DNA of 64,000 nt from positions 148,622 through 212,621 of the forward strand of contig CADASF010000005.1 in the NCBI GenBank assembly GCA_902790465.1, read 5' to 3'. Source of the DNA: an uncultured bacterium. Its GTDB lineage: Bacteria; Vulcanimicrobiota; CADAWZ01. This document shows, piece after piece, positions 1-64,000 of this stretch. The notes under the pieces were generated by a model. The model had not been told where the DNA came from, did not search any database, and saw nothing but the letters and a program-made list of their open reading frames with translations. How positions within the stretch are numbered: the stretch's first letter is position 1; every line of letters starts with the position of its first letter. The translations under genes were made by a program, and so were the position numbers.

Positions 1-250
1 CAGAAAAAATTATTGAAATCTTTCCTCCTTCAACAGGTTCACCATCAGAAGATTTTCGTAATGATAAGACCAAATTTAAATTAGAACCTTCATAGACGAA
101 GTTTGGAGCAAAAATAAATCCCTGTAGATTTCCTATAAAATAATTTGAAAAAGAAATCCATAGAGTTATTATTACAAATATTGATATTGTTGTTGCCAAT
201 ATTATTTTAAGTAAATTTTTCTTTTTTCCAGCTTGAAAAAATAAGTGCAT
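1..250 (-). CDS. Partial CDS (N-terminal part; continues beyond the window start); hypothetical membrane protein
   Basis: The reverse strand reads ATG at 250..248 followed by MHLFFQAGKKKNLLKIILATTISIFVIITLWISF..., open to position 1. It has one hydrophobic helix, is truncated by the window edge and is not in the ORF track. Confidence 0.35.
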   Translation of the reverse strand, partial: MHLFFQAGKKKNLLKIILATTISIFVIITLWISFSNYFIGNLQGFIFAPNFVYEGSNLNLVLSLRKSSDGEPVEGGKISIIFS

Positions 251-281
251 ATTTCACCTTTTAAAAAGTTTATTATAAAAA

Positions 282-316
282 AACAGGCGACACTTTTGGA
301 TAAGTACCACCTGTTT
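282..316. terminator. Candidate bidirectional terminator downstream of pfp
   Basis: AAACAGGCG...CACCTGTTT forms an imperfect stem, flanked by an A-run upstream and a T-run downstream. Confidence 0.4.
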
Positions 317-329
317 TTTATTTTAATTA

Positions 330-1598
330 TTATAGAACACAGTCTTCAAATTCTTTGCGGAATTCTTCATTTGAGATTCCTGCTGTTTTAGCCAAAAGTG
401 ACAATTTTTCTTCATTTGTAAAATCACTCTTTTTAAGTCTTATCATGTACTCGCCAGCAATCTTGAATGAAAGCGAACCTGTGTCAACTAATCTGACTTT
501 TGTTCTGCCTGTTGTTGGATCTGCCATATCTTCAAATTTTATTGGAGTTATGTGATCGTATTGAATTGACATCAAAGCACTTGAACCGCCGTTTGCAAGG
601 AAATCAACAGCAGCATATCCTAAATTTCTTGTGTATTCAATGTCATAAGGACAAGGTCCGATACATCTTAATTCATATCCGAGTTTTTGATCAATGATTG
701 TTGGAGGTTTCATTCCAAGTTTTGTAAGTTTTGCTTTTACGCCATTTTTAATAACTTCACTGATGTTTATTTCAGCAAGTCTTATATGACCATGCTCATC
801 TCTTTCAATAGCTTTGCCAATGGCTTTTTCAATTTCATCTTCCTTGAAATATTCAAAGAAACCTTCAGCAATGATTGCGACACCATATCCTGAACCATAG
901 GCTTTGCGTTTGATTATTGAGCCTGCTATAGAATCAATAACTCTTTGAAGGGTTATTCCCTTTTCTGCAAACTCTTCAGGAATCAATGTTACTGTTGCAC
1001 CTGCTGATTTTCCAATACCAAGTGCAAGATGTCCTGCTTTTCTTCCCATTGCTGTTATGATAAACCAACGTCCAGAAGTCTTTGCATCTTCCATTATTGT
1101 AGATATGATTCTTGAGCCTTCTGCTCTTGCTGTTTCATATCCAAATGTTGGAATTCCTGCTGGAAGTGGAAGATCGTTGTCTATTGTTTTTGGAACATGA
1201 GCAGATTTGATATCATAACCGCATTTTTGAGCATATTCAGCAACAGTCTTTGATGAGAATGCTGTATCATCTCCACCAATTGTTACAATGTAATTTACTT
1301 CCATTTCAATTAAAGTCTCAACTACATTGCGAAGTTTTTCTTCACTCTTTGTTGGGTTTGCTCTTGATGTTCTAATAATACTTCCACCAGCTGTATGAAT
1401 ACGACTGACTTTTGGAATTGTCAAAAATTCAACATTTTTTTCTCTTTTTTCAAGGTGTGAAAAACCATCATAAACACCTATTACAGAAGCTCCTCTGTTT
1501 ATTGCTTCTATTGTTACTGCACTTATTACAGAGTTAATTCCAGGGGCTGGACCGCCTCCGACAATGATTGCAACTTTCTTACCCTTCATGTTATCCAT
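330..1598 (-). CDS. pfp: 6-phosphofructokinase, pyrophosphate-dependent type
   Basis: The N-terminal GGGPAPGINSVI motif and the TIGGDDT motif place it in the PFK family. Asp in GGDD (in place of Gly) and Lys in PKTIDND (in place of Gly) are the PPi-PFK signatures. The reverse strand shows a GGAG RBS 8 nt upstream of the ATG. Confidence 0.85.
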   Translation of the reverse strand: MDNMKGKKVAIIVGGGPAPGINSVISAVTIEAINRGASVIGVYDGFSHLEKREKNVEFLTIPKVSRIHTAGGSIIRTSRANPTKSEEKLRNVVETLIEMEVNYIVTIGGDDTAFSSKTVAEYAQKCGYDIKSAHVPKTIDNDLPLPAGIPTFGYETARAEGSRIISTIMEDAKTSGRWFIITAMGRKAGHLALGIGKSAGATVTLIPEEFAEKGITLQRVIDSIAGSIIKRKAYGSGYGVAIIAEGFFEYFKEDEIEKAIGKAIERDEHGHIRLAEINISEVIKNGVKAKLTKLGMKPPTIIDQKLGYELRCIGPCPYDIEYTRNLGYAAVDFLANGGSSALMSIQYDHITPIKFEDMADPTTGRTKVRLVDTGSLSFKIAGEYMIRLKKSDFTNEEKLSLLAKTAGISNEEFRKEFEDCVL

Positions 1599-1837
1599 CG
1601 TCTGTCTCCATATTCAAAAATAATATAATTACATTGACATACTCCCCATAAATGAATTTAGGGGATTCTGGGATATTAACGAACCTTGCCTACATTTTAA
1701 ATTAGAGGTCTTACGAGTTCTTTCCACAATGGTTGATGCCCCAACCATATTGTTTATTTATAATGCAAGTTTTTTTAAAATAAAGGCATTGATCCTTTAT
1801 TTTAAATGCACCTTATAACCCCATAACGGTGCGTTTC

Positions 1838-1874
1838 GGCAATTTTCAAAAATTTAGCATTTTTGAAAATTGCC
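1838..1874. promoter_or_regulatory. Perfect 16-bp-arm palindrome in the pfp upstream region (candidate operator or RNA hairpin)
   Basis: GGCAATTTTCAAAAAT-ttagc-ATTTTTGAAAATTGCC. It lies ~240 nt upstream of the pfp start and ~48 nt downstream of the tal-rpiB stop. No T-tract follows. Confidence 0.45.
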
Positions 1875-1921
1875 TTGAGAAATAAAATTTCGTTAATTTA
1901 ATGTCTTTTTCCTTTGTTATA

Positions 1922-3427
1922 TTATTTTTGCCTTTTCTCTATTTCTGCAATTTTATCTATTCTCGTCTGATGTCTCCCACCGTCAAATTCGGTTTCAAGC
2001 CAGGCTTTTACAATTTCTTCAGCATTTTTTGCTCTTTCTTGTGTATATGGTCTGCCAGATAGTGCTATCATGTTTGAATTATTATGTCTTCTTGACATGA
2101 TAGCAGAGTCTTTGTCATGAACTAAAGCAGCTCTTATTCCATTTACCTTGTTAGCGGCAATGCTTATTCCTATTCCACTACCACAGACAACAATACCTCT
2201 TCTTGCTCTTCCAGAAGCCACTTCATTTGCAGCTGCTTCACCAAAATCTGGATAGTCAACACTTATATCTGCAGAAGATGTACCTAAATCATTTATTTTA
2301 TAGCCGTTTTTGACCAGATAGTCAGCAACATAAGATTTCATTAAATAGCCAGCATGGTCAGAAGCTATAGCTATTATATTTTCACGGAGTGCTGAAGATT
2401 TTTCTTCTATTGCTTTTAATATTTTATCAAAATCTCCCTGAATTTCAACAATTTTCTCTTTCAATATTTTATTACAAACACTGTCAATACTTATTTCAGC
2501 ATCATCAAATTTTCTGATTATTTCATTTGCCTGTGATTGGTTGTATTTTATTTCACCTTTGAAATTTGGTGAAGAATAATATTTAAATTCTGTTTCAGAC
2601 ATTGAACTGATTGTATTTTTGCAGACTAAATCTTCCAAATATTTAGCTTCATTTTCAGATTTTATAGATGTCCACAAGATTCTTTGATCATTTCCTGAAT
2701 GGAAATATTTAAATATTTCTTTAAATCTTCCATATATATTTACAGCATTTGCCAATGAAGCACAACCTTTTAAGTCATCATCATAATCACTTTCACCTAC
2801 TAATGGATCTATAGCTTCGTCAATTTCACTTAAAGAAACACTTGCAACTGAATAGATTTTTGATGTATCAAGACCATTCTTTTTAGCTTTATTTATACCT
2901 TTTATATATGATAGAGCTGTTTTTTCATATTGTTCTATTGAATAAATCAAATAGGCATTTACATTTATTCCCATTGCTGTAAATTCTTCTATAGCTTCAA
3001 AACATTCATCAGTTGCAGGGACTTTTATCATCACATTTGGTCTGCCTATTTTTTCAACAAGTCTTTTTCCTTCTTTTAATGTTTCTTCCAAATTGTTTGC
3101 AAGTTTTGGATTTATCTCAATGTTTACATAGCCTTCCAATCCATTTGTCTGACCATAAACAGGAAGTAGTAAATCTGCCGATTTTGAAGCATCTTTTAGA
3201 ATTATTTCTTCATATATTTCAAAAGGTGAAGCAGATGTCTGAGAAAGTCTTCTTATATCGTTGTCATAACAATCCATAGAAATCAAATCTTGATAAAATA
3301 GTGATAAAAAGAAATTGAGACCTGTTATTCCACGTTCTATCAATTTTTTAAAACTGCCGTCTTCTATCGACTTTTTATTTGCAAAATTCAGCCATGAACT
3401 CTGCACACTCTTTTTTGACAATGTCAT
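1922..3427 (-). CDS. Bifunctional transaldolase / ribose-5-phosphate isomerase B fusion protein
   Basis: The N-terminal ~330 aa carry the transaldolase Schiff-base motif MIKVPATDE and GINVNAYLIYS. The C-terminal ~150 aa are RpiB/LacAB-like (IAIASDHAGY, VVCGSGIGISIAANK, ALSGR). Confidence 0.75.
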   Translation of the reverse strand: MTLSKKSVQSSWLNFANKKSIEDGSFKKLIERGITGLNFFLSLFYQDLISMDCYDNDIRRLSQTSASPFEIYEEIILKDASKSADLLLPVYGQTNGLEGYVNIEINPKLANNLEETLKEGKRLVEKIGRPNVMIKVPATDECFEAIEEFTAMGINVNAYLIYSIEQYEKTALSYIKGINKAKKNGLDTSKIYSVASVSLSEIDEAIDPLVGESDYDDDLKGCASLANAVNIYGRFKEIFKYFHSGNDQRILWTSIKSENEAKYLEDLVCKNTISSMSETEFKYYSSPNFKGEIKYNQSQANEIIRKFDDAEISIDSVCNKILKEKIVEIQGDFDKILKAIEEKSSALRENIIAIASDHAGYLMKSYVADYLVKNGYKINDLGTSSADISVDYPDFGEAAANEVASGRARRGIVVCGSGIGISIAANKVNGIRAALVHDKDSAIMSRRHNNSNMIALSGRPYTQERAKNAEEIVKAWLETEFDGGRHQTRIDKIAEIEKRQK

Positions 3428-5004
3428 TGTTTTTCTCCTTTGATATAAATTTTTTCACATTTGACTAAAATGCCTGAAGGGCTTGGAGTGCTAAGTCCTT
3501 TTATTCTCTTATTTACAGCAACTAAGCCTTTTGGACTCCAAAGAAATATGTAAGGTGAGTCATCTACAATTATTTTTTGAATTTCTGAGTAAATTTTTTT
3601 ACGATCTTTTTTATCTCTTGTAATTCTACCTTTTTCTATTAATCTATCTACTTCTTTATTTTTGTATGTCATGAAATTCATTCCGTCGTCATTACATTGA
3701 GATGAATGCCAAACAGTATAGTTATCAGGATCAAAATTTTCAACCCAATCAAATATCAATGATTCAAATTTTGAGGGATAACAGCTGTTTATAAGTGCAG
3801 AAAATTCCATTGATTTCAGACGCATTTCAATTCCTGCCTGTTTCATTTGTGCTTGCATAAAAACAGCTGCTTTTTCAAATGCAACATTACTTGAAGGGTA
3901 CATAACTTCAAAACTCAATTTTTTGCCGTCTTTTTCAAAAATTTTTGTTTTTTTGTTTATTTTCCAGCCAGATTTTTTTAGCAATTCGATAGATTTTTGA
4001 GGATCAAAATTGTATTCTGGTAACGAATCATCATAATACGGAGAGGCTGGAGGTATTGGACCTAAGGCTCTTACTGCATTTTTTTTGAAAACCGCACTTA
4101 TTATTGATTTTTTATCTGTTGCATAGTTGATAGCTTTTCTCAAATTTATATCTTGAAAAAGTGGATTTGTTAGATCAAATCCCATATAACAATACATAAA
4201 TTGATTCCAACTGTAAATATTTAAATTATCGCATTTGTTGAGTGCTAAAAGGTCTTCAGGTGTTATTTCTCCTATATCTGTATATCCTGTTATTAGAGAA
4301 GTTCTTCTTGATTCTGAAGAGGGAATTATCTGAAAAATTATTCCTTTTAGTTTTGGAGAACCTGCATAATAGTCTTCATTTTTTTCTACATATATTTTTT
4401 CTCCACTTTGCCATTTTTTGAATTTAAATGGTCCTGTTCCTATTGGGCTCCAGTTGAATCCATCCCTGTTTATATCTTTACCTTCCAAAATATGTTTTGG
4501 TACTATGCCTAAAGATGTTATATTTGATTCAAAAGGAGAAAATTTTTCAGGTAAAATTATTTCAACAGTGTATTTGTCTAAAGCCTTTACTTTTAGCTGT
4601 TTTCCCCCTATTGTAAAAAGTCCCCTGTTAAAAGTGTTTGTATTGGGATCGTATAATTTTTCAAATGTAAAGATAACATCATCTGAAGTAAATTCTACTC
4701 CATCATGCCATTTTACATTTTTTTTCAAATTAAAAATCCATTTTTTACCGTCTTCCTCAACATTAAATGATTCTGCTAAATCTGTTACTATATTCATTTT
4801 TTCATCATATCTCAAAAGAGAGTTAAATATAGTTGAATTTACAATTTGTGAGGGAATTTCGGAAGAAATTATAGGATTTAATGTGGTTGGATCCGCTTTT
4901 AGTGCATAAAATAAAATATCATTTGGCTTTTCAACACCACAGCCAAATATAAAGATAAATAATATTAATATTGTAAATAAGCTAAATTTTTTGATTATCG
5001 TCAT
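3424..5004 (-). CDS. ABC transporter substrate-binding lipoprotein, family 5 (oligopeptide/dipeptide/nickel type)
   Basis: It has a signal peptide with a lipobox (IFIFGCG). Its ~520-aa length and conserved SBP_bac_5-like blocks fit family 5. The start overlaps the upstream gene's stop by 4 nt. Confidence 0.75.
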   Translation of the reverse strand: MTIIKKFSLFTILILFIFIFGCGVEKPNDILFYALKADPTTLNPIISSEIPSQIVNSTIFNSLLRYDEKMNIVTDLAESFNVEEDGKKWIFNLKKNVKWHDGVEFTSDDVIFTFEKLYDPNTNTFNRGLFTIGGKQLKVKALDKYTVEIILPEKFSPFESNITSLGIVPKHILEGKDINRDGFNWSPIGTGPFKFKKWQSGEKIYVEKNEDYYAGSPKLKGIIFQIIPSSESRRTSLITGYTDIGEITPEDLLALNKCDNLNIYSWNQFMYCYMGFDLTNPLFQDINLRKAINYATDKKSIISAVFKKNAVRALGPIPPASPYYDDSLPEYNFDPQKSIELLKKSGWKINKKTKIFEKDGKKLSFEVMYPSSNVAFEKAAVFMQAQMKQAGIEMRLKSMEFSALINSCYPSKFESLIFDWVENFDPDNYTVWHSSQCNDDGMNFMTYKNKEVDRLIEKGRITRDKKDRKKIYSEIQKIIVDDSPYIFLWSPKGLVAVNKRIKGLSTPSPSGILVKCEKIYIKGEKQ

Positions 5005-5251
5005 TTTTTAAAATATTGTTACATCAATTTTCAACTTTAGATTTATTCTTTATTTTTTCTAATTTTCTTTTATTTTTCTATTTATGTTGTCTATTTTTCT
5101 TGTTATAAAATAAAAATAAATTAATGAAAATAATAAGAGGATAAAAAATTTTCCTCTTGAATAAGTCTTTAAAGCGACGAAAAAATATTAAAATAAAATT
5201 AAATATTGGTTTGTCGCTATTATTTTACTGTAGGTTGAAAGGATTTTTGAT

Positions 5252-6514
5252 ATGCCTGAAAAGAAAAGTGTTTATCAAAATGTCATAAGACAGTTTAATC
5301 ATGCCGCTGAAGTGATGAACCTTGATCCTGATGTCAAGGAAATTCTCTCCAAGCCAATGAACGAGATTATCGTCAATTTCCCTGTAAAAATGGATGACGG
5401 AAGAATCGAAATGTTCACAGGATATAGAGTTCAGCACAACAATACATTGGGCCCATTCAAAGGCGGTTTGAGATTTCATCCAAATGTAAATATTGATGAA
5501 GTTAGAGCCCTTGCAACTTGGATGACTTGGAAATCAGCTATTGCTGACATTCCTTATGGAGGTGCAAAGGGAGGTATTCAAATAGACCCTCGTAAATATT
5601 CTCAGTCTGAATTAGAGAGAATTTCAAGAAGATTTGCATTTGCACTCGGCTCAAATATCGGTCCAGAATACGATATTCCTGCTCCAGATGTAAATACAAA
5701 TGGTCAGATAATGGCATGGATTCTCGATACATATCAGTCAACATTCCCACCACAAGTCAGAAATACACTACTTCATGTAGTAACAGGTAAACCTGTAGAA
5801 GCTGGCGGAAGTATCGGAAGAAACAAAGCAACAGGTCAAGGTGTTTGCTACTGTGTAGAACAGTGGGCTAAAGACCATGATTTCGATCTCAAGAAAGCCA
5901 CATTCATGGTTCAGGGATTTGGAAATGTCGGTTCATGGGCAGCAAGACTTATTGCAGAAAAAGGTGCTAAACTTATTGCTGTTCAAGATCACACAGGTTC
6001 TATCTATTGCAAAGATGGAATTGATGCAGAGAAACTTGCTGACTATGTAGCTGAACACAGAGGAATCAAAGGATTCCCAGGTGTTGAAGAAATCAAAAAT
6101 GAAGACTTCCTCTCAACAGAAGCTGACATTTTTGTTCCAGCAGCACTTGAAAATCAGTTGACAGCAGAGACAACAGGCAAACTCAAAGTCAAACTCGTTG
6201 CAGAAGGTGCAAATGGTCCAACAGACCCAGACGGCGACAGAATTCTCCAAGAAAAAGGCATTGATTTGATTCCTGATGTACTTTGTAATGCTGGTGGAGT
6301 TATTGTTAGCTACTTCGAATGGTTACAGAACAAACGTTCAGAATTCTGGGATCTCGAAGAAGTCGATTCAAAACTCTATAAAAAGATAATCGGTGGCTAC
6401 AAGAGAGTTAAAGAAGCTGCTGAAAAATACAAAGTAGATTCAAGAACAGCTGCTTACATCGTTGCTCTTTCAAGAATCTTAGTTGTATATAAAGAAAGAG
6501 GCATCTTCCCGTAA
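5252..6514 (+). CDS. gdhA: Glutamate dehydrogenase (Glu/Leu/Phe/Val dehydrogenase family)
   Basis: It carries the GGAKGG active-site motif and a C-terminal NAD(P)-binding GFGNVG motif. AAAGGA RBS. A terminator hairpin follows. Confidence 0.9.
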   Translation: MPEKKSVYQNVIRQFNHAAEVMNLDPDVKEILSKPMNEIIVNFPVKMDDGRIEMFTGYRVQHNNTLGPFKGGLRFHPNVNIDEVRALATWMTWKSAIADIPYGGAKGGIQIDPRKYSQSELERISRRFAFALGSNIGPEYDIPAPDVNTNGQIMAWILDTYQSTFPPQVRNTLLHVVTGKPVEAGGSIGRNKATGQGVCYCVEQWAKDHDFDLKKATFMVQGFGNVGSWAARLIAEKGAKLIAVQDHTGSIYCKDGIDAEKLADYVAEHRGIKGFPGVEEIKNEDFLSTEADIFVPAALENQLTAETTGKLKVKLVAEGANGPTDPDGDRILQEKGIDLIPDVLCNAGGVIVSYFEWLQNKRSEFWDLEEVDSKLYKKIIGGYKRVKEAAEKYKVDSRTAAYIVALSRILVVYKERGIFP

Positions 6515-6535
6515 GTAATACATAAAAAATAAAAA

Positions 6536-6568
6536 AATCCGTATCGACATTTTCTGTTGGTACGGATT
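6536..6568. terminator. Bidirectional terminator between gdhA and the M/Q-rich gene
   Basis: AATCCGTA...TACGGATT forms the stem, followed by TTTTTTT. Confidence 0.6.
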
Positions 6569-6590
6569 TTTTTGTTCATAAAATTATAAT

Positions 6591-7187
6591 TTATTGACCC
6601 ATTCCCTGAATACCAGCGATAATATTATTTGCATGGGCACCTTGACCATCTTGCTGTTCACCACCATAATTTATGAGTTCAGCAGCACCATTAAGATCGC
6701 CTTGGATCAAGAGTTCTGCAGCTTCTCTTACTTCTGGATCCATTTCTTGATCCTTCACAGGTTTCCAAATGTTATTTTTGAAATTATTTATGCTTTCTTC
6801 TACTCTTGCCTCTTTTTGGTTGGGAATCATTTTATCAATTCCCAATGGTTTTTGTTTATCAAGAACTACTTGTATCTGTTCCTTAATTCCTTTACTAATA
6901 TCTTTTTTTGCGTTAGCCTTTGCTTCTTCTTGGATTCTCTTGCCAACATCTATATCTTTATTTTCTGAAAATGGATTATTAGCTTGTACTTCATCACTCA
7001 TTTCAGTTTTGTCCTGCTGATTAAGACCTTGAGCAAGCATTCCTTCTGGCTTTGCTTGTTTATTTTCATTGTCAAGTCCCTGAATTTCCTTCATATCCTT
7101 TGAACCTTGCACGGCTTGGAAATCCTGTATGCCTTGCATTCCCATCATGCCCTGCATTCCGCCACCGATTGCACTGATACTATCCAT
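6591..7187 (-). CDS. Hypothetical Met/Gln/Gly-rich low-complexity protein (paralog A)
   Basis: The start was reassigned to MDSISAIGGGMQGMMGMQG, which has a GGAGG RBS 8 nt upstream (reverse strand). There is no signal peptide. The first ~60 nt are near-identical to paralog B. Confidence 0.5.
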   Translation of the reverse strand: MDSISAIGGGMQGMMGMQGIQDFQAVQGSKDMKEIQGLDNENKQAKPEGMLAQGLNQQDKTEMSDEVQANNPFSENKDIDVGKRIQEEAKANAKKDISKGIKEQIQVVLDKQKPLGIDKMIPNQKEARVEESINNFKNNIWKPVKDQEMDPEVREAAELLIQGDLNGAAELINYGGEQQDGQGAHANNIIAGIQGMGQ

Positions 7188-7294
7188 AATAAAAACCTCC
7201 ACAAAAATTTAGCCTTTATATATAAATGGAGCAGATATAATATTAACCTGCTCCATTTGTTTATCGAAAATCTATTTTAAAATTGTTTCAAGAA

Positions 7295-7942
7295 TTATTG
7301 CTGTGGAATCTGCATTCCTTGGATTCCAGCGACGATCTTGTCAGCATGTGATTCCTGTGCTTTTCCTACCTGCTGTTCTTGGTTGAGACCCTGTGCAGCA
7401 CCCTGTTCTTTCTGCTGTCCATTGAGAATCTGATCTGCTCCCTTGATGTCGCCTTGGATTACATGATCAGCAGCTTCTTTTACTGATGAATCTATTGGTG
7501 TACCATTCTGCTGAGCCATTCCGAGTTGCTGTTTGAGCATTTCTACTTTCTGATTTGTTCCCTGATGCTGACCCTGTTGACCTGGTCCCTGTACTTTTGC
7601 TTCATCAATGATTTGCTGTACTGTATCTTTAACCTGCTGGCTTATGTCTTGTTGTTGACCTTGGATTCCACCAACTTTTCCTGCTTCAGCAGCTGCTTGA
7701 GCACCATTTACTTCCTGTGCTTCATCGCTCATTTCTGTTTTATCCTGCTGATTGATTCCCTGAGCCTGCATTTCTTCTGGCTTTGGTTGTTTTTGAGCAT
7801 CTTTTTCAAGACCCTGCATTTCCTTCATATCTTTTGGACCCTGTACGCTCTGCATGTCCTGCATGCCACCTGGCATTCCAACCATACCTTGCATTCCCAT
7901 CATGCCTTGCATTCCGCCACCGATTGCATTGATACTATCCAT
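7295..7942 (-). CDS. Hypothetical Met/Gln/Gly-rich low-complexity protein (paralog B)
   Basis: The start is MDSINAIGGGMQGMMGMQGMVGMPGGMQ with a GGAGG RBS. It shares the DKTEMSDE and HVIQGD blocks with paralog A. Confidence 0.5.
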   Translation of the reverse strand: MDSINAIGGGMQGMMGMQGMVGMPGGMQDMQSVQGPKDMKEMQGLEKDAQKQPKPEEMQAQGINQQDKTEMSDEAQEVNGAQAAAEAGKVGGIQGQQQDISQQVKDTVQQIIDEAKVQGPGQQGQHQGTNQKVEMLKQQLGMAQQNGTPIDSSVKEAADHVIQGDIKGADQILNGQQKEQGAAQGLNQEQQVGKAQESHADKIVAGIQGMQIPQQ

Positions 7943-8102
7943 AACAAATCCTCCAATCAATATTTAAAAAACTTTCTATGGTTGAATTATATCACCTTAG
8001 AATCTAAAAAAAAACTATTTTTTATTAATAAAAAGTAAATAATGTAAATTTTTCGTTAATTTTTTAAAATAATTATTTACATTAAAATTAAAGATATTTA
8101 AT

Positions 8103-9356
8103 CTAATCTTTTAATGCTCTATTGAAATTGCCAATTATTATGTCTTCATCAGTCTTTTTTATCTCATCTAATAGATTTACAATTCCAATTGGTTTTCCTT
8201 TTAATGTTGGCATGTTTGCGAAATAAATTTCTGGGTCTATATTTAGATTTCTTGTTTGAATCATGTTTGGTTTATATTCTTCTATAAATTTGAGAAATTC
8301 TTTTGCTTCATTCTCATTGTCATTTACTCCAGGCATGATCAAATAATTTATAGAAACAAAAATGCCTCTGTCTTTTGCGAGTTTGACAGATTTTTTCATA
8401 TTCTCAAAGCCATGTTCTCCAACATGAAAATACGAATCATAAGTTTCTTTAACAGCAGAGTTCATACTTATTCTTACACTGTCAAGTCCTGAATCTATCA
8501 ATTTTTCAAGACTATTTGTCAATACACCATTTGTATTTATATGAATAGTGCCTTTATCTGTTTTATCTCTCATTGAAGCAATAGAAGAAGCTATTAAATC
8601 TGCTTTTGTAAGTGGTTCACCTTCACACCCCTGTCCAAAACTTATTATTGCCCTTCCCATTTTTAAATGTGGAACAGCAATTTCCACAATTTCATCGACC
8701 GTAGGAGTGAATGTAATCCTATTTTGTGGAGATTGTAATTTTGTCTTTCTCTTTTTTGAAATACAGCCTAAACAGTCTGCATTACAAGATTCTGAAACAG
8801 GGATTCCGCCTTCCCATCTATCATAGAATATATTTTGAGCATTCCAGCAACCATATTCCATGGCACATTTAGATAGATGTTTTAACAGTCTATTTTTAGG
8901 GTATTTTTTTATTTTCTGTTTTATCTTTTTTTCAAGGTCTGGTCCGTTGTATTGGGAAGGATCCCATCTAAGTGAGTTGTCTGTTTCAATGGCTGCTATA
9001 TATATTTCACCATCTTTAAAAGCACCCATGGTATATGCAAAAAATGGCATTTCAATATTTTTCTTTATTTGGTATGCAGGCAAAAGGGTTCTTGTATATC
9101 CAATAGGTGGAATAAGTGCGACTGCACAAACTTTTTCATCACCTGTTTTAAACCAATTTGTTTTTTTGCCTTTTGCCATTCCGACAGGGTCTCTCTGTGG
9201 AAGAAAATTTACATCAGTTCCATAAGGGGCAATTGTCATTTCCCTTTCTTCTGGCTCTCTGATTTTGTCTCGTCCAGCTCTTCCCAATGCTAAATAATTT
9301 GTATTTTCAGAAATTTCGCCTTCATAAGTAGATTCAATAGCATAAAATTTTGACAT
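8103..9356 (-). CDS. Radical SAM domain protein with a ~185-aa uncharacterised N-terminal domain
   Basis: The CNADCLGC sequence gives the CxxxCxxC radical SAM cluster motif at about residue 190. The downstream TIM-barrel-like region contains SINYLIMPGVND. Confidence 0.65.
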   Translation of the reverse strand: MSKFYAIESTYEGEISENTNYLALGRAGRDKIREPEEREMTIAPYGTDVNFLPQRDPVGMAKGKKTNWFKTGDEKVCAVALIPPIGYTRTLLPAYQIKKNIEMPFFAYTMGAFKDGEIYIAAIETDNSLRWDPSQYNGPDLEKKIKQKIKKYPKNRLLKHLSKCAMEYGCWNAQNIFYDRWEGGIPVSESCNADCLGCISKKRKTKLQSPQNRITFTPTVDEIVEIAVPHLKMGRAIISFGQGCEGEPLTKADLIASSIASMRDKTDKGTIHINTNGVLTNSLEKLIDSGLDSVRISMNSAVKETYDSYFHVGEHGFENMKKSVKLAKDRGIFVSINYLIMPGVNDNENEAKEFLKFIEEYKPNMIQTRNLNIDPEIYFANMPTLKGKPIGIVNLLDEIKKTDEDIIIGNFNRALKD

Positions 9357-9423
9357 TTTGCCCCCTCTTCTGTCTAATTTTTGGATAGTCTGAAATTGTC
9401 ATTAGTCATGGTTAAAAACTGCT

Positions 9424-10689
9424 TTACTTATTAGAAAAAATTGCCTCTTTTGTCAATGTTGTCAAAAATTCTTTATTTGTCTTGGTTTTCTTTATCTGCT
9501 CTATCAACATCTCTGACATTTCATCACCAAAAACCTCTAATGCTCTTCTAAGAAGCCATGATTTTTTTAATTCAGATTCACTCAAAAGCAATTCTTCATG
9601 CCTTGTTCCAGATTTCTTTATGTCTATTGCAGGAAATATTCTTCTTTCAGAAAGTTTTCTTGAAAGATCAAGTTCCATATTTCCTGTTGCTTTGAATTCT
9701 TCAAAAATAACATCATCCATTTTAGAACCTGTTTCAACAAGTGCAGTTGCTATTATTGTCAAACTTCCACCAAATTCAAGATTTCTTGCAGACCCCAAAA
9801 ATCTTTTGGGCATTTTTAAGGCAGAAGTGTCAAGTCCTCCAGAAAGAGTTCTTCCTGTAGGTGGTGTAACTTGGTTGTAAGCTCTTGCAAGTCTTGTTAT
9901 ACTATCGAGCATAATTACGACATCTTTTCCAGATTCAACTAGTCTTTTTGCTTTTTCAATTACGAGTTCTGAAACATGTACATGCTGTTCTGGCGGTTCA
10001 TCAAAAGTAGAACTTATCACTTCTCCTTCAATAGAACGCTCCATATCTGTAACTTCTTCAGGTCTTTCATCTATTAAAAGAGCTATCAAAACTATATCAG
10101 GATAATTGGTTGTTATTCCATTTGCAATTTGTTTTAATAATGTTGTTTTACCTGCTTTTGGAGGAGCTACTATTAATCCCCTTTGTCCTTTGCCTATTGG
10201 GGCTAATATATCAATTATTCGAGTTGCTATATTTTCACTATTTGTTTCAAGTGTCAGTTTTTCATTTGGAAATATTGGAGTCAATTCATTAAAGTTGGGA
10301 CGTTTTTTAATGTCTTCAGGATTTAAAGAATTAACTCCTTGAATTTTTAGGAGTCCATAATATTTTTCACCTGCTTTTGGAGGTCTAACTTGACCTGATA
10401 CGATATCTCCCATTCTTAGATCAAATCTTCTTATTTGCGATTGAGAGACATAAATATCGTTAATACCAGGAAGATATGTTTTACCTCTTAAAAAGCCATA
10501 TCCATCTGGTAGAATTTCAAGGATTCCTGTTGAAAAAATAAGTCCCTGTTTTTGTGCTTTTTCTTCAAGAATTTCATATATCAATTCTTGTTTTTTCTTC
10601 TTTTGAGCTCCTGTGATTCCTATTTCTTTACAAATGTCAAGTAATTCATTTTTAGTCATATTTTCAAGATCTGCTATACTATCTGCCAT
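9424..10689 (-). CDS. rho: Transcription termination factor Rho
   Basis: It has the N-terminal Rho_N region ([27 protein letters not shown]), the RNA-binding [14 protein letters not shown] block and a Walker [13 protein letters not shown] motif. Confidence 0.9.
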
Positions 10690-10708
10690 TTAATCACCTT
10701 TTTTAGTA

Positions 10709-11287
10709 CTATTTTTTTGTGGACTTAGTCCACTTGATTTCTAATTTAGAATTTTCTTTAGCTATTTTTTCTGCATATCCAAAATTTATATTATTGGAAT
10801 ATAAGCAATAAACTTTTTTATGAATATTTGTTTTAGATATAATTTCAGAATTGATTCCTATATCATCTTTGATCTGCTCAGCAAAATCTTCTGCTTCTTG
10901 CTGAGAAACAAATTCTTTTTCTATTTTTATTTCATTTGAATTCTCAGAAGAGGAAATCATACTTATATTATAATTGTTATCTGCAAAATATTTTTTAGCA
11001 TATTTAAAATGTTTTTTTCCGATATTTGCTTTTAGATAATAAATAGGTTTTCCATAAATATCTTCCAATGTTACTTTTGTCTCTTTATTGCCTTCAAAAT
11101 ACATAGTTTGTAATTTTGTTAATTGTTTTTTGTCAGAGGAATATATTTTTATGGTTCCAAGCTCATTTTTATTTTTAGAAAAATTGGCAGTTTTTATCCA
11201 ATTAACAAAATTATATCCTACATTTAGAATTAGGCATAAAGAGAAAAAAACTATAAAAAATCGTCTTAAAAATACAGGTAAATTCAT
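10709..11287 (-). CDS. Hypothetical membrane-anchored protein
   Basis: It has an N-terminal TM/signal anchor. The C-terminal region is weakly SPOR-like and I could not confirm it. Confidence 0.45.
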   Translation of the reverse strand: MNLPVFLRRFFIVFFSLCLILNVGYNFVNWIKTANFSKNKNELGTIKIYSSDKKQLTKLQTMYFEGNKETKVTLEDIYGKPIYYLKANIGKKHFKYAKKYFADNNYNISMISSSENSNEIKIEKEFVSQQEAEDFAEQIKDDIGINSEIISKTNIHKKVYCLYSNNINFGYAEKIAKENSKLEIKWTKSTKK

Positions 11288-11306
11288 TTTTTTTATCCTT
11301 TAAATA

Positions 11307-12668
11307 TTAAATATGAGGATTTAACATTAGTATTCCAAGAAGTAAAAGAACAAAATCAATAATAAAATATACTAAATGATGATTTGAAGAATATATTTGT
11401 TTTCCGTCATTTCTTATGGCCATGACTTCTATATATGTCTTATCACTTTTTTTAAGCCAACCTGCAACAATAGCTTTGTTTTCTTCAGATTCTTTTAGTT
11501 CAACAGGAGACAACTCATAAAAATAAAGTCTGTATTCCATTTCTTGAGATTTAAAAATATATTTATCAAATCCAATTTTCTTTAATGTTCCCATTATAGC
11601 TATTTGGTGTCCAGAAATTGGGGAATATTGCAATTTTTCAATTTCTGGTTGCTTTTTTGAAAAAAGTGGTCTTTGTATAAAATGTAAAATAAAAAGTAAA
11701 ATAGCTGATAATAAAATAAATATTCCAGAGTTCATTCCTAATTTCATGATCAAAATAGAAATTAGAATTGAGATCGTAACTAAGATACAAATATAATAAG
11801 CTTTGTCGTCATTATTTTCGACTTTATTATATATCTGTTTGGTTCTTGATAAAATAGGTTCATGAGCTTTGAAAAGGATATACCAATTTTTCCATTTTGT
11901 TTTGAGACATTCTTCTATGCCCTCATTCTGTGGAACAGGATCGGCAAAACACAAAAAATCAATAGACCTTATTAAAGCACGGTCTTCAGATGTCCCTTCT
12001 TTAGGAGGAAATTCATTATATTTTTTTAGTATGTTTCTCAAATCATCTTTAGATTCAAAAGAAGTATCACATATTTTATCTGTTTCTCTTGAAACTATAT
12101 AGATTATCATATACAAAAATTTTATAAAAATATGAAATCCTCCAGCAAAAGACATGACGCTTTTGGCTGAACCATAATCACTTCCTCTACTCCCAAGTTT
12201 TTTAATCAACTTACATATATGTCTCATTAAAAATGGTATTCCGCCAACAGTAAAAAATATATTATTTAAACTTAATGAAGCTCTTTTTTTCTCCCTTTTA
12301 ACAAGTAATTCTAACTCTTTATCTGTCAATAAATCTATAAGTCCTCTTCCAACAATTAAAATATTTTTTGAAAATGGCATTGGAATATGAAAAATGACTG
12401 GTCTTTTTGTTTCCCAAATATAGCATTTATCTTTGTTATTTTCTGTAAATATTTCTAATTGTTTTGGTATCTCTTTATCATTTAATGCAGGTTTTATAAG
12501 TTTTAACAAAATATGTGGAAATACAAAATATTGCAATATCATTAAAACAAATGATATTATAAATGCAGGGTATAGAGGGTATAAAAGTAAATTTTCAATT
12601 ACAATTATTATATAAGCATAAATTAAATAGAAAATTAAAAAAACAGAAATAGATGAAATTACATACAT
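11307..12668 (-). CDS. Hypothetical polytopic membrane protein
   Basis: It has multiple hydrophobic helices at both ends and a soluble central domain. It sits on the same strand just downstream of the ABC pair. Confidence 0.5.
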   Translation of the reverse strand: MYVISSISVFLIFYLIYAYIIIVIENLLLYPLYPAFIISFVLMILQYFVFPHILLKLIKPALNDKEIPKQLEIFTENNKDKCYIWETKRPVIFHIPMPFSKNILIVGRGLIDLLTDKELELLVKREKKRASLSLNNIFFTVGGIPFLMRHICKLIKKLGSRGSDYGSAKSVMSFAGGFHIFIKFLYMIIYIVSRETDKICDTSFESKDDLRNILKKYNEFPPKEGTSEDRALIRSIDFLCFADPVPQNEGIEECLKTKWKNWYILFKAHEPILSRTKQIYNKVENNDDKAYYICILVTISILISILIMKLGMNSGIFILLSAILLFILHFIQRPLFSKKQPEIEKLQYSPISGHQIAIMGTLKKIGFDKYIFKSQEMEYRLYFYELSPVELKESEENKAIVAGWLKKSDKTYIEVMAIRNDGKQIYSSNHHLVYFIIDFVLLLLGILMLNPHI

Positions 12669-12673
12669 AATTA

Positions 12674-13363
12674 TTAAATATTGGCAGTTGAAATTCTTCC
12701 TTCATCAAGATAATAAACTTTATCAGCATAAGCGGCAACTTTTGAATCATGAGTAACCATTACAGTTGTTACTCCTTGTTGTCTATTTACTATTTTTAAC
12801 ATATCCATAACTTCTCTTGTACTTTTTGAATCTAGATTTCCAGTAGGCTCATCTGCAAGTAAAAGCCCTGGATTATTGACAAGAGCTCTAGCTGTTGACA
12901 CTCTCTGCCTTTGTCCTCCAGATAATTTTGCAGTATCAGAATTCCATTTTGCTTCCATTCCAACGAGTTCAAGCATTTTCATTGCTCTTTCTTCTTGTTT
13001 TCCTACAAATGAATTTGCAAGTTGCATAGGAAGCATGACATTTTCTAATACAGATAATGTTGGAATAAGATAATAATTTTGAAAAATGAAACCTATATGT
13101 TCCAGTCTTATTTCTTCTCTTATATTTTCAGGAATTGTACATATATCTGTATTATCAAGATATATTTCTCCAAAATTTGGTTTATCTATACAGCCTAAAA
13201 GATGTAAAAAAGTCGATTTTCCTGTTCCAGAAGGTCCCATGATTGCAATAAATTCTTTATCTGCAATATCGAGATTTACATTTTCTAAAACTCTTATTTT
13301 TCCAAATTCGCCTTCCCAATATTTATAAATTCCCTTCATTCTAATTCTCATATTATCCTTCAC
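12674..13363 (-). CDS. ABC transporter ATP-binding protein (MacB/LolD family)
   Basis: It carries Walker A GPSGTGKST, the LSGGQRQRVSTARAL signature, Walker B LLADEPTGNLD and an H-loop VMVTHD. Confidence 0.85.
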   Translation of the reverse strand: MKDNMRIRMKGIYKYWEGEFGKIRVLENVNLDIADKEFIAIMGPSGTGKSTFLHLLGCIDKPNFGEIYLDNTDICTIPENIREEIRLEHIGFIFQNYYLIPTLSVLENVMLPMQLANSFVGKQEERAMKMLELVGMEAKWNSDTAKLSGGQRQRVSTARALVNNPGLLLADEPTGNLDSKSTREVMDMLKIVNRQQGVTTVMVTHDSKVAAYADKVYYLDEGRISTANI

Positions 13364-14728
13364 CTACATATCCCATTTTAATGCTTTTATTATTTCAATT
13401 CTATATACAATTATAATCGGAATCAATGCTCCGACAATTCCAATGAAAACGGAGAGTAGCATTGCATATAATATCAACGCAGGCGTTATGTTTGCCATTG
13501 GAAATGAAATTTGAAATAGTGCTTTTACAGCGTCATCTAAAAATGCGGATCCAATGATACCAACAATGATTCCAGCTATCCCTCCTATGACAGACAAAAT
13601 CAGTGATTCAATAAGGATCATTGAGGCTATTACCGATCTATTTGCTCCTATTGCTCGCAATGCACCAAATTCTCTTATTCTTTCAAATGTTGACATCAAC
13701 ATTGTATTCATAGAAGCTGTTGTTGCAATCAAAATTCCAATTAATGCAATAGCGAACTGCATGAACCAAGCATATTTTACAATTTCGCCAGAAGCTCCTA
13801 AATATTCTTCACTTGTTTTGAATTCAAAATTTGGAAAATAATATTTTAAGAGTCTTTTAGTTTCTTTTATTTTAGACTTATTTTCTACTTGTATCCATAT
13901 TTCTTTTACTTTACCATCAGAACCATTTATTGTTAATGCAGTTTGAATAGGCATGTAACAGAAATAATCTTGAAATCCAGAATTAAAAGATACTATTGCT
14001 TCAGGTTTTAACAACAAGTCACTACTGCTTTTCATGGAAATTTTGCCATTTTTATCTATAATATCTTTTAAATTTAATTCTTCAGCTATTTTTTGACCTG
14101 ATATGAAAACTTTTTCTTCATTTGAAAGGTCGGATATTTCTTTTTTTTCTAAACAATATATGTCGTTATATTGTTTAGTTTCAACTGGAAATACACCATT
14201 TTGAACTCTCATGCCATTTAAATATAAACTAAATAGTGGAGTTCCATCATCTGCAGTTCCAAAAGGCAAACCCCAAAATACAACATTTCTTCCCCTAATC
14301 TTTTTTTGGAATCGTGTAACACCTATTGCAGATTTTATGTTTGGAACTTTTTGGTTTCCTTCTTCATCTATGTTTAGAAAATCTATTAAATTACCTCTTA
14401 CTTTTTTTATTTTATTTATATCAACTCTATTATTTACCTGTTCTAAACTTATTGGACTTTTGGGAAGTTCTTGATCTAGATTAATATCTTCATAGTCAGC
14501 TCCAAGAGCTCCTATTGAGCCTGTTGGCAGAGAAACAACTCCAGATGGAGTAACATAAATGTCAACATTTTTGCTCATTACTTCACTTGTTAATTTTTTA
14601 TTGAGTCCTTCAGCAATAGAAAGTAAAGCCACAAAACTACCAACAGCGAGTATTACACCGATTATAGTCAAAAGGCTTCTTTCTTGTTTTCTTATTATAT
14701 TTTTTTTGGCGAGAGAAAATGCAATCAC
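13364..14728 (-). CDS. ABC transporter permease, FtsX/MacB-like, with a large periplasmic domain
   Basis: It has an N-terminal TM helix, a ~250-aa extracytoplasmic domain and three C-terminal TM helices in FtsX topology. It lies immediately upstream of the ATPase with adjacent stop and start. Confidence 0.7.
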   Translation of the reverse strand: MIAFSLAKKNIIRKQERSLLTIIGVILAVGSFVALLSIAEGLNKKLTSEVMSKNVDIYVTPSGVVSLPTGSIGALGADYEDINLDQELPKSPISLEQVNNRVDINKIKKVRGNLIDFLNIDEEGNQKVPNIKSAIGVTRFQKKIRGRNVVFWGLPFGTADDGTPLFSLYLNGMRVQNGVFPVETKQYNDIYCLEKKEISDLSNEEKVFISGQKIAEELNLKDIIDKNGKISMKSSSDLLLKPEAIVSFNSGFQDYFCYMPIQTALTINGSDGKVKEIWIQVENKSKIKETKRLLKYYFPNFEFKTSEEYLGASGEIVKYAWFMQFAIALIGILIATTASMNTMLMSTFERIREFGALRAIGANRSVIASMILIESLILSVIGGIAGIIVGIIGSAFLDDAVKALFQISFPMANITPALILYAMLLSVFIGIVGALIPIIIVYRIEIIKALKWDM

Positions 14729-14830
14729 GATTATTTCCTTTTCCGAAATATTATAGTTTAAAACAAAGGGAAAACATTAATTTCAATAGAAGTTTAAAAA
14801 TAAAAAAATATTATTATTTACAAATAAATT

Positions 14831-17800
14831 ATGAATGATCAAAAATTTGATACAAATGAGTCTAATGCCTCCTTATCTCCAGAAAAAGAGAAAAAAAATT
14901 TTTTTTCAAGGGTTGGAGATACAGTTTCGCTTTTCTTTACAAAAGATACAAATAAAGCGATTGAAACTATAATTGATCCTGAAGCTCCGCTCTTTCAGAG
15001 AACTGCAGCAATAAAAAGTGCTGTTGTAAAAAGAAATTTGGATGCTCGAATTCCACTTATAGAAGTTGTAAAAGGCGAATACGGAGCAAATGAAGAGCTT
15101 CGCATACAAGCTGCCAAAGCACTATCTGATATTGGAGATGTATATGCCACAGACATAAAATCTTCATATTTGATAGATTTGCTTGAAATTTATCTAACAA
15201 CTATAGATAATAAATTGAGCAAAGAAATTGGCATAATTTTTCTAAAAGCAGAAGGACTTCCATATATAAAATTTATTGGAAAGACTCTTATAACAAGATT
15301 CCAAATTGATGATGATGTAAGCTCTGATGCTTGGCAGATTTTTGCGAGAGCATTAGCTTTCTCGTATGAATTTGCATTAAATGAAAATATAGAAAAAATA
15401 AGAGCTGAATTAAACAGTTTACCACAAAATATAAATAAACAAGTTCAAGTAATTGAACATGGTGCTTATTTTGTTAGAAGAATTATTAATATTCTTGATG
15501 ATTCTAGAAAAACCCTTTGTGATTATATGGCTAAAGATCCAAATGGTCAAAAATTATCAGAATTATTGATGTATCCTTCTCTTACATCTACATATCATGA
15601 AAATTCGGCAGAATTGGTTAAACATATAACTTCCATATTTGATTTTGTTCTCCATGACAAAAAAGAACTTAGAGATTTGGCAATATCTGAACTCAGAACA
15701 ATAGAGACTCCAATAGTATATGATTCTTGTAAAACACTTATCATGGACCCAGCCCCACGTTATCCTGATATATGTGAGGGATTGACTGGAGTTATAACAG
15801 AAGCGATATCGAGAGGCGATATTCTTGCAAGAAATATATTTATTTCTATGGCAAATAATCCTCCTGTTTATTGTGAAGCTTTCTTTTATTCTGAAGTAGT
15901 TAGGTTATCCAAATTAGATGAAGAATTTCATGCCAAGATGATTTCTGTTACAAAAGGATTTATAAAGCGTTCAGAAGCAAGTGATAAAGTTATAATATCA
16001 ATGCTAAGATCCGTTTTTTCTTTTAATTTGACAGAAGAAAATCTTGAATTTTTGATTTATCTTGTAACAGGAAAAGTAAAAGTTTCTATAGATGTTGCTG
16101 TTGAAACAGTTTCTCTTTTGGTACACTTAAATAAAGAAGATTTTCCATTCTACGACAAAATTTCAAAAATTTTAAAACTTTCATTGCAAAATAAAGTCCC
16201 AGATGAAATTAAATCGAGAATTATTTCAGAATCAAAAAATAATATAACAGATACAAGTTTGTCATGCCTTGAAATTGCTGCTTTTTTAGACACTCCAACA
16301 GTATCAGCAGAAGCAATAAGAGCAGTTTTTGATGTAGCAAGAAGTGGAGACATGAAATCTGATAGATTTATTGCTTTTCTGTGTAAAATGTTGAGTGATG
16401 AGAAAGTTCTTAGAGATAATATATCTCTATCTCTTGCATTTTTGAAAAATTACAAATATAGAAATTCTGCTTTGAGAGATGAAATAGCAAAATTATTGTC
16501 ATCAAATGATCAAAATTTCAGATTTGATGCTTTGATTTTGTCTTCAAAATGGCTAAAAAATTCTGAAGATGAGGATGAATTTATTCAACAACTAAAAATG
16601 TTTGTTGGCATAATACAAAATCCAGAATGGAAACACAATGATATATATCAAAAAGTATTAGATTTATTTGAGTCATTTATTTTATCTGAAGAAGAAAAAT
16701 ACAAAAAAATACAAAATTTCTTACTAAACTCAATAAGAAGTGCTTTAGGTGCTAAAATACAAGATAATTATAAAATTGCTATTTGTAGAATGTTTGAAAG
16801 CATTCTGAAAAAGGGAAATGATGATATATCTCAAAAAGCAATGATTCTGCTTGAAGATGTTATTTCTTCTAAGGATATTTCTACCGCTGTTAAATTACAT
16901 GCAATAGAATATTTTGCTGTTGATAGAGGAGAAATTGTACATATTTTACCTCAAGTTGTAACTGCTCTTAAAGATGAGAATTATGACAATAAAAGTGGAA
17001 TTTTGCTAATTTTAGTAAAAGCACTTGACAAAGTTAAAAAATATACAATTAAAGAAAAAATTAATGCACTAAAACAGGGGCAACCTGTTGAAATATGTGA
17101 GCATGTCAAATTTGAGATACTCATGGGAATGGAGATATGCCCAATATTAAATGATCTTTTAAAACTCAATTTCATGAATAGGGAATTAGTTCAAAGTGCA
17201 TTGACTCTTGCAAAATATATGGATTATGCAAGAACATTTGTAAAGTTTATTTTTGAATTTACTAATTATCCTGAAGATGAGATAATAAGAGCAAGGGCTA
17301 TAGAAACTGTTGGTGCTTTGATATATCCTCCATATACGCAAGATGAGGGTGAAATATTATTGAGCATAATGAAGACTGCAAAAGATAATAAACAACCTCA
17401 ACATATGAGAAGAGCTGCTATTTTAGCACTTGAAAAAATAGCGGATCCTGCTTTTGAAGATGTATTGAGTGAAATAGCTCTCGATAGTAAAACAAAAGAA
17501 GATTTGAGAATTTTGACAATAAATGCATTGTCTTCATTGTGTGATGAACATGTAAATGGTACATACAAAACGATATTAAAAGACCCAAATGCTTCTTGGT
17601 TAATAAAAGAATCAATAGTGAAAGTTCTAAATGATTCAATAACTTTTGATATGATTGATACCATGATTGATTTAATGACAAATGCTCCAGGAACAGTTTT
17701 TAAAAATCAAATAGCAGATGCAATGAAGGCAAGTGGATTTGAGAATGTGGTAAGAATAAAAGAATTAGATACAGCCTGTGCAAATGATATGAATAAATTA

Positions 17801-18442
17801 AATATCATGAAAATGAGTGCTGAAAGGGCAGTTGAAGAAAAACGAACTGCTGTTTTAGCTTTTGCAGCTCTTAAAGAAAAAATGAAAGAAGCAAAAGAAA
17901 AATTAGATAGCATGAAAAATGAAGTAAACATGCTTCAGGAGAAAATTCAAGAAACAGAATATAAATGGCAAACAGAAAATGCTTCAACTACTGCAAAAAT
18001 GCAACAGTTATCTGCTTCTGGAAATAAGCAAGAATATATAGCATTAAAGCAATCACTTTTGGAAAAGAAAGATGAGTATGATGATTTGGTAGATTCATCT
18101 AAATTGAGAATGAAAAGACTTGAAGAAGCTATTTCCAAGAGAAGTGAAGAATTTGAGGAATTGCAAAAAAGATATGAAGCATCTGAAAAAGAAATAGAAA
18201 GATTTGATAGACAGATAAGTAAGCCGACTTCTGAGGGAGATGAGATAAGAAAAAGAGTTGAAGAGGCAAATATGGAGAAGAAAACGCTTTATGAGGCTGT
18301 CATGAAAAATAGACCAGTAATAGAAAAAGAACTCAATAGAAGAATGGAAGAAAAAAGAAATAGAAAAGCAGAGGCTGAAGAAGAACGAGACCTTTATAAT
18401 AAATTTATATTTAGGAATATAGAAAAAAATTTAAATACCTAA
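14831..18442 (+). CDS. Large (1203 aa) HEAT-like repeat protein with a C-terminal ~250-aa coiled coil; function unknown
   Basis: It contains PBS-lyase/HEAT-type repeats (LRIQAAKALSDIGD; RRAAILALEKIADP). The C-terminus is a heptad-rich Lys/Glu coiled coil. It has no signal peptide. Confidence 0.6.
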   Translation: MNDQKFDTNESNASLSPEKEKKNFFSRVGDTVSLFFTKDTNKAIETIIDPEAPLFQRTAAIKSAVVKRNLDARIPLIEVVKGEYGANEELRIQAAKALSDIGDVYATDIKSSYLIDLLEIYLTTIDNKLSKEIGIIFLKAEGLPYIKFIGKTLITRFQIDDDVSSDAWQIFARALAFSYEFALNENIEKIRAELNSLPQNINKQVQVIEHGAYFVRRIINILDDSRKTLCDYMAKDPNGQKLSELLMYPSLTSTYHENSAELVKHITSIFDFVLHDKKELRDLAISELRTIETPIVYDSCKTLIMDPAPRYPDICEGLTGVITEAISRGDILARNIFISMANNPPVYCEAFFYSEVVRLSKLDEEFHAKMISVTKGFIKRSEASDKVIISMLRSVFSFNLTEENLEFLIYLVTGKVKVSIDVAVETVSLLVHLNKEDFPFYDKISKILKLSLQNKVPDEIKSRIISESKNNITDTSLSCLEIAAFLDTPTVSAEAIRAVFDVARSGDMKSDRFIAFLCKMLSDEKVLRDNISLSLAFLKNYKYRNSALRDEIAKLLSSNDQNFRFDALILSSKWLKNSEDEDEFIQQLKMFVGIIQNPEWKHNDIYQKVLDLFESFILSEEEKYKKIQNFLLNSIRSALGAKIQDNYKIAICRMFESILKKGNDDISQKAMILLEDVISSKDISTAVKLHAIEYFAVDRGEIVHILPQVVTALKDENYDNKSGILLILVKALDKVKKYTIKEKINALKQGQPVEICEHVKFEILMGMEICPILNDLLKLNFMNRELVQSALTLAKYMDYARTFVKFIFEFTNYPEDEIIRARAIETVGALIYPPYTQDEGEILLSIMKTAKDNKQPQHMRRAAILALEKIADPAFEDVLSEIALDSKTKEDLRILTINALSSLCDEHVNGTYKTILKDPNASWLIKESIVKVLNDSITFDMIDTMIDLMTNAPGTVFKNQIADAMKASGFENVVRIKELDTACANDMNKLNIMKMSAERAVEEKRTAVLAFAALKEKMKEAKEKLDSMKNEVNMLQEKIQETEYKWQTENASTTAKMQQLSASGNKQEYIALKQSLLEKKDEYDDLVDSSKLRMKRLEEAISKRSEEFEELQKRYEASEKEIERFDRQISKPTSEGDEIRKRVEEANMEKKTLYEAVMKNRPVIEKELNRRMEEKRNRKAEAEEERDLYNKFIFRNIEKNLNT

Positions 18443-18458
18443 GAAAGGGGATAAAAAA

Positions 18459-19706
18459 ATGAAAAAAATATTGGTTTTGTTAGCAACAATAGCTCTTACG
18501 ATTCCTGTTTTAGTTGGTTGCGGTGGAGGTGGAGGAGGAAGCCACTATGATGGCGGTTCCTCTTATGCAATGTATGCTTTTTTACAACAACAGCAACAAC
18601 AAAATAACAATAATAATAACAATAACAATAACAATAATAATAATAACAACAATAATAATAATCAGGCTGATTCAAGTGATTCTTCGACTCCTGAGGTTAT
18701 GACAAAAAATTCTATAATAGTATCGTCTGGAGTTTATTCTGAATCTATATTTTCTGTTGTAGGCTCTGGTTTTGGATATACACAACAGTTAGGTGATGTT
18801 ACACTTACTGTAGAATCTGGAGAGGTTCCTGATTCCCTTACATATAGTATTCAAAAATGGAATAATGATTCGATTAATATAAAGTTAGATGGGCTTTCTC
18901 AAGAATTTACATCTACTCTTAGTATGAAAATTAAAACAAATGCTGGCACAGAAATTGCAGGTCCAAATATTGAAATAAAACCAATGGCAATAGATAACAA
19001 TATTGGAAATAAGGCTTATGGTATTTTTGTAGGCTCTCCTAGAACATCTATTGGTCAATATTGTGTAAAAGATGCTGAAGATGTAAAGAAGGCACTTGTT
19101 GGAAATTCATGTTTTAATTGGCAACAATCTGAATTGTTGACAACTGAAAGTGATGCTTCTCATGCTATGGTAACAAGTTTATTAGAAATCATGGCAAGTA
19201 AAATGGATGATTCTTCAACATTTATATTTTATTATTCTGGTCATGGTGCCTCTAATTATCTTCAGGTAACAGATGGATTAACTGCTTCTGAATTGGAAAC
19301 TTATTTACAGAAAATGCCAGAAAAATCTCATAAAATACTTTTGATAGATGCTTGTTCAAGTGGAAGTTTTCTTCCTAAGAATTTAAAGAAATCGAGTAAG
19401 ACTTTTAAATCTCTTTCAAGTAGTATCAAAAATTTAGCTGTGATTTCGGCAAGTGGTCCAGAAAATAACTCACAAGTTTCGATGAAATTGAATCAAAGTG
19501 AAATGACTTATGCTTTGTTAGATGCATTAGGAAGAACTAAAGATAATGTAGAAATAGATTATCTTGGTTCAGCTTTGACATTGTCTGAATTATATAATTA
19601 TATGGCTGTTCAAGATGTTTATACAAGTTTGGATGATGAATATGGAACACAGGATATATTTCCTACATTTAGAAAAACTGGAAATGATTTTTATATAAAG
19701 AGATAA
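18459..19706 (+). CDS. Lipoprotein with poly-Gln/Asn linker and C-terminal clan CD (caspase/legumain-like) cysteine peptidase domain
   Basis: It has a lipobox (LVGCGGGGG) followed by a Q6N29 run. The His in YYSGHGA and the Cys in LLIDACSSGSF are spaced ~45 aa apart, as in the caspase-type HC dyad. AAGGGGA RBS. Confidence 0.6.
   Translation: MKKILVLLATIALTIPVLVGCGGGGGGSHYDGGSSYAMYAFLQQQQQQNNNNNNNNNNNNNNNNNNNNQADSSDSSTPEVMTKNSIIVSSGVYSESIFSVVGSGFGYTQQLGDVTLTVESGEVPDSLTYSIQKWNNDSINIKLDGLSQEFTSTLSMKIKTNAGTEIAGPNIEIKPMAIDNNIGNKAYGIFVGSPRTSIGQYCVKDAEDVKKALVGNSCFNWQQSELLTTESDASHAMVTSLLEIMASKMDDSSTFIFYYSGHGASNYLQVTDGLTASELETYLQKMPEKSHKILLIDACSSGSFLPKNLKKSSKTFKSLSSSIKNLAVISASGPENNSQVSMKLNQSEMTYALLDALGRTKDNVEIDYLGSALTLSELYNYMAVQDVYTSLDDEYGTQDIFPTFRKTGNDFYIKR
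18584..18662 (+). repeat. Coding trinucleotide SSR (CAA/CAG then AAT/AAC) encoding Q6N29 in the lipoprotein linker
   Basis: Direct reading of 18581-18663. Confidence 0.9.
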
Positions 19707-19796
19707 TTATTTTGGTGTGAAAAAGTGATGTGGATTTTCTGCATCACTTTTTTATTTATAGATGTTAAAATAAATGACAGGACAGGGGTTATAAAA

Positions 19797-20498
19797 ATGA
19801 AAGCACTTATTTTATCTGCAGGGCTTGGAAAAAGACTTAGACCTCTTACAGATATAATTCCAAAGCCACTTGCCGACATAAATGGCAAGCCAATTATTGA
19901 CATTATTGTTGAAAAATTAAAAAATATAGGTGTTGACGAATTTGCCTTTAATCTACATCATCTTCCAGAAAAGATAAGAGAACATTTTTCTAATTCATCT
20001 GAAAAAATGATTTTTTCTTATGAAGATGAACTTCTTGATACAGGAGGGACACTTGCTTCTTTTTCTGACTGGTTAAATGAAGATGAATTTTTGATTGTAC
20101 ATAATGGAGATATTTATTCAGATATTGATATCAAATTTTTGTTGAATAAGGCTTTAGAAAAGAATGCTCCAACATTGGCATTGATTCCAAATGGACCTGT
20201 TGGAAATGTAAAATTTTTTCCTAAAACAGAAAAAATTGTTGATTTTAGAAATTCTTTAGGTATTGATGATTCTAAATATATAAATTGTACTTTTTCTGGA
20301 ATAGCTGTTTATCCAGCAAATTTTATAAAAGAAATGCCAAAGGGTAAATATTCTGTCATTGATTATATGATTGAAAAATTAAAAGAAAAAAAGGATATTT
20401 TTGGGGTTTTGTTTGAAAATATTTATTGGAATGATATAGGAACTCATGAAGCACTTGAAGCATGTAGAAAATTTGATTTAAGAAAAGGTGTAAAATGA
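19797..20498 (+). CDS. murU: Sugar-1-phosphate nucleotidyltransferase, MurU-like (N-acetylmuramate alpha-1-phosphate uridylyltransferase-like)
   Basis: The start was reassigned to MKALILSAGLGKRLRPLT, the nucleotidyltransferase G-loop. LDTGG and TFSGIAVY blocks are present, as in MurU. The 24 upstream codons in the ORF track have no RBS. Confidence 0.65.
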   Translation: MKALILSAGLGKRLRPLTDIIPKPLADINGKPIIDIIVEKLKNIGVDEFAFNLHHLPEKIREHFSNSSEKMIFSYEDELLDTGGTLASFSDWLNEDEFLIVHNGDIYSDIDIKFLLNKALEKNAPTLALIPNGPVGNVKFFPKTEKIVDFRNSLGIDDSKYINCTFSGIAVYPANFIKEMPKGKYSVIDYMIEKLKEKKDIFGVLFENIYWNDIGTHEALEACRKFDLRKGVK

Positions 20499-21460
20499 TA
20501 GGCTCTGAAAAGTTGAATGAATTTTTAAATGATTTTTTTGAAGGAAAAAAATTTGATTTTGATGAGATATGCAAGGGTGGATCAGATAGAAAATTTTATA
20601 GAGTTTCAAATTTGAATAAGTCTTGCATTTTATCAATTTCTTCAGATTTTGAAGAATATCGTTATTATTGTGCCTTTGCTCGTTATTTTAGGGAGCATGG
20701 CATTTGTATTCCTGAATTTTATTTTACTATTCCTGAGGAAGGAATAGCAGTTATGTTTGATGCAGGAACAGAATCTCTTTGTGATTATACACAGAAACAC
20801 TCTGATGGTGAAAATTTTGCAATTTATTCAAAAGTTATTGAGAAATTGTTCGATTTTCAGGAAATGGATTTTAATAATTGTCTTGAAATATCTGAAAGAC
20901 AATTTGATTATGAGGCTATTTTGTGGGAAACTTCGTATTTTTCACAATTTTTTTTAAATCAATATTCAAAAATAGAAGATATTCCAGATGAGGTAAAAGA
21001 GGAATTTTTAAATTTGGCAAAAATTCTTTCTAAATTGCCAAGAGTTCCAATGCATAGGGATTTTCAATCACAAAATATTTTTATTAAAGATGGTGAAATA
21101 TACTTTATAGATTTTCAGGGAGCAAGATTGGGAAACAGATTTTATGATTTAGCTTCCCTTATAAGAGATCCTTATGTTAAATTGAGTCGTGGAACTAAAC
21201 ATTCTCTTGAAAATATATTTTTGGAAAAATTGGCAGATAAAACAGGTGAAAAATATTCATATTTGATGAATATGTTCTCTTTAAATTCTGCTTCAAGATT
21301 GATGCAAGCTCTTGGAGCTTATGCCAATTTAGGGCTAAATAAACATAAAACGCAATTTTTAAATTACATAGAACCTGGATTGAAAAATTTGTCTATTGTT
21401 TTAGAAAATTGTTCAATATTGAAAAATACTTATAATTTTTTATCAAACAGGGTTATTTAA
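20495..21460 (+). CDS. amgK: Aminoglycoside-phosphotransferase-fold kinase, AmgK-like anomeric MurNAc/GlcNAc kinase (or choline-kinase-like)
   Basis: It has the APH/ChoK catalytic loop HRDFQSQNIFI and the FIDFQGA metal-binding motif. An ATGA overlap with the upstream nucleotidyltransferase gene indicates translational coupling. Confidence 0.6.
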   Translation: MIGSEKLNEFLNDFFEGKKFDFDEICKGGSDRKFYRVSNLNKSCILSISSDFEEYRYYCAFARYFREHGICIPEFYFTIPEEGIAVMFDAGTESLCDYTQKHSDGENFAIYSKVIEKLFDFQEMDFNNCLEISERQFDYEAILWETSYFSQFFLNQYSKIEDIPDEVKEEFLNLAKILSKLPRVPMHRDFQSQNIFIKDGEIYFIDFQGARLGNRFYDLASLIRDPYVKLSRGTKHSLENIFLEKLADKTGEKYSYLMNMFSLNSASRLMQALGAYANLGLNKHKTQFLNYIEPGLKNLSIVLENCSILKNTYNFLSNRVI

Positions 21461-21515
21461 TAATTAGATAGAATATAAAAAGTTGAAATTAAAGAAAATG
21501 TCGGAGGATTTTTTT

Positions 21516-23171
21516 ATGTTGAAAAATTTAACTGCAGCTCTTATTGTTGCAGGTGTCATGACTACAGCCGCATTTGCTCAAAATGTAGATGTAAAATCAG
21601 CTATAAATGATTTATCAAATAGAAGTGGATCTGTTCGTCAAAATGCAGTAATGATTTTAGGTTCTTCAAATGATAGAAGCGTTGTTTCCAATATTGAAAG
21701 ATTGGCTTACGATTCAGATTCTGGAGTTAGAACAGCTGTATGTTGGGCTCTTGGTCAATTTAAATCTCCGACAAGTGAAAATGTTTTAAATTCGCTCGCA
21801 AGAGATTCAAGACCAGAAGTTAGACAGGCTGCTGTAAACGCACTTGGAAATTACAAAAGTGTTGCAACAGGAGAAACTTTGATTAGAGCCACCTATGATT
21901 CAGATGTAAATGTTAGAAAAAGTGCTATAAATTCACTTGCTATAGTAAAATATGAGCTTGCAGGTCCTAGACTTTCAACTCTTCTCTCTGATTCTAATCC
22001 AGATGTCAGAGCAGCAGCTGCTATAGCCATGAAGAGCATGAATTATAGTGCTCCTTCTTCAATGGTTGCCAATAAATTAAAAGACCCAGATTCAAGAGTT
22101 AGAACTGGTGCCGCACAGAATTTAGGAAATTCAGGAAAAGACGATAATATTTCTATCATTGTTCCAGGATTAAGTGATTTAAATCCTTCAGTAAGAGCTA
22201 ATGCCGCAACTTCTTTGGGAGATACAAAAAGTGACAAGGCTATTCCTTATCTTGTAAAAGCTCTTGGTGATAGAACTGATAGTGTTGGTCTTTCAGCTGC
22301 TGCAGCACTTTCAAAAGTTGGACCTTCATCTGTTCCACAAATTGTTGACAAACTTGAATCTTCAGAAACTCGTGTTCAAAAACATTGTATAAGAGCTCTT
22401 GCAGGAATGGGTGAAACAAATGTTGATCTTCTTTCCGAATATTCAAAAAGACCAGAGTTAAGAGAAATTTCTATTTGGGGACTTGGAGAGACAAAATCTT
22501 CAAAAGCATTCCCTGCAATTTTTGATGGTTTTTCTGATAATGATGAAAAAATTCAACTCACAGCATCAGAAGCTATGGGTAAGGTTGGTTCATCTGTTCT
22601 TGAAAATTTGAAGAAAGAAAAAGAAAATCCAAATGAAATAGTTAGAAAAAATATAGCAAAATCTTTGGGATTTATGCCTTATGAAGAAGATGTTGCTAAA
22701 TTTCTTGTCGAGTTGATGGCAGATGATAAGGAAACTGTAACAGCTGAGGCTTCTGTATCACTTTCTAAATATGGTGAATCAGTAAAACCTCTCTTGTTGG
22801 AAACATTGAAATCAAATGATGAAATGCAGAGAACAGGTGCTATAAATGCTCTTGCATTGATGGGAAAAGAATGTGCTCCAACACTTAGAGAATGTTTAAA
22901 AGACAAAAGTTCTAAAGTTAGAGCTGGTGCTGCTTTAGGTCTTGGACAAATGGGAGATACTGTTTGTGCAAATGATATAGTACAACTTTTTGAAAATGAC
23001 AATGATCCAGAAGTAAAGCGTGCATGTGCTTGGACTATTGGAAAAGTTTGTAAACCTTCAGATGAACTCATGAAAAGGCTTGTATTGGAAAAAACAAGAG
23101 CTGGTGGTAAGAAACTCCCTGCACTTCAAAAGACAATAGAAGATACAATAAGAATTTTTGAAGGTAAATAA
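21516..23171 (+). CDS. Secreted PBS-lyase HEAT-repeat protein
   Basis: The start was reassigned to MLKNLTAALIVAGVMTTAAFA, a signal peptide with a GGAGGA RBS 7 nt upstream. It contains about 15 tandem HEAT-like repeats (D..VR..A..ALG). Confidence 0.7.
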   Translation: MLKNLTAALIVAGVMTTAAFAQNVDVKSAINDLSNRSGSVRQNAVMILGSSNDRSVVSNIERLAYDSDSGVRTAVCWALGQFKSPTSENVLNSLARDSRPEVRQAAVNALGNYKSVATGETLIRATYDSDVNVRKSAINSLAIVKYELAGPRLSTLLSDSNPDVRAAAAIAMKSMNYSAPSSMVANKLKDPDSRVRTGAAQNLGNSGKDDNISIIVPGLSDLNPSVRANAATSLGDTKSDKAIPYLVKALGDRTDSVGLSAAAALSKVGPSSVPQIVDKLESSETRVQKHCIRALAGMGETNVDLLSEYSKRPELREISIWGLGETKSSKAFPAIFDGFSDNDEKIQLTASEAMGKVGSSVLENLKKEKENPNEIVRKNIAKSLGFMPYEEDVAKFLVELMADDKETVTAEASVSLSKYGESVKPLLLETLKSNDEMQRTGAINALALMGKECAPTLRECLKDKSSKVRAGAALGLGQMGDTVCANDIVQLFENDNDPEVKRACAWTIGKVCKPSDELMKRLVLEKTRAGGKKLPALQKTIEDTIRIFEGK

Positions 23172-23193
23172 TTTATTATAATAATTGTTAAAA

Positions 23194-23233
23194 TTAAGAA
23201 CTCGCAATTAATTTTACGAGTTCTTAATTTTTT
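23194..23233 (+). terminator. Rho-independent terminator after HEAT-repeat gene
   Basis: TTAAGAACTCG-caattaatttta-CGAGTTCTTAA is followed by TTTTTT. Confidence 0.7.
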
Positions 23234-23261
23234 GTTTGTTTGTCATTAATATAACTTGTTG

Positions 23262-23389
23262 TGTTATTTAAAAATAGTAGTTTTTCTTATAAAGTTCCAT
23301 AATTATTATTCTTAGTTTTTAGGTATAAGTCGCTCACTAGTTCTTTTTTTTCCGCATATTATAGTTATAATTGCAAGAATCGTTCGCCG
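23262..23389. repeat. ~125-bp intergenic repeat element, copy A (begins with the TAACTTGTTGTGTTATTTA motif)
   Basis: It is ~93% identical to 63818..63941. An inverted copy of the terminal motif (TAACTAACACAACGA) lies at 23435..23449. Confidence 0.8.
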
Positions 23390-23495
23390 ACTTACACCGT
23401 AAAAACTCTTTTACCTGCTAAATAGATAAAAAAATAACTAACACAACGATTTGAAATAATATTATAAAAAATGTTGAAAAGAAGGACTTAAAAAA

Positions 23496-24890
23496 ATGAA
23501 ACACATACACATGATTGCTATTTGCGGAACTGGCATGGGAGCTTTTGCAGGTCTTCTCGTACAGTCTGGTTATAAAGTTACTGGCTCTGATCAAAATGTA
23601 TATCCTCCAATGAGTACAAAATTAATGGAATTGGGAATAAAATTGATGTCTCCATTTTCAGCTGAAAATATAGCAGATAAGCCTGATTTAGTTATTGTTG
23701 GAAATGCTGTTAGAAGAACAAATCCAGAGGCTATTGCTGTTATGGACAGTGGTATTCCATATATGTCTTTTCCACAAGCACTTGGTGAATTTTTCTTAAA
23801 AGACAGAAAATCACTTGTTGTAGCAGGAACACATGGTAAGACAACAACATGTTCAATGACAGCATGGATTCTTGAACATGCCCAAAAAGACCCAAGTTTT
23901 TTGATTGGTGGAGTTTTAAATAATTTTGATAGCAACTGCAAGCTCGGAAAAGGTGAATATTTTGTTGTTGAAGGTGATGAATATGATACAGCATTTTTTG
24001 ACAAAGGACCAAAATTCATGCACTATGCTCCAACGAGTGCTATTTTGACAAGTGTTGAATTTGACCATGGCGATATTTATAAAGATATCGACCACATAAA
24101 AAGTGCTTTTTCAAAATTTTTAAAATTGATACCAAAAGATGGTTATTTGATTGCATGCAAAGATTTTGTCCATGTCAATGAGATTCTTCCAGAAGCCTCA
24201 TGTAATGTTGAGACTTATGGTTTTTCTGAAGGTGCTGATTGGACTGCTGAAAACATAAAATTGGGTGTTGAAAGTTCTTATGATCTTACTTACAAAGGCA
24301 AAAAATTGTGTGAAGTTGTTTTAAAAGTACCTGGAAAACACAATATTTTAAATTCTGTTGCTGCTTCAGCTCTTCTCTATCACAAGGGAGTTACACCACA
24401 GGAATGTTCAGATGCTTTGAAAGAATATACAGGAGTTAAAAGACGCCAAGAAGTAAGAGGAATTGTAAATGGAATAACTGTACTTGACGATTTTGCACAT
24501 CATCCAACAAAAGTAAAAGCAACTGTTGATGCAATTAAGTCAAAATATCCAAATAATAGAGTTTGGGCTATTTTTGAGCCTCGCACAAATTCAAGTAGAA
24601 GGGCATTTTTCCAAAAAGACTATGTAAATTCTTTTGATTCTGCAGATTTAATTGTAATTGCCGATGTTTTTAATAAAGAACAAATCGACGAAACAGAAAG
24701 ATTCAGCAGTGAAAAACTTTCAAGAGATCTTGTTGAAAGAGGCAAAAATTCAAAGTGTATCCCAAATGCAGATGAGATAGTGAAATATGTCGCTGAAAAT
24801 GCTTCTTCTGGTGATGTGATATTGATCATGTCAAATGGCGGTTTTGACAACATCCATGAAAAATTGTTGGAAGAATTGAAGAAACATTAG
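23496..24890 (+). CDS. mpl: UDP-N-acetylmuramate:L-alanyl-gamma-D-glutamyl-meso-diaminopimelate ligase (murein peptide ligase)
   Basis: The N-terminal ICGTGMG...GSDQNVYPPMST block closely matches E. coli Mpl (DANVYPPMST). The Mur ligase P-loop GTHGKTTT is present. Length is 464 aa. Confidence 0.8.
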   Translation: MKHIHMIAICGTGMGAFAGLLVQSGYKVTGSDQNVYPPMSTKLMELGIKLMSPFSAENIADKPDLVIVGNAVRRTNPEAIAVMDSGIPYMSFPQALGEFFLKDRKSLVVAGTHGKTTTCSMTAWILEHAQKDPSFLIGGVLNNFDSNCKLGKGEYFVVEGDEYDTAFFDKGPKFMHYAPTSAILTSVEFDHGDIYKDIDHIKSAFSKFLKLIPKDGYLIACKDFVHVNEILPEASCNVETYGFSEGADWTAENIKLGVESSYDLTYKGKKLCEVVLKVPGKHNILNSVAASALLYHKGVTPQECSDALKEYTGVKRRQEVRGIVNGITVLDDFAHHPTKVKATVDAIKSKYPNNRVWAIFEPRTNSSRRAFFQKDYVNSFDSADLIVIADVFNKEQIDETERFSSEKLSRDLVERGKNSKCIPNADEIVKYVAENASSGDVILIMSNGGFDNIHEKLLEELKKH

Positions 24891-25027
24891 TGAGTTTGTT
24901 AACACGACTTAGACTCCGAGTTAATAAAAATTTAACAAAAATTGAAAAAATTTAACATCTCTTTCTTATTTTTGTTCTTTTTTATGTTTTAGAATATATC
25001 TAAGAAAAAATAAGGAGTAGATGTTTT

Positions 25028-25663
25028 ATGAATACAAAAATTTTTGAAAAAATAAAAAGATATGGTGTAAAGGCACTGACACAATCTGAACTTTTGACAG
25101 CAACTTCACTTGATAAAGGTGATATTTACAATAGGCTTATGGCTTCTGTTGATGTTGATGAGTTTCAAACTTTTGATTTAAACTATTCAAAAGATAAGAA
25201 ACTTGCTGTATATATGTGTTTTTCAGAGATGATAAGAAGAAGAAAAGCATGTACAGATAGAAAAATAAGATGCACATCTGATGCTGTTCCATATTTTTTG
25301 GAATATGCAGATATGAATAAGGAATATTTTATAGTATTGACATTAAATGGGGCAAATGAACTGATAAAAAAACATGTCATAACTATTGGACTTGCAAATA
25401 AAACACAGATTCACCCAAGAGAGATTTTTTCTGAGGCTATAGCAGACAGAGCATGTTTTATCATTGCAGGACACAATCATCCATCAGGTTCATTAGAACC
25501 AAGTGTTGAAGACCTTGCAGTAACTGAAAAAATAAAAGTTACAGGTGATATAATAGGAATCAAAGTTTTAGACCATATAATTTTTTCAAAAAAAGGTCAT
25601 TTCAGTATTTTTCACTTAGATTCACTTGAAGAAAAAAATAGGAAATTATTTTATGAAAATTGA
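25028..25663 (+). CDS. radC: RadC-family JAB/MPN domain protein (UPF0758)
   Basis: The JAMM motif HNHPSGSLEPSVED and an N-terminal HhH-like LTQSELLATSL are present. AAGGAG RBS. Confidence 0.85.
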   Translation: MNTKIFEKIKRYGVKALTQSELLTATSLDKGDIYNRLMASVDVDEFQTFDLNYSKDKKLAVYMCFSEMIRRRKACTDRKIRCTSDAVPYFLEYADMNKEYFIVLTLNGANELIKKHVITIGLANKTQIHPREIFSEAIADRACFIIAGHNHPSGSLEPSVEDLAVTEKIKVTGDIIGIKVLDHIIFSKKGHFSIFHLDSLEEKNRKLFYEN

Positions 25664-26270
25664 AGTAAAATATTCAAAAGAACCATATAACGAGGCAATA
25701 CAAAAAAAAGAGAGTTCCATAAAACTGCTTGAATACAATGGCAATAATATTCCAAAAGATATGGCTACTTTTTATGATTTGTATTGGAATGAAAATGGAT
25801 TTTATGCTCATTTTATATCTTTTCACAATGGACAGATTAAATTTTGTCCAAAAGAAACTGAAATTTCACAAAATGGAAAGACTTTTAAACTTTGGGCTAT
25901 AAGTGAAGTTTGTGAAATATTTATTTCACATGACAAATTGGATTTTTACAGAGAATTTGAATTTGCACCTGATGGTCGCTTTCTCGATATTGATATTAAA
26001 TATATTGAAGGAAATAGAAAAACTGATTTTTATTGGGTATCAAATCTTGAATATAAATCAGAAGTTCATGAGAATTACTGGGATGGTTTTGCCTTTATTC
26101 CTTGGAGTGCTTTTGACAATAAATTTCCAAAAGTTGGCGATATCTGGCATGGAAATTTTTATAGAATTTTGACAAGAGATGAAAAGGAATTATATTTGGC
26201 TTGGAATCCTGTATATAAAATTAATTTTCATCAACCACAATATTTTGGGGAGATTCTTTTTGTAAAATGA
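25653..26270 (+). CDS. Hypothetical protein (no recognisable motifs)
   Basis: The start was reassigned to MKIEVKYSK with an AGGAAA RBS. It overlaps the radC 3' end by 11 nt. Aromatic-rich soluble protein. Confidence 0.5.
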   Translation: MKIEVKYSKEPYNEAIQKKESSIKLLEYNGNNIPKDMATFYDLYWNENGFYAHFISFHNGQIKFCPKETEISQNGKTFKLWAISEVCEIFISHDKLDFYREFEFAPDGRFLDIDIKYIEGNRKTDFYWVSNLEYKSEVHENYWDGFAFIPWSAFDNKFPKVGDIWHGNFYRILTRDEKELYLAWNPVYKINFHQPQYFGEILFVK

Positions 26271-26854
26271 GTTTACCGACAAACAGTGAATCAGATTCAG
26301 TAAATGCAATTAATATTTTAATTGATGAGCCACAACATTTTAAAGCTGAAAAAACGATAGATTTTTCTGGGGCTATTGGGGGGGCAATTTTTGTCTTTTT
26401 TATGTTTGGATTTCCTTTTTTACTATCTCTTGGAAAATCAACTCCTGAATCTTCAGTATCTCCTCTAATTTTTGTTTTAATATTACCTATTGTATTTTTT
26501 CTTTTTTATTATAATACTCAACATCAAAGACATTCTGTTATAGAAGTGAAAAATGATATTATTTCTACATTTGAAAAAACAATTTTTGGAAAAATAGTAA
26601 ATAATGTACAGGCTAAACTTGACATAAATATGATGACAGAAGTAAAAAAAATTGTTCATGAAAAAATTATAGAAAGATATACTAATAAAGAAAAAGATGT
26701 TGTTACTTATGTTGTAATATATCGAACTATAAATTTCAAAGATCAAAATTATAAATCTTGTGATATTATTTCAGGGCTTAGTGAAGAAGAGGCAAATTTT
26801 TTATCAAATAAAATAAATGAAATGATTTTAAGAAAAAGACAACAGGTTAGTTAG
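26267..26854 (+). CDS. Hypothetical membrane protein (2 TM plus a soluble C-terminal domain)
   Basis: ATGA start/stop overlap with the upstream gene. It has two hydrophobic helices between residues 35 and 85. Confidence 0.5.
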   Translation: MSLPTNSESDSVNAINILIDEPQHFKAEKTIDFSGAIGGAIFVFFMFGFPFLLSLGKSTPESSVSPLIFVLILPIVFFLFYYNTQHQRHSVIEVKNDIISTFEKTIFGKIVNNVQAKLDINMMTEVKKIVHEKIIERYTNKEKDVVTYVVIYRTINFKDQNYKSCDIISGLSEEEANFLSNKINEMILRKRQQVS

Positions 26855-26862
26855 GAAAAAAA

Positions 26863-27798
26863 ATGTTCTCGTTTTTATTTAAGAAAAAAAATAAAGATAC
26901 AGATGATAAATTTGAGAAAACTGAATATTCACAAAATGAGTTTCTAAAATTGGCTAAAAATAGGAATGAAGCAAAATATAAATATCTATTTCAAGAGCCT
27001 TTTGTAAATTTTGATGGTAAAACAAAAGACACAGACCGTGATTTTTCAGATATTGTTGCTGAATTGATTGAAAGTGGAAAGATAAATTTTTCTTTAAATC
27101 CTATTGACAAAAATTCAGAAGTTAAATTGGAAACTCCCCTGCATTTAAAAACAGAAAAAGTTGATTATGCCTCTTATACTAATGGCAAATTTATTGGTTC
27201 TGAAGAAAAAATTGCAGGTCGTCTTTTTGAAATTAATGCTACAGCAGAGATATTTGGTGAATTATGTGAAGTTTGTGATTTTTCAGTTCCTGTAAATAAC
27301 AATGGAAAAGAAAATTCAGATGGAAAAATAGATGTTATTTTTTCTTCAAAGGGATTTCATGTTCCTGATTTTCTCAATACAAATGATAAAAAGTTTTTGG
27401 AGTCTGAGGATCCTTTCTGTCAATATATTGCTTGGATATATGGGAATTTAAAAAAATATCCTAAAAGCCTTGTTGTTTCATCTGTTAAATATAGTGGTAA
27501 TAATGACAGTTTGTTAAAATGTATCCTTGAAATTGAAACATTTTACAGGAAAATACCTCATGATAGATTGAGAGCCTGTTACCATAGAGACTGGATAAGA
27601 AAAGCTATACTTGTATTTGATGATTCAAGAGCCTATTCCGAATATCTTTCATTTGGTTTTAATTCTGTAAAAAAATTGCTTGAAAAATGGGAAATTGCTG
27701 TTTTGACATTAAAAGAGTATTATCTTGATTGTGAGCCACAGTTGAATGAATATTCAATAAATTCTATTTCTCATATATACAGGGCTTATAAAAAATAA
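26863..27798 (+). CDS. Hypothetical protein
   Basis: It begins 9 nt after the upstream stop and ends at a strong bidirectional terminator. No known motifs. Confidence 0.5.
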   Translation: MFSFLFKKKNKDTDDKFEKTEYSQNEFLKLAKNRNEAKYKYLFQEPFVNFDGKTKDTDRDFSDIVAELIESGKINFSLNPIDKNSEVKLETPLHLKTEKVDYASYTNGKFIGSEEKIAGRLFEINATAEIFGELCEVCDFSVPVNNNGKENSDGKIDVIFSSKGFHVPDFLNTNDKKFLESEDPFCQYIAWIYGNLKKYPKSLVVSSVKYSGNNDSLLKCILEIETFYRKIPHDRLRACYHRDWIRKAILVFDDSRAYSEYLSFGFNSVKKLLEKWEIAVLTLKEYYLDCEPQLNEYSINSISHIYRAYKK

Positions 27799-27820
27799 TG
27801 GTGAGTAGCCCAAAAAAATA

Positions 27821-27856
27821 GGCTGTGATAAAAGTATTTTTTCACAGCCCATTTTT
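27821..27856. terminator. Bidirectional terminator between the convergent 26863 and 27857 genes
   Basis: GGCTGTGA...TCACAGCC forms the stem, with an A-run upstream and a T-run downstream. Confidence 0.7.
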
Positions 27857-28978
27857 TCACTTCTTTGTTGGATAAATAATATAGCCAATTCCTCCGCTAT
27901 TTATAAACCAGATTTTTTCAAATTCCTCTCTTTTATATGACAAAATTCCGTCTTCTTCTTTTCTAAATCCACCGTCTGCACAGAGAATATCTCCATTTTT
28001 ATCAAATCCCATTATGACTATAACATGTCCATCTGTTTCATAATTTGGATCATCTGAAATGTCATTTTTATTCACACTTATACATGCAATAACTGGCATT
28101 TTTTTATCTATATATTCTTTTACATCTTCAAAACTTCTAAAATGTCTTACATATCCCTCAAATCCATATTGATGGGCTGATTGTACAGCTCTCCACCACA
28201 TTCCATACATTTTATATCTTTTGTCATAAGCAATTTTTGCAAGTTCTGCTGTTTTTATGTCAACTCCATAATAATCCATGACAGTTGCCGTTGAAACTAC
28301 ACTGCAAATTTCACTTGATATTTTTTTATCTTCCCAACCTTGTGAACGAAATGGAACAGAAAAATAAGAATTTTTTCCTAAATTTGTTTTTTCGTATAGT
28401 TTTAATTTTTTGTCTCCTCTATGTGTTGAAGCAGATATATTTAGTGAGGAAAATTCGATTGTATCTTCACAATTTGGATCAAAAATAAAACAAAATTGAA
28501 TCTTATTAAATTTTTTGTTTTTAGATAGTATGTAATCTGTTTCTATTGATATTCCAGAATATTTAAATGGATTTTCAAATTTACCGTCTATTTTTGAATT
28601 ATCAAGATATGATTTGAGTTTTTTATAATCTGACATTTCTCCCCATTCGCCCATTAGTAACCAAGGAGATATTTGATTTTCGCCATCTTCAAATCTTACA
28701 AAAACATAAAATGATGATTTATCAGAACATTTAATATTCCATGAGGGAACACATTCTTCAAAATTAAAGGGCAATTTTATAATAGGGGAGAGTATATAAG
28801 AATTTTTATTTTTTATTATTATTTTGTTATCTTCAAAAATAGAATCTTTTAATGTGAATTGTTTTAAATCGTTTTCTTTGTATATTATAAAAATATCGCT
28901 ATAGTCGATTGCATAGGAAGTATTAAATAAAATAAAAAATATGAATATAATTGATAAAATAAAATTATTTCTGCACAT
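27857..28978 (-). CDS. Secreted protein with C-terminal papain-like (peptidase C39-like) domain
   Basis: It has an N-terminal signal/anchor. The C-terminal region has a candidate Cys in CSVVSTATVMDYYG and a candidate His in ETDGHVIVIMGFD in C39-like order. The call is tentative. Confidence 0.5.
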   Translation of the reverse strand: MCRNNFILSIIFIFFILFNTSYAIDYSDIFIIYKENDLKQFTLKDSIFEDNKIIIKNKNSYILSPIIKLPFNFEECVPSWNIKCSDKSSFYVFVRFEDGENQISPWLLMGEWGEMSDYKKLKSYLDNSKIDGKFENPFKYSGISIETDYILSKNKKFNKIQFCFIFDPNCEDTIEFSSLNISASTHRGDKKLKLYEKTNLGKNSYFSVPFRSQGWEDKKISSEICSVVSTATVMDYYGVDIKTAELAKIAYDKRYKMYGMWWRAVQSAHQYGFEGYVRHFRSFEDVKEYIDKKMPVIACISVNKNDISDDPNYETDGHVIVIMGFDKNGDILCADGGFRKEEDGILSYKREEFEKIWFINSGGIGYIIYPTKK

Positions 28979-29122
28979 ATTTTTAAAATTAGAATATAGG
29001 GAAATAAAATCCTTCTATAAATAAAGGTGAAATGTCTTTTGACTAAAAACAGGATTTTTGACAAAATAATTAAATTATTAATAATCATAGTATTTTTTTA
29101 CTTTTAAAAGGAGACAAGGCAC

Positions 29123-30529
29123 ATGGGATTAATAAAAGCAGGAATTGATGCTGTAATGGGAACTTTAAAAGACCAATGGAAAGAATATTTCTATTGTGAA
29201 GCTCTTCCAGTTGATGTACTTGTAAGTAAAGGACAAAAGAAAGTACAAAGAGGCGGAAATAAAGGTGATGACAATGCTATAAGTGATGGTTCAGTAATTG
29301 CTGTAGCAGACGGTCAATTTATTATAATTGTTGAAAATGGACTTATTGTAGATTTTTCAGGAGAACCTGGAGAATTTGTATATAGAAACAATGTACAACC
29401 CAGTCTTTTTTCAGGAGAGGATGGTCTTGGTGAAAAATTGAAAAAGACTTTCTCTCAAATTGGAAAAAGATTCACATTTGGTGGGGAAACACCAGGAGTT
29501 CAAAGAGTTTATTTCTTCAACAAAAAAGAGATAATGGGAAACAAATATGGCACTCCAAATCCTGTTCCATTCAGAGTTGTTGACAAAAATATTGGATTAG
29601 ATGTTGACATATCAATAAGATGTCATGGTGAGTATTCTTACAGAATAACCGATCCTATGTTATTCTACAAAAATGTTTGTGGAAATGTAGAATATGAATA
29701 TAAGCGTTCACAGATTGACAGCCAGTTAAAATCAGAATTGATGACAGCTCTTCAACCTGCATTTGCAAAAATTTCCGAGATGGGAATAAGATATAGTGCA
29801 CTACCAGGTCACACATTTGAAATTGCAGATGCACTCAACGAAGTTCTTTCTAAGAAATGGAGAGAAAAAAGAGGAATTGAGATAGTTGAATTCGGAGTAA
29901 ATGGAGTAAATGCTTCTCCTGAAGATGAAGCTATGATCAAACAAATGCAGAAAAAAGCTGTCTACAGAAATGCAGATATGGCAATGGCTGGAATGGTAGA
30001 TGCTCAAAATGAAGCATTAGTAGGTGCAGCAAACAATAAAGCAGGAGCTATGCAGGGATTCATGGCAATGAATATGATGCCAGGTGGCGGTGGTGCCAAT
30101 TTGGGTAACCTCATAATGCAACAACAACAGATGCAACAACAGCAACAAATGCAACAGCAAGCTCCTCCAGCAGCTCAAAAAGCAGGTTGGACTTGTTCAT
30201 GTGGTGCTGTAAATACAGCTAAATTCTGTGCTGAATGTGGCAAACCACAACCAGCTCCAAAAGCAAGTTGGACTTGTTCATGTGGTGCTGTAAATACAGG
30301 TAAATTCTGTGCTGAATGTGGTGCAAAACAACCAGCTCCAAAAGCAAGCTGGACTTGTTCATGTGGTGCTGTAAATACAGGCAAATTCTGTGCTGAATGT
30401 GGTGCAAAACAACCACAAGACCTTCACTATAAATGTGATAAATGCGGTTGGGAACCAACACCTGGTGCAAAGATTCCAAAATTCTGTCCAGAATGTGGCG
30501 ATCCAATAAATGAAAACGATTTAGTTTAG
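29123..30529 (+). CDS. SPFH/Band-7-like protein (YdjI-like) with Met/Gln-rich linker and three tandem C-terminal zinc ribbons
   Basis: It has an N-terminal MGLIKAGIDAVMGT SPFH-like domain. The C-terminus repeats WTCSCGAVNTxKFCAECG three times, then a fourth CDKCG...CPECG ribbon. AAGGAGA RBS. Confidence 0.6.
   Translation: MGLIKAGIDAVMGTLKDQWKEYFYCEALPVDVLVSKGQKKVQRGGNKGDDNAISDGSVIAVADGQFIIIVENGLIVDFSGEPGEFVYRNNVQPSLFSGEDGLGEKLKKTFSQIGKRFTFGGETPGVQRVYFFNKKEIMGNKYGTPNPVPFRVVDKNIGLDVDISIRCHGEYSYRITDPMLFYKNVCGNVEYEYKRSQIDSQLKSELMTALQPAFAKISEMGIRYSALPGHTFEIADALNEVLSKKWREKRGIEIVEFGVNGVNASPEDEAMIKQMQKKAVYRNADMAMAGMVDAQNEALVGAANNKAGAMQGFMAMNMMPGGGGANLGNLIMQQQQMQQQQQMQQQAPPAAQKAGWTCSCGAVNTAKFCAECGKPQPAPKASWTCSCGAVNTGKFCAECGAKQPAPKASWTCSCGAVNTGKFCAECGAKQPQDLHYKCDKCGWEPTPGAKIPKFCPECGDPINENDLV
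30178..30414 (+). repeat. Three tandem 81-nt near-identical repeats encoding zinc-ribbon modules
   Basis: Repeat units begin at ~30178, 30259 and 30340, with only a few substitutions between them. Repeat symmetry produces a spurious antisense ORF. Confidence 0.9.
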
Positions 30530-30542
30530 TTAGGATAAAAAA

Positions 30543-31691
30543 ATGGACGAAAACGAACCAAAAATAGAAAAAACAAAAGAAGAAACAGACAGAAAATGTC
30601 CTGACTGTGGTGGAGTTATGGATTTTGATCCTTCTACAGGAGGATTGACATGTCCATATTGTGGTCATCAAGAGGAAATAAAAGTAGGAAAAAAAGTTCA
30701 ACCTACTGGAAAAAGTGAAGATGGCAAAGATAATGAAGAAAATTGGCCAGAAGAAACAAGTGTAAAAGAACAAGATTTTAGTCTTGCAGAAACAAAAGAA
30801 AACTGCGATTGGGGAGCTGCAAAAAAGACTATTATATGTAAATCTTGCGGTGCTGAGTCAATATATGATGAAAATCAAATAGCAAATTCATGCCCATACT
30901 GTGATTCCAACCAAGTAATGGAAGAAAAGGGCAAAAATCAATTAGCACCTGGTGGTGTATGCCCATTTGCTATAAAATCTGACAAAGCAGAAGAAAACTT
31001 CAAAAAGTGGATTAAAAGTCAATTTTGGGCTCCAAATATTGTTCAGAAAAAAGCAAGAGCTGATTCATTTACTGGTGTATATATTCCATATTGGACATTT
31101 GATACAAATACATTTTCAAAATATACTGCTCAATATGGTATTGACTATGAAGAAGAAGATAGCGAAGGAAATAAAACAACTCGTACTGATTGGTATGATA
31201 CAAGAGGTCGCTATAAAGAATTCATAGATGATTTTCCTGTCTGTGCTACAAATAGATATAAAAAAGAACTTTTGAAAAAGATTCTTCCATTTGGTACAGA
31301 TAAAAGTAAACCATATAAACCAGAATATGTGGCAGGATTTATAGCAGAAAGATATACAATAGGTTTAAAAGATGGTTGGGAAGAAGGTCAAAAAGGTATA
31401 ACTGAACATCTAAAAGACAAAATAGAACAAGTTATACGCAAAGAAGAAAATGCAGACCATGTCAGACATCTCAATGTTTCAACTGTTTATAATGATTTGA
31501 AGTACAAATATCTATTGCTTCCTGTTTGGCTTTCATCTTTCAAACATAATGGAAAAATATATAATTTCATGGTAAATGGTGAAACAGGAAAAGTTGGAGG
31601 AGAATGTCCAGTTTCAGGTTGGAAAGTTGCTATTGCTATAGCTATTGCTATATTAGTTCTTTGGTTTTTATTCTCATGTCTTGGAAGTTAA
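30543..31691 (+). CDS. Zinc-ribbon protein with C-terminal TM anchor (YdjG-like partner of SPFH protein)
   Basis: It has paired CxxC motifs (CPDCGG...CPYCGH; CKSCGA...CPYCD) and a C-terminal TM helix VAIAIAIAILVLWFLF. It starts 13 nt after the upstream gene. Confidence 0.5.
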   Translation: MDENEPKIEKTKEETDRKCPDCGGVMDFDPSTGGLTCPYCGHQEEIKVGKKVQPTGKSEDGKDNEENWPEETSVKEQDFSLAETKENCDWGAAKKTIICKSCGAESIYDENQIANSCPYCDSNQVMEEKGKNQLAPGGVCPFAIKSDKAEENFKKWIKSQFWAPNIVQKKARADSFTGVYIPYWTFDTNTFSKYTAQYGIDYEEEDSEGNKTTRTDWYDTRGRYKEFIDDFPVCATNRYKKELLKKILPFGTDKSKPYKPEYVAGFIAERYTIGLKDGWEEGQKGITEHLKDKIEQVIRKEENADHVRHLNVSTVYNDLKYKYLLLPVWLSSFKHNGKIYNFMVNGETGKVGGECPVSGWKVAIAIAIAILVLWFLFSCLGS

Positions 31692-31755
31692 TCTTTGAAG
31701 TAACATAAAAAAAAAGTGGATTGTGAATTTTCACTTTCCACTTTTTTTATTTTAT

Positions 31756-32883
31756 TTATTTTGTAAGCTCGTAGTAATCAACTCTATTATTATCTTTTAT
31801 TACAAGTAGCTTGTTTATTTCTTCAATAAAAGCAACAGGATATGGCTTTGAAAGTGTCAAAACTTTTTGCATTTTTCCATCTTGTCTTAGATATACATTG
31901 AATTCATTGCCTTTTTGACCATAAAACCAAACTCTGCCATCATTGAATATCTTTCCTGCTAAAGGATGTACCTTACTTGATATTTCTGTTTTTTCTCCAT
32001 TTGAAACGAGAAAAACCTTGTTTTCACCTTTATTAGAATTTGTTCCAAATAAGCATTTAGAAGCATCTGAAGATAAATCAAGAGGTTTTATTGCTTGTTT
32101 TGCTCCGTGTAATTTTTTAACTTCTCCATTTTTATTTACTAAAAATATATAATTTACAAAATTTTTATCAGTTGGTTTTGGTCTATTTGTTATTACACAT
32201 AGACAAGAGTCTGATTCATTTGTTTTTACAAAACTTGTCATCAATTTTTTTAGGTCTTCTTTATTTTTTACAATGGTGCTTCCTGTTTTTTCTATAAGTC
32301 CATTTTGTGTAAATACATTTGTCATAGAAAATGGGTCTGTACATATATCCATTATAACTGTATCTCTTACATAATGACCAGTATCCCATTTATCAAGGTA
32401 TGAATAGGCATTTGTATCATTAAAAAATGAAAAAGTAGAAATTGGAGAAATTGCAAATCCTTCTTTATCTTTTGCTGGATTTGAATATACTTCATTCCAT
32501 TTTTTTGTTTTTGTATTTAAAGTCCATAATTTACCAGGATATTTTGAATAGACAAGAGCATTATTGGCATTTGTTGATATAGCAAATTTATTGAAATCTG
32601 TAAAAGGACATGAACCTTCTCTTACTATAGATCTTTTAAAAGGATCATATATATGCCATCTCAACTTTTTTGTTGTTTTATTTCTACCCAAAAAGAATAT
32701 TTCACCTGTTTTTGAAGCTACAGAAGGTGCTAATAATTCATGTTTTATTTGTTCTTGTGTCTTCTGTTCAAGGTTTTCTTTTGTAAAAGATGTTGCTTCT
32801 TTCAAATTAATATCTTTTGCATGGGCAACCATTATTGAAAACAATCCAAAAATACACAAAAATAAAACAGCTATTTTTTTCAT
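31756..32883 (-). CDS. Secreted hypothetical protein (tandem paralog 1)
   Basis: It has a signal peptide MKKIAVLFLCIFGLFSIMVAHA. It is ~65% identical over its full length to the adjacent paralog and is 375 aa long. Confidence 0.55.
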   Translation of the reverse strand: MKKIAVLFLCIFGLFSIMVAHAKDINLKEATSFTKENLEQKTQEQIKHELLAPSVASKTGEIFFLGRNKTTKKLRWHIYDPFKRSIVREGSCPFTDFNKFAISTNANNALVYSKYPGKLWTLNTKTKKWNEVYSNPAKDKEGFAISPISTFSFFNDTNAYSYLDKWDTGHYVRDTVIMDICTDPFSMTNVFTQNGLIEKTGSTIVKNKEDLKKLMTSFVKTNESDSCLCVITNRPKPTDKNFVNYIFLVNKNGEVKKLHGAKQAIKPLDLSSDASKCLFGTNSNKGENKVFLVSNGEKTEISSKVHPLAGKIFNDGRVWFYGQKGNEFNVYLRQDGKMQKVLTLSKPYPVAFIEEINKLLVIKDNNRVDYYELTK

Positions 32884-32899
32884 ATATTTTCTCCTTTAA

Positions 32900-34027
32900 T
32901 TATTTTGTAAGCTCGTAATAATCAGCTCTTTTATTGTCTTTTATTACAAGAAGTTTGTTTACATCTTCAATAAAAGCGACTGGATAAGGCTTTGAAAGAG
33001 TTAAAACTTTTTGCATTTTTCCGTCTTTTCTTAAATATATGTTAAATTCATTTCCTTTTTGACCATAAAACCAAATTCGTCCATCATTAAATATATTTCC
33101 AGATAGAGGATGTATGTTATCAAAAATTTTTATTTTTTCATTGTTTGAAACAAGATAAACTTCGCTTTCTCCTTTTAAAGATATTGTTCCAAACATATAT
33201 TTAGAAGCATCAGAAGAAAGAGCAAGAGGTTTTATCATATTTGGACATCCATGCACTTTTTTTACATTGCCATTTTTATTGACCAAGAATATGTAATTTA
33301 CAAATCCTTTATCTGTCTGTCTTGGTCGATTTGTTATAACACAAAGACATGAATCTGAACTATTTGTTGTTATGAATGTTGTCATCAATTTTTTGATATC
33401 TTCTTTATTTTTGACAATAACATTTCCTGTTTTTTCTATCAATTCTCTTTGGGTATATGTCTTATTCATAGAAAATGGATTTACCGCAATATTAGTTATT
33501 ACTGTATCTCTTACATAATGATCTTTATCCCATTTATCAAGATATGAATAGGCATTTGTATCATTAAAAAATGAAAAAGATGAAATTGGAGAAATTGCAA
33601 GTCCTTCTTTATTGTTTTCAGGATTTGAATAGACTTCATTCCATTTTTTCTTATCTGTATTTAATACCCAAAGTCGCCCTGGATATTTTGAATAAACAAG
33701 AGCATTACCTGCATTTGTTGAAATAGCAAATTTATTAAAATCGGTAAAAGGGCAATCGCCTTCTTTGATAATTTTCTTTTTAAAAGGATTGTAAATGTGC
33801 CATCTTAATTTTTTTGTATTTTTATTCCTGCCAAAAAAGAATATATCACCTGTTTTTGAAGCAAGACATGGACCTAATAAACTATGTTTTATCTGTTCTT
33901 TTGTTTTTTGTTCGAGGTTTTCTTTTGTAAAATATGTAGATTCTTTCAATTCACCTTTTTTTTCAGCTGAAATTGCTGTAGAGAACATAGTAATTATAAG
34001 TAATAACATTACTGCTATTTTTTTCAT
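32900..34027 (-). CDS. Secreted hypothetical protein (tandem paralog 2)
   Basis: It has a signal peptide MKKIAVMLLLIITMFSTAISA and the same length and block structure as paralog 1. Confidence 0.55.
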   Translation of the reverse strand: MKKIAVMLLLIITMFSTAISAEKKGELKESTYFTKENLEQKTKEQIKHSLLGPCLASKTGDIFFFGRNKNTKKLRWHIYNPFKKKIIKEGDCPFTDFNKFAISTNAGNALVYSKYPGRLWVLNTDKKKWNEVYSNPENNKEGLAISPISSFSFFNDTNAYSYLDKWDKDHYVRDTVITNIAVNPFSMNKTYTQRELIEKTGNVIVKNKEDIKKLMTTFITTNSSDSCLCVITNRPRQTDKGFVNYIFLVNKNGNVKKVHGCPNMIKPLALSSDASKYMFGTISLKGESEVYLVSNNEKIKIFDNIHPLSGNIFNDGRIWFYGQKGNEFNIYLRKDGKMQKVLTLSKPYPVAFIEDVNKLLVIKDNKRADYYELTK

Positions 34028-34151
34028 GTAAGAAATCCCCTTATTTGCTTATTTAAATATATTATTTCTTTATTTATTATTTTAAAGCCTTTTTTTTATG
34101 ATATTTTCTGACTTAATAAAATAAAATTTGACAATATCTTCTAAATAAAAA

Positions 34152-34189
34152 AGAGCGAATTTCCAAATTATACAACTTGGAATCGCTCT
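34152..34189 (-). terminator. Terminator downstream of 34208..35209 (reverse strand)
   Basis: AGAGCGAATTTCCAA...TTGGAATCGCTCT is a long stem. On the reverse strand it is followed by a T-run. Confidence 0.6.
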
Positions 34190-34207
34190 ATTTTATTTTA
34201 AATTATA

Positions 34208-35209
34208 TTATGACTCTTGGAATTTTCTTGTTGAAGAAACTGCTGGCCACCAATCCCAACTTATGTGCATTTGACCATCTTCTGTTTTGTATGAGCTTAC
34301 ATAGTTGCTGTGGTTTGTGGAGATTGCTGTGATACCAAAATCTGCAAGGCTCTTTAATTCTTCTGTCTGGCAAACACCGTCACTGTTGACATCCATCCAA
34401 AGTGCAAGACCTTCAAGTTCTTTTCCTTCTACCCAACCATTTTTGTCTGTATCACAAACTAATGAGAGTTTCTCGTAACCGTCTTCATATCCACCAGCTG
34501 TTCCGAAGAGTTGAAGTGCTGTTTCTACTTTGCCATTTTCTGGTTTTACGAGAAGAGCATCACCTGTGTTTGGTGTTGTCCATTCTGTGTAATCAACATT
34601 TCCATCACCTGTGATATCAAAGAATTTTGCATACTGACCAAAGAATTTTGGAGCATGTTTTGTCCACATACCAAATGCTGTTGATGGTGTGTTGTCATTG
34701 TTGAGGTCGAGCATTATTGGAGATGAATCATAAGCATCTGCTACGAGCTGATATATATCACCTTTTTTGGTTTCTGTAATTGTTTTTGAATTTGTTGTTA
34801 CAACAACTCCGTCAACTACTTTTACTGTTCTTGAAACATTTGAATCAACTTCTGTCCAAGTATTTGTGACTGGAGCAACTGTTGAGCAGGTTGAGTTTGT
34901 CAAATCAATATAGTAATTTACTCCACCTTTAAGGTCTGTAAGAGTCTGGAGATAAGCCCATTCTGAATCAGTATAATCACTTCTATTGAAACCTCTATCC
35001 CAATCGTTCTCTGTCATATTGTCGTGACTTGAACTTTCAGTGATTTCTCTGTTTGCATAAACATGGATATATCTGTGTGTTTTGGTTTGATCAAGTTTTT
35101 GTACCTGATTGTTATTTACTGTTTTGAATTTGTTTGTTGTGCCAGCATAAACAGAACCAGCAGCTAATATTGCTATAGCAGCTAAAGCTATTGTCAATTC
35201 TTTCTTCAT
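34208..35209 (-). CDS. Secreted protein with two C-terminal EF-hand/dockerin-like Ca-binding loops
   Basis: It has a signal peptide. The DTDKNGWVEGKELE and DVNSDGVCQTEELK loops follow the Dx[DN]xDG pattern. A terminator hairpin lies downstream. Confidence 0.5.
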   Translation of the reverse strand: MKKELTIALAAIAILAAGSVYAGTTNKFKTVNNNQVQKLDQTKTHRYIHVYANREITESSSHDNMTENDWDRGFNRSDYTDSEWAYLQTLTDLKGGVNYYIDLTNSTCSTVAPVTNTWTEVDSNVSRTVKVVDGVVVTTNSKTITETKKGDIYQLVADAYDSSPIMLDLNNDNTPSTAFGMWTKHAPKFFGQYAKFFDITGDGNVDYTEWTTPNTGDALLVKPENGKVETALQLFGTAGGYEDGYEKLSLVCDTDKNGWVEGKELEGLALWMDVNSDGVCQTEELKSLADFGITAISTNHSNYVSSYKTEDGQMHISWDWWPAVSSTRKFQES

Positions 35210-35389
35210 AATTTTTATCTCCTTAAAATTTAATTTTTATCTTGTCTATATGATATTCCTAATATATTAACAATTGTTTACAAATTAATTACAAAAATGT
35301 CAAAAACATGTGAAAAAAAATAAACATTTTTTAAAAATAAAAAAGTGTTGCGAAAAAAACGCAACACTTTTGAAAAAAACATATAAAAA

Positions 35390-36487
35390 TTAGAATAATT
35401 CCATTTGTTGAGATTGTTCTTCTATGTCTCTTTCCATAAGATTTAAATCTAAATCATTGATTTCTGAAAAATGTTCATATAGGTCTCTTGCTATATTTTC
35501 TTCATCAGTACCGATTTTAATATCTAAAATTTCTTTCAATATAGAAGCTGAATCTTCTGGAGTCAATGGCTTAAAAGAAGTTGTTCCCCAATTATTTTTT
35601 GTCTTTCCTGTTTGAGTATGGTGATTCCAAAATTTAATTTTTACTGCTTCAGATTTTTTTAATTCAATTCTGTATTTTTCATCAGCAACTATAAATTCAG
35701 ATTCTCCATCTTTTAAAGTTCCTGCTGTCATGAACACTGCAAATACAAACCTATCTTTTTCATCTGTGCTTTTGAATTTTGTAGTCAAGATTACAAGGCT
35801 ATCCTGTAAAATTCCAGCAAGTTTGGATGAATCAATTTTTATTCTCCAATTTTTGAGCAAGTCTTTTTCATTACATATAAACATGTTTGAATCGACGATT
35901 TTTTTGAAATCTTCTTCTTGTATTTCTCCAAATAAAAATTTTTTACATACACATTCAGGAGAGTTACAAATTTTATTATTTCTCTGTTTATTTACATTGT
36001 AATCCATCTGTGATGGGCTACATATTCCACAATATCCCATATTGTCATCAAATTGACCACCATCACAGTAATTAAATTTGATAGCCAAATTTTTTATAGA
36101 ACCTTTTGAACGGCTTTTGGTTTGTTTAGAAACAGTTTTTGTTTCAGTATTTTCAACTACAACATTTTCTTGGGTGGATGTCTTAGTTGCTTCAAGAAGT
36201 TTTGTTGAAGTCTTTTGGGGTTCTATTGGTTGAGAAACATATTGGATCTCTTTTTTCTTTTTAGCTTCAAGAAGCATTTGAGCCTTTTCATGAAGAGCTT
36301 CAATGTCTGCTTTTATTTTTTCTTTAGCTTCTTTGTCTTCTATTGTGAGGAATTTTTCAAATACACTTGGATAAGAAAAAATTTTTTCTTCTTGTCCAAA
36401 AATTACATGTAGATATTTTTCATCACAGCTTTTTATAATTCCCTCGCCAAATACCTTATGGTTAACTTTCTTATCTACTAAACACAC
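35390..36487 (-). CDS. Hypothetical protein with central Cys-rich segment
   Basis: Long ORF with no known motifs. It contains Cys clusters (CDGG...CGIC...CNSPECVC). Confidence 0.45.
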   Translation of the reverse strand: MCLVDKKVNHKVFGEGIIKSCDEKYLHVIFGQEEKIFSYPSVFEKFLTIEDKEAKEKIKADIEALHEKAQMLLEAKKKKEIQYVSQPIEPQKTSTKLLEATKTSTQENVVVENTETKTVSKQTKSRSKGSIKNLAIKFNYCDGGQFDDNMGYCGICSPSQMDYNVNKQRNNKICNSPECVCKKFLFGEIQEEDFKKIVDSNMFICNEKDLLKNWRIKIDSSKLAGILQDSLVILTTKFKSTDEKDRFVFAVFMTAGTLKDGESEFIVADEKYRIELKKSEAVKIKFWNHHTQTGKTKNNWGTTSFKPLTPEDSASILKEILDIKIGTDEENIARDLYEHFSEINDLDLNLMERDIEEQSQQMELF

Positions 36488-36669
36488 TTTGATCTCCTAA
36501 AAAACCAAATTATATTTTGATTTTTATATTATAATTTTAACTTTTATAATTTCACTAAATTTTCTCTTTTTTCCTGCTTATTTGATTTTACAGCAATTTT
36601 CAAAAATACTAGGGCGTGTTGGTAAAGTCCATAAGAAAAATAATAATTATGGCACTTTTTAATACAACT

Positions 36670-38004
36670 TCACTTTTTGTTTGCCGTAAATAATATTGAA
36701 ATTGCAAGTCCAAAAATCATTAAAATTGGATAGAACATATACTGCATTATGGAAAATGAACTAACTGCCACAGATGAAGCAAGACTTGTTGCAATAAGAA
36801 TTTGAGCTCCATATGGGATTACTCCTTGTACACAGCAGGAAGTTATGTCTAATAGACTTGCTGTTCTCTGTGGTGAAACATCGTATTTTTGTGACAATTC
36901 TTTTGCAATTCCTCCAGATGTTATGATTGCAACAGTATTATTTGCTGTAAATAGATTTGTCATTCCTACTAAAAAGCAGATTCCTACTTCACAACTTCTT
37001 TTATCTTTAATTCTTTTTCCTGTTTCTTTGATTATATATGTTATTCCACCATGACTTTTTACAAGAATTAACAGACCGCCTGCAAGCATTGCAACTATAA
37101 GAGTTGTTGCCATTTCAACTGTTCCATCACCTATATAGATAAATCCTGTGAAAATATCAAATATTCCATAACATACCCCTGTAATTATGTTAAATGCTGT
37201 TCCTGCAAGGAGTAGAAACATTACATTTATTCCCAATATTCCACAAATTAAAAGCAATATATATGGGAGAACTTTTATGATGTTATCAAGTCCAATACTT
37301 TCTAAATTTGTTGTCCCTGTTGCATTTGAAAACATTGGCAACATATATATTAAAGCACATAATATAGCAGGTATTGCAACTATTTTAAAGTTACATATCA
37401 TCTTATCTTTCATTTCTACATTTTGACTTCTTGTTGAAGCTATTGTTGTATCTGAAATCAATGAGAGATTATCTCCAAACATTGCTCCACCTACTGTTGC
37501 ACCTATTAATACTGCAGGATTTAACCCTAATGTCTGTGATAGTGATACTGCGATTGGAACTATTGCAGCTATTGTTCCACATGATGTTCCAACAGCAAGA
37601 GATATCAATGCAGATGTAACAAATAATCCAGAAGTTGTTAAATTAGGTGGTATTATATGACAGGCTATTTTGACAGCTGAATCTATTCCACCAACTGCTT
37701 TTGATGTTGCAGTGAATGCTCCTGCTAATATGAATATGAGGCACATTATCATTATGTCTTTGTGTCCCATACCTTGTGCAAATACTTCTAATTTTGTTCC
37801 TAATTTTTCTCTTGTATTTAAAGCTAAAGCAGTTGCAGAAGACATTAAAAATGCAACTGTCATTGGCACTTTGGAAAAATCTTTTGTTGCTATTGCAAAT
37901 CCAAAATAGAATATTACAAAAACTATAAATGGAAGTAATGATCTAAATCCTAATTCACGATATATTTTTGTTTCTTTGTTATCCTGTTCCAATTTGTCCC
38001 TCAT
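36670..38004 (-). CDS. Na+/H+ antiporter NhaC-family membrane transporter
   Basis: It is a ~12-TM polytopic protein. Its 444-aa length and block pattern are consistent with the NhaC family. The call rests on recall of family signatures, not an exact motif. Confidence 0.55.
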   Translation of the reverse strand: MRDKLEQDNKETKIYRELGFRSLLPFIVFVIFYFGFAIATKDFSKVPMTVAFLMSSATALALNTREKLGTKLEVFAQGMGHKDIMIMCLIFILAGAFTATSKAVGGIDSAVKIACHIIPPNLTTSGLFVTSALISLAVGTSCGTIAAIVPIAVSLSQTLGLNPAVLIGATVGGAMFGDNLSLISDTTIASTRSQNVEMKDKMICNFKIVAIPAILCALIYMLPMFSNATGTTNLESIGLDNIIKVLPYILLLICGILGINVMFLLLAGTAFNIITGVCYGIFDIFTGFIYIGDGTVEMATTLIVAMLAGGLLILVKSHGGITYIIKETGKRIKDKRSCEVGICFLVGMTNLFTANNTVAIITSGGIAKELSQKYDVSPQRTASLLDITSCCVQGVIPYGAQILIATSLASSVAVSSFSIMQYMFYPILMIFGLAISILFTANKK

Positions 38005-38014
38005 AAATAAAAAA

Positions 38015-38048
38015 AGGCTAAATGTCCGAAAATTTTGACATTTAGCCT
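38015..38048. terminator. Bidirectional terminator (perfect 12-bp stem)
   Basis: AGGCTAAATGTC-cgaaaatttt-GACATTTAGCCT. T-runs lie on both strands. Confidence 0.75.
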
Positions 38049-38065
38049 TTTCTCGTCCATACTGT

Positions 38066-38434
38066 TTATTTTTCTGTCATGTATCGCCCTATTTCAATAA
38101 ATGAAGCATAGCCTTCGCTGTCAACTTTTGCATTGATTCTTATGCCTTCTTTTAAAGCTGATTTAGATGGGCGATAGTCTGTTATTTTGTCTATTTTTAC
38201 TTTTACTGTTTGGTTGTCATCTGTTTTTATGATTATGTATCTATCCCAATTAACAGATGTATCAATTTTTTCAACAGTTCCAAAATATTCTTTTACCCAA
38301 GTTCTTCCATAATTAGCTCTTGTTCTCATTCCTGTATCTCTATGGGTATAATCTGTAAATATGATGAGATTTTGAGCAAATGAAATAGACGATAATAAAA
38401 TTATAAAAGCAAAAATTGCAATTAGTCGTTTCAT
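38066..38434 (-). CDS. Small secreted hypothetical protein
   Basis: It has a signal peptide MKRLIAIFAFIILLSSISFA. It is flanked by a perfect 12-bp-stem terminator. Confidence 0.5.
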   Translation of the reverse strand: MKRLIAIFAFIILLSSISFAQNLIIFTDYTHRDTGMRTRANYGRTWVKEYFGTVEKIDTSVNWDRYIIIKTDDNQTVKVKIDKITDYRPSKSALKEGIRINAKVDSEGYASFIEIGRYMTEK

Positions 38435-38447
38435 TTTTTAGTCCTTT

Positions 38448-40922
38448 CTATTTTTTTGAAGATTTTCTGACTCTTTTTTTAGGAGCAGGTTTTTCTTCTT
38501 CAGTTTTTTCTACTTTTGTAGCTTTTAATTCTTCTACTCTTTTTCTTGTTGCTTCAGCTCTTTTAGAACGAACTTTTTTAACTTCTTCAATTTTGGGCTT
38601 TTCTACCTTTGGAATTTCAATTTTTACTTCTTCAACTTTCGCTTCTTCTTTTTTGACTTCCTCAACTTTTATTTCTTCTTTAGGTTCTTCAACTACTGGC
38701 TCAGGTACTGGCTCGGGTTCTGGAAGTTCTATTGCAAAGTACAAAGCACCAAGTGGTGGAAGTGTCAAGTCGATAGAATATGGCATTTCATGCATTGGCT
38801 CTGGCTCTGCATATACTCCGCCTAAATTTCCATAATTATAACCGCCATATATTGCAGAATCGGAATTTAAGATTTCTCTGTAGAATCCTTCTGCAGGAAC
38901 TCCTATTTTGTAGTGTCTTCTCAAAACAGGAGTAAAATTAAATACGCCTATTATGAGCTTTCTGCCTGTTTCATCTTTTCTGATGAATGAGACAACACTG
39001 TTATTTGAATCCTTGAAATCGATCCACTGGAAGCCCTTACTGTCAAAGTCAATTTGATATAATGCTGGATTTTCTCTATATACATGAAGCAGATCTTTTG
39101 TGAATCTGCTTATTTGGCTGAATGGTTCATAATTCAATAAGTGCCAATCTATGCTTTTGTCATGATTCCATTCTGCTGGCTGTCCAAAATCGCTTCCTTG
39201 GAATAAAAGTTTTTTACCAGGGTGTGCAAACATATATGCAAATAACAATTTTAGATTTGCAACTTTTTGATCATCTGGACCAGGCATTTTGTTTATGAGA
39301 GAACCCTTTCCATGTACTATTTCATCATGTGAAAGTGGAAGCACAAATTTTTCAGAAAAAGCATACATCAATGAGAATGTTATTGCAGATTGGTTATATT
39401 TTCTGTAAAGTGGATCTGTTGACATATATCTGAGCATGTCATTCATCCAGCCCATATTCCATTTGTAGCTAAATCCAAGACCTCCCATATATACAGGGGC
39501 TGATACCAAAGGCCAAGCAGTTGATTCTTCTGCAGTCATCATGACTTCTGGGTAATATTTACCAATAACAGTATTTAGCTGTTTTAAGAAATCGACAGCA
39601 TCTAAATTTTCATGACCACCGTATTTATTTGGAATCCACTGACCAGGTTTTCTTGAATAATCCAAATATAACATCGAAGCTACTGCATCGATTCTTAAAC
39701 CGTCTGCATGGTATTTGTCAAACCAAAATAGAGCATTTGAAATCAAGAAGTTTCTAACTTCATTTCTTCCGAAGTTGAAAATAAGTGTTCCCCAGTCCAT
39801 GTGTTCACCTTGTCTTGGATCTTGGTGTTCATAAAGACATGTTCCGTCATATCTTGCAAGTGAATACATATCTTTTGGGAAATGTGCTGGAACCCAATCG
39901 AGAATTACAGAAATTCCATTTTGGTGGCATATGTCAATCAAATACATGAATTGATCTGGAGTGCCAAATCTGCTTGTTGGTGCATAGTAACCTGTTACTT
40001 GGTAGCCCCATGAACCTGAAAATGGATGCTCTGCTACAGGAAGAAGCTCTATGTGAGTATATCCCATTTCTTTTACATATTTTACAAGATTGTTTGCAAG
40101 ATCGACATAATTTAACATTTCGTTTTTGCCGTCTGCTGTTCTCATCCAAGAACCGAGATGTACTTCATAAATGGACATTGGCTCATTTCTGTAGTTACGT
40201 TTTTTGCGTTCTTCCATCCATTCGCTATCATTCCATTTGTATTTATCTATGTCATACACATAAGAAGCAGTGTTTGGAACTTTTTCTGTTCTAAATGCAA
40301 ATGGATCCATTTTTAGGATATTCTGTCTATATTGTGTATATATTTCGTATTTGTAGAGGTCGCCATCGAGGATTTCAGGGATGAATAGCTCCCATATTCC
40401 TGAAGAGCCTCTCAAACGCATAGTATGTACTCTTCCATCCCATCTGTTAAAGTCGCCTACGACACTAACTCTTCTTGCTGTTGGAGCCCATACTGCAAAA
40501 ACAGTTCCTTTTACTCCCTCTTTTTCTACAATGTGAGCTCCAAGTGAGTTATATGCAAAATTTAGATTGCTTCTATTATATAAATACAAATCTTCTTCAG
40601 ATAGTATTGGAAGGAATGAATATGTATCATATTCTTCTGTTTCATTGCCATTTGAATCTATTTTTATCAATTTGTATTTGAAATTTTCAGTTTTATCATC
40701 AAGTATTATTTCAAAAAATCCGCTTTTGTGAAGTTTTTGCATTTCGTATCTTGAATTGTCTGATAAATCTTTTACAAAAATTGCTTCTGCATAAGGATCA
40801 TAACAGCGGATTGCGATTTTTCCGTCTTCTTCAACATGTAATCCCAATACTGAAAATGGGTCTGTTGTATCTGAGTAGATAACGCTGTACATCTGCTCAG
40901 GTGTAAGTGATTTTTCTATCAT
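38448..40922 (-). CDS. glgB: 1,4-alpha-glucan branching enzyme with ~110-aa Lys/Glu/Pro/Val-rich C-terminal tail
   Basis: It has GH13 catalytic blocks (GLRIDAVASMLY; the region around HDEIVHGK) and a GlgB N-terminal CBM48-like region. The tail is PEPEPVPEPVVEEPKEEIKVEEVKKEEAKVEEVK... Confidence 0.9.
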   Translation of the reverse strand: MIEKSLTPEQMYSVIYSDTTDPFSVLGLHVEEDGKIAIRCYDPYAEAIFVKDLSDNSRYEMQKLHKSGFFEIILDDKTENFKYKLIKIDSNGNETEEYDTYSFLPILSEEDLYLYNRSNLNFAYNSLGAHIVEKEGVKGTVFAVWAPTARRVSVVGDFNRWDGRVHTMRLRGSSGIWELFIPEILDGDLYKYEIYTQYRQNILKMDPFAFRTEKVPNTASYVYDIDKYKWNDSEWMEERKKRNYRNEPMSIYEVHLGSWMRTADGKNEMLNYVDLANNLVKYVKEMGYTHIELLPVAEHPFSGSWGYQVTGYYAPTSRFGTPDQFMYLIDICHQNGISVILDWVPAHFPKDMYSLARYDGTCLYEHQDPRQGEHMDWGTLIFNFGRNEVRNFLISNALFWFDKYHADGLRIDAVASMLYLDYSRKPGQWIPNKYGGHENLDAVDFLKQLNTVIGKYYPEVMMTAEESTAWPLVSAPVYMGGLGFSYKWNMGWMNDMLRYMSTDPLYRKYNQSAITFSLMYAFSEKFVLPLSHDEIVHGKGSLINKMPGPDDQKVANLKLLFAYMFAHPGKKLLFQGSDFGQPAEWNHDKSIDWHLLNYEPFSQISRFTKDLLHVYRENPALYQIDFDSKGFQWIDFKDSNNSVVSFIRKDETGRKLIIGVFNFTPVLRRHYKIGVPAEGFYREILNSDSAIYGGYNYGNLGGVYAEPEPMHEMPYSIDLTLPPLGALYFAIELPEPEPVPEPVVEEPKEEIKVEEVKKEEAKVEEVKIEIPKVEKPKIEEVKKVRSKRAEATRKRVEELKATKVEKTEEEKPAPKKRVRKSSKK

Positions 40923-41043
40923 ACAATCTCCTTATATCTCTTTTATATAATAGTTTAATATTATAATTTGTTATGTTATTTTATAATTCCTGTATAATAT
41001 AAGATAAATTATCTCTATAGGCTATGTGTATTTTGTAAAAAAG

Positions 41044-41103
41044 CCTGTAAGAAAGGGAAAATTTTGTAAAATAAGAAATAATATATAAAAAAATAAAAAA
41101 CAT
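41044..41103 (+). repeat. Duplicated ~55-nt upstream segment (copy 1) ahead of paralog gene 41210
   Basis: GAAAGGGAAAATTTTGTAAAATAAGAAATAATATATAAAAAAATAAAAAACATG is repeated at 42817..42870. Confidence 0.85.
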
Positions 41104-41209
41104 GGGGCTGTGAAAAAAGTATTTTTTTATATAATTTTAGTAAATTAACTCGTTGTGCTAGTTATTTTTATTTATTACTTATTAAAATGATATAGCTGAG
41201 TAGAGACAT

Positions 41210-41809
41210 ATGACTACAATACAAGAAGCAAAAATTGGTGATTATGTAAAATTTGGTAGTTATCCACAGAGTGCAAAAGGTATAGTTCGACCTATTGAAT
41301 GGTTGGTTTTATCAAAAGAAGAAAATAAAATGTTGTTAATATCTCGTTATGGTCTTGAAGCAAGGTATTTTATTAAAGCAAAGTGTTTTGACAGTAATTC
41401 AAATGATTGGAAAAATAGTGAAATTCGCAAGTGGTTGAATGGTGAGTTTTACAATAAAGCCTTTGATGAAAATGAGAAAACAAATATAAATCCTTTTGAT
41501 GGTGATAATTTATTTTTGTTGAGTAAGGAAGAAGTAGAAAAATATTTTGTTAATGCTAAAGAAAGAAAATGTAAAGCTACTAAACATGCTGTGAAAAATT
41601 GTGCTTTGATTGATAATGGTTGCAATTATTGGTGGCTTCCTAAGACTTTGGTTAATGATAATAATGGTTGTAGCTCTTGGTGGCTTCGCTCTCCTCGTCC
41701 TAATATTAGTAATATTGTCTATAATGTAGATAGTGTAGGTTCTATCGTATGTAGCCGTGTTGATGATAGTTATAATTTTGTGAGACCCGCTTTATGGATA
41801 AAACTATAG
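41210..41809 (+). CDS. Uncharacterised conserved-domain protein (GRYPQ...WWLRSP...RPALWI family), paralog 1
   Basis: It shares GSYPQ, EWLVLS, RKWLNGEFYN, WWLRSPRPN and VRPALWIKL with the C-terminal domain of the 42953 gene. It has no signal peptide. Confidence 0.55.
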   Translation: MTTIQEAKIGDYVKFGSYPQSAKGIVRPIEWLVLSKEENKMLLISRYGLEARYFIKAKCFDSNSNDWKNSEIRKWLNGEFYNKAFDENEKTNINPFDGDNLFLLSKEEVEKYFVNAKERKCKATKHAVKNCALIDNGCNYWWLPKTLVNDNNGCSSWWLRSPRPNISNIVYNVDSVGSIVCSRVDDSYNFVRPALWIKL

Positions 41810-41910
41810 TTCTTTTTGTGAATAAATAGATAATAGCGTGTGAAGAAAATCATTCTCCGCACGCTATTTTTTGATATTTACAATTTTTGTTTAGGGAGCA
41901 TTTAGGTAAT

Positions 41911-42237
41911 CTACAGTTGTGCCAAATAAAATTCGTGTTTCTCTTGTGGAATTTTTAAAGCATTCATTGCATTTTCTGCAGTTATATTCATAGTCTCCAT
42001 TAACGATCTTATGTTATTGATAACAGCCTCTGCCATTCCTTCAAATTTTCCCTGTTTCTGTGCTTGTTTAGCTTGCGTTTCCGCTTGTTTTCTTGCTTTT
42101 TCTTCAGCTTTCTGTGCTTGTTTAGCTTGCTTTTCGGCTTCTTTTCTTGCTTTCTCGATTTCTCTTATTTTAGCTTCTGCTTCTTTCATTGCTTCTTCTT
42201 TAGCTTTTTGTATTTCTTTCTCAAAAAAGTCGAGCAT
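41911..42237 (-). CDS. Small Lys/Glu/Ala/Gln-rich coiled-coil protein with internal tandem repeat
   Basis: The start was reassigned to MLDFFEKEIQ, which has an AAGGAGGG RBS (reverse strand). It contains a repeated KQAETQAKQAQK unit encoded by a ~45-nt tandem DNA repeat. Confidence 0.4.
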   Translation of the reverse strand: MLDFFEKEIQKAKEEAMKEAEAKIREIEKARKEAEKQAKQAQKAEEKARKQAETQAKQAQKQGKFEGMAEAVINNIRSLMETMNITAENAMNALKIPQEKHEFYLAQL

Positions 42238-42502
42238 AAATGTTTCTCCCTCCTTTGTTTCTTTTAAATATTTTACAGGTTCTCTCAATTCGCTCTTTCA
42301 AGTTCTGCTCCTGCACAAACTCTTCCTTTAATTATATGTGAATAAAGGTAAAGAATCAATAAAATTTATAATATTATTTCTAATAATTCAAAAGTCAAAA
42401 AATTGACTTGTGTTATGTAAATTTAACTCGTTGTGTTAGTTAATAAAAGTAAATAAAAATTTGCTCTAAACTATCCAATATATGCCTGTATACTGCCACT
42501 TT

Positions 42503-42672
42503 GTCATTGCGAGGCTTTAGCCGTGGCAATCTAAGCCTGTAAATTATAAATTTACTTAAAAATTGAGTCGATCGTCTGTATTTGGAATATTGTCCTCAAT
42601 CTACTTAATAAATTACTAAATTTAAATTAAGCGTTTGAGATTGCCACGGTCGCACAGCTCCCTCGCAATGAC
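42503..42672. other. Long-range inverted repeat / candidate structured ncRNA: two perfect 12-bp helices enclosing ~105 nt
   Basis: GTCATTGCGAGG (42503-14) pairs with CCTCGCAATGAC (42661-72). CCGTGGCAATCT (42521-32) pairs with AGATTGCCACGG (42638-49). A small internal loop lies between the helices and there is an AT-rich interior hairpin (ATTGAG...CTCAAT). No ORF lies inside. Confidence 0.4.
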
Positions 42673-42784
42673 ATCGCTTCTAAATAGTGGCTATTTTGGT
42701 TACGGAAATCAATTTTTGTTATTGATTTTGCTGTTAAATAATTTTCAAAAATACGATACAATGTTAATATTTTTTATTTTGTAG

Positions 42785-42870
42785 CTGTAAGCCAATGCGT
42801 GAACGATAACTTTTTAGAAAAGGGAAAATTTTGTAAAATAAGAAATAATATATAAAAAATAAAAAACATG
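42785..42870 (+). repeat. Duplicated upstream segment (copy 2, with a 26-nt insertion) ahead of paralog gene 42953
   Basis: CTGTAAG-[CCAATGCGTGAACGATAACTTTTTAG]-AAAAGGGAAAATTTTGTAAAATAAGAAATAATATATAAAAAATAAAAAACATG. Confidence 0.85.
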
Positions 42871-42940
42871 TTATGAGGTGTGTAAGTTATGAAATAACTT
42901 ACACACCTCATAACCCAGTTAATCTACCAAATTAACTGGG
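42870..42940 (+). promoter_or_regulatory. Two consecutive hairpins in the 5' leader of gene 42953: a perfect 21-bp-arm palindrome (42870-42914) and a 9-bp-arm hairpin (42915-42939) just upstream of the RBS
   Basis: GTTATGAGGTGTGTAAGTTAT-gaa-ATAACTTACACACCTCATAAC is followed by CCAGTTAAT-ctaccaa-ATTAACTGG. AGGAGA lies at 42943 and ATG at 42953. Confidence 0.6.
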
Positions 42941-42952
42941 TTAGGAGAGATC

Positions 42953-44059
42953 ATGACGAAGAAATTTTTATTTCTTACACTATGCCTTTTTATCCTCGGC
43001 ACATTCATTTCAGCCTGTGGCGGAAGTGGCAAAACAACTCCACCAGACAACTCTGCATATTACTATTTATTGGCTCAACAGAATAACAACAATCAGCAAG
43101 ATAATAATCAAGAACAAAATAATCAAGAACAAAATAATCAAGAACAAAATAACCAAGAACAAAATAATCAAGAACAAAATAACAACGAACAACAAGTCGA
43201 TCCAGCTTTGCCAAGTCTTGAAGTTAATCCAAAAGAAATTTATGTAGTGGTTGATGAGGAAGATAATATAGTAGTTACACTTGAAGGAAAAGTTGTAACA
43301 GAAGATGTTACTTACAAATCTGATGATGAATCGATCGCAACAGTTGATAAAGGAACAGTAAAGGGCTTAAGAGTTGGTACTACTAATATAACAGTATCTC
43401 TTGAAGGTGCAAACAGTGCAGTTTTTGAAGTAAATATTGTAGAAAATCCATTTAAAGAAGCCCAAAAAGGTGATGAAGTGGAATTTGGTCGTTATCCTCA
43501 GACCGCAGAAGGTGAAGTTCAACCTATAAAATGGCTTGTATTGTCAAGAGATGACGAAAATAAACAATTATTGGCAATTTCAGTTGATGGTCTTGATGCA
43601 CTTCGTTTTGATGATGATTCAGATGGTAGTACAACAAATGTTTGGGAAAAGAGTGTAATTCGTGGTTGGTTGAATGGCGATGGTTTTTATAATAGAGTTT
43701 TAGAAGATGAAACAGCAGTATTTACTGATGGTGAGAAAAGTTTAATAAAGCCAGTAGTTCTTGCAGATGTATATATGACAGAGCCAGATAATGTATTTTT
43801 GTTGAGTAAGAAAGAGGCAGAGGATTATTTTGCCGATGATTCTGCTCGAATGTGTAAAGCAACCGAATATGCAAAGGCAGATGGTGCTAGGATATCAACA
43901 TCTGGAAGTTATGCAGGTAATTGTTCTTGGTGGCTTCGTTCTCCTAGTCCTAATTTTACTAATCGTGTCTATTATGTTGTTGGTGATGGTGCTAATCTCT
44001 TCGACAATGTTGATAATACCAATAATTCAGTTCGGCCCGCTTTATGGATCAATCTTTAA
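42953..44059 (+). CDS. Lipoprotein with N/Q/E-rich linker, a bacterial Ig-like group 2 domain and a C-terminal uncharacterised conserved domain (paralog 2)
   Basis: It has a lipobox (FISACGGSG) and five (NNQEQ) repeats. A Big_2-like block (SIATVDKGTVKGLRVGTTNITV) is followed by a C-terminal FGRYPQ/KWLVLS/WWLRSPSPN/VRPALWINL domain. AGGAGA RBS. Confidence 0.6.
   Translation: MTKKFLFLTLCLFILGTFISACGGSGKTTPPDNSAYYYLLAQQNNNNQQDNNQEQNNQEQNNQEQNNQEQNNQEQNNNEQQVDPALPSLEVNPKEIYVVVDEEDNIVVTLEGKVVTEDVTYKSDDESIATVDKGTVKGLRVGTTNITVSLEGANSAVFEVNIVENPFKEAQKGDEVEFGRYPQTAEGEVQPIKWLVLSRDDENKQLLAISVDGLDALRFDDDSDGSTTNVWEKSVIRGWLNGDGFYNRVLEDETAVFTDGEKSLIKPVVLADVYMTEPDNVFLLSKKEAEDYFADDSARMCKATEYAKADGARISTSGSYAGNCSWWLRSPSPNFTNRVYYVVGDGANLFDNVDNTNNSVRPALWINL
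43104..43195 (+). repeat. Coding 15-nt tandem repeat (AATAATCAAGAACAA, about 5-6 copies) encoding (NNQEQ)n in the lipoprotein linker
   Basis: Direct reading of 43090-43200. Confidence 0.9.
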
Positions 44060-44097
44060 TCAAAAAAATATAGATTAGAACTTGAAGAAATGCAATA

Positions 44098-44137
44098 AAA
44101 AGACTCGGTACTAAATTAGCACCGAGTCTTTTGGTTT
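44098..44137 (+). terminator. Rho-independent terminator after the 42953 gene
   Basis: AGACTCGGT-actaaattagc-ACCGAGTCT is followed by TTTTGGTTT. Confidence 0.75.
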
Positions 44138-44179
44138 GAGGCTAAGGTCTGATTCCATATGGATCACCTCTTTTTCACT

Positions 44180-44761
44180 TTAGAATCCGAAAAAGCTACC
44201 TATTTTTTTGAAAATAGATTTTGCACCATTTACTACTTTGCCACCTACTTTTTCTATAACTCCGCTGGCTACTTTTCCTACAACTCCACCTGCTAAATTT
44301 CCAACTATACCACCGATAGGACCACCTATTGCTCCGCCAATTACTGTTCCTATGCCTTTACCTACTGCTGTTCCAGCTTCGCCACTGATTTTTCCTAATA
44401 TGCCTTTACTTTTTTCTGATTTTTTTGCTTCTTTTGTTTTGTCAGTATGTACTTCATTTGCTTTGTTTTCTTTAACCGCAGGAGCTATATTTTTGTTTGC
44501 TTCAAATTGTGGAAATGCTGGCATTTGTTGCATTGCTCCAACTCCATTTATTCTCCAAGCCTGTCCACCCATTTGTTGAATCATTTGCATTGTCTGCATT
44601 TGCATCATAATTTGTTGCATTTGTATCATCATTTGTTGCATTTGCATATACTGCATATTTCCAAAACCGTAGTTGTAATTGTAGTTCATTCCGTAATTGG
44701 AATTTCCATTATAAAAATTGCTGTAGTACATTACATTTGAATATATAATTTGGTTATTCAT
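44180..44761 (-). CDS. Hypothetical protein: N/Y-rich then M/Q-rich low-complexity N-terminus, with a C-terminal glycine-zipper segment
   Basis: It has a GGAGG RBS (reverse strand). NFYNGNSNYGMNYNYNYGFG is followed by MQYMQMQQMMIQMQQ. The C-terminal zipper reads GKGIGTVIGGAIGGPIGGIVGNLAGGVVGKV. Confidence 0.5.
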   Translation of the reverse strand: MNNQIIYSNVMYYSNFYNGNSNYGMNYNYNYGFGNMQYMQMQQMMIQMQQIMMQMQTMQMIQQMGGQAWRINGVGAMQQMPAFPQFEANKNIAPAVKENKANEVHTDKTKEAKKSEKSKGILGKISGEAGTAVGKGIGTVIGGAIGGPIGGIVGNLAGGVVGKVASGVIEKVGGKVVNGAKSIFKKIGSFFGF

Positions 44762-45212
44762 AATCTTAAACCTCCAAAAAAAATATTTATTTTCTTGTTT
44801 TTTATATCACTTAAAATTTCAATTAGTAAATAGGTTTAGTGAATAATTTATGCTCTATTTCACGATTGCAATAAATTAAATAATGATTTTTTTCACAAAT
44901 GTAATATTTAATAATTTTTATTATATTTTGATATATTTTTGAAATATTTATTAATAATTTTTCTGTAAATTCTATTTTTATTAAGTCAGAAATTAAACAA
45001 TTTGTCTGTGAAATAGAAATAATTATTTGATTACAGAATTAATTAAAAATAATGGATGATTCTCACAGAATGACAATAGATGCTCACAAAACAAAATATT
45101 TTTTTATTCCAAAAATTTATCAAGATATTTCTGGAAACATAAACAAAGGGGCAAGAAATAATAAATTGGTATGTAATCCAATGCGTGAAAGATGATAAAA
45201 AGACAACATAAA

Positions 45213-45253
45213 AAGGCTCGGTACTTAGTTAATAGCACCGAGCCTTTTAGTTT
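45213..45253. terminator. Bidirectional terminator downstream of the PKS-like gene (similar in sequence to the 44098 terminator)
   Basis: AAGGCTCGGT-acttagttaatagc-ACCGAGCCTT is followed by TTTAGTTT. On the reverse strand a T-run follows. Confidence 0.7.
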
Positions 45254-45263
45254 ACTCACACAT

Positions 45264-48200
45264 TTACATCATCTTTAATGCGAAGTTGGAGAATTTGTAG
45301 ATATTTCTGCCATCGACTGAAAGCCAGCCGTCACAGATAATTACTTTGTCATCATTTGATTTTGAAGTTACCCAAACTCTGACTGTTACCAAATCATCTT
45401 TTGGGATTACCTGTCCTCTATATGTCCACAAATGTTTACATTCACATAATGGAGAGATAAATCCCTCTGATTTCTCCGCTTCTTTACTCCAGAATTTTAT
45501 TGACATATACTTCATCAATGAAATCATTGATTCAAGACCGAGTGATCCAGGTATTACTGGATCCTGATAGAAATGAGCTTTGAAGAACCAATCTGAAGGT
45601 CTTACTTTCATAGTTCCTTCAATATAGCCCAATCCTTTTGGACCGCCATGTGGTGCAAAAACTGTTATATTATCTATCATTTTTAACATAGATTTTGGCA
45701 ATATCCTATGTTCTGGATATATAATATTTCGTTCTGAATCTTTGTCATTGCCTACAGGCGGAATCTTTGCGTCCAATATACCTATTTGATTTTTTAGTGC
45801 CTCTTTTGAGAAGAAGCCAAAATATGTCCAACCTTTATATACACTTCCTATTTCATCATAGACATCAAAGAAGTAATTTTGAATGACCATTCCTGCCGAT
45901 TTTGAGACTGTTTCAAGTTTTACATCTGTATGTAATATCTTTGTGTTTTTGTTTACAGGTCTTTCAAGATGACCATAACCACCTAAATTTCTAAATGACA
46001 GATCAAAATTTTCGGTAAGTGCAGAACCGACATAGGCAGCAAGCCAACCGCAAGGCTGAAGTGCAACTTCAAGAAGTACAGAAAATGGCATTAATGATGA
46101 AGAACTCTGTTCAAAATACCATTCATTACCATTCATATCATATTGAGCAGAGGCTGATGCAGGAGTTTTCATTACCCATTGTTCACCTGCTACTTTTACG
46201 ATTCTGTCAAGGAATTTATATGGATCGCCTGGTAATCTTGCGATTATTCTGTCTTTGTCAAATACTGCATATTTACTGCCAAATGCTTCTGAAGGATTGC
46301 CAATAGCAAATGCAGTTATCGAGGCATTGTCAAAAACTGGAGTTTGTGGAGTTTTGCCAACATTTTTAATATTTCGCCATATCTTTTCCAAGCGTTCTTT
46401 AGATGAACCTTTTAACTGAATTGACATATTCAGCATTTCGACAATAGGTTTTCCATCTGCAAACATCAAGGCATCTGCTATTGCATAAGGATATGGATTA
46501 TAGCCAATTTCTTTTATTGAGATTCTAAAAGATGATTTTTTAGTTGATTCTATGACTTGACCTCTACATTTTAGAGAGCTTGAAACTCCCTGTATTGGCT
46601 CCCAAACAGTGTCTTTAGCTGAATCAATCCAACCAGCTCTCATCAAGAAAATTCTGAGTGTGTGCATGCAACATTCATACATCAATGTACCTGGCATGAC
46701 ATTGTCATCTGAGAAGTGGCATGTCAAGAACCAGTCATCTGGATGGATATCGAGTTCAGATTCAATGCTTCCTATTCCAAATCTGCCACCCGTTGGATTT
46801 AGGTTAATAACCCTGTCGAGAAGTTTCATGTATTTATGTCTTGGTAATGTCAATGGGTCTTCACAGTCCATATAATCAAAAGACGATCCAAAACATGCAG
46901 AAATTTTGCCTTTTCTCAATTCGGCTATTTCGGTATCTGCATAAGATTCTTCATACATTGGGACAAATGGTTTAAAGCCGTCTTTTATCAGTCCTTTTTC
47001 AGGGCGTAAGTCAAGGGCTGTGTGGATAATTCCTTTGCCTTCGTCAAGTTGTTGTTGTGTGAAGAAGCCTGCACAGCCATTTGTCATTGACATCAATTTT
47101 TTAGTGCCGACAAAACTTTCAAAATTGAAGTAGAACAGCCAAACCGATCCTTGTGTAAAGAATCTTTCAATATTTATTTCATATCTTATCGTTTCACCGA
47201 CTTTTGGAAGGTGATCATGGAATTGAATCGAGGCATTTAACAATCTATAGACAGCAAGACCTTTTGTCTTTTTGTCAATACCCAACCAGCCAGATAAAAA
47301 TAGATCAGATTGACCCGCTTCAACAGCAACACAAGTTGGAATAATGCCATTGTCCAAATACCAAGCATTTTCTTTTATATCATGTTCTGTAACTGTTGAA
47401 CCTGATGTCAGAGAAAGTGGTTCACCAGAAACACTTAAGATCCTATCCGCAAGCATTAATGGCTCATCAGGAAGTCTTACTCTTGTTGGATAGCTATCTA
47501 TCTCCTCAAACATTTTACCCAAAACTTTACCAATAGACCCTGTGGCAAACTCCATGCATGCCTCTCTATCCATAAATATCTTTTTGTCGCTTGCGTTCTT
47601 ATCTCTGCGATCGATTTTGTCTCTGCTACTTGTTTGGTAATTGCCATCTACAAAGTTTTTCTCTTGGCTTGCGTTCTTATCTCTGCGATCGATTTCGTTT
47701 TGGCTAACTTTTTCATAACTGCCATATACATTATTTTCTTTTTGGCTCTCTTGCTTATTTCTGCGATCGACATTGCCAAGATATATATTTTGTGAAATTT
47801 CTGTTGGGCAATCCAAAACAAGGGAAATCAAATCTTGTGAGAAGTTCAAATATTCGCCATGAGCTTCTGCCGTCTTCTGTTCCATTTCAAATATTCTTTT
47901 TAGTACGCTATTTGCTGTTTCTGTAGTTTGGCTAATTTCAATTTGTGGCATTTTTTCTTTGCTCTCTTGTTTGTATATGCTACCTAATTCGTTTTGAGTT
48001 ACTTCTTTGTCTCTAAAATTTATAAAGTTTTCTCTATGCTCGTTGTTAATATTTTGTGATATTACAGGCTTACTTTCTTTTTCTTTACTTAATTTATTGT
48101 CTCTTTGCTCTATTGTTTTACTGGAATTTGTCTTTTTTGAATTGTATTCAGAACTTTTTTCACTAAAAGCTCTTTTTGATAGAGAAATTTTCATCAGATT

Positions 48201-51200
48201 TGATTTTTTAGTTTCTTTAAAATCTCTGTCAAAAAGATTCAATTTTTCAAAATCTATTCCATTTACAAAAAGAACAGCACACATATTTAAGAATGTATCT
48301 ATTTCAGAAAATCCAGCTTTTGTCGCATATACAGCAAGATGAGGTTTTTCTGACAAAATGGAATCTATCATTCTTGTACAAGAACAACTTGGACCGACTT
48401 CTATAAATACTCTTATTCCGTCTTTCCAAGCCTGTTCTATGACTGCAGGGAAATCTATTGTATAAGAAGCCTGGTTTAATATTGTGTCAGCTATATTGTC
48501 TGATGTTATATCATAACTTTTCTTTAATGCCGTACTGTAAAAAGTTATATTATTTGGATTTTCTGCAGGGAAGTAGTGAAGATCTCTGTATTTCTGAGCA
48601 ACAGGTTTTAAAACTTCACAATGAACAGAAGTTACACCTTCAATAGGAATTATCGTACATTTTAGTTCTTCTGCACATTTCTCTACTTCTTTTCTCTCTC
48701 CGCCAATAACACAATCTTCATAAGTATTTATTATAAGGAGATATACTCTGTCATATTTTTCTATGACTTTTTGAGCTTTCTTGTAATTACAAGCGATAAC
48801 AGCTGTAAGCCAATCGACTTTTTCATTTTCAGGTATATTCCAAACTTTTTTGGCGGAATTATATTCACCTGCTAAGTCATCTATAAAGAGAGATGATGAA
48901 TTTAATCTATCCATCATTTCATCTCTTGAATGCCAAATTCTAAGTGCTGTTATTCCTGCCATTTCTCCGAGAGAATAGCCAATAGAGGCATTTGGCTTTA
49001 TTCCCAAATTTGCCACACAATCAGAGGCAATAGATGACATAGCTGTTTGACCTTGAAGGAGTGCAGGGTGATTATTTGAAACATCATCTAAATTTTCTTT
49101 TGTCCAAAAATAATTTGGCAAAATTTGATCTTTCAATCTCAAATTTTCTTCATTTTCATTATACATGACATTTGGGAATCTTAGAGCAAGCTCTTTTCCC
49201 ATTCCTGCATAATGGTTGCCTGAACCTGGAAATACAAATGCTATTTTTCCTTTTTCTGCAAATTTTCCGTCATTGTATGTAAGACCTTCCGTGTGTTCAG
49301 GGAATGTATTTGCAATTTTCTTAAATTCTGCAAAGTCTTTTGCCAAAATACTTGCTCTGAATATATCTTTGTCAGTATCTTTTTCTCTATTTTTTTCAAG
49401 ATATAGTGCAGATTGTGAAAAAGTTAAATCTGTTTCTGACAAAAATTTTAATGCAGAATCTATTTTTTGTTTTAAATCTTCTTCATTTTTAGAGGCAAAG
49501 AAGAATATCTCTTTATTTTGGAAATTGTGTAGGTGTTCAGGCTCACAAGGTGGCTCTGAAATATCTATTTTTATGCCTCTATTTGTTATTGATGAAAAAG
49601 AGGTTGCAGAATCTGTTATTTTGCCTTCAATTCTGTTTGAAAGTCTATATGTTTTACTTATAGGCTCGAATCTGTCTTTTATGAAAAGGCATTTTTCAAC
49701 AAGTTCCAAAGCACCATTTTTCTCTTGGCTCTCTTTTTCGTCTCTGCGATCGACTTTGTCTAAGCTACTTGTTTGATAATTACCATTTACAAAGTTTTTC
49801 TCTTGGCTCTCTTTTTCGTCTCTTGGTGAGATTTTAGAAACATTGTCAATTACAGCATATATTTTGTTTTTATCTCTTACTGCGTCATCATATCTTTTTA
49901 AAACAAAACAAACAGATGTATCAAAGAATTTGTCATTTCTTTTTGACATCATATTTTTACAGAAAGTAAATCTGTCATCAGAGGCAATATCTGTACAACC
50001 TGCAATGACTACATCTGTTTCAAAATTTACAAGTGAGTCAAAAGCGAGTGATACTGCTTCTAAGCCTCCGTTTTCAGATTCAGAAACAGTGTGTGAGGTT
50101 TTGCCAAAGCCAAATTCTCTCGCTATTCTGCTTGCAGTTATACTACCCAATGCCCCCATTGTTCTATTTGCATTTAATGGCTCTGAAAAGACTTTGTCTC
50201 CAGTTCTCCATGATACATAGAAATCTGTTGTTGAAAAATCAAAATTGATTCCGATAAAAACTCCGCCTTTTGCATATTCTTCTTTTTTGATGTCAGCGTC
50301 AGACATTGCAGAAATTGCAGAAAGAAGCATTGCTTTTTGTTGTGGAAGTGATTCATCAAGCTCTTTTGGAGGAATTTTTATTTTTCCAAATGGTATTTGT
50401 GTATCTTCAAATGTTCTTTTTGAAGGATATTTTCCCTCGGCTCTCATTTTTTCAAATTCATAGGCATTATTTACATTGCCAACTCTCACATCAATTCCGA
50501 CTACAGCTACTTTCTTATCATTTTTTTGTGGATTGAGAGCTTTTTTATTTTCATAAAGTTCTTTTTTAAATTCTTCAATTATTACATGTGCATTTATTCC
50601 ACCAAAACCAAATGCACTTACAGCCACTCTTTTTGTTTTTGAATCCCATTTTTCAGCTTTTGTTGGAACAAAAAATGGAGAATTTTCTATATCTATTGAT
50701 GGTGTTGAATAATTTGCAATAGGTGGCAAAATGCCCTTTTGCATTGAAAGTAAAACCTTTACAAGTCCTGCACCACCTGCACCTGTCAAAAGGTGTCCTA
50801 TATTGGATTTTACACTACCAAGTGCAGATTTTTTGTTTTCTCTCTTACAATTAAATTCAGAAAATAGCTTGCATAGGCTTCCAAATTCAACTTTATCACC
50901 TGCAGGTGTTCCTGTTGCATGGCATTCAAATAAATCTATGTCAGAGGGGAGAAGATTTGCCTGTTCGTAAGCCTCTTTCATTGCTCTTAATTGACCCTCT
51001 TGCGAAGGCATTAAAAGGCTTCCTTCTCTGTCATTTGAAAGACCAACTGCTTTTATAACTCCGTATATTTTGTCTCCGTCTTTTATTGCATCTTCAACTC
51101 TTTTTAAACAGATGATTCCTGCACCTTCACCTGTAACAAGCCCTTTGCCTTTTTTGTCAAATGGGGCACATATTCCGTCTGTAGAAAGTGCTGATAATTG

Positions 51201-51872
51201 AGTAAATCCTATTGATGTGTACATGCAGTCAGGTCTTGAAACTCCACCTGCAAGCATTAGATCGGCTTTTCCTTCAACAAGGCGATCGCATGCGAGTTTT
51301 ACTGCATAGAGTGAAGAAGCACATGCTGCGTCAAGTGTGAATGATTCACCTTCAGCTCCTATTGTTTTTGCCAAAAATGAGGCTGTGTGTGAATTTACAA
51401 GTGAATTTATTGGATTTGTAGAAATATTTTTGCAATCAGATAAAGCCAAATCAAAAGATATTTGTTCTGATGTCTCCGTAGGAAGTGCGATACTTCCCAA
51501 AATAACTCCTACCTTGTCAGCTGATATTGATGATGAATTGCATTCTTTAAATGCTGATTTTCCTGCTATTGCTGTTATTTTAAATACTGGATCGAGATTG
51601 TCGTCTTCAATTCCATATTTAGAACATAATTTTTGTATTGTATCTTCAGAGATAAATGCTCCTATATCTGTAAATGCTTTGTTTGGTGTTTTTACTTCAG
51701 ATATTACCGAAGATGAATCAAGTATCCATCTATTTTTAGGTGCATGTTTAAATGCATATTTTCCATTTTCTATCATATCCCAAAAATCTTTGAGGTCTTC
51801 ACATTCTGGGAAAAGTCCACCAATTCCAACTATTGCTATGTCGTAACTACTCTTTTTCATATCTATTTCCAT
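45264..51872 (-). CDS. PUFA-synthase-like (PfaB/PfaC-type) polyketide megasynthase: KS - CLF - AT - FabA-like DH - FabA-like DH (2202 aa)
   Basis: The KS domain has DAACASS (active Cys ~184), HATGTPAGD and GHLLTGAG. The second KS-like domain lacks the Cys (SESENGG), marking it as a chain-length factor. The AT domain has GYSLGE. Two C-terminal FabA-type DH domains follow (HPDDWFLTCHF...GTLMYE; PSDWFFKAHF...GSLGLE). No DSL ACP motif, no KR and no ER are present. Confidence 0.8.
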   Translation of the reverse strand: MEIDMKKSSYDIAIVGIGGLFPECEDLKDFWDMIENGKYAFKHAPKNRWILDSSSVISEVKTPNKAFTDIGAFISEDTIQKLCSKYGIEDDNLDPVFKITAIAGKSAFKECNSSSISADKVGVILGSIALPTETSEQISFDLALSDCKNISTNPINSLVNSHTASFLAKTIGAEGESFTLDAACASSLYAVKLACDRLVEGKADLMLAGGVSRPDCMYTSIGFTQLSALSTDGICAPFDKKGKGLVTGEGAGIICLKRVEDAIKDGDKIYGVIKAVGLSNDREGSLLMPSQEGQLRAMKEAYEQANLLPSDIDLFECHATGTPAGDKVEFGSLCKLFSEFNCKRENKKSALGSVKSNIGHLLTGAGGAGLVKVLLSMQKGILPPIANYSTPSIDIENSPFFVPTKAEKWDSKTKRVAVSAFGFGGINAHVIIEEFKKELYENKKALNPQKNDKKVAVVGIDVRVGNVNNAYEFEKMRAEGKYPSKRTFEDTQIPFGKIKIPPKELDESLPQQKAMLLSAISAMSDADIKKEEYAKGGVFIGINFDFSTTDFYVSWRTGDKVFSEPLNANRTMGALGSITASRIAREFGFGKTSHTVSESENGGLEAVSLAFDSLVNFETDVVIAGCTDIASDDRFTFCKNMMSKRNDKFFDTSVCFVLKRYDDAVRDKNKIYAVIDNVSKISPRDEKESQEKNFVNGNYQTSSLDKVDRRDEKESQEKNGALELVEKCLFIKDRFEPISKTYRLSNRIEGKITDSATSFSSITNRGIKIDISEPPCEPEHLHNFQNKEIFFFASKNEEDLKQKIDSALKFLSETDLTFSQSALYLEKNREKDTDKDIFRASILAKDFAEFKKIANTFPEHTEGLTYNDGKFAEKGKIAFVFPGSGNHYAGMGKELALRFPNVMYNENEENLRLKDQILPNYFWTKENLDDVSNNHPALLQGQTAMSSIASDCVANLGIKPNASIGYSLGEMAGITALRIWHSRDEMMDRLNSSSLFIDDLAGEYNSAKKVWNIPENEKVDWLTAVIACNYKKAQKVIEKYDRVYLLIINTYEDCVIGGERKEVEKCAEELKCTIIPIEGVTSVHCEVLKPVAQKYRDLHYFPAENPNNITFYSTALKKSYDITSDNIADTILNQASYTIDFPAVIEQAWKDGIRVFIEVGPSCSCTRMIDSILSEKPHLAVYATKAGFSEIDTFLNMCAVLFVNGIDFEKLNLFDRDFKETKKSNLMKISLSKRAFSEKSSEYNSKKTNSSKTIEQRDNKLSKEKESKPVISQNINNEHRENFINFRDKEVTQNELGSIYKQESKEKMPQIEISQTTETANSVLKRIFEMEQKTAEAHGEYLNFSQDLISLVLDCPTEISQNIYLGNVDRRNKQESQKENNVYGSYEKVSQNEIDRRDKNASQEKNFVDGNYQTSSRDKIDRRDKNASDKKIFMDREACMEFATGSIGKVLGKMFEEIDSYPTRVRLPDEPLMLADRILSVSGEPLSLTSGSTVTEHDIKENAWYLDNGIIPTCVAVEAGQSDLFLSGWLGIDKKTKGLAVYRLLNASIQFHDHLPKVGETIRYEINIERFFTQGSVWLFYFNFESFVGTKKLMSMTNGCAGFFTQQQLDEGKGIIHTALDLRPEKGLIKDGFKPFVPMYEESYADTEIAELRKGKISACFGSSFDYMDCEDPLTLPRHKYMKLLDRVINLNPTGGRFGIGSIESELDIHPDDWFLTCHFSDDNVMPGTLMYECCMHTLRIFLMRAGWIDSAKDTVWEPIQGVSSSLKCRGQVIESTKKSSFRISIKEIGYNPYPYAIADALMFADGKPIVEMLNMSIQLKGSSKERLEKIWRNIKNVGKTPQTPVFDNASITAFAIGNPSEAFGSKYAVFDKDRIIARLPGDPYKFLDRIVKVAGEQWVMKTPASASAQYDMNGNEWYFEQSSSSLMPFSVLLEVALQPCGWLAAYVGSALTENFDLSFRNLGGYGHLERPVNKNTKILHTDVKLETVSKSAGMVIQNYFFDVYDEIGSVYKGWTYFGFFSKEALKNQIGILDAKIPPVGNDKDSERNIIYPEHRILPKSMLKMIDNITVFAPHGGPKGLGYIEGTMKVRPSDWFFKAHFYQDPVIPGSLGLESMISLMKYMSIKFWSKEAEKSEGFISPLCECKHLWTYRGQVIPKDDLVTVRVWVTSKSNDDKVIICDGWLSVDGRNIYKFSNFALKMM

Positions 51873-52076
51873 GTTATCTATTATAAATTATTCTATATTA
51901 TATTATTTAAGAAAATAAAAAATCCCCTTTTATATAAAAAGGATTTTGTTTAAACCTTATTCATTTTAATAAAAAAATTAACATTTCTTTAATTAAGATT
52001 CTCTTGAATTGATTCTTTTATTAATGTATAATAAAATTTAATATGAGAAAATTTTAAAGATTGGAATTTTCATCTT

Positions 52077-53855
52077 ATGAATACAATAAATCCAAATATG
52101 CGTATGTTTTCAACAGATAGCATACAGCAAGTAAATACTCCTCAGACAGCAAAGACAGAAGCTGTTAAAACTCCAGAAACTCCACAACAGGAGATTAGAG
52201 AGACTGCAGACCTCTCTTCTGGAAAGCCTGCAAAAGATTTAAATGCAGAAAAATTGAGAAATTTTGCTGCTACACAAGCTGTAACAACAAGTAGTGAAGT
52301 AGAAGCACTACCTACTACTTCAGAAGTTGCAGATATGGCACTCAGTACAAGTATTCAGACAGCAGGATCAATGGTTCCTTCTACCGCTGGTACTACAATA
52401 AGATTGCTTTTTACAGATGATCTTCATGGTGCTATATTCTCAAGTCCAATGTGGGGAAGACCTGATGTTGAGCAGGGCGGAATGTCAATGCTCAAAACAG
52501 CAATAGACGAAAATAAAAATGATGCTACACTTGTTTTAGATGCAGGTGATTGGGCTCAGGGAACATATCCTGGTGGAATGGACAAAGGTGTTACAGTCGT
52601 AGATCTCATGGGAAAATTGGGATATGACGCAGCTGCAGTAGGAAATCATGAGTTTGATTGGGGAAGAGACCAGTTAACACAATTGGCCCAGCAAGCTACA
52701 TTTGATGTTTTGGGAGCAAATGTTCTCGCAAGTGAAACAGGTGAAGTAATGCCAGGTGTTGCTCCACATACAATAAAAGTTGTAAATGGCGTAAAAGTTG
52801 GACTTATCGGTGTAACAACACAGGATACCCCAGAACTTGGTGCTAAGAGCAATACTGAAGGGGTCGTATTTGCAGATACAGCAGATAGCATTAAAAAATC
52901 TATTCCTGAACTAAAGAAACAAGGTGCAGAAGTTCTCGTGCTTCTCTCACACTGTGCAACAGGTGAAGACCAAAAAATAGCAGAAGCAGTTCCAGAGCTT
53001 GATGTAATAATTGGTGGTCATGACCATGAAAAATTGGATGAACCTATAGTTATTGGAAAAACAATTATAACAAAAGCAGGTCCACATGCAAGGACATTGG
53101 GACAACTCGATTTGGTCGTTGATAAAGAACAAAAGCAAGTAACATCTTTTGAACATAAACTCCATACTATAGATTCAGAACATGTAAAACCAAATGCTGA
53201 ATTTGATCAAGTTCTCTCTCCTATTTCTAAAAGAGTTGATCAAATAATGGGTGTAAAAGTTGGTTCAAGCACAGTAGGAATCACAAGAGATAAATTTACA
53301 CCAGAGTCAACAGCAGGAAATTTAGTTACTGATTCTATGATAGATGCCACAGGAGCAGACATTGCATTTTTGAATACAGGTGCAATGAAAAAGGCAATAG
53401 ATAAAGGCGAAATAAAATTTGGTGATGTGTTTAATTTACTTCCTTATGATAACCAGATTGTAACTGTTGACATGACAGGTGAATCGATAATGAAAGTTCT
53501 TGAACATAGTGCAGGAAATGCTGATACTATACCTGAAAAAGGTTCAACAAATATAATTCAATTTGCAGGTTTAAGAGCTACATTTGATCCAAGTCAACCT
53601 AAAGGTCATAGAGTAAGTAATGTAACTGTTGGTGGACAGCCACTCGATTTAAATAGAACTTACAGTGTTGCTTCTATTGATTATTTAGTATCAGATAGCA
53701 ATGAATTTCCAGCAATGCATGAAGCAACAAATAAACAGGTTACAGAATTTGAATTGAGAGATACTGTTCACAAATTTATACAGAAAAATTCACCACTTGA
53801 TGAGTCAACAGTAAAAATTGATGGTCGTCAAGGTTGGACAAGTATCCCTAAATAG
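52077..53855 (+). CDS. Bifunctional metallophosphatase / 5'-nucleotidase (UshA-like) with ~100-aa Thr/Ala/Gln-rich N-terminal linker
   Basis: It has calcineurin-like motifs (DLHG, GDWAQG, GNHEFD) and a C-terminal 5'-nucleotidase domain. No N-terminal signal peptide is evident. Confidence 0.75.
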   Translation: MNTINPNMRMFSTDSIQQVNTPQTAKTEAVKTPETPQQEIRETADLSSGKPAKDLNAEKLRNFAATQAVTTSSEVEALPTTSEVADMALSTSIQTAGSMVPSTAGTTIRLLFTDDLHGAIFSSPMWGRPDVEQGGMSMLKTAIDENKNDATLVLDAGDWAQGTYPGGMDKGVTVVDLMGKLGYDAAAVGNHEFDWGRDQLTQLAQQATFDVLGANVLASETGEVMPGVAPHTIKVVNGVKVGLIGVTTQDTPELGAKSNTEGVVFADTADSIKKSIPELKKQGAEVLVLLSHCATGEDQKIAEAVPELDVIIGGHDHEKLDEPIVIGKTIITKAGPHARTLGQLDLVVDKEQKQVTSFEHKLHTIDSEHVKPNAEFDQVLSPISKRVDQIMGVKVGSSTVGITRDKFTPESTAGNLVTDSMIDATGADIAFLNTGAMKKAIDKGEIKFGDVFNLLPYDNQIVTVDMTGESIMKVLEHSAGNADTIPEKGSTNIIQFAGLRATFDPSQPKGHRVSNVTVGGQPLDLNRTYSVASIDYLVSDSNEFPAMHEATNKQVTEFELRDTVHKFIQKNSPLDESTVKIDGRQGWTSIPK

Positions 53856-53905
53856 GCTTTAAATCCGCCGTATCAAAAAAAAATAAAAATTTTTTAAAAA
53901 AACTC

Positions 53906-53934
53906 TTGACAAAATGAAGATACCGTTGTATAAT
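53906..53934 (+). promoter_or_regulatory. Consensus sigma70-type promoter of the tRNA operon (TTGACA - 17 nt - TATAAT, with TG immediately upstream of the -10)
   Basis: TTGACA lies at 53906-53911 and TATAAT at 53929-53934, with an exact 17-nt spacer. The predicted start is ~45 nt upstream of tRNA-Pro. Confidence 0.7.
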
Positions 53935-53984
53935 GTCCTCACTGTCAAGGAAGCAAACCGATACAGGATACGGCGGATAAGTTT

Positions 53985-54059
53985 CGGGGTGTAGCGCAGC
54001 TTGGCTAGCGCATCTGGTTTGGGACCAGGGGGTCGGAGGTTCGAATCCTCTCACCCCGA
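53985..54059 (+). tRNA. tRNA-Pro (anticodon TGG)
   Basis: Hand fold: acceptor CGGGGTG/CACCCCG, anticodon loop TTTGGGA, T-loop TTCGAAT. Confidence 0.8.
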
Positions 54060-54086
54060 CTTCAGTCTTAAAAGCCTGGAATCAAT

Positions 54087-54163
<77 letters not shown>

Positions 54164-54170
54164 TTAAAAT

Positions 54171-54245
54171 GGTGAGTGTAGCTCAATTGGTTAGAGCGCT
54201 GGTCTGTGGAACCAGAGGCTGTGGGTTCAAGTCCCACCATTCACC
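54171..54245 (+). tRNA. tRNA-His (anticodon GTG) with G-1
   Basis: Hand fold: G-1 plus acceptor GTGAGTG/CATTCAC, anticodon loop CTGTGGA, T-loop TTCAAGT. Confidence 0.8.
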
Positions 54246-54273
54246 CTTGACAAAATAAATAAAGTTTTTACAT

Positions 54274-54347
54274 GGGTCGTTAGCTCAGTTGGCTAGAGCA
54301 CCTGACTTTTAATCAGGGTGTCACAGGTTCGAGTCCTGCACGACCTA
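54274..54347 (+). tRNA. tRNA-Lys (anticodon TTT)
   Basis: Hand fold: anticodon stem CCTGA/TCAGG, loop CTTTTAA, acceptor GGGTCGT/ACGACCT. Confidence 0.75.
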
Positions 54348-54362
54348 TTTTTTTTGATAAGA

Positions 54363-54435
54363 GGGTCTTTAGCTCAGTTGGTAGAGCACCTGACTCTTAA
54401 TCAGGGTGTCGAGAGTTCGAGCCTCTCAAGACCCA
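54363..54435 (+). tRNA. tRNA-Lys (anticodon CTT)
   Basis: Hand fold: anticodon loop CTCTTAA, acceptor GGGTCTT/AAGACCC. Confidence 0.8.
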
Positions 54436-54444
54436 TTCTCCTTA

Positions 54445-54526
54445 GGGCGAGTGGCGGAATTGGCAGACGCGCTAGACTTAGGATCTAGTGGCCTTGGTCG
54501 TGGGGGTTCAAGTCCCTTCTCGCCCA
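54445..54526 (+). tRNA. tRNA-Leu (anticodon TAG), long variable arm
   Basis: Hand fold: acceptor GGGCGAG/CTCGCCC, anticodon stem CTAGA/TCTAG, loop CTTAGGA. Length 82 nt. Confidence 0.75.
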
Positions 54527-54547
54527 TAGTCCTAAACAAAATAATTT

Positions 54548-54620
54548 GCGGAAGTAGCTCAGCGGCTAGAGCATCGCCTTGCCAAGGCGGGGGTCGAGGG
54601 TCCGAATCCCTTCTTCCGCT
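54548..54620 (+). tRNA. tRNA-Gly (anticodon GCC), copy 1 (T-loop TCCGAAT variant)
   Basis: Hand fold: acceptor GCGGAAG/CTTCCGC, anticodon loop TTGCCAA. Confidence 0.75.
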
Positions 54621-54684
54621 CTCATAAAGCCCCTAAATATAACTAAAATCTTTCTGATTTTTATCATAACCCCAATAGTTGGGG

Positions 54685-54757
54685 GAGGGGAATTGCGGAA
54701 GTAGCTCAGCGGCTAGAGCATCGCCTTGCCAAGGCGGGGGTCGAGGGTTCGAATCCC
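54685..54757 (+). tRNA. tRNA-Gly (anticodon GCC), copy 2
   Basis: It is identical to copy 1 except for the canonical T-loop TTCGAAT. Confidence 0.8.
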
Positions 54758-54781
54758 TTCTTCCGCTTTTTTTATTTCTCA

Positions 54782-54808
54782 AAAAATAAAACAGCTAAAA
54801 TTTTAGGC
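54782..54808 (+). terminator. Rho-independent terminator of tRNA operon
   Basis: The ACAGCTAAAATTTTAGGCTGT hairpin is followed by TTTTTTTATTTT. Confidence 0.55.
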
Positions 54809-54828
54809 TGTTTTTTTATTTTAAAAAC

Positions 54829-55464
54829 ATGAACAATATTTTTTTAGACAATGTAAAATTTAATGACGATCCTACATCGGATTTAAAAATTGAGATGCAA
54901 AGTAACTTACCTTCTTTTTATACTTCTTTGCGTGAAAATATTTTTAATAGTCAATTAGAGTGTATTTTATTAACACTTAGCACAATATTATCTATTCTAT
55001 TTTTGATTGTTTTGCCTGTAATAATTTTGTTATTTGATAATGATTCATTTGATAATTGTTTTTTACCTTTTTTTTTAGTTACTTTGCCTTTGTTTTTAGC
55101 TTTTATTTTATCTTTAATCGTATTTTGGGGTGAAAATAAAAAGCAATATGTTAAAATTTTCAATTCAGGAATAGAAATTACATGTGAAAAAATAGAAAGA
55201 GGTTCTATTTTTATTAAGAGTTCTGATATTAGAGATGTTGTTTTTAAATACCTTTCAGGCTCAGCTCCAAGATCAACTAAAATATATATGGAATATCGAA
55301 TTGAAGTAATTCTTAAATATCCTATAGATTTGCCGTTTTCTAAAAGAAAATTGAATAAATTTCCTTTATTTTTCTTAACAAATAAAGAAAGAGAATTTTT
55401 TGAAGATAGAGAATTTTTTAAAGATTTAGCACAAAAAATAAAAGATATATTGCAAATAAAATAA
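54829..55464 (+). CDS. Hypothetical membrane protein
   Basis: It has two long hydrophobic helices. No known motifs. Confidence 0.45.
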   Translation: MNNIFLDNVKFNDDPTSDLKIEMQSNLPSFYTSLRENIFNSQLECILLTLSTILSILFLIVLPVIILLFDNDSFDNCFLPFFLVTLPLFLAFILSLIVFWGENKKQYVKIFNSGIEITCEKIERGSIFIKSSDIRDVVFKYLSGSAPRSTKIYMEYRIEVILKYPIDLPFSKRKLNKFPLFFLTNKEREFFEDREFFKDLAQKIKDILQIK

Positions 55465-55598
55465 TTATTTCAAATATTTATTGTAAATGCAGGAAATAAG
55501 GTATTAAATTATAGAATTTTACAATTTACAAAAATTTCAGAAAAATAAGTATCACTGAATTAAATGATAGTTTAAAATATACGAGAGGTTTTTGAATC

Positions 55599-57068
55599 AT
55601 GAAGTCAGAGATTAAAAAAGGTGAAAAAAGCACCTGCACACTTACTGTAAAAATTGAAGAAGCTGAAATTAAAGAAGCTAATGAAAAGGCTTTAGTTGCA
55701 GCTATGAAAACTGTTTCAGTTCCAGGATTTAGAAAAGGAAAAGCCCCAAGAAAACTTGCTGAAAAAGCAATAAATCAGGCTGCATTGAGAGCAAGGGTCA
55801 TGGAAGATTTGATTGAAAGTTCTTATCCAAAGGCTGTTGAAGAAAATAAGATTAGACCTATATCAAGACCTGAAATCAATATAACAAACTACAATTCTGA
55901 ATCAGAAATAGAATATACAGCGAAAGTTGATATATATCCAGAATTAGAACTTGATGAAGCATCATATAAGCATTTGAAATTAGAAGTTGAAAAAGAAGAT
56001 ATTAAGGAAGCTGCAGTACAAAAAGCTATTGAATTTTTGAGAGAACAAGCAGCAGTCTATACACCAATAGAAGAAGACAGAGGACTTCAAGAGGGAGATT
56101 ATGCACTCGTTGATTTCCTATGCACAGTAAAAGGTAAAAAAGTTAAAGAGGGAAGTGTTACAAATTACACAATGCAAGTAATCCCTGCATCTTTTGTACC
56201 AGGTTTTACAGATAGCATAATTGGTGTCAAAAAAGGCGAGACAAAAGAATTTGATATAACTTTCCCAGAAGATTATCATTCTGTTCTCAAAGGCAAAAAT
56301 GCAAAATTCAAATTCACTCTTCATGAGATTCAAACAAAGACTCTTCCTGAATTAGATGATGAATTTGCAAAACAAGTATCAGAATATGATACTTATGAAA
56401 AAATGCTTGAAGACATCAACAATAGAATGGATGAAAATGCAAATGCTCGTACATTGAATGATTCTAAAAATGTTGCTGGTGAAAAATTGGCAGAAACAAT
56501 AAAAGTTGATCTTCCAGAAAGCCTCATTCAAGCAGAATTAAATGGAATTCTTTCAAAAATGGCTCAATCTTATGCAAGACAGGGATTGGATATTTTCAAA
56601 AATTTAGATGATGAACAGATTAGAAAAATTGCTGAATCAAGAAGAGCAGAAGCTGAAAAATATTCAGCAGTTCAAGTAATTCTCCATTCTATAGCCAAAA
56701 AAGAAAATATCACTGTAACTGAGGAAGAAGTCAATACAAAATTGGCAGAAATTTCAGGAGGCAGAGATGTCAGAAAGATGAGAAGAGACCTTATTAAATC
56801 TGGCAGAATAGCAGAAGTTGAAGAGGGAATTCTTCTCGATAAGACACTTGAATTTGTTGTAGAAAATGCAGATATAACATATAAAGTTGTTGAATCTAAA
56901 ACAGATGATGAAATAGCAACTGATATAGCAAAAGAAACTGCAGAAGCAGAAGCAAAAATGGCTGTTGAATCAGAAGAAGTACCAGCTGAAGAGCCTAAAG
57001 TTGAAGAAGTAAAAGCCGAAGAAGCACCAGCTGAAGAGACAAAGATTGAAGAAGTAAAAGCCGAGTAA
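55599..57068 (+). CDS. tig: Trigger factor (ribosome-associated peptidyl-prolyl isomerase) with acidic EEVK-repeat C-terminal extension
   Basis: It has the N-terminal ribosome-binding GFRKGKAPR motif and a central FKBP-like domain. tig-clpP-clpX synteny supports the call. The tail reads EEPKVEEVKAEEAPAEETKIEEVKAE. Confidence 0.9.
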   Translation: MKSEIKKGEKSTCTLTVKIEEAEIKEANEKALVAAMKTVSVPGFRKGKAPRKLAEKAINQAALRARVMEDLIESSYPKAVEENKIRPISRPEINITNYNSESEIEYTAKVDIYPELELDEASYKHLKLEVEKEDIKEAAVQKAIEFLREQAAVYTPIEEDRGLQEGDYALVDFLCTVKGKKVKEGSVTNYTMQVIPASFVPGFTDSIIGVKKGETKEFDITFPEDYHSVLKGKNAKFKFTLHEIQTKTLPELDDEFAKQVSEYDTYEKMLEDINNRMDENANARTLNDSKNVAGEKLAETIKVDLPESLIQAELNGILSKMAQSYARQGLDIFKNLDDEQIRKIAESRRAEAEKYSAVQVILHSIAKKENITVTEEEVNTKLAEISGGRDVRKMRRDLIKSGRIAEVEEGILLDKTLEFVVENADITYKVVESKTDDEIATDIAKETAEAEAKMAVESEEVPAEEPKVEEVKAEEAPAEETKIEEVKAE

Positions 57069-57110
57069 TTGAAGATAGAAGCCTAAACAAAAACGGAGGT
57101 ATAAAATAAT

Positions 57111-57722
57111 ATGATACCTGATATGAGAATGCAACATCTTATTCCAATGGTTGTTGAACAGACATCAAGAGGCGAGCGTTCGTATGATATTTATTCAAGA
57201 CTTCTAAAAAATAGAATCATATTTCTTGGTGATGAAATAGAAGATTCACTTGCAAATTTGATTATAGCTCAACTTCTTTTTTTAGAGCAGGAAGACCCTG
57301 ATAAAGATATTGATTTATATATCAATAGTCCTGGTGGTTCTGTTACTGCAGGAATGGCTATATATGATTGTATGCAACTAATAAAACCTGATGTTTCCAC
57401 GATCTGTATAGGAATGGCTGCAAGTGCAGCAGCTCTTCTTCTCTGCTCAGGAGCAAAAGGAAAAAGATTTTCACTTCCTTATTCAAGGATATTGATCCAT
57501 CAACCATGGATTAAGAGTATTGGTGGGCAAGCAACAGATGTCGATATCCATGCAAGAGAGATTATAAAAACAAAAGAAACTTTGAATAATATAATCGCTT
57601 GTAATACAGGACAACCTCTTGAAAAAGTCAAAAGAGATACTGAAAGAGATTATTATATGTCGGCAACTGAAGCTGTTGAATATGGCTTAATAGACAAAGT
57701 GATAACTAAAGAAACACGTTAG
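57111..57722 (+). CDS. clpP: ATP-dependent Clp protease proteolytic subunit
   Basis: Catalytic Ser is in GMAASAA and His in ILIHQP. GGAGG RBS. Confidence 0.9.
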
Positions 57723-57734
57723 GAAAATGCAAAA

Positions 57735-57770
57735 ATATCCGCATTTCTTACCAAAAATGCGGATATTTTT
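57735..57770 (+). terminator. Perfect 12-bp stem-loop plus T-tract between clpP and clpX (partial terminator/attenuator)
   Basis: ATATCCGCATTT and AAATGCGGATAT form the stem, followed by TTTT. Confidence 0.65.
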
Positions 57771-57795
57771 ACAATATGCCGAAAAAAGGAGCGAC

Positions 57796-59091
57796 ATGTA
57801 TCTTTACGGAGATAATAACGGCAGTAAAAAATGTTCTTTCTGTGGAAAGAGCGAAGAACAAGTAGATAAAATTCTTCCCGGAGCAACTGCTTCAATATGT
57901 AATGAGTGTATAGAACTTTGTAATTCTATTCTTGAAGAAGAATTTAGTTATGATGATAAGAGAAAAAAAGATGGAATATCTCTTAGAAAACCAAAAGAGA
58001 TTACAGAAATTTTAGACCAATACATAATAGGTCAAGAGAGAGCTAAAAAAGCACTTGCAGTTTCTGTTTACAATCATTATAAAAGAATAGAATCAAATGA
58101 AAAAGTTTTGAAAGCTCAATCTCGCAAAAAAAATAAAAAAGATATTGATAAAAATGTTGAAGATGTTGAAATTCAAAAAAGCAATATCCTTTTAATTGGT
58201 CCAACTGGAAGCGGTAAAACATACCTTGCACAATGTTTGGCAAAAATATTAAATGTACCATTGGCTATAGCTGATGCTACATCTTTAACAGAAGCTGGTT
58301 ATGTTGGAGAAGATGTTGAAAATATACTTTTGAAATTGATTCAAAGTGCAGATTATGACATGAAAAAAGCAGAACATGGAATAATCTATATAGATGAAAT
58401 AGATAAAATTTCAAGAAAAAGTGAAAATCCTTCAATAACAAGAGATGTTTCTGGTGAAGGTGTTCAACAAGCTCTTTTAAAAATATTGGAAGGCACTAAG
58501 GCAAATGTACCTCCACAAGGTGGAAGAAAACATCCACATCAAGAATATTTACAAATAGATACAACAAATATTTTGTTTATATGTGGTGGAGCTTTTGAGG
58601 GCATAGACAAAGTTATTGAAGAGAGAATAAAGGAACAAGCCATAGGATTTAGAGCGGAAATTAAAACTAAAAAAGAAAAAGAAGATGAAAACATACTTGA
58701 AAAAGTTATGCCAGATGATTTAATGAAATTTGGTTTGATTCCTGAGTTAATAGGTCGTCTTCCTGTCGCAGTACCACTTCATGCTTTGACTGAAAAAATG
58801 CTTGAAAAAATTTTAATAGAACCTAAAAATTCAATAGTAAAACAGTTTAGAAAGATGTTATCTTTTGAAAATGTTGAATTGGAGATAACAGATGAGGCTA
58901 TTGAGGCTATTGCAAAAGAAGCATATAAGAGAAAAACAGGGGCAAGAGCATTGAGAAGCATTATGGAGGATTTCATGATTGATGTTATGTATGAAGTTCC
59001 TTCTATGGAAAATGTTAAGAAGTGTATTATAACAGAAGAAGTTATAAAAGAACATAAAAAGCCAACAATAGAATTTAATAGTGAAAAATAA
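57796..59091 (+). CDS. clpX: ATP-dependent Clp protease ATP-binding subunit ClpX
   Basis: The start was reassigned to [18 protein letters not shown] (zinc-binding domain), with an AAGGAG RBS 4 nt upstream. Walker A is GPTGSGKT. The upstream extension in the ORF track spans the hairpin. Confidence 0.9.
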
Positions 59092-59096
59092 TGTGA

Positions 59097-59131
59097 AAAC
59101 TGTCGCATGATTATATGTGGCAGTTTTTTTT
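59097..59131 (+). terminator. Rho-independent terminator after clpX
   Basis: AAACTGTCGCAT and ATGTGGCAGTTT form the stem, followed by a T8 run. Confidence 0.6.
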
Positions 59132-59238
59132 ACCAACAAGTCCTAGTTATGTTAATGTGTTAAATGTTGTATTTCTGTTAACAATATTAGTGCAGGGAGA
59201 TATTATATTCTTGACGAATAAAAACAAGATATGTTTAA

Positions 59239-60798
59239 ATGATTTTATTTGGAGCTGTACATATTTTGTTTATTAATATTCTTGCTGTTTGTATTATTTT
59301 TGTATTTATTATAGCAAAATATAATGATATAACTTTAATTTCTGATCTTTCTTTGTTCTTTTTATTTTTATTAATACCTGTATATATATTAAAAGATGCT
59401 CGATTAAAAAAACTTGAAGCAGAACAAAGATTTATTTCTAAATATAAAATTCCTGAAATTTTTAAAGATATAATAAAAACCAAGCCTAAAAATATAAGAG
59501 AGTCTTATGAAGCAATAGATAGTTTGGCAAATAATATTGACAGTTTTCAAAAATATGATGAAGATTCAATTAATAAATTAAATGAAAGATTGGTACTTGT
59601 TCAAGATAAATTTCTTGAAAAGTACAATGAAGTTAATCAACTCTATGAGAAATATTTAGCTGAAACTGAAAAAAATAAAGAATTATATAAATTTTCAGAA
59701 CTTATTTCAGGAACAAAAGATTTAAATAAAGTCTATGAATTTACAGCCCAAAAACTTTTTGAAGATTTTACATGTAGATGTGCTTTTATTTTAAGTATAG
59801 AAAATAAGGTTTTTAAGTTAAAAGTTAATAAAGGAACAATAAGTGATGAAACTGTTAGAAATTTAGAAATTTCTGATATTTTAGCACCTGTTTTAAATGA
59901 AGGAAAATCTGTAATACTTCGCAGGGAATATTTTGAAAAACTAAATTATATGATAGGCAATGTGAAAGAACCTATATATAATTTGATATGTGTTCCGCTT
60001 ATTACGAAAAATGATTCAAGAGCATTTGGAGCTATAGGTATAATAAACAACATCAATGGAAATGATTTTTCAGAAGATTATGAAGAACTTATAAATTTAA
60101 TTGCAATAGAAGTTGCGATTTCAATAAAAAATATCGTCTATGTTTCACAGCTTGAAGTAAGTTATGAAGAAACGATGACTTGTCTTGCACAGGCTCTTGA
60201 AGGAAGAGATAAATATACGCATGGTCATGTTGACAGAGTAAGAGATCTTTCCGTAAAACTTGCAACAAAAATGGGACTTCCAAAAGAAGAAATAAAAATG
60301 ATAAAACGAGCTGCAACTCTTCATGATGTTGGTAAGATTGCAACCCCTGACAGTATTTTACATAAACAGGATAAATTGACACCTGAAGAATGGGAAATAA
60401 TGAGAATGCACCCAGAGATGTCTGCAAAAATACTCGAACCGATAAGCAGTTTACCGAGAGAAGTTATTGCAATGGTCAGAGCTCATCATGAGAGATGGGA
60501 CGGAAATGGTTATCCACATAAACTTTCACGAAATGCAATTCCAAGAGGGGCTCAGATAATATCAGTGGCAGATGCATTTGATGCACTTACTACAGATAGA
60601 CCTTATAGAAAAGGGTTAAGTTATGAATCAGCACTTTCTAAATTAAAAAGAGAGTCTATAGGCACTCAATTCGATCCTGAAGTAATAAGTGTATTTTTAG
60701 TAATGATGTATGATGAATTGGTCAAAATAAGAAAGAGAAAAGTAAAAAATGAAAGCGAAGAATTTCCCATTGTCGATGGGATAATAAAAATGGAATAG
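59239..60798 (+). CDS. Membrane-anchored HD-GYP domain protein (putative c-di-GMP phosphodiesterase) with central coiled-coil/GAF-like region
   Basis: It has two N-terminal TM helices. The HD domain carries THGHVDRV and LHDVGKI, and the HHERWDGNGYP block supplies the GYP motif. Confidence 0.7.
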   Translation: MILFGAVHILFINILAVCIIFVFIIAKYNDITLISDLSLFFLFLLIPVYILKDARLKKLEAEQRFISKYKIPEIFKDIIKTKPKNIRESYEAIDSLANNIDSFQKYDEDSINKLNERLVLVQDKFLEKYNEVNQLYEKYLAETEKNKELYKFSELISGTKDLNKVYEFTAQKLFEDFTCRCAFILSIENKVFKLKVNKGTISDETVRNLEISDILAPVLNEGKSVILRREYFEKLNYMIGNVKEPIYNLICVPLITKNDSRAFGAIGIINNINGNDFSEDYEELINLIAIEVAISIKNIVYVSQLEVSYEETMTCLAQALEGRDKYTHGHVDRVRDLSVKLATKMGLPKEEIKMIKRAATLHDVGKIATPDSILHKQDKLTPEEWEIMRMHPEMSAKILEPISSLPREVIAMVRAHHERWDGNGYPHKLSRNAIPRGAQIISVADAFDALTTDRPYRKGLSYESALSKLKRESIGTQFDPEVISVFLVMMYDELVKIRKRKVKNESEEFPIVDGIIKME

Positions 60799-60813
60799 TT
60801 AGGGTAAAAAATC

Positions 60814-63486
<2,673 letters not shown>

Positions 63487-63817
63487 CTTTTATCTTGAAG
63501 GGGCTGTGAAAAAATAAGTTGGTTTTATCTGCTTTCGCAACTTTTTGGGTGCAATACGCTCACTTTAACATTTTTCTCTTTTTATTTTTCTAATTTTATT
63601 TAAAATAGAGAATATTTTCAGTAGGAGATTTCTTTTTAGATACTACTACGAGAAAAAGTGATGCAGTTCGCTGTATTGTACCGCACAAAAGTTGCTCATT
63701 TAGAGTTTTTTCACAGCTCCATTTGGAAGCACGGAAATTAATTTTTTTAGTTCATAATAATTTTCAAAAATACTATTTTTTTATTTTGTATTAGTATGTT
63801 TGAAAATTTATTTAAAG

Positions 63818-63941
63818 TAACTTGTTGTGTTAGTTAAAAAGAGTAGTTTTTTATAAAGTGCCATAATTATTATTCTTATTTTTTAGGTATAAGTCGCTCA
63901 CTAGTTCTTTTTTTTCCGCATATTAGTTATAATTGCAAGAA
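63818..63941. repeat. ~125-bp intergenic repeat element, copy B
   Basis: It aligns to 23262..23389 (TAACTTGTTGTGTTAGTTAAAAAGAGTAG...TAGGTATAAGTCGCTCACTAGTTC...AATTGCAAGAA). Confidence 0.8.
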
Positions 63942-64000
63942 ACTACTATGGAAAAAAAACATACATATCGTTCCTGTATTTTTCCTCCTTGGAGCAAATA

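What the first reader, a model, noticed from the sequence alone, without database searches (positions are those of the whole stretch)
42503..42672. About 170-nt element closed by two perfect 12-bp helices: candidate structured ncRNA (6S-like size) or MITE-like palindromic element
In a 620-bp ORF-free intergenic region, two 12-nt segments pair perfectly with partners ~150 nt away: GTCATTGCGAGG with CCTCGCAATGAC, and CCGTGGCAATCT with AGATTGCCACGG. A short internal loop separates them, and a further 6-bp pairing (GCCACT with AGTGGC) is possible. Together they enclose an AT-rich ~105-nt interior holding its own hairpin. Such long interrupted closing stems are typical of 6S RNA (~180-200 nt) and other structured RNAs. 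Alternatively, the pair of terminal inverted repeats could mark a non-autonomous mobile element. Nothing coding lies inside.
Basis: seen in the sequence. Interest (0 to 1): 0.6.

Follow-up and report, generated by a model that had tools for sequence, protein, structure and literature searches.

The report
Orphan pair of Ssn-type hairpin repeats
The "170-nt structured element" is two back-to-back inverted copies of a short hairpin DNA repeat found across many bacterial phyla. This repeat class is the known target of small GIY-YIG single-strand DNA nucleases (Ssn), so it is a DNA repeat of a recently described kind, not a 6S-like RNA gene.

Summary
TGTCATTGCGAGG (42502-42514) pairs perfectly with 42661-42673, and CCGTGGCAATCT (42521-42532) with 42638-42649.

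The two "helices" are the conserved 5' and 3' halves of one ~31-36-nt oriented hairpin unit: YGTC tag, ATTGC, GA, variable inner hairpin, GNR, GCAAT, C. The unit is present twice, tail to tail, with the left copy on the + strand and the right copy on the - strand.

Exact-pattern scans find this unit at far more sites than chance allows: at least 119 genome stretches against about 0.2 expected, spanning many bacterial phyla and IMG/VR viral contigs. It has the signature of CGTC-tagged REPs (Di Nocera 2013) and of Ssn-related motifs (Chenal 2025, Nat Commun). Those motifs are bound and nicked, as single-stranded DNA only, by ~95-aa GIY-YIG Ssn nucleases.

In my own test, such units were about 40-130 times denser within 150 nt of Ssn-like genes than beyond 600 nt. 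The pair plus its flanks (about 42465-42700) recurs at other loci in related rumen bacteria, where it often sits directly upstream of an Ssn-like gene. The window copy has no such gene, so it is an orphan.

There is no Rfam hit and no informative covariation for an RNA. This ATTGC subtype is missed by the published SRM search string (0 of 392 units). Verdict: a new variant of a known kind, of modest interest.

The parts
42502..42532 (+). Left repeat unit, with its sense strand on the + strand. Layout: T-GTC tag (42502-42505); helix 1 ATTGC (42506-42510) with GCAAT (42526-42530); internal loop GA (42511-12) opposite GTG (42523-25); inner hairpin GGC-TTTA-GCC (42513-42522); 3' C (42531) then T.
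   Evidence: Sequence. Local DNA fold. Same architecture as 382 distinct family members.
42638..42673 (-). Right repeat unit, with its sense strand on the - strand: TGTCATTGCGAGGGAGCTGTGCGACCGTGGCAATCT. It is the longer subtype, with GG/CC plus tandem G.A (GAGC-TGT-GCGA) in the inner hairpin. Its tail faces the tail of the left unit, making a tail-to-tail (TT) heterodimer.
   Evidence: Nearly identical units, including the flank, occur in L176, L256 and L258. The TT heterodimer is the commonest neighbouring arrangement in the family: 59 TT, 12 HH, 37 HT (HH = head-to-head, HT = head-to-tail); 54 of 59 TT pairs have unequal unit lengths.
42533..42637 (.). 105-nt AT-rich spacer between the two units. 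Conserved blocks: TTACTTAAAAATTGAGTCGATC (42554-42575) and AATAAATTACTAAATTTAAATTAAG (about 42608-42632). A sigma-70-like site lies on the - strand, TCGACT-17-TATAAT (42571..42543), pointing towards the left flank.
   Evidence: Alignments of 6-7 copies. Promoter-like scan. The promoter role is an inference only.
42465..42501 (.). Left flank, nearly invariant in 8 copies: CTCTAAACTATCCAATATATGCCTGTATACTGCCACTTT. In L256, L258 and L259 its reverse complement lies immediately 5' of the ATG of a ~97-aa GIY-YIG (Ssn-like) gene. It therefore corresponds to that gene's leader. It also holds GCCACT (42495-42500).
42674..42700 (.). Right flank, conserved among copies: TCGCTTCTAAATAGTGGCTATTTTGG, including AGTGGC (42686-42691). 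Similarity between copies ends at about 42700.
   Evidence: The outer 6-bp pairing is kept in only 82% of cells.
42420..42464 (.). Leftward extension shared only with the gene-less copies (L176, L256_C, L259 second copy): AATTTAACTCGTTGTGTTAGTTAAT...GTAAATAAAAATTTG. It contains the near-palindrome TTAACT-N9-AGTTAA, which also occurs at 41146-41165.

Best explanation
**What it is.** The region is a tail-to-tail doublet of two oriented hairpin DNA repeats. They are of the CGTC/TGTC-tagged REP type, also called Ssn-related motifs (SRM). The doublet sits inside a ~235-285-nt repeated module.
- They pair at long range only because the unit is present twice in opposite orientation.

**Shown here.**
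- Each unit has its own local fold: ATTGC/GCAAT, a GA/GNR internal loop, then a variable inner hairpin that covaries across the family.
- The unit is found across many phyla.
- Units of this tag-and-hairpin type cluster tightly around small GIY-YIG genes.
- Related rumen bacteria carry the same whole module directly upstream of such a gene.
- The copy in the window has no such gene within 64 kb, so it is an orphan.

**Inferred from the Neisseria SsnA/NTS work (PMC11893778).**
- When this DNA is single-stranded (replication, transformation, repair), the left unit folds on the + strand and the right unit on the - strand.
- A cognate Ssn-family nuclease encoded elsewhere in the genome binds each hairpin. 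Binding needs the C right after the palindrome.
- The nuclease nicks the ssDNA a few nucleotides 5' of the GTC tag.
- The likely consequence is local restriction or modulation of ssDNA recombination near a strain-variable surface-lipoprotein locus, or simple persistence as selfish repeat DNA.

**More speculative.** The spacer may carry the promoter and leader of the Ssn-like gene in the gene-linked copies. In orphan copies it would then read into whatever gene lies to the left.
For: **Family membership of both arms.**
- At least 120 viral contigs matched a 16-nt pattern.
My estimate of the chance expectation is about 0.2.
- Record titles include Dehalococcoidia and other Chloroflexi, Oscillospiraceae, Bacteroidota, Patescibacteria, Planctomycetes, Elusimicrobia and Proteobacteria.

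**Local hairpin.**
- In 382 distinct units, 36% of inner segments have at least 3 consecutive Watson-Crick pairs from their ends, against 1.8% after shuffling.
- There are 28 different 4-nt stem starts.
- A further 29% are the G(G)AG...GAC tandem-G.A class.

**Signature features** (compared with PMC3733652 and PMC11893778).
- Both arms have the TGTC tag, a stem starting AT, and a C after the palindrome.

**Linkage to GIY-YIG genes.**
- In 35 viral loci anchored on a GIY-YIG homologue, YGTC-AT...AT-C hairpins occur at 3.96/kb within 150 nt of the gene and 0.03-0.10/kb beyond 600 nt. Seven control tags gave 0-0.2/kb.
- An unbiased hairpin census near these genes puts GTC|AT as the top context.
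- Three further GIY-YIG families all have units within about 500 nt.

**Same module next to an Ssn-like gene.**
- Seen in L256, L258 and L259.
- That protein is 42% identical (E = 3e-26) to a gene flanked by canonical NTS, CGTCATTCCCGCGAAGGCGGGAATC.

**Dispersal.**
- Other-context copies in L176 (Candidatus Xenobia rumen MAG) and a decayed copy in L318.
- Metagenome contigs of this species repeatedly break inside the element, at window 42530, 42646 and 42688, as expected for a multi-copy repeat.

**Doublet arrangement.** The TT heterodimer is the commonest neighbouring arrangement in the family.
Against: - No Ssn/GIY-YIG homologue lies in the 64-kb window. The best tblastn hit has E = 0.019, on the opposite strand inside another gene. 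The cognate enzyme is therefore assumed, not seen.
- Only this one pair occurs in 64 kb, so this genome is not repeat-rich.
- The units do not match the published degenerate SRM search string: 0 of 392.
- No Ssn enzyme has been tested on an ATTGC-type unit.
- The 105-nt spacer is long for the family: median 26 nt, and 3 of 59 are 80 nt or more.
- The local hairpins of the two window units are weak on their own: -4.5 and -5.4 kcal/mol as DNA, with z not significant.
- The strong conservation of the 37-nt left flank in orphan copies is not explained by nuclease recognition alone.
Confidence: 0.72

Rival explanations
1. A non-autonomous mobile doublet (REPIN- or MITE-like). The two inverted units are the ends recognised by a trans-acting enzyme, either Ssn itself or another recombinase. 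The ~235-285-nt module transposes as a unit, carrying an outward-reading promoter.
For: - The module sits at unrelated loci in related genomes.
- A decayed copy exists in L318.
- GC-rich arms lie in a 31% GC genome.
- The TT doublet is the commonest neighbouring arrangement in the family.
- L176 and L318 copies are bracketed by a ~22-nt inverted motif.
- Genes bracketed by inverted units look like an insertion sequence, as the authors of PMC11893778 also note.
Against: - No target-site duplication or empty site was found. The one strain lacking it (L007) lost 1766 nt by recombination between 52-nt direct repeats, not by precise excision.
- Ssn has only been shown to cut ssDNA, not to transpose (PMC11893778).
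- All contigs of this species carry the element at the same place with 100% identity.
Confidence: 0.15
2. A structured non-coding RNA of about 170-200 nt (6S-like or a new family), closed by the two 12-bp helices.
For: - Very stable fold, z = -6.7.
- Conserved upstream flank with TATACT at 42489-42494, and a U-rich stretch after AGTGGC.
- One G-C to G-U change that keeps the outer helix on the + strand only (L176).
- Two both-sided changes in helix B in L318.
Against: - No Rfam match to 6S or any plausible family, even with an E-value cut-off of 10.
- The opposite strand folds equally well.
- The arms are invariant family-wide DNA repeat halves found in thousands of unrelated places.
- The 13-bp helix never varies, and the outer helix is paired in only 82% of cells.
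- 55-nt insertions sit inside what would be the closing stem region.
- The interior is the least conserved part.
- In relatives the sense direction of the linked gene is the opposite strand.
Confidence: 0.06
3. A cis-acting transcription element used by the host. The doublet and spacer act as a portable promoter and leader, or as a REP-like insulator, terminator or mRNA stabiliser for the flanking divergent genes, independent of any nuclease.
For: - A promoter-like site on the - strand in the conserved spacer points at the left gene.
- In L259 and L256_C, and in the gene-linked copies, a gene starts just beyond the left flank in that orientation.
- REPs are known to affect termination and mRNA stability (PMC3733652).
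Against: - In L176 nothing lies downstream in that orientation.
- The -10 region is not well conserved between copies.
- This does not explain the cross-phylum conservation of the tag and tail.
Confidence: 0.05
4. An invertible promoter switch (inverton): the 12-bp inverted repeats are recombination sites, and the 105-nt interior flips to drive either the left gene or the lipoprotein gene.
For: - Inverted repeats flank a promoter-like segment between divergent genes, one of which encodes a surface lipoprotein.
- Contigs break inside the arms in several samples.
Against: - All 10 contigs that span the element, and all 6 paralogous copies, have the interior in the same orientation relative to the two distinguishable arms.
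- The arms are explained by a repeat family.
- No recombinase gene appears among the eight neighbouring proteins scanned, which include the four between the GlgB and PUFA-synthase genes.
- The contig breaks are explained by multi-copy repeats.
Confidence: 0.02

Closest known systems
Ssn-related motifs (SRM) / Neisseria NTS with Ssn (SsnA) GIY-YIG ssDNA nucleases (Chenal et al. 2025, Nat Commun 16:2388; PMC11893778)
   Same: - An oriented hairpin repeat with a 5' H-GTC tag, a palindrome starting AT, and a C right after the palindrome.
- Units flank ~95-aa single-domain GIY-YIG genes.
- Units are often on both sides of the gene in inverted orientation, and mostly intergenic.
- In Neisseria they cluster near surface-protein genes. 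Here the unit pair lies next to a strain-variable lipoprotein locus.
   Different: - The stem is ATTGC/GCAAT (5 bp), followed by a GA/GNR internal loop and a variable-length inner hairpin, not one continuous ~8-bp stem.
- None of 392 units matches the published degenerate search string.
- The window copy has no ssn gene nearby.
- No enzyme has been tested on this subtype.
- Tail-to-tail doublets are the most frequent adjacent arrangement.
CGTC-tagged REPs (Di Nocera, De Gregorio & Rocco 2013, BMC Genomics 14:522; PMC3733652), including Neisseria dRS3 and Rickettsia RPE-4/-6
   Same: - CGTC or TGTC unpaired tag.
- Stems begin with complementary A-T residues.
- A short unpaired tail beginning with C.
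- Frequent dimers.
- Distribution across phyla.
- No transposase linked.
   Different: - The published families have 8-9-bp stems, 4-5-nt loops, mostly head-to-head dimers and a CCA tail.
- Here the helix is interrupted, loops vary from about 3 to more than 40 nt, dimers are tail-to-tail, and tails are CT/CC.
- The string ATTGCGAG is absent from the paper's text and from its supplements held here.
REPINs / BIMEs with RAYT transposases (Bertels & Rainey 2011, PMC3116915; Nunvar 2010, PMC2817692)
   Same: [quoted passage not shown] The doublets are dispersed in intergenic DNA and have a single-copy partner gene flanked by the units.
   Different: - The tag is GTAG there, not YGTC.
- The partner there is an HUH/Y1 transposase (IS200/IS605-like), not a GIY-YIG nuclease.
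- No RAYT was sought or seen here.
6S RNA (Rfam RF00013)
   Same: Similar length, and a long interrupted closing stem in the predicted fold.
   Different: No covariance-model match. There is no conserved central bubble architecture. The stems are DNA-repeat halves.

Membership tests
Ssn-related motif (SRM/NTS) | 5' unpaired H-GTC tag directly followed by a palindrome beginning W-Y (AT). This tag is critical for cleavage in Neisseria. | tested here: met
   Both arms read T-GTC-AT... on their sense strand. In 382 units the base before GTC is T in 210 and C in 145.
Ssn-related motif (SRM/NTS) | A cytosine immediately 3' of the palindrome, the most important base for SsnA binding. | tested here: met
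   GCAAT-C in both arms, at 42531 and at 42639 on the - strand. The family-wide figure is not independent, because my search patterns required this C.
Ssn-related motif (SRM/NTS) | Match to the published degenerate search string HGTCWYN(0-2)YYVSBRHN(0-5)WNVSBRGN(0-2)RNCYNB. | tested here: not met
   The regex finds the NTS control but nothing in the window and 0 of 392 ATTGCGAG-type units. The string is a search aid built from 29 genomes, not a biochemical definition.
Ssn-related motif (SRM/NTS) | Physical association with a single-domain ~95-aa GIY-YIG (cd10448-type) gene. | tested here: inconclusive
   - Absent from the 64-kb window.
- Present next to homologous copies of the same module in L256, L258 and L259.
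- Strongly enriched family-wide.
- cd10448 assignment itself could not be run. Pfam gives PF01541. The protein is 42% identical to an NTS-flanked homologue.
Ssn-related motif (SRM/NTS) | Bound and cut only as ssDNA, on the sense strand, by the cognate Ssn. | not testable with these tools
   Needs purified enzyme and oligonucleotides.
CGTC-tagged REP (Di Nocera 2013) | CGTC/TGTC tag, a stem whose first two positions are complementary A-T, and a short unpaired tail. | tested here: met
   TGTC + AT...AT + CT, compared with the description.
CGTC-tagged REP (Di Nocera 2013) | Continuous 8-9-bp stem, 4-5-nt loop, and head-to-head dimers predominant. | tested here: not met
   The units have a 5-bp helix, then an internal loop and a variable inner hairpin. 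Neighbouring pairs are 59 TT against 12 HH. So this is not one of the four published families.
6S RNA and other Rfam families | Covariance-model score at or near the gathering threshold. | tested here: not met
   Only eukaryotic miRNA, snoRNA and bicoid models overlap the element, at 13-22 bits against thresholds of 90-195.
MITE | Terminal inverted repeats plus a target-site duplication, many dispersed copies, and a related autonomous transposon. | tested here: inconclusive
   Inverted arms and dispersed copies are present. No duplication was seen by eye at the flanks of the L176 copy, and no systematic search was made. The partner gene is a nuclease, not a known transposase.
Inverton (phase-variable promoter) | Both orientations of the segment present in populations, with a nearby or dedicated invertase. 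| tested here: not met
   Only one orientation is seen in the 10 contigs that span the element and in 6 paralogous copies. Reads were not available, so a minor flipped population cannot be excluded.

The most novel reading that the evidence does not exclude
The ~235-285-nt module (two inverted ATTGC-type units plus a conserved spacer and leader) is a REPIN-like mobile doublet. Its partner is a GIY-YIG Ssn nuclease rather than a RAYT. It carries an outward promoter, so orphan copies such as this one rewire expression of whatever gene they land beside. That would make Ssn/SRM systems a second, independent repeat-plus-domesticated-nuclease replicator class, spread over many more phyla (including candidate-phyla-radiation (CPR) bacteria, Chloroflexi and Firmicutes) than the published motif search reveals.
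Probability: 0.15. Interest if true: 0.7.

Novelty: new variant of a known kind. Interest (0 to 1): 0.38.

Why it matters
- It removes a false ncRNA candidate. It also shows a general trap: two inverted copies of a short conserved repeat look like a long "closing stem".
- The ATTGC-GA...GNR-GCAAT unit appears to be a very widespread subtype of the Ssn-related / CGTC-tagged repeats. It shows the same linkage to small GIY-YIG genes but escapes the published search string. Surveys based on that string therefore probably under-count Ssn/SRM systems in Chloroflexi, Patescibacteria, Firmicutes, Bacteroidota and rumen lineages.
- Each new unit-and-enzyme pair is a candidate sequence-specific ssDNA nuclease tool.
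- The tolerated variable-length inner hairpin suggests which parts of the motif the enzyme reads.
- For this genome, the element marks a strain-variable surface-lipoprotein locus. That parallels the clustering of NTS around surface-protein genes in Neisseria.

Tried and rejected
- **Rfam.** Gathering-threshold and permissive scans gave nothing relevant.
- **Full-text search for the sequence strings.** It returned only unrelated primer matches.
- **Other copies in the window.** Searches with up to 2 mismatches found only the two arms. A generic tag-and-hairpin detector found only background-level extras at 35727 and 45058.
- **Source organism.**
  - The genome scan did not return the source genome.
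  - Cluster names say only "[bacterium]".
  - The nearest labelled relative of the element is a Candidatus Xenobia rumen MAG (L176).
- **Orthologous-locus comparison through GlgB relatives (at least 90% identity).** Synteny is not kept, so presence or absence at the same site could not be scored.
- **Inverton idea, prompted by contig breaks.** Dropped because every copy has the same internal orientation, and the multi-copy nature explains the breaks.
- **Kink-turn reading of the GA/GNR loop.** Considered by eye and dropped: the bulged strand lacks the required G-A after a 3-nt bulge.
- **GIY-YIG in motif-anchored loci.** Only 5 of about 240 such loci have one. Most units are far from the gene, as with REPs and RAYTs. 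The informative test was the converse one.
- **Covariance model of the unit.** Prepared but not built, because the mismatch-tolerant and generic searches already answered the copy-number question.
- **NCBIfam.** It gave no family name for the GIY-YIG protein.

Full report
**1. Observation**

The sequence is as described.
- TGTCATTGCGAGG (42502-42514) is perfectly complementary to 42661-42673.
- CCGTGGCAATCT (42521-42532) is perfectly complementary to 42638-42649.
- GCCACT (42495-42500) can pair with AGTGGC (42686-42691).
- The interior is 105 nt and AT-rich.

This is not chance.
- A first-order Markov model of the window gives about 5 perfect 12-mer inverted pairs within 200 nt per 64 kb. Here two GC-rich pairs are nested in a 31% GC genome.
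- The 191-nt stretch folds far better than shuffles on both strands: z = -6.7 and -6.2 as RNA, and -6.1 as DNA.
- Symmetry between strands is the behaviour of a DNA inverted repeat.

**2. What the arms are**

Read 5' to 3' on their own strands, the two arms are the same kind of object.
- Left, + strand: T GTC ATTGC GA GGC-TTTA-GCC GTG GCAAT C T.
- Right, - strand: T GTC ATTGC GA GG-GAGC-TGT-GCGA-CC GTG GCAAT C T.

Collection scans show how common the unit is.
My estimate of the chance expectation is about 0.2.
- Record titles include Dehalococcoidia and other Chloroflexi, Oscillospiraceae, Bacteroidota, several Patescibacteria, Planctomycetes, Elusimicrobia, Armatimonadota, Atribacterota and Proteobacteria (alpha, gamma and "delta").

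Across 382 distinct units the segment between GCGA and GNR-GCAAT is a hairpin of changing sequence.
- 36% have at least 3 consecutive Watson-Crick pairs from the ends, against 1.8% after shuffling.
- There are 28 different 4-nt stem starts.
- Another 29% are the GGAG...GAC class with tandem G.A.

The unit therefore has its own local fold. The long-range pairing is a by-product of the inverted arrangement. Neighbouring units are mostly tail-to-tail heterodimers: 59 TT, 12 HH, 37 HT, with a median TT gap of 26 nt. The window pair is such a doublet with an unusually long 105-nt spacer.

**3. The element is larger than 170 nt and is dispersed**

- One genome hit, L176 (a rumen MAG labelled Candidatus Xenobia, 31% GC), carries a homologue of the whole region including its flanks. 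L176 4859-5202 corresponds to window 42416-42699, with 87% identity over 174 nt. The gene context is different.
- A metagenome scan with a 20-mer from the spacer found L256, which has three copies within 1 kb.
- Look-ups from the neighbouring gene gave L258 and L259, each with two copies.
- A relative with at least 90% identical GlgB has a decayed copy at another locus (L318).

Alignments put the conserved module at about 42465-42700, or from 42420 in gene-less copies.
- The 37 nt to the left of the left unit are almost invariant.
- The spacer is the most variable part.
- The loop of either unit tolerates a ~55-nt insertion (L176, L256_B, L318).

All other contigs of the window's own species are 100% identical over the element. 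Several end inside it, at 42530, 42646 and 42688. I attribute this to assembly breaks at a multi-copy repeat.

**4. Partner gene**

In L256, L258 and L259 the module alternates with a ~97-aa GIY-YIG gene (PF01541).
- Its ATG lies just beyond the module's left flank, on the window's minus strand.
- Homologues of this protein are very numerous and often sit on very short contigs.
- Three other homologue families all have YGTCAT-type hairpins within about 500 nt. These hairpins have several stem types: ATTGC/GCAAT, ATTAC/GTAAT, ATTCCCG/CGGGAAT and ATACCCG/CGGGTAT. They include tandem gene arrays with 233-nt spacers.

I ran a controlled test on 35 viral loci anchored on a GIY-YIG homologue.
- Hairpins of the form YGTC-AT(N3)...(N3')AT-C occur at 3.96/kb within 150 nt of the gene.
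- They occur at 0.03-0.10/kb beyond 600 nt.
- Seven control tags give 0-0.2/kb.
- An unbiased hairpin census ranks GTC|AT as the top context near the genes.
- Typical layouts are one unit about 50 nt upstream and an inverted one about 35 nt downstream, or a TT pair just upstream (L283, L286). The latter is the layout of the rumen module.

**5. Comparison with what is known**

The association is already published.
- Di Nocera et al. 2013 (PMC3733652) defined CGTC/TGTC-tagged REPs. Their stems start with A-T, they have a short tail, and they had no linked transposase. The class includes Neisseria dRS3 and Rickettsia RPE-4/-6.
- Chenal et al. 2025 (PMC11893778) showed that the oriented form of dRS3 (NTS, CGTCATTCCCGCGMAVGCGGGAATCYRG) and related "Ssn-related motifs" flank ssnA, a 94-aa single-domain GIY-YIG gene (cd10448).
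  - SsnA binds the hairpin only as ssDNA, on one strand.
  - It cuts a few nucleotides upstream.
  - The C after the palindrome is key for binding, and the three bases before it for cleavage.
  - The system restricts transformation in N. meningitidis.

The window's units share the tag, the AT start and the 3' C. The rumen GIY-YIG protein is 42% identical (E = 3e-26) to a homologue flanked by canonical NTS.

The differences are these.
- The stem is a 5-bp helix plus a GA/GNR internal loop plus a variable inner hairpin.
- The published degenerate search string matches none of 392 such units and nothing in the window.
- TT rather than HH dimers predominate.
- The string ATTGCGAG does not occur in the text of either paper, nor in the five held supplements of the 2013 paper; no supplements of the 2025 paper are held.

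I file the element as a new sequence and structure variant of this known class.

**6. The ncRNA reading**

- Rfam gives nothing.
- On 7 copies, the 13-bp helix never varies, which is uninformative.
- Helix B has two both-sided changes, both in one decayed copy. There both arms changed GTG to xCA. That is equally expected if both units follow one consensus.
- The outer 6-bp helix is paired in 82% of cells.
- Insertions in the unit loops, the poorly conserved interior and equal folding of both strands all argue against an RNA gene.
- It cannot be fully excluded without expression data.

**7. Mechanism**

Shown:
- the arms are family members;
- the unit folds locally;
- the unit is linked to Ssn-like genes, family-wide and in close relatives of this module;
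- this copy is an orphan, with no GIY-YIG gene in 64 kb.

Inferred:
- a cognate Ssn encoded elsewhere recognises the left unit on the + strand and the right unit on the - strand when the DNA is single-stranded, and nicks 5' of the tag;
- this affects recombination of incoming or replicating ssDNA around a variable surface-protein locus.

Speculative:
- the - strand TCGACT-17-TATAAT in the spacer is the promoter of the Ssn-like gene in gene-linked copies, and in orphan copies it reads into the left-hand gene.

**8. Local context**

- The element lies between a short gene on the - strand and a 368-aa lipoprotein gene with Big_2 and DUF6273 domains. The short gene is 108 aa here and 164 aa in other strains, because a 46-nt deletion in the window shifts the frame.
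- A 1766-nt segment holding the element and two genes is bracketed by 52-nt direct repeats (41053-41104 and 42819-42870). It is missing from one strain (L007).
- The locus is therefore strain-variable.

**9. Verdict**

The ncRNA interpretation is not supported. The "MITE-like" alternative is partly right. The best description is an orphan tail-to-tail doublet of Ssn-related / CGTC-tagged hairpin repeats of a previously uncatalogued ATTGC subtype. Interest is modest. The system was described in 2025, but the subtype's breadth and its escape from the published search motif deserve a note to people working on Ssn and REP elements.

Noticed in passing
window 42870-42947: Two adjacent strong hairpins lie in the leader of the 368-aa lipoprotein gene (ATG at 42953). 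One is a perfect 21-bp stem (42870-42890 with 42894-42914), and a 9-bp stem follows directly. An alternative 17-nt pairing, 42907-42923 with 42931-42947, would cover the AGGAG ribosome-binding site. The RNA fold is -43.4 kcal/mol with z = -8.9. On the - strand the first hairpin is followed by a T-run, so it looks like a terminator. It could be a translational control element or a bidirectional insulator.
   Followed up: partly
window 41053-41104 and 42819-42870: A 52-nt direct repeat brackets a 1766-nt segment holding the 199-aa DUF6273 gene, the 108-aa gene and the hairpin-repeat pair. Contig L007 has exactly one copy of the repeat and lacks the segment. This is a strain-level deletion or duplication by recombination between the upstream regions of two DUF6273 paralogues.
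   Followed up: partly
window about 42291 (compare L001 9293-9339): The window lacks 46 nt that all 14 other contigs of the species carry. In L003 the ORF here is 164 aa, so the window's 108-aa gene (41911-42237, - strand) is probably a frameshifted, 5'-shortened form.
   Followed up: partly
window 41146-41165 and 42424-42444; L176 4866-4890 and 5218-5245; L318 about 225-250: The near-palindromic motif TTAACTCGTTGTGYTAGTTA (TTAACT-N9-AGTTAA) recurs upstream of genes. In L176 and L318 it brackets the repeat module as an inverted pair. It may be an operator site or the terminal inverted repeat of a larger element.
   Followed up: no
L176 4968-5022; L256 about 195-250 (- strand copy B); L318 1-90: A homologous ~55-nt insertion sits inside the loop of one hairpin unit. 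It is the left unit in L176 and L318 and the right unit in L256_B, always in the same orientation relative to the unit. It has its own small hairpins (AAAACTC...GAGTTTT and CCCTCC..GGAGGG). In L256_B it is flanked by a direct GGGAGCGA. It could be a nested mini-insertion or a long-loop variant spread by recombination.
   Followed up: no
L271 2001-3340 (also L270, L272-L278): Rumen contigs carry tandem arrays of two or three GIY-YIG (Ssn-like) genes with a period of about 526 nt. Their 233-nt spacers are packed with YGTCAT hairpin units of several different stem types. The arrays sit next to AAA_21/RloB-like genes, which suggests a defence-island context.
   Followed up: no
window 45058-45074 (- strand): TGTCATTCTGTGAGAATC is a minimal tag-plus-5-bp-hairpin-plus-C sequence in the intergenic region downstream of the 2202-aa PUFA-synthase-like gene. 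Control tags show this is at background frequency, so it is probably chance.
   Followed up: partly
window 43103-43192: A coding tandem repeat, 15 nt x 6 (QEQNN), lies just after the lipoprotein signal peptide of the 368-aa protein. It is a likely length-variable linker.
   Followed up: no
window 53985-54767: A cluster of eight tRNA genes on the + strand: Pro, Arg, His, Lys x2, Leu, Gly x2.
   Followed up: no

What the first reader, a model, noticed from the sequence alone, without database searches (positions are those of the whole stretch)
42870..42940. Perfect 21-bp-arm palindrome plus second hairpin immediately upstream of the RBS of lipoprotein gene 42953
The sequence GTTATGAGGTGTGTAAGTTAT-gaa-ATAACTTACACACCTCATAAC has 21 bp without a mismatch. 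It is followed directly by a second hairpin (CCAGTTAAT...ATTAACTGG), and then by AGGAGA and the ATG. A perfect palindrome of this length is far beyond chance. It is not followed by a U-tract, so it is not a classic terminator. It could be an operator for a dimeric regulator, an RNA thermometer/attenuator occluding the start region, or a cruciform-prone site. The paralogous gene at 41210 shares the upstream ~55-nt repeat but lacks this palindrome.
Basis: seen in the sequence. Interest (0 to 1): 0.55.

Follow-up and report, generated by a model that had tools for sequence, protein, structure and literature searches.

The report
Strain-specific double-hairpin insertion in lipoprotein leader
The perfect 21-bp-arm palindrome is real, but it is a young insertion found only in some strains, sitting in the untranslated leader of a surface-lipoprotein gene of an uncultured rumen bacterium, where it most likely acts as RNA structure that decides whether the ribosome-binding site is open, not as a regulator's binding site.

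Summary
The palindrome lies at 42870-42914 (21-bp arms, loop GAA). The second hairpin has 13 perfect pairs (42911-42943) and shares 4 nt with the first.

Other rumen assemblies show that both hairpins are an insertion. One strain (L009) and a sister locus (L012/L013) have the same upstream region and gene without the hairpins. The window carries 62 extra bp flanked by an 8-bp direct repeat: L GTTATGAG and R GTTAGGAG. R contains the Shine-Dalgarno (SD) sequence.

The last 8 nt of the palindrome (M, CTCATAAC) can pair with either L or R, which gives two exclusive folds. In the window allele, L:M wins and the SD stays as accessible as without the insert. A natural variant (42910 A>C, three assemblies) makes M the exact complement of R. 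It is predicted to bury the SD, with an opening cost of about 12.5 versus about 6.5 kcal/mol.

I found no other copy in the window or in three public collections, no Rfam match, and no regulator or transposase gene nearby. The structure is stable to 65 °C in prediction.

Best reading: an insertion-derived leader RNA module with allele-dependent SD masking. All functional claims are predictions. The operator, thermometer and terminator readings are not supported. Interest is modest.

The parts
42816..42870 (+). Promoter-like repeat, copy 2 (copy 1 is at 41050-41104, upstream of the DUF6273 paralogue). It holds the candidate promoters TTGTAA(42831-36)-N16-TAAAAA(42853-58) and TTTTG-TAAAAT (42834-39).
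   Evidence: Searches show two copies in the window where none is expected by chance. It is 100% identical in L009 and L010 although their coding regions diverge. The TTTTGTAAAAT core recurs upstream of paralogues in L012 and L062. Promoter assignment is inference; the genome uses canonical sigma-70 promoters, for example at the tRNA cluster.
42870..42877 (+). L: GTTATGAG, the left copy of the 8-bp direct repeat and the outer part of the palindrome's left arm. In the RNA model it is the 'anti-anti-SD'.
   Evidence: In L009, identity with the window runs to 42877 and resumes at 42940, and the 8-mer aligns to both positions.
42870..42914 (+). Hairpin 1: the perfect palindrome, arms 42870-42890 and 42894-42914, loop GAA. 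Predicted -30.1 kcal/mol as RNA.
42878..42939 (+). The 62 bp that are absent from the empty allele (L009) and from the sister locus (L012/L013): inner palindrome X-GAA-X', segment M, and hairpin-2 core Y-CTACCAA-Y'.
   Evidence: No similarity to anything else in the window above shuffled controls.
42907..42914 (+). M: CTCATAAC, the shared segment. It is the exact complement of L and a 7/8 complement of R (the anti-SD). Position 42910 is the A/C polymorphism.
   Evidence: Energies.
42911..42943 (+). Hairpin 2: 13 perfect pairs (42911-42923 / 42931-42943), loop CTACCAA. It can extend to 17 pairs (42907-42923 / 42931-42947), with one A.G mismatch in the window allele and none in the C allele.
   Evidence: -15.3 kcal/mol for 13 bp; -19.1 for the extended A allele; -25.7 for the extended C allele.
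42940..42947 (+). R: GTTAGGAG, the right copy of the 8-bp direct repeat. It contains the Shine-Dalgarno sequence (AGGAGA, 42943-42948). Similarity to the sister locus begins exactly here.
   Evidence: the L012 alignment starts at 42940.
42953..44059 (+). Downstream gene: a 368-aa lipoprotein with a signal peptide and lipobox ...FISAC, a variable N/Q-rich 15-nt tandem repeat, a Big_2 domain and a C-terminal DUF6273 domain (C-type-lectin-like).
   Evidence: DUF6273 is described as C-lectin-like and as a target of diversity-generating retroelements (DGRs) in PMC10743442.

Best explanation
The palindrome and the abutting hairpin form one young insertion found only in some strains: 62 new bp plus a duplicated 8-mer. 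It landed on the Shine-Dalgarno (SD) region of a surface-lipoprotein gene, between the promoter-like repeat and the start codon, so it is transcribed as part of the 5' leader. It most likely acts in cis as RNA. The leader has three related 8-mers: L (GTTATGAG), M (CTCATAAC) and R (GTTAGGAG, which holds the SD). M can pair with L, completing the 21-bp stem and leaving the SD free. Or M can pair with R, extending hairpin 2 to 17 bp and burying the SD. In the window allele M matches L perfectly. The long stem therefore works as a lock on an otherwise SD-masking sequence, and predicted ribosome access equals that of the insertion-free leader. In the minority allele one base change (42910 A>C) makes M match R perfectly, and the SD is predicted to be sequestered. 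A perfect 21-bp dsRNA stem is also a plausible RNase III substrate or 5'-proximal stabiliser, so mRNA half-life may be affected as well. The perfection of the arms is best explained by recent templated origin or correction (template switching between inverted-repeat arms) rather than by selection on 21 separate pairs. What is shown: the anatomy, the insertion polymorphism, the alleles and the fold energies. What is inferred: transcription through the element, the effect on translation or stability, and the mutational mechanism.
For: Insertion: L009 is 100% identical to 42788-42877, then continues at 42940. The sister locus L012/L013 reads ...AAATTGTTAGGAGTTCTCATG with no hairpin, and its similarity starts at 42940. 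The flanking 8-mers match 7/8.

Leader location: only 13 nt separate hairpin 2 from the ATG, and no promoter-like site lies inside the element. The genome uses canonical sigma-70 promoters.

Competing folds:
- Window allele: fold A -40.5 versus fold B -36.3 kcal/mol.
- C allele: fold A -36.1 versus fold B -42.9 kcal/mol, with SD pairing probability 1.0.
- Cost to open SD through AUG: window 5.5-7.2, C allele 12.1-12.9, empty leaders 6.0-7.8 kcal/mol.

Polymorphism:
- The A allele is in 13 contigs from three projects, the C allele in 3 contigs and the empty allele in 1.
- L002 differs from the window by only 2 SNPs in 3 kb. One of them is 42910, the single position complementary to the one site where L and R differ.

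Other support:
- Related paralogue leaders in Candidatus Xenobia MAGs also carry long perfect hairpins. L014 and L018 differ by a compensatory pair, and L062 has two abutting perfect hairpins.
- Template switching is reported to homogenise and expand inverted-repeat arms (PMC13100816 abstract).
- Leader hairpins processed by RNase III control adhesin expression in Haemophilus (PMC12721329) and act in Correia elements (PMC2649163 abstract).
Against: - There are no expression data and no mapped transcription start. All energies are predictions.
- In the window allele the predicted effect on SD access is nil, so the element may be functionally neutral here.
- The C allele is always linked to 43123 T>C. 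That is compatible with a single mutation, so nothing shows repeated switching or selection.
- No covariation is available, because all hairpin-bearing sequences are nearly identical.
- The empty allele rests on one 2.9x-coverage contig plus a rearranged sister locus.
- The source of the 62 bp is unknown, and the insert has no terminal inverted repeats.
Confidence: 0.5

Rival explanations
1. A neutral by-product. The hairpins are a mutational or selfish scar, such as a miniature insertion, a fold-back or template-switch event, or a transposon footprint. It happens to sit in the leader and has no effect on expression. The palindrome is perfect only because it is young.
For: Predicted SD accessibility in the window allele equals that of the empty leader. 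The element is dispensable: it is absent in L009 and L012/L013, whose genes are intact. There is no conservation beyond one near-clonal population. The same intergenic region has other insertions, such as the 42503-42677 inverted-repeat element that L009 lacks.
Against: Thirteen nucleotides from a start codon, a -30 kcal/mol stem together with an SD-complementary segment is unlikely to be entirely silent. One of only two SNPs that separate the two haplotypes over 3 kb hits the one position that flips the fold. The element is retained in 16 of 17 assemblies of the species, although long palindromes are deletion-prone (established knowledge).
Confidence: 0.27
2. A member of a mobile family of miniature palindromic elements (like MITE, REP, ERIC or Correia elements, or an IS200/IS605-derived palindrome-associated transposable element). 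It transposed into the SD and made an 8-bp target-site duplication. Any regulatory effect is secondary.
For: There is presence/absence polymorphism with a 7/8 flanking direct repeat; a match of at least 7/8 has a chance probability of about 4e-4. The insert has two stem-loops, like the ends of IS200/IS605 elements. The genome hosts other dispersed repeats (CATTGCGAGG units).
Against: There is one copy in 64 kb even with 3 mismatches allowed. The inner palindrome has no hits in 185,579 species genomes, in JGI metagenomes or in IMG/VR, and hairpin 2 has none in IMG/VR. The insert ends (GTGTGT... and ...AACTGG) are not inverted repeats. No transposase gene lies among the neighbours scanned. The rest of this genome could not be searched.
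Confidence: 0.12
3. A DNA operator, that is, a binding site for a dimeric or tetrameric regulator. The motif GTTAT recurs four times as GTTAT-N11-GTTAT-N3-ATAAC-N11-ATAAC. The regulator would repress the lipoprotein gene just downstream of the promoter.
For: The dyad symmetry is perfect, the site lies between promoter and start codon, and GTTAT/ATAAC sub-repeats are visible in the sequence.
Against: The site is not conserved in the conspecific empty allele, the sister locus or the paralogue, all of which share the promoter. No other copy exists, so there is no regulon. No regulator gene is nearby. Arms of 21 bp far exceed normal half-sites (established knowledge). The C allele breaks the symmetry.
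Confidence: 0.05
4. A minus-strand intrinsic terminator or insulator that stops antisense or read-through transcription coming back through the lipoprotein gene.
For: The scan flags a 20-pair stem followed by CATGTTTTTTATTTTTT on the - strand. The L014 and L018 hairpins are likewise preceded by an A-run on the + strand.
Against: The T-run belongs to the older promoter repeat. It is present without a hairpin at the paralogue and in L009. A 3-nt spacer separates the stem from the T-run. The only convergent - strand gene (44180-44761) has its own bidirectional terminator at 44098-44132. Hairpin 2 is left unexplained.
Confidence: 0.04

Closest known systems
Miniature palindromic insertion elements that are co-transcribed and fold in mRNA (Neisseria Correia/CREE, enterobacterial ERIC/IRU, Stenotrophomonas SMAG, REP/BIME)
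   Same: It is a small, hairpin-forming insertion next to a gene start, variable between strains and flanked by a short duplication. Once transcribed, its long stem can be an RNase III target or a stability determinant. Correia elements are reported to bind RNase III and to be either cleaved or protected (PMC2649163 abstract).
   Different: Those families are multi-copy and have defined terminal inverted repeats and target sites (TA for Correia and ERIC, from my own knowledge). Here only one copy is known, there are no terminal inverted repeats, the repeat is 8 bp, and the unit is only 62-70 bp.
SD / anti-SD / anti-anti-SD leader switches (riboswitch expression platforms, translational attenuators, RNA thermometers)
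   Same: Three segments compete. One masks the SD and another sequesters the masker, giving two mutually exclusive folds a few kcal/mol apart.
   Different: There is no aptamer, no leader peptide with its own ribosome-binding site, and no thermolabile stem: the structure is stable to 65 °C in prediction. Rfam has no match. The only 'input' seen is a heritable base change, not a signal.
RNase III-processed 5'-UTR hairpin of Haemophilus influenzae hmw1A (PMC12721329)
   Same: A long hairpin lies in the leader of a variable surface-protein gene, and the leader structure interacts with a mutational hotspot to set expression.
   Different: The hmw hairpin is built from a heptanucleotide repeat tract, and its variation is in repeat number. 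Here the stem is a unique perfect palindrome and the variation is a point change plus an indel. RNase III action is untested.
Quasipalindrome-associated template-switch mutation and inverted-repeat expansion
   Same: The A/C polymorphism converts M from the exact complement of one partner arm to the exact complement of the other. Also, the outer 8 bp of the right arm are an inverted copy of pre-existing flanking sequence. Both are the signature outcomes of arm homogenisation and arm expansion (PMC7202029 and PMC13100816 abstracts).
   Different: Those studies describe a mutational process, not a genetic element. Here it would explain the perfection of the palindrome and the SNP, but not the origin of the inner 54 nt.
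5'-terminal stabilising stem-loops (E. coli ompA leader, Bacillus ermC/aprE leaders; from my own knowledge)
   Same: A strong stem lies near the predicted 5' end of an mRNA for an envelope protein.
   Different: Stabilisers must lie within a few nucleotides of the 5' end. Here the start site is unknown: the two candidate promoters put the stem about 5 or about 24 nt from the end.

Membership tests
Intrinsic (Rho-independent) terminator | Stem-loop immediately followed by a U-tract on the transcribed strand | tested here: not met
   On the + strand the stem is followed by CCAGTTAAT. On the - strand a T-run follows after a 3-nt spacer, but that run pre-dates the hairpin.
Intrinsic (Rho-independent) terminator | Lies downstream of a gene on the same strand that needs termination | tested here: not met
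   On the + strand it lies upstream of the start codon. The nearest upstream + gene (41210-41809) has its own hairpin plus T-run at about 41838-41875. The convergent - gene has its terminator at 44098-44132.
Palindromic operator of a dimeric transcription factor | Conserved at orthologous or paralogous promoters | tested here: not met
   Absent in L009, in L012/L013 and at the paralogue, although all share the promoter-like repeat.
Palindromic operator of a dimeric transcription factor | Further copies in the genome (a regulon), or a cognate regulator gene nearby | tested here: not met
   No other copy in 64 kb with up to 3 mismatches. None in three collections. The neighbours are glgB, DUF6273, a coiled-coil protein, a PKS, a transporter, a nucleotidase, trigger factor and ClpP. 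The rest of the genome was not available.
RNA thermometer | SD or AUG paired in a weak, imperfect stem that melts between about 30 and 42 °C | tested here: not met
   In the window allele the SD is not in the main stems. Hairpin 1 is -30.1 kcal/mol, and the fold and the A/C difference persist from 25 to 65 °C in prediction.
Known cis-regulatory RNA family (riboswitch, leader, sRNA) | Match to a curated covariance model | tested here: not met
   Only tRNAs pass gathering thresholds in the window. In E-value mode the region gives only sub-threshold generic hairpin hits to miRNA precursor models.
MITE / REP / ERIC / Correia-type miniature insertion element | Presence/absence polymorphism with flanking target-site duplication | tested here: met
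   L009 compared with the window: 62 bp plus the duplicated 8-mer GTTAKGAG, matching 7/8.
MITE / REP / ERIC / Correia-type miniature insertion element | Multiple dispersed copies | tested here: inconclusive
   One copy in 64 kb. No hits in genome contigs, metagenome contigs or viral contigs. But this species is not in those collections, and the rest of its genome could not be scanned.
MITE / REP / ERIC / Correia-type miniature insertion element | Terminal inverted repeats at the element ends | tested here: not met
   The insert begins GTGTGTAAGTTAT and ends AAATTAACTGG. The ends are not complementary. The palindromes are internal.
IS200/IS605-derived palindrome-associated element / REP mobilised by a Y1 transposase | Subterminal hairpins at both ends, insertion without target duplication, Y1 transposase in the genome | tested here: inconclusive
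   Two hairpins are present, but an 8-bp direct repeat flanks the insert, which is not expected for this family. No transposase gene was seen in the ORFs scanned. The whole genome was not available.
SD / anti-SD / anti-anti-SD translational switch | A segment complementary to the SD, a competitor for that segment, and two exclusive folds of comparable energy | tested here: met
   M pairs with R at 7/8 positions (8/8 in the C allele) and with L at 8/8. Fold A versus fold B is -40.5/-36.3 kcal/mol in the window and -36.1/-42.9 in the C allele. All of this is computational.
SD / anti-SD / anti-anti-SD translational switch | A physiological trigger (ligand, temperature, ribosome stalling or trans factor) that shifts the equilibrium | not testable with these tools
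   No trigger was identified. The only shift seen is genetic (42910 A>C). A 20-codon ORF from 42873 crosses the hairpins but has no SD (read).
RNase III substrate | About two turns (20 bp or more) of uninterrupted dsRNA | tested here: met
   Hairpin 1 has 21 uninterrupted Watson-Crick pairs. The length criterion comes from established knowledge. Cleavage itself is not testable here.
5'-terminal mRNA stabiliser hairpin | Stem begins within a few nucleotides of the transcript 5' end | not testable with these tools
   The start site is unknown. The candidate promoter TTGTAA-N16-TAAAAA puts it about 5 nt upstream of the stem, and the candidate TAAAAT (42834-39) about 24 nt upstream (inference).
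Integron attC site | Imperfect palindrome with RYYYAAC / GTTRRRY core sites and extrahelical bases, next to an integron integrase or cassette array | tested here: not met
   M and R (TCCTAAC / GTTAGGA in the C allele) match the cores at 6 of 7 positions each. But the stem is perfect with no extrahelical bases, the unit is only 41 nt, there is no integrase or cassette context, and R is simply the SD. The core consensus is from my own knowledge.

The most novel reading that the evidence does not exclude
The L-M-R arrangement is a heritable translational toggle. M is shared between two hairpins whose partner arms differ at one base (T in L, G in R). Template-switch 'correction' during replication can rewrite M to match either partner. 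That would flip the leader between an SD-open state (M = CTCATAAC) and an SD-masked state (M = CTCCTAAC) at a rate far above ordinary point mutation. This would be a phase-variation mechanism for a surface lectin-like lipoprotein that needs no repeat tract, invertase or methylase.
Probability: 0.08. Interest if true: 0.7.

Novelty: new member of a known kind. Interest (0 to 1): 0.33.

Why it matters
If the prediction holds, this is a clean natural example of how a small hairpin insertion next to a ribosome-binding site is made harmless. A longer stem locks up the SD-complementary piece, and one base change can then switch a surface protein from translatable to masked. It also comes from a lineage (rumen relatives of Candidatus Xenobia, Eremiobacterota by my recollection) in which nothing is known about gene regulation. 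It shows that very long perfect palindromes in such genomes can be young, templated structures rather than protein-binding sites. Practically, it warns against reading perfect dyad symmetry as an operator without checking population variation. It is a single-locus curiosity and does not resolve any open question.

Tried and rejected
- **Other copies.** The 21-mer, the 13-mer core and hairpin 2 were searched in the window with mismatches allowed. Only the element itself or chance-level matches were found.
- **Public collections.** The inner palindrome GTGTAAGTTATNNNATAACTTACAC had no hits in genome contigs, metagenome contigs or viral contigs. Hairpin 2 had no hits in viral contigs. The 17-nt half-site gave 11 viral hits, all non-palindromic and consistent with chance 17-mer matches. 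The promoter-repeat 32-mer had no hits in the metagenome collection. The species itself is evidently not in those collections.
- **Known RNA families.** Rfam gave nothing in either gathering or E-value mode.
- **Phages and plasmids.** blastn against both gave nothing meaningful.
- **Origin of the insert from the nearby 'repeat B' motif (AACTCGTTGTGYTAGTTA).** There is a resemblance by eye, but local alignment of the insert against the window scores no better than shuffled queries. Rejected.
- **DGR activity on the DUF6273 gene as context.** The window has no template-repeat copy of the 3' end of either DUF6273 gene, and no convincing reverse-transcriptase motif: the four [YF]xDD matches lie in the lipoprotein, the PKS and two other ORFs. 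The population SNPs are not adenine-specific.
- **More alleles through neighbouring genes.** Look-ups of the 193-aa protein, the paralogue and cluster member P0121 added one more C-type contig and several A-type contigs, but no new allele class. A 78%-identical homologue of the 193-aa protein (L126) sits in a rearranged locus without the lipoprotein. P0126 (L127) is unrelated in context.
- **Recurrent switching.** The C allele is always linked to 43123 T>C, so one origin suffices.
- **Clustered SNPs in the L007 terminator.** They sit at a contig end inside a hairpin and were set aside as a probable assembly artefact.
Full report
**1. The observation**

The sequence at 42870-42914 is a perfect inverted repeat: GTTATGAGGTGTGTAAGTTAT, loop GAA, then ATAACTTACACACCTCATAAC.
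- The 21-mer matches nothing else in the window even with three mismatches; 0.01 matches are expected by chance.
- I scanned the window for perfect hairpins with arms of at least 11 nt and found 15, against 1.3 expected in first-order Markov simulations, where the longest arm was 14 nt.
- Nearly all the others are AAAA-stem-TTTT terminators between genes. This one is the longest and is not of that type.
- As RNA, 42860-42975 folds at -45.9 kcal/mol (z = -9.8). As DNA, 42860-42950 folds at -27.7 kcal/mol (z = -9.5).
That is 13 perfect pairs, and its first four bases are the last four of the palindrome.
- AGGAGA (42943-42948) and the ATG (42953) follow. The repeat of about 55 nt shared with the paralogue's upstream region is real (41050-41104 versus 42816-42870).

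**2. Organism and gene**
- The same locus occurs in many cattle-rumen metagenome assemblies.
- The nearest species-representative genomes that encode relatives of the lipoprotein are 'Candidatus Xenobia bacterium ruminal_MAG_271' and 'uncultured bacterium RUG13696', at only 43-62% identity. The species itself is therefore not in that collection.
- The genome has about 31% G+C and uses canonical sigma-70 promoters, for example TTGACA-N17-TATAAT before the tRNA cluster.
- The gene after the hairpins encodes a 368-aa lipoprotein with a lipobox, an N/Q-rich tandem repeat, a Big_2 domain and a C-terminal DUF6273 domain.
- DUF6273 is described as C-type-lectin-like and as a target domain of diversity-generating retroelements (DGRs) in phage receptor-binding proteins (PMC10743442).
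- Homologues are mosaic at the C-terminus and vary in repeat number, which fits a variable surface protein.
- The neighbours are glgB, a DUF6273 paralogue, a small coiled-coil gene, an unknown 193-aa gene and a PfaA-like polyketide synthase. No regulator or transposase gene lies within the genes scanned.

**3. The hairpins are an insertion**

I collected the upstream region from every assembly I could reach through exact-protein look-ups. Four states exist:
- (a) The window sequence, in 13 distinct contigs from three sequencing projects.
- (b) The same with one change, 42910 A>C, in three contigs (L002/L103, L125, L010).
- (c) L009. It is 100% identical to 42788-42877 and then continues at 42940, reading ...AAAAACATGTTATGAG|AGCTCATG.
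- (d) The sister locus L012/L013, with a 64%-identical protein and the same neighbouring genes in a different order. It reads ...AAATAAATAAATTGTTAGGAGTTCTCATG. Its blastn similarity to the window begins exactly at 42940.

The window therefore carries 62 extra base pairs (42878-42939) flanked by an 8-bp direct repeat: L = GTTATGAG (42870-42877) and R = GTTAGGAG (42940-42947). The two copies match at 7 of 8 positions, which has a chance probability of about 4e-4.

R is the ancestral Shine-Dalgarno (SD) region and stays attached to the gene. L stays attached to the promoter-like repeat.

I cannot tell whether L009 never had the insert or lost it by slippage between L and R; both histories need the same number of steps. 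L009 is also a 2.9x-coverage contig. The sister locus independently shows that the hairpin-free state is the older one.

**4. Three-part anatomy and two folds**

The last eight bases of the palindrome, M = CTCATAAC (42907-42914), are the reverse complement of L, and therefore nearly the reverse complement of R.

M can pair leftwards with L, completing the 21-bp stem. Or it can pair rightwards with R, extending hairpin 2 from 9/13 to 17 pairs and covering GGAG.

| Allele | Fold A: 21 bp + 9 bp, SD free (kcal/mol) | Fold B: 13 bp + 17 bp, SD paired (kcal/mol) |
|---|---|---|
| Window (A) | -40.5 | -36.3 |
| C allele (42910 A>C) | -36.1 | -42.9 |

In the C allele the pairing probability of the first three SD bases is 1.0.

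The ensemble cost of opening the 17 nt from GUUAGGAG through AUGA, for two assumed start sites, is:
- window allele: 5.5-7.2 kcal/mol
- C allele: 12.1-12.9 kcal/mol
- insertion-free leaders: 6.0-7.8 kcal/mol

In the window allele the long palindrome therefore leaves ribosome access unchanged, because it locks away a sequence that would otherwise mask the SD. In the minority allele the mask is predicted to close. The difference persists from 25 to 65 °C, so this is not a thermosensor.

**5. The polymorphism**
- L and R differ at one position (T at 42874, G at 42944). The A/C polymorphism is at 42910, exactly the base of M that faces that position. With A, M is the perfect complement of L; with C, of R.
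- The population is almost clonal. L002 differs from the window at only two sites in 42292-45300: 42910 and 43123. The chance that one of two random substitutions in 3 kb is this particular change is about 2e-4.
- That points to either a mutational hotspot or selection.
- Quasipalindrome 'correction' by replication template switching is a known process that makes one arm match its partner and can extend arms into flanking sequence (abstracts of PMC7202029 and PMC13100816). It would explain the SNP, the flawless 21 pairs, and the fact that the outer eight pairs use pre-existing flanking sequence.
- All three C-type contigs also carry 43123 T>C. One mutational event is enough, so I have no evidence for repeated switching.

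**6. Is it transcribed?**
- Hairpin 2 ends 13 nt (9 nt for the 13-pair form) before the ATG, and no promoter-like site lies inside the element. The promoter must therefore be upstream, and the hairpins must be in the leader.
- The shared repeat holds two candidates: TTGTAA (42831-36)-N16-TAAAAA (42853-58), with a start near 42865, and TTTTG-TAAAAT (42834-39), with a start near 42846.
- The TTTTGTAAAAT core recurs before paralogues in L012 and L062.
- These assignments are inference. No transcript data were available.

**7. Related loci**

Paralogues in the Xenobia MAGs also have long perfect hairpins in their upstream regions:
- L014 has 17 pairs and L018 has 16. Both start at a conserved CATGTGCGGA that L015 has without a hairpin, and they differ from each other by a compensatory G-C/A-T exchange.
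- L062 has two abutting perfect hairpins that share two bases.

Their sequences are unrelated to the window's element. This suggests that hairpin growth in leaders or intergenic regions recurs in this lineage. It does not define a family.

**8. Alternatives**
- **Operator:** fails on conservation, copy number and context (section 3).
- **Terminator:** there is no U-tract on the + strand. On the - strand the T-run is part of the older promoter repeat, and the only convergent - strand gene has its own terminator.
- **Known RNA family:** none.
- **Mobile miniature element:** the target-duplication-like repeat fits. But there are no terminal inverted repeats and no second copy anywhere I could search. 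I could not search the rest of this genome.
- **Neutral scar:** cannot be excluded. It is the main rival, because the predicted effect on SD access in the window allele is nil.

**9. Verdict**

The feature is real and far beyond chance. It is best described as a young, strain-variable, insertion-derived double stem-loop in the 5' leader of a variable surface-lipoprotein gene.

Its most likely mode of action is RNA structure: a long stem that holds an anti-SD segment away from the SD. A natural single-base variant is predicted to flip the leader to the masked state. A possible added effect on mRNA processing or stability comes from the 21 uninterrupted pairs, which meet the length requirement for RNase III (established knowledge). 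Comparable leader hairpins are known in Haemophilus hmw1A (PMC12721329) and in Correia elements (PMC2649163 abstract).

Everything functional is prediction. It is a new example of known kinds of things and is of modest interest. The only reading that would make it remarkable is a template-switch-driven heritable toggle, which current data allow but do not support.

Noticed in passing
window 42503-42677: An inverted-repeat unit of about 175 bp. Its two ends are inverted copies of a GTCATTGCGAGG...GTGGCAATCT stem-loop module (42503-42532 on + and 42638-42672 on -). Three other assemblies break their contigs at 42646, inside it. L009 lacks it. CATTGCGAGG units also occur in the related MAG loci L018, L019 and L020, so it looks like a dispersed, MITE-like repeat of this lineage.
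   Followed up: partly
window 41050-41104 and 42816-42870; L006: The promoter-like repeat of about 55 nt precedes both DUF6273 genes. Contig L006 joins the left flank of copy 1 directly to the palindrome and lipoprotein gene, so 1.77 kb including the paralogue is missing. This is either a deletion by recombination between the two repeats or an assembly collapse.
   Followed up: partly
window 41911-42288 (- strand): A small lysine/glutamate/alanine-rich coiled-coil gene contains 42-54-nt tandem repeats (42055-42198). Its length varies between assemblies (80, 92, 104, 108, 110, 125 and 164 aa), which indicates repeat-number variation.
   Followed up: no
window 43073-43192: A 15-nt tandem repeat (AATAATCAAGAACAA, encoding NNQEQ) lies in the lipoprotein linker. 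Copy number differs between strains: 368, 363 and 355/356-aa proteins, and L109 lacks exactly one unit (43138-43152).
   Followed up: partly
window 44098-44132 and 45211-45248: Two bidirectional terminator hairpins are paralogous and differ by a compensatory pair: AAAAGACTCGGT/ACCGAGTCTTTT versus AAAAGGCTCGGT/ACCGAGCCTTTT. They follow the 193-aa gene and the PKS gene respectively.
   Followed up: no
window 41150-41164 (+), 42428-42442 (+), 23435-23449 (-); L012 about 2890: The 15-mer TCGTTGTGYTAGTTA ('repeat B') occurs three times in the window, always in intergenic or leader DNA. A related CAACGAGTTAACTA lies upstream of the sister lipoprotein gene. It may be a regulatory site and is a better operator candidate than the palindrome.
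   Followed up: no
L014 2866-2916, L018 2907-2952, L015 2448-2457; window 41838-41875: The perfect 16-17-bp hairpins upstream of paralogues in ruminal_MAG_271 begin at a conserved CATGTGCGGA, which RUG13696 (L015) has without a hairpin. L014 and L018 differ by a compensatory G-C/A-T pair. The window's terminator after the paralogue contains a similar GTGCGGAGAA arm.
   Followed up: partly
L062 about 2893-2960: Two abutting perfect palindromes lie upstream of a lipoprotein paralogue: 17-bp arms with loop TAT, then a 32-bp spacerless palindrome GCCCTCTGCTTTTTTATAAAAAAGCAGAGGGC. They share 2 nt. The architecture matches the window's pair, but the sequence is unrelated.
   Followed up: no
L012/L013 versus window 41911-44761; L126: Local gene order is rearranged between close relatives. 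In L012 the homologues of the 193-aa and coiled-coil genes have swapped sides around the lipoprotein gene. In L126 (91% identical PKS) the 193-aa gene's terminator is followed by the homologue of window 59334-60279, and the lipoprotein region is absent there.
   Followed up: partly
window 42873-42935 and 42868-42876: Small ORFs lie in the leader: ATG AGG ... TAA (20 codons) runs through both hairpins, and ATG TTA TGA (2 codons) overlaps L. Neither has a Shine-Dalgarno sequence, so they are probably meaningless.
   Followed up: no
window 53985-54767 and about 53915-53945: A cluster of eight tRNA genes is preceded by a textbook TTGACA-N17-TATAAT promoter. This is a useful reference for promoter prediction in this uncultured lineage.
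   Followed up: no
window 45264-51872 (- strand): A 2202-aa PfaA-like polyketide / polyunsaturated fatty-acid synthase (two KS domains, an AT domain, FabA-like dehydratases). It has internal low-complexity repeats (DRRDEKESQEKN-like), and its length differs between assemblies (2198 versus 2202 aa).
   Followed up: no

What the first reader, a model, noticed from the sequence alone, without database searches (positions are those of the whole stretch)
45264..51872. Stand-alone PUFA-synthase-like megasynthase (KS-CLF-AT-DH-DH) without ACP, KR or ER partners
A 2202-aa protein combines PfaB-like (AT) and PfaC-like modules (KS, chain-length factor, two FabA-type dehydratases) in a single chain. There is no phosphopantetheine-binding DSL motif. 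No pfaA, pfaD or pfaE-like genes are in the 64 kb: the flanking genes are a prion-like protein and a 5'-nucleotidase. In established pfa systems (Shewanella pfaABCD; thraustochytrid subunits A, B and C), these domains act on an ACP-rich PfaA and need an enoyl reductase. An isolated fused B/C-type subunit in a small AT-rich genome is therefore unusual. It suggests either a trans-acting carrier or reductase encoded elsewhere or a non-PUFA lipid product. Two interdomain linkers contain short tandem ~21-aa repeats (DRRDKNASQEKNFV[DN]GNYQTSS), encoded by TCTCTGCGATCGA-containing DNA repeats at about 47560-47790 and 49735-49830. The gene is bracketed by two sequence-similar bidirectional terminators (44098, 45213), consistent with insertion as a module.
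Basis: partly seen in the sequence, partly recalled or inferred. Interest (0 to 1): 0.75.

Follow-up and report, generated by a model that had tools for sequence, protein, structure and literature searches.

The report
Orphaned PfaBC subunit in rumen Xenobia
This 6.6-kb gene is a real and still-functional "PfaBC" subunit of a polyunsaturated-lipid/hydrocarbon synthase, left without its usual partner genes when its operon broke up in a rumen bacterium (Candidatus Xenobia); the protein type is common, and only its isolation and a shortened CLF domain are unusual.

Summary
The ORF (45264-51872, minus strand) is real. It encodes KS-CLF-AT-DH-DH with all catalytic motifs intact and no ACP, KR or ER. 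No pfaA, pfaD, pfaE, ole or ACP gene lies anywhere in the 64 kb, in any frame. The fused B/C architecture is not unusual: it is the pfaBC fusion of Shulse & Allen 2011, and more than 7,900 homologues were found.

Related loci show a stepwise operon break-up:
- A free-living Eremiobacterota MAG has pfaD-pfaA-pfaBC-oleABCD-PPTase.
- Closer relatives have pfaBC-oleABCD-PPTase, one with the same 5'-nucleotidase neighbour as the window.
- The AT-rich rumen genus has pfaBC alone, and a sister species carries oleABCD-PPTase at an unlinked site.

The window contains that sister-species site, and the ole operon is not there.

The orphan gene is under strong purifying selection (dN/dS about 0.1; DH domains 0.03-0.06) and has host-like GC. 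Its CLF lacks about 60-100 residues of its C-terminal half, yet still models as a PfaC-type KS-CLF didomain.

The two similar hairpins do not bracket the megasynthase. They bracket a 193-aa ORF cassette that is absent in a 99.4%-identical strain.

Most likely the protein works in trans with partners encoded elsewhere. I could not test whether pfaA/pfaD exist in the genome.

The parts
45264..51872 (-). pfaBC-type megasynthase ORF (2202 codons from the first ATG; the likely real start is the ATG at 51860, giving 2198 aa)
   Evidence: Orthologs: P0001 100%, L003 94%, P0002 91%, P0003 90%. dN/dS is about 0.10-0.14.
50538..51842 (-). KS domain (aa 11-445), with the DAACASS motif at aa 181 (Cys184), His318 and His360
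   Evidence: Pfam ketoacyl-synt, Ketoacyl-synt_C and KAsynt_C_assoc. The motifs are conserved across the family. dN/dS 0.065.
49548..50510 (-). Chain-length-factor domain (aa about 455-775). It has no active-site Cys, and its C-terminal half is shortened by about 60-100 aa relative to the family.
   Evidence: Second Pfam ketoacyl-synt stretch. Weak sequence match to the CLF part of 6riw. AF2 model of aa 1-800: pLDDT 85.7, pTM 0.90. Best fold match is the 6riw PfaC KS-CLF, TMq 0.80. Truncation measured.
49728..49834 (.). Dispersed copy of the 78-nt repeat. It encodes a disordered insert (aa about 683-718) at the CLF deletion site.
   Evidence: pLDDT is 25-45 for aa 688-717. The insert length differs between orthologs.
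48318..49259 (-). PfaB-like acyltransferase domain (aa about 872-1185), with GYSLGE at aa 965
   Evidence: TIGR02816 PfaB family 98.8 bits, below the 144.3 cutoff. The best PDB match is 9ry8 'PfaBs', E 1.5e-22. The motif is conserved.
47493..48302 (-). Low-complexity AT-DH linker (aa 1191-1460). It contains the tandem 78-nt repeats at 47589-47773.
   Evidence: TRF: period 78, 2.3 copies. dN/dS 0.25-0.34. Copy number varies among orthologs.
46383..47492 (-). DH1 region (aa 1461-1830): a FabA-type hotdog with catalytic His1719 (CHF...D..PG)
   Evidence: Pfam FabA and NCBIfam FabA at aa 1675-1821. PDB FabA hits. Motif. dN/dS 0.03.
45267..46382 (-). DH2 region (aa 1831-2202): a FabA-type hotdog with catalytic His2100 (AHF...D..PG)
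   Evidence: Pfam FabA best stretch at aa 2058-2194. Motif. dN/dS 0.04-0.06.
45211..45248 (-). Terminator-like hairpin 16 nt downstream of the pfaBC stop codon
44098..44132 (-). Second hairpin, with a near-identical stem. Together with the first it flanks the strain-variable cassette.
44133..45207 (-). Cassette of about 1.1 kb between the two hairpins, carrying the 193-aa Q/N/M- and Gly-rich ORF (44180-44761). It is not part of the synthase.
   Evidence: Absent in L001, which is 99.4% identical in nucleotide sequence to the window and has a single hairpin there.
52077..53855 (+). Divergent 5'-nucleotidase, the conserved ancestral neighbour of pfaBC
   Evidence: Pfam. L008 has the same arrangement; the proteins are 45% identical over their full length.
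8095..17696 (.). Block (radical SAM, Rho, two unknown ORFs, ABC, FtsX, HEAT protein) that in the sister species is followed directly by oleABCD-PPTase. In the window synteny ends at 8095 and no ole genes follow.

Best explanation
The gene encodes the PfaBC-type subunit (KS, reduced CLF, PfaB-like AT, two FabA-like dehydratase/isomerase domains) of an Eremiobacterota pfa/ole pathway. Related Type I clusters are thought to supply polyunsaturated acyl chains that OleABCD condenses head-to-head into long polyolefins.

In the lineage leading to this rumen Candidatus Xenobia bacterium the ancestral operon pfaD-pfaA-pfaBC-oleABCD-PPTase was taken apart. First pfaD and pfaA left the locus. Then, in the AT-rich rumen genus, oleABCD-PPTase left it too. 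pfaBC stayed at its ancestral position beside the 5'-nucleotidase gene.

The protein is still functional. Because it has no carrier, ketoreductase or enoyl reductase of its own, it must act in trans on acyl chains held by a phosphopantetheinylated carrier encoded elsewhere. The KS/CLF pair would do specific elongations, the AT would load or off-load, and the FabA-like DH domains would set cis double bonds. The most probable partners are unlinked PfaA/PfaD homologues. An unlinked oleABCD-PPTase operon is the likely downstream consumer.

Shown here: identity, architecture, intact active sites, purifying selection, and the synteny series. Inferred: that partners exist elsewhere in this genome, and what the product is.
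For: Architecture and family:
- Domain assignments from Pfam, NCBIfam and PDB.
- The AF2 model of aa 1-800 (pTM 0.90) matches the PfaC KS-CLF structure 6riw across both domains (TMq 0.80). All other hits cover only the KS half, with TMq at most 0.49.

Synteny series:
- L006 (Eremiobacterota MAG): ER, then KS-AT-3xACP-KR-DH, then pfaBC, oleA-D and a PPTase.
- L009: a PfaA C-terminus (KR-DH) lies directly upstream of pfaBC-oleABCD-PPTase.
- L008, L005, L004 and L002: pfaBC-oleABCD-PPTase with no pfaA or pfaD in the sequence visible upstream, which ranges from 0.8 to 10 kb.
- L008 shares the divergent 5'-nucleotidase neighbour with the window.
- The window, L016/L017 and L007 have pfaBC alone.

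Unlinked ole operon:
- L012-L015 (GC 29-30%) carry oleABCD plus an intact Sfp-type PPTase next to a block that is 80-86% identical in nucleotide sequence to window 8095-17696.
- Two of these ole loci come from the same metagenome assemblies as orphan pfaBC loci: ERZ28634014 holds L013 and L016, and ERZ919319 holds L014 and L007.

Functionality:
- dN/dS is 0.10-0.14 overall, 0.065 for KS and 0.03-0.06 for the DH regions.
- All catalytic motifs are conserved.
- GC and GC3 are host-like.

Literature: the pfaBC fusion and the pfa-ole linkage are published, and Geobacter bemidjiensis (Type I cluster) makes hentriacontanonaene, C31H46 (PMC3098273; PMC6463001).
Against: - No pfaA, pfaD, ACP, KR, ER, PPTase or ole gene lies in the 64 kb.
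- None lies within the flanking sequence visible (up to 10 kb per side) at any of about eight loci of the gut clade.
- A search seeded with the nearest available PfaA fragment returned no close hit (best 44% identity) and no AT-rich hit. PfaA in this genus is therefore undemonstrated.
- In the window the site where the sister species has oleABCD-PPTase lacks it. This species may have lost ole altogether. The only candidate for a relocated copy is L010 (GC 30.8%, a different upstream gene), and it is not tied to this genome.
- The CLF is partly deleted.
Confidence: 0.6

Rival explanations
1. PfaA-independent exaptation. The gut and rumen Xenobia have really lost PfaA and PfaD. PfaBC now works on the housekeeping type II FAS carrier (AcpP), with FabG and an enoyl reductase in trans. 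It would act as a FabA/FabB-like anaerobic unsaturation and elongation module, supplying cis-unsaturated acyl chains for membranes and, where ole genes are present, for olefins.
For: - No pfaA or pfaD is adjacent in any of about eight loci of the clade, and none was detected by the homologue search.
- The FabA-like DH regions are the most constrained parts of the protein (dN/dS 0.03-0.06), against 0.18 for CLF and 0.10-0.12 for AT.
- The CLF is eroded in this clade.
- Published complementation shows that FabA-like DH domains of PUFA synthases can replace E. coli FabA, so they can use type II ACP substrates (PMC9667614).
- Pfa domains can substitute for FAS II functions in vivo: the PfaA MAT domain replaces FabD (PMC8174602).
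Against: - L009 has the same truncated CLF together with an adjacent PfaA, so the truncation does not signal loss of PfaA.
- An intact Sfp-type PPTase, the usual activator of PfaA ACPs, is retained with the ole operon throughout the clade.
- KS and AT are also under strong constraint.
- Failure to find PfaA here is uninformative, because only 10-kb flanks and the top 120 hits could be examined.
Confidence: 0.25
2. A decaying relic. The gene is a non-functional leftover of a lost pathway that has not yet accumulated stop codons.
For: - Its partner genes are gone from the locus.
- The CLF has an internal deletion.
- One ortholog contig (L007/P0003) has an in-frame 20-aa deletion that removes the KS active-site Cys.
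Against: - A 6.6-kb ORF is intact in all four sequenced versions (window, L001, L003, L007), with dS of 0.27-0.36 between the divergent pairs and dN/dS of 0.10-0.14.
- All catalytic motifs are kept.
- The L007 deletion sits exactly at a jump in identity (87% before it, 98.4% after it) relative to L016, so that scaffold may be chimeric. P0002, the representative of the 19-member cluster of the same species, keeps the Cys.
Confidence: 0.03
3. A recently inserted mobile module. The megasynthase arrived by horizontal transfer as a cassette bracketed by two similar terminators.
For: Two similar hairpins lie nearby. Shulse & Allen infer horizontal transfer for pfa-like clusters in general.
Against: - Both hairpins lie 3' of the gene. 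The segment they bracket (44133-45207) is the piece that is present or absent between strains.
- The gene keeps the ancestral 5'-nucleotidase neighbour.
- Its closest relatives outside the genus carry the same operon layout as the Eremiobacterota MAG locus.
- GC and GC3 are host-like.
Confidence: 0.02

Closest known systems
[quoted passage not shown]
   Same: It has the same single-chain KS-CLF-AT-DH2 architecture. Geobacter and Geomonas proteins are full-length hits of about 1830-1870 bits. In the Eremiobacterota relative the gene sits in a pfaD-pfaA-pfaBC-oleABCD-PPTase operon, which fits the proposed role of feeding olefin synthesis.
   Different: Here pfaA, pfaD, ole and the PPTase are not at the locus or anywhere in the 64 kb. 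The CLF lacks about 60-100 residues of its C-terminal half. Low-complexity repeat inserts are present. The host is an AT-rich rumen anaerobe of a different phylum.
Canonical PfaB plus PfaC of marine Gammaproteobacteria (Shewanella, Moritella, Photobacterium pfaABCDE)
   Same: The best structural match of aa 1-800 is the Moritella PfaC KS-CLF structure 6riw. The best PDB match of the AT region is a PfaB (9ry8). There are two FabA-like DH domains. In Shewanella the pfa and ole loci are unlinked but cooperate (PMC6463001).
   Different: PfaB and PfaC are separate proteins there and are always accompanied by pfaA, pfaD and pfaE. Here the two are fused, the CLF is shortened, and no partners are nearby.
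Myxobacterial Pfa3 (KS-CLF-AT-DH-DH-AGPAT) and thraustochytrid PUFA synthase subunits B and C (from my own knowledge; not tested here)
   Same: They have the same order of KS, CLF, AT and FabA-type DH domains.
   Different: Those proteins carry extra AGPAT or ER domains and sit beside an ACP-rich subunit.
E. coli FabA/FabB (type II anaerobic unsaturated fatty-acid synthesis)
   Same: The DH regions match FabA models and structures and keep the catalytic His/Asp-type motif. PUFA-synthase DH domains can complement fabA(Ts) (PMC9667614).
   Different: This is a functional analogy only. Here the domains are part of a 2200-aa type I chain with its own KS/CLF and AT.

Membership tests
PfaBC fusion subunit of pfa-like secondary lipid (PUFA-type) synthases | N-terminal KS with a Cys-His-His catalytic triad | tested here: met
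   DAACASS at aa 181 (Cys184), HATGT (His318) and GHLL (His360). Pfam KS N- and C-terminal domains score E 4e-60 and 1e-32.
PfaBC fusion subunit of pfa-like secondary lipid (PUFA-type) synthases | A second KS-like domain without the active-site Cys (CLF), packed against the KS | tested here: met
   Second ketoacyl-synt stretch. The Cys position is occupied by Ser/Glu (SESE), as in the rest of the family. The AF2 model has pTM 0.90 and matches the 6riw KS-CLF with TMq 0.80. Caveat: the C-terminal half is about 60-100 aa shorter than in most family members.
PfaBC fusion subunit of pfa-like secondary lipid (PUFA-type) synthases | PfaB-like acyltransferase with a GxSxG motif | tested here: met
   GYSLGE at aa 965. 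The best PDB hit is PfaB 9ry8, E 1.5e-22. TIGR02816 scores 98.8 bits, below its 144.3 cutoff, and Pfam Acyl_transf_1 scores 30.5, below 32.7, so the AT is divergent.
PfaBC fusion subunit of pfa-like secondary lipid (PUFA-type) synthases | Two C-terminal FabA-type dehydratase/isomerase domains with a catalytic His | tested here: met
   Pfam FabA E 5.8e-74 with 3 stretches. CHFSDDNVMPG (aa 1718) and AHFYQDPVIPG (aa 2099) are conserved across the family.
Complete pfa gene cluster (pfaA-E or pfaD/pfaA/pfaBC types) | An ACP-bearing PfaA (KS-MAT-ACPn-KR), a PfaD enoyl reductase and a PfaE PPTase encoded with pfaBC | tested here: not met
   None in the 64-kb window by Pfam, tblastn or the ACP HMM. 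They are present in relatives L006 and L009.
Complete pfa gene cluster (pfaA-E or pfaD/pfaA/pfaBC types) | The same partner genes present anywhere in the genome | not testable with these tools
   Only the window and flanks of up to 10 kb around related loci could be read. The PfaA-seeded homologue search was uninformative.
pfa-ole polyolefin (head-to-head hydrocarbon) system | oleABCD present and linked or co-occurring with the pfa genes | tested here: inconclusive
   oleABCD is directly downstream of pfaBC in L002, L004, L005, L006, L008, L009 and L011. It is unlinked in the sister species (L012-L015). It is absent from the window, including at the syntenic site. Its status in the rest of this genome is unknown.

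The most novel reading that the evidence does not exclude
Rumen and gut Xenobia have discarded PfaA and PfaD altogether. They keep a 2200-aa KS-CLF'-AT-DH-DH protein as a free-standing, trans-acting module that works on the type II FAS carrier protein. This would be a type I-derived replacement for FabA/FabB that installs cis double bonds anaerobically, and in some species feeds OleABCD. It would be the first PUFA-synthase subunit shown to function without its ACP-bearing partner.
Probability: 0.22. Interest if true: 0.7.

Novelty: new variant of a known kind. Interest (0 to 1): 0.4.

Why it matters
PUFA-type synthases are thought to work only as complete multi-subunit assemblies built around the ACP-rich PfaA. 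Here a PfaBC subunit has been kept under strong purifying selection across several rumen species, after its operon partners left the locus and after part of its CLF was deleted.

There are two possibilities. The pathway may tolerate full dispersal of its genes, which is a caution for cluster-based genome mining. Or the subunit may have acquired a PfaA-independent role with the housekeeping fatty-acid synthase, which would be a new mode of anaerobic unsaturated-lipid synthesis.

The graded series of loci (full operon, then pfaBC-ole-PPTase, then pfaBC alone) also gives a natural dissection of the pfa/ole pathway in an uncultured, host-associated phylum. A whole-genome check could reduce this to an ordinary split locus.

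Tried and rejected
- PfaA elsewhere in the genus. The last homologue search was seeded with the KR-DH fragment of the L009 PfaA. All 120 listed hits are 37-44% identical and none comes from an AT-rich genome (highest FYMINK/GARP ratio 0.90, against 1.62 for the window protein). The result is uninformative, not evidence of absence.
- Remnants of ole, pfaA, pfaD or PPTase genes in the window. tblastn with proteins from five related loci, including the 80-86%-identical sister species, found none.
- A cryptic ACP in the protein or anywhere in the window. The custom HMM found none.
- Horizontal-transfer signature. GC and GC3 are unremarkable.
- Hairpins as a dispersed REP-like family. The stem motif occurs only at these two sites in the 64 kb.
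- KS inactivation in one ortholog (P0003/L007). The 20-aa deletion coincides with a switch from 87% to 98.4% identity relative to L016, and the flanks on both sides differ. It is probably a recombinant or chimeric scaffold, so I gave it no weight.
- CLF truncation as a marker of PfaA loss. Rejected, because L009 has both the truncation and an adjacent PfaA.
- L010 as the relocated ole operon of the window species. Its GC (30.8%) and divergence from L012/L013 (89% nucleotide identity) fit, but nothing ties it to this genome.
- The genome-contig scan returned only one locus, a 7-kb contig of ruminal_MAG_271. It gave the taxonomy but no wider context.

Full report
**1. What is in the sequence**

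The minus strand of 45264-51872 is one uninterrupted ORF of 2202 codons. Pfam and NCBIfam place a complete ketosynthase at aa 11-445 and a second ketoacyl-synthase-like stretch after it. A weak PfaB-like acyltransferase follows at about aa 872-1185 (TIGR02816, 98.8 bits, below its cutoff). FabA-type dehydratase matches lie at about aa 1675-1821 and 2058-2194.

Against solved structures, the N-terminus matches the Moritella PfaC KS-CLF entry 6riw. The AT region matches a PfaB (9ry8, E 1.5e-22) ahead of FabD enzymes. The C-terminus matches FabA.

The catalytic motifs are all present and conserved across 34 family members:
- KS: DAACASS at aa 181, with His318 and His360.
- AT: GYSLGE at aa 965.
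- DH1: CHF...D..PG at aa 1718.
- DH2: AHF...D..PG at aa 2099.

No PP-binding domain is detected. An HMM I built from 146 PfaA ACP segments finds nothing in any frame of the 64 kb (best E 0.52). It recovers the three ACPs of a control PfaA at about 1e-35 each.

Pfam annotation of 40 other ORFs in the window shows housekeeping genes: PFK, Rho, MurC-like, GlgB, trigger factor, ClpP, ClpX and others. There is no KR, ER, PPTase, ACP or ole gene.

**2. Details that needed correction**

The repeats are real. A 78-nt (26-aa) unit occurs 2.3 times in tandem at 47589-47773, and once more at 49728-49834.
- The tandem array lies in the AT-DH linker. That linker evolves fastest (dN/dS 0.25-0.34) and differs in length between orthologs.
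- The other copy lies inside the CLF domain, not in an interdomain linker.

The two terminator-like hairpins (44098-44132 and 45211-45248) have nearly identical stems and occur nowhere else in the window. Both are downstream of the gene. A contig from a strain 99.4% identical to the window (L001) has one hairpin and lacks window 44133-45207, which carries the 193-aa Q/N/M/G-rich ORF. The rumen MAG contig L003 lacks the whole of 41051-45207. The "module" defined by the hairpins is therefore the small ORF, not the megasynthase.

The megasynthase has a GC of 0.348 and a GC3 of 0.235. Other genes in the window average 0.318 +/- 0.038 and 0.183 +/- 0.035, so nothing suggests recent acquisition.

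**3. Organism and family**

The only GTDB representative genome with a close copy (94% aa) is "Candidatus Xenobia bacterium ruminal_MAG_271" of the phylum Eremiobacterota.

The protein search found more than 7,900 homologues. The 120 best listed are all about 2,100-2,400 aa with the same Pfam content. They come from Geobacter/Geomonas, Desulfuromonadales, Brocadiae, Uabimicrobium, Eremiobacterota and others.

This is the published "pfaBC fusion [KS-CLF-AT-DH2]" of secondary-lipid-synthase types C, D, H and I. The Type I clusters of Geobacter and Gemmata were proposed to feed OleABCD olefin synthesis, and G. bemidjiensis makes hentriacontanonaene (C31H46) (PMC3098273; the pfa-ole linkage was shown experimentally in PMC6463001). 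The fused architecture is therefore common, not unusual.

**4. Where the gene comes from: a graded series of loci**

- *L006* (P0011, 44% identity, free-living-type Eremiobacterota MAG, GC 59%) has ER (PfaD-like), then KS-AT-3xACP-KR-DH (PfaA-like), then pfaBC, oleA, oleB, oleC, oleD and an Sfp-type PPTase.
- *L009* (P0010, 45%) has a PfaA C-terminus directly upstream of pfaBC-oleABCD-PPTase.
- *L008, L004, L005 and L002* (P0004, P0005, P0009 and P0007; 50-56% identity, GC 37-48%) have pfaBC-oleABCD-PPTase. No pfaA or pfaD appears in the sequence visible upstream.
- *L008* also has the same divergent 5'-nucleotidase neighbour as the window; the proteins are 45% identical over their full length.
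- *The AT-rich rumen genus* (GC 29-32%) has pfaBC alone. This holds in the window, in L016/L017 (between HD-domain/ValRS genes and PGI/GlgB) and in L007.

tblastn finds no remnants of any partner gene in the window.

**5. The ole operon in this genus**

An OleA search seeded from L008 found a cluster of AT-rich OleA proteins. Their long contigs (L012-L015, GC 29-30%) carry oleABCD plus an intact Sfp-type PPTase. The operon sits immediately after a block of HEAT protein, FtsX, ABC, two unknown ORFs, Rho and a radical SAM gene.

That block is syntenic with window 17696-8095 at 80-86% nucleotide identity. Synteny stops exactly after the radical SAM gene, and the window has no ole genes there.

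Two of the ole contigs come from the same assemblies as orphan pfaBC contigs: ERZ28634014 holds L013 and L016, and ERZ919319 holds L014 and L007. The sister species therefore very probably has pfaBC and oleABCD-PPTase at unlinked sites.

A third arrangement exists in L010 (GC 30.8%, 89% nucleotide identity to L012/L013). There an RNase II/R-like gene precedes oleA. It could belong to the window species, but I could not tie it to this genome.

**6. Is the orphan gene functional?**

Four orthologs were compared: the window, L001, L003 and L007.
- dS reaches 0.27-0.36 between the divergent pairs, and overall dN/dS is 0.10-0.14.
- By region, dN/dS is 0.065 for KS, 0.18 for CLF, 0.10-0.12 for AT, 0.03 for DH1 and 0.04-0.06 for DH2.

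This excludes a decaying relic.

One contig (L007/P0003) has an in-frame 20-aa deletion that removes the KS cysteine. The deletion sits exactly where identity to L016 jumps from 87% to 98.4%, and both flanks differ, so the scaffold is probably recombinant or chimeric. P0002, the representative of the 19-member cluster of that species, keeps the Cys.

**7. A structural variant: the shortened CLF**

I measured the distance between two conserved anchors in the CLF: the LKRxxDA motif at the end of its N-terminal half, and the LRNR motif.
- The window protein and P0001-P0010 have 39-86 residues between them.
- P0013-P0120 have a median of 142, and P0011 has 135.

The missing part corresponds to the segment that carries the two catalytic His residues in a true KS. 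In the window the gap is partly filled by the repeat insert.

An AlphaFold2 model of aa 1-800 is nonetheless confident (pLDDT 85.7, pTM 0.90), and only aa 688-717 are disordered. Its best PDB match is the PfaC KS-CLF didomain 6riw over both domains (TMq 0.80). Every other hit covers only the KS half, with TMq at most 0.49.

L009 has both the truncation and an adjacent PfaA. The truncation therefore predates the loss of pfaA adjacency and is not a marker of it.

**8. How it most likely works**

*Shown:* this is a PfaBC subunit with active-looking KS, AT and two FabA-type DH domains, a reduced CLF, and no carrier or reductase. It is conserved by selection and sits at an ancestral locus from which pfaD/pfaA, and later oleABCD-PPTase, were removed.

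*Inferred:* the protein must act in trans on acyl chains bound to a carrier encoded elsewhere.

I consider unlinked PfaA/PfaD homologues the most likely partners (about 0.6). The reasons are these:
- KS, AT and DH are all constrained.
- The Sfp-type PPTase that normally activates PfaA ACPs is retained with the ole operon across the clade.
- Split or partial arrangements are documented: pfa and ole genes can be unlinked, and one cluster type (Type J) consists of pfaD and pfaA alone.

The main rival (about 0.25) is that PfaA and PfaD are really gone and the protein now uses the type II FAS carrier, FabG and an enoyl reductase. It would then serve as a FabA/FabB-like anaerobic unsaturation module. 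Supporting points are that the DH domains are the most constrained regions, and that PUFA-synthase DH domains complement E. coli fabA(Ts) (PMC9667614).

I could not discriminate between these two readings.

**9. Verdict**

The protein belongs to a well-known and very large family. What is new is a clade-specific variant (shortened CLF, repeat inserts) that survives as an orphan in rumen Xenobia after stepwise operon break-up.

It is of moderate interest. A whole-genome check for pfaA/pfaD would either reduce it to an ordinary split locus or make it a notable case of a PUFA-synthase subunit working without its ACP partner.

Noticed in passing
window 44098-45248: A cassette of about 1.1 kb carries a 193-aa ORF with a Q/N/M/Y-rich N-terminus and a Gly-rich C-terminus (no Pfam hit). 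It is flanked by two near-identical 35-38-nt hairpins. The cassette is absent, leaving a single hairpin, in a strain 99.4% identical to the window (L001). This suggests gain or loss by recombination between the hairpins.
   Followed up: partly
window 41051-45207: A segment of about 4.1 kb holds two paralogous DUF6273 proteins (41210-41809 and 42953-44059, 45% identical; the second also has a Big_2 domain) plus the cassette. The whole segment is missing in ruminal_MAG_271 (L003), where the pfaBC terminator abuts the glgB upstream region. The 3' flank of pfaBC is a hotspot for variable insertions.
   Followed up: partly
window 6591-8102: Synteny with the sister species ends at 8095. That species has oleABCD-PPTase at this point. 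The window instead has two paralogous Q/G/M-rich ORFs (6591-7202 and 7295-7960, 40% identical, no Pfam hit, GTG and TTG starts), followed by a glutamate dehydrogenase gene.
   Followed up: partly
L007 6998/6999 (P0003, ERZ919319 scaffold_7304): An in-frame 60-nt deletion removes the KS active-site motif TLDAACASSLYAVKLACDRL. It sits exactly at a switch from 87% to 98.4% nucleotide identity relative to L016, and the flanking genes differ on both sides. The scaffold is either a real recombinant allele with a dead KS or an assembly chimera.
   Followed up: partly
window 53985-54767: A cluster of eight tRNA genes (Pro, Arg, His, Lys-UUU, Lys-CUU, Leu, and two Gly-GCC) lies between the 5'-nucleotidase gene and the trigger factor-ClpP-ClpX genes.
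   Followed up: no
window 31756-36487: Four consecutive minus-strand ORFs of 333-375 aa have no Pfam hits. The first two (31756-32883 and 32900-34027) are tandem paralogs, 75% identical.
   Followed up: no
window 1922-3427: A single ORF fuses a transaldolase domain (TAL_FSA) with ribose-5-phosphate isomerase B (LacAB_rpiB).
   Followed up: no
window 14831-23171: A 1203-aa HEAT-repeat protein is followed by a caspase-like (Peptidase_C14) protein, a nucleotidyltransferase, an APH-family kinase and a second HEAT-repeat protein of 562 aa. The function of this group is unclear.
   Followed up: no
L002 7437-9849: In the gut-clade MAG GCA_031551355.1, two radical SAM genes (one with a BATS domain) lie directly upstream of pfaBC-oleABCD-PPTase. 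A radical SAM gene also precedes the unlinked ole operon in L012-L015. The link to the pathway is possible but untested.
   Followed up: no
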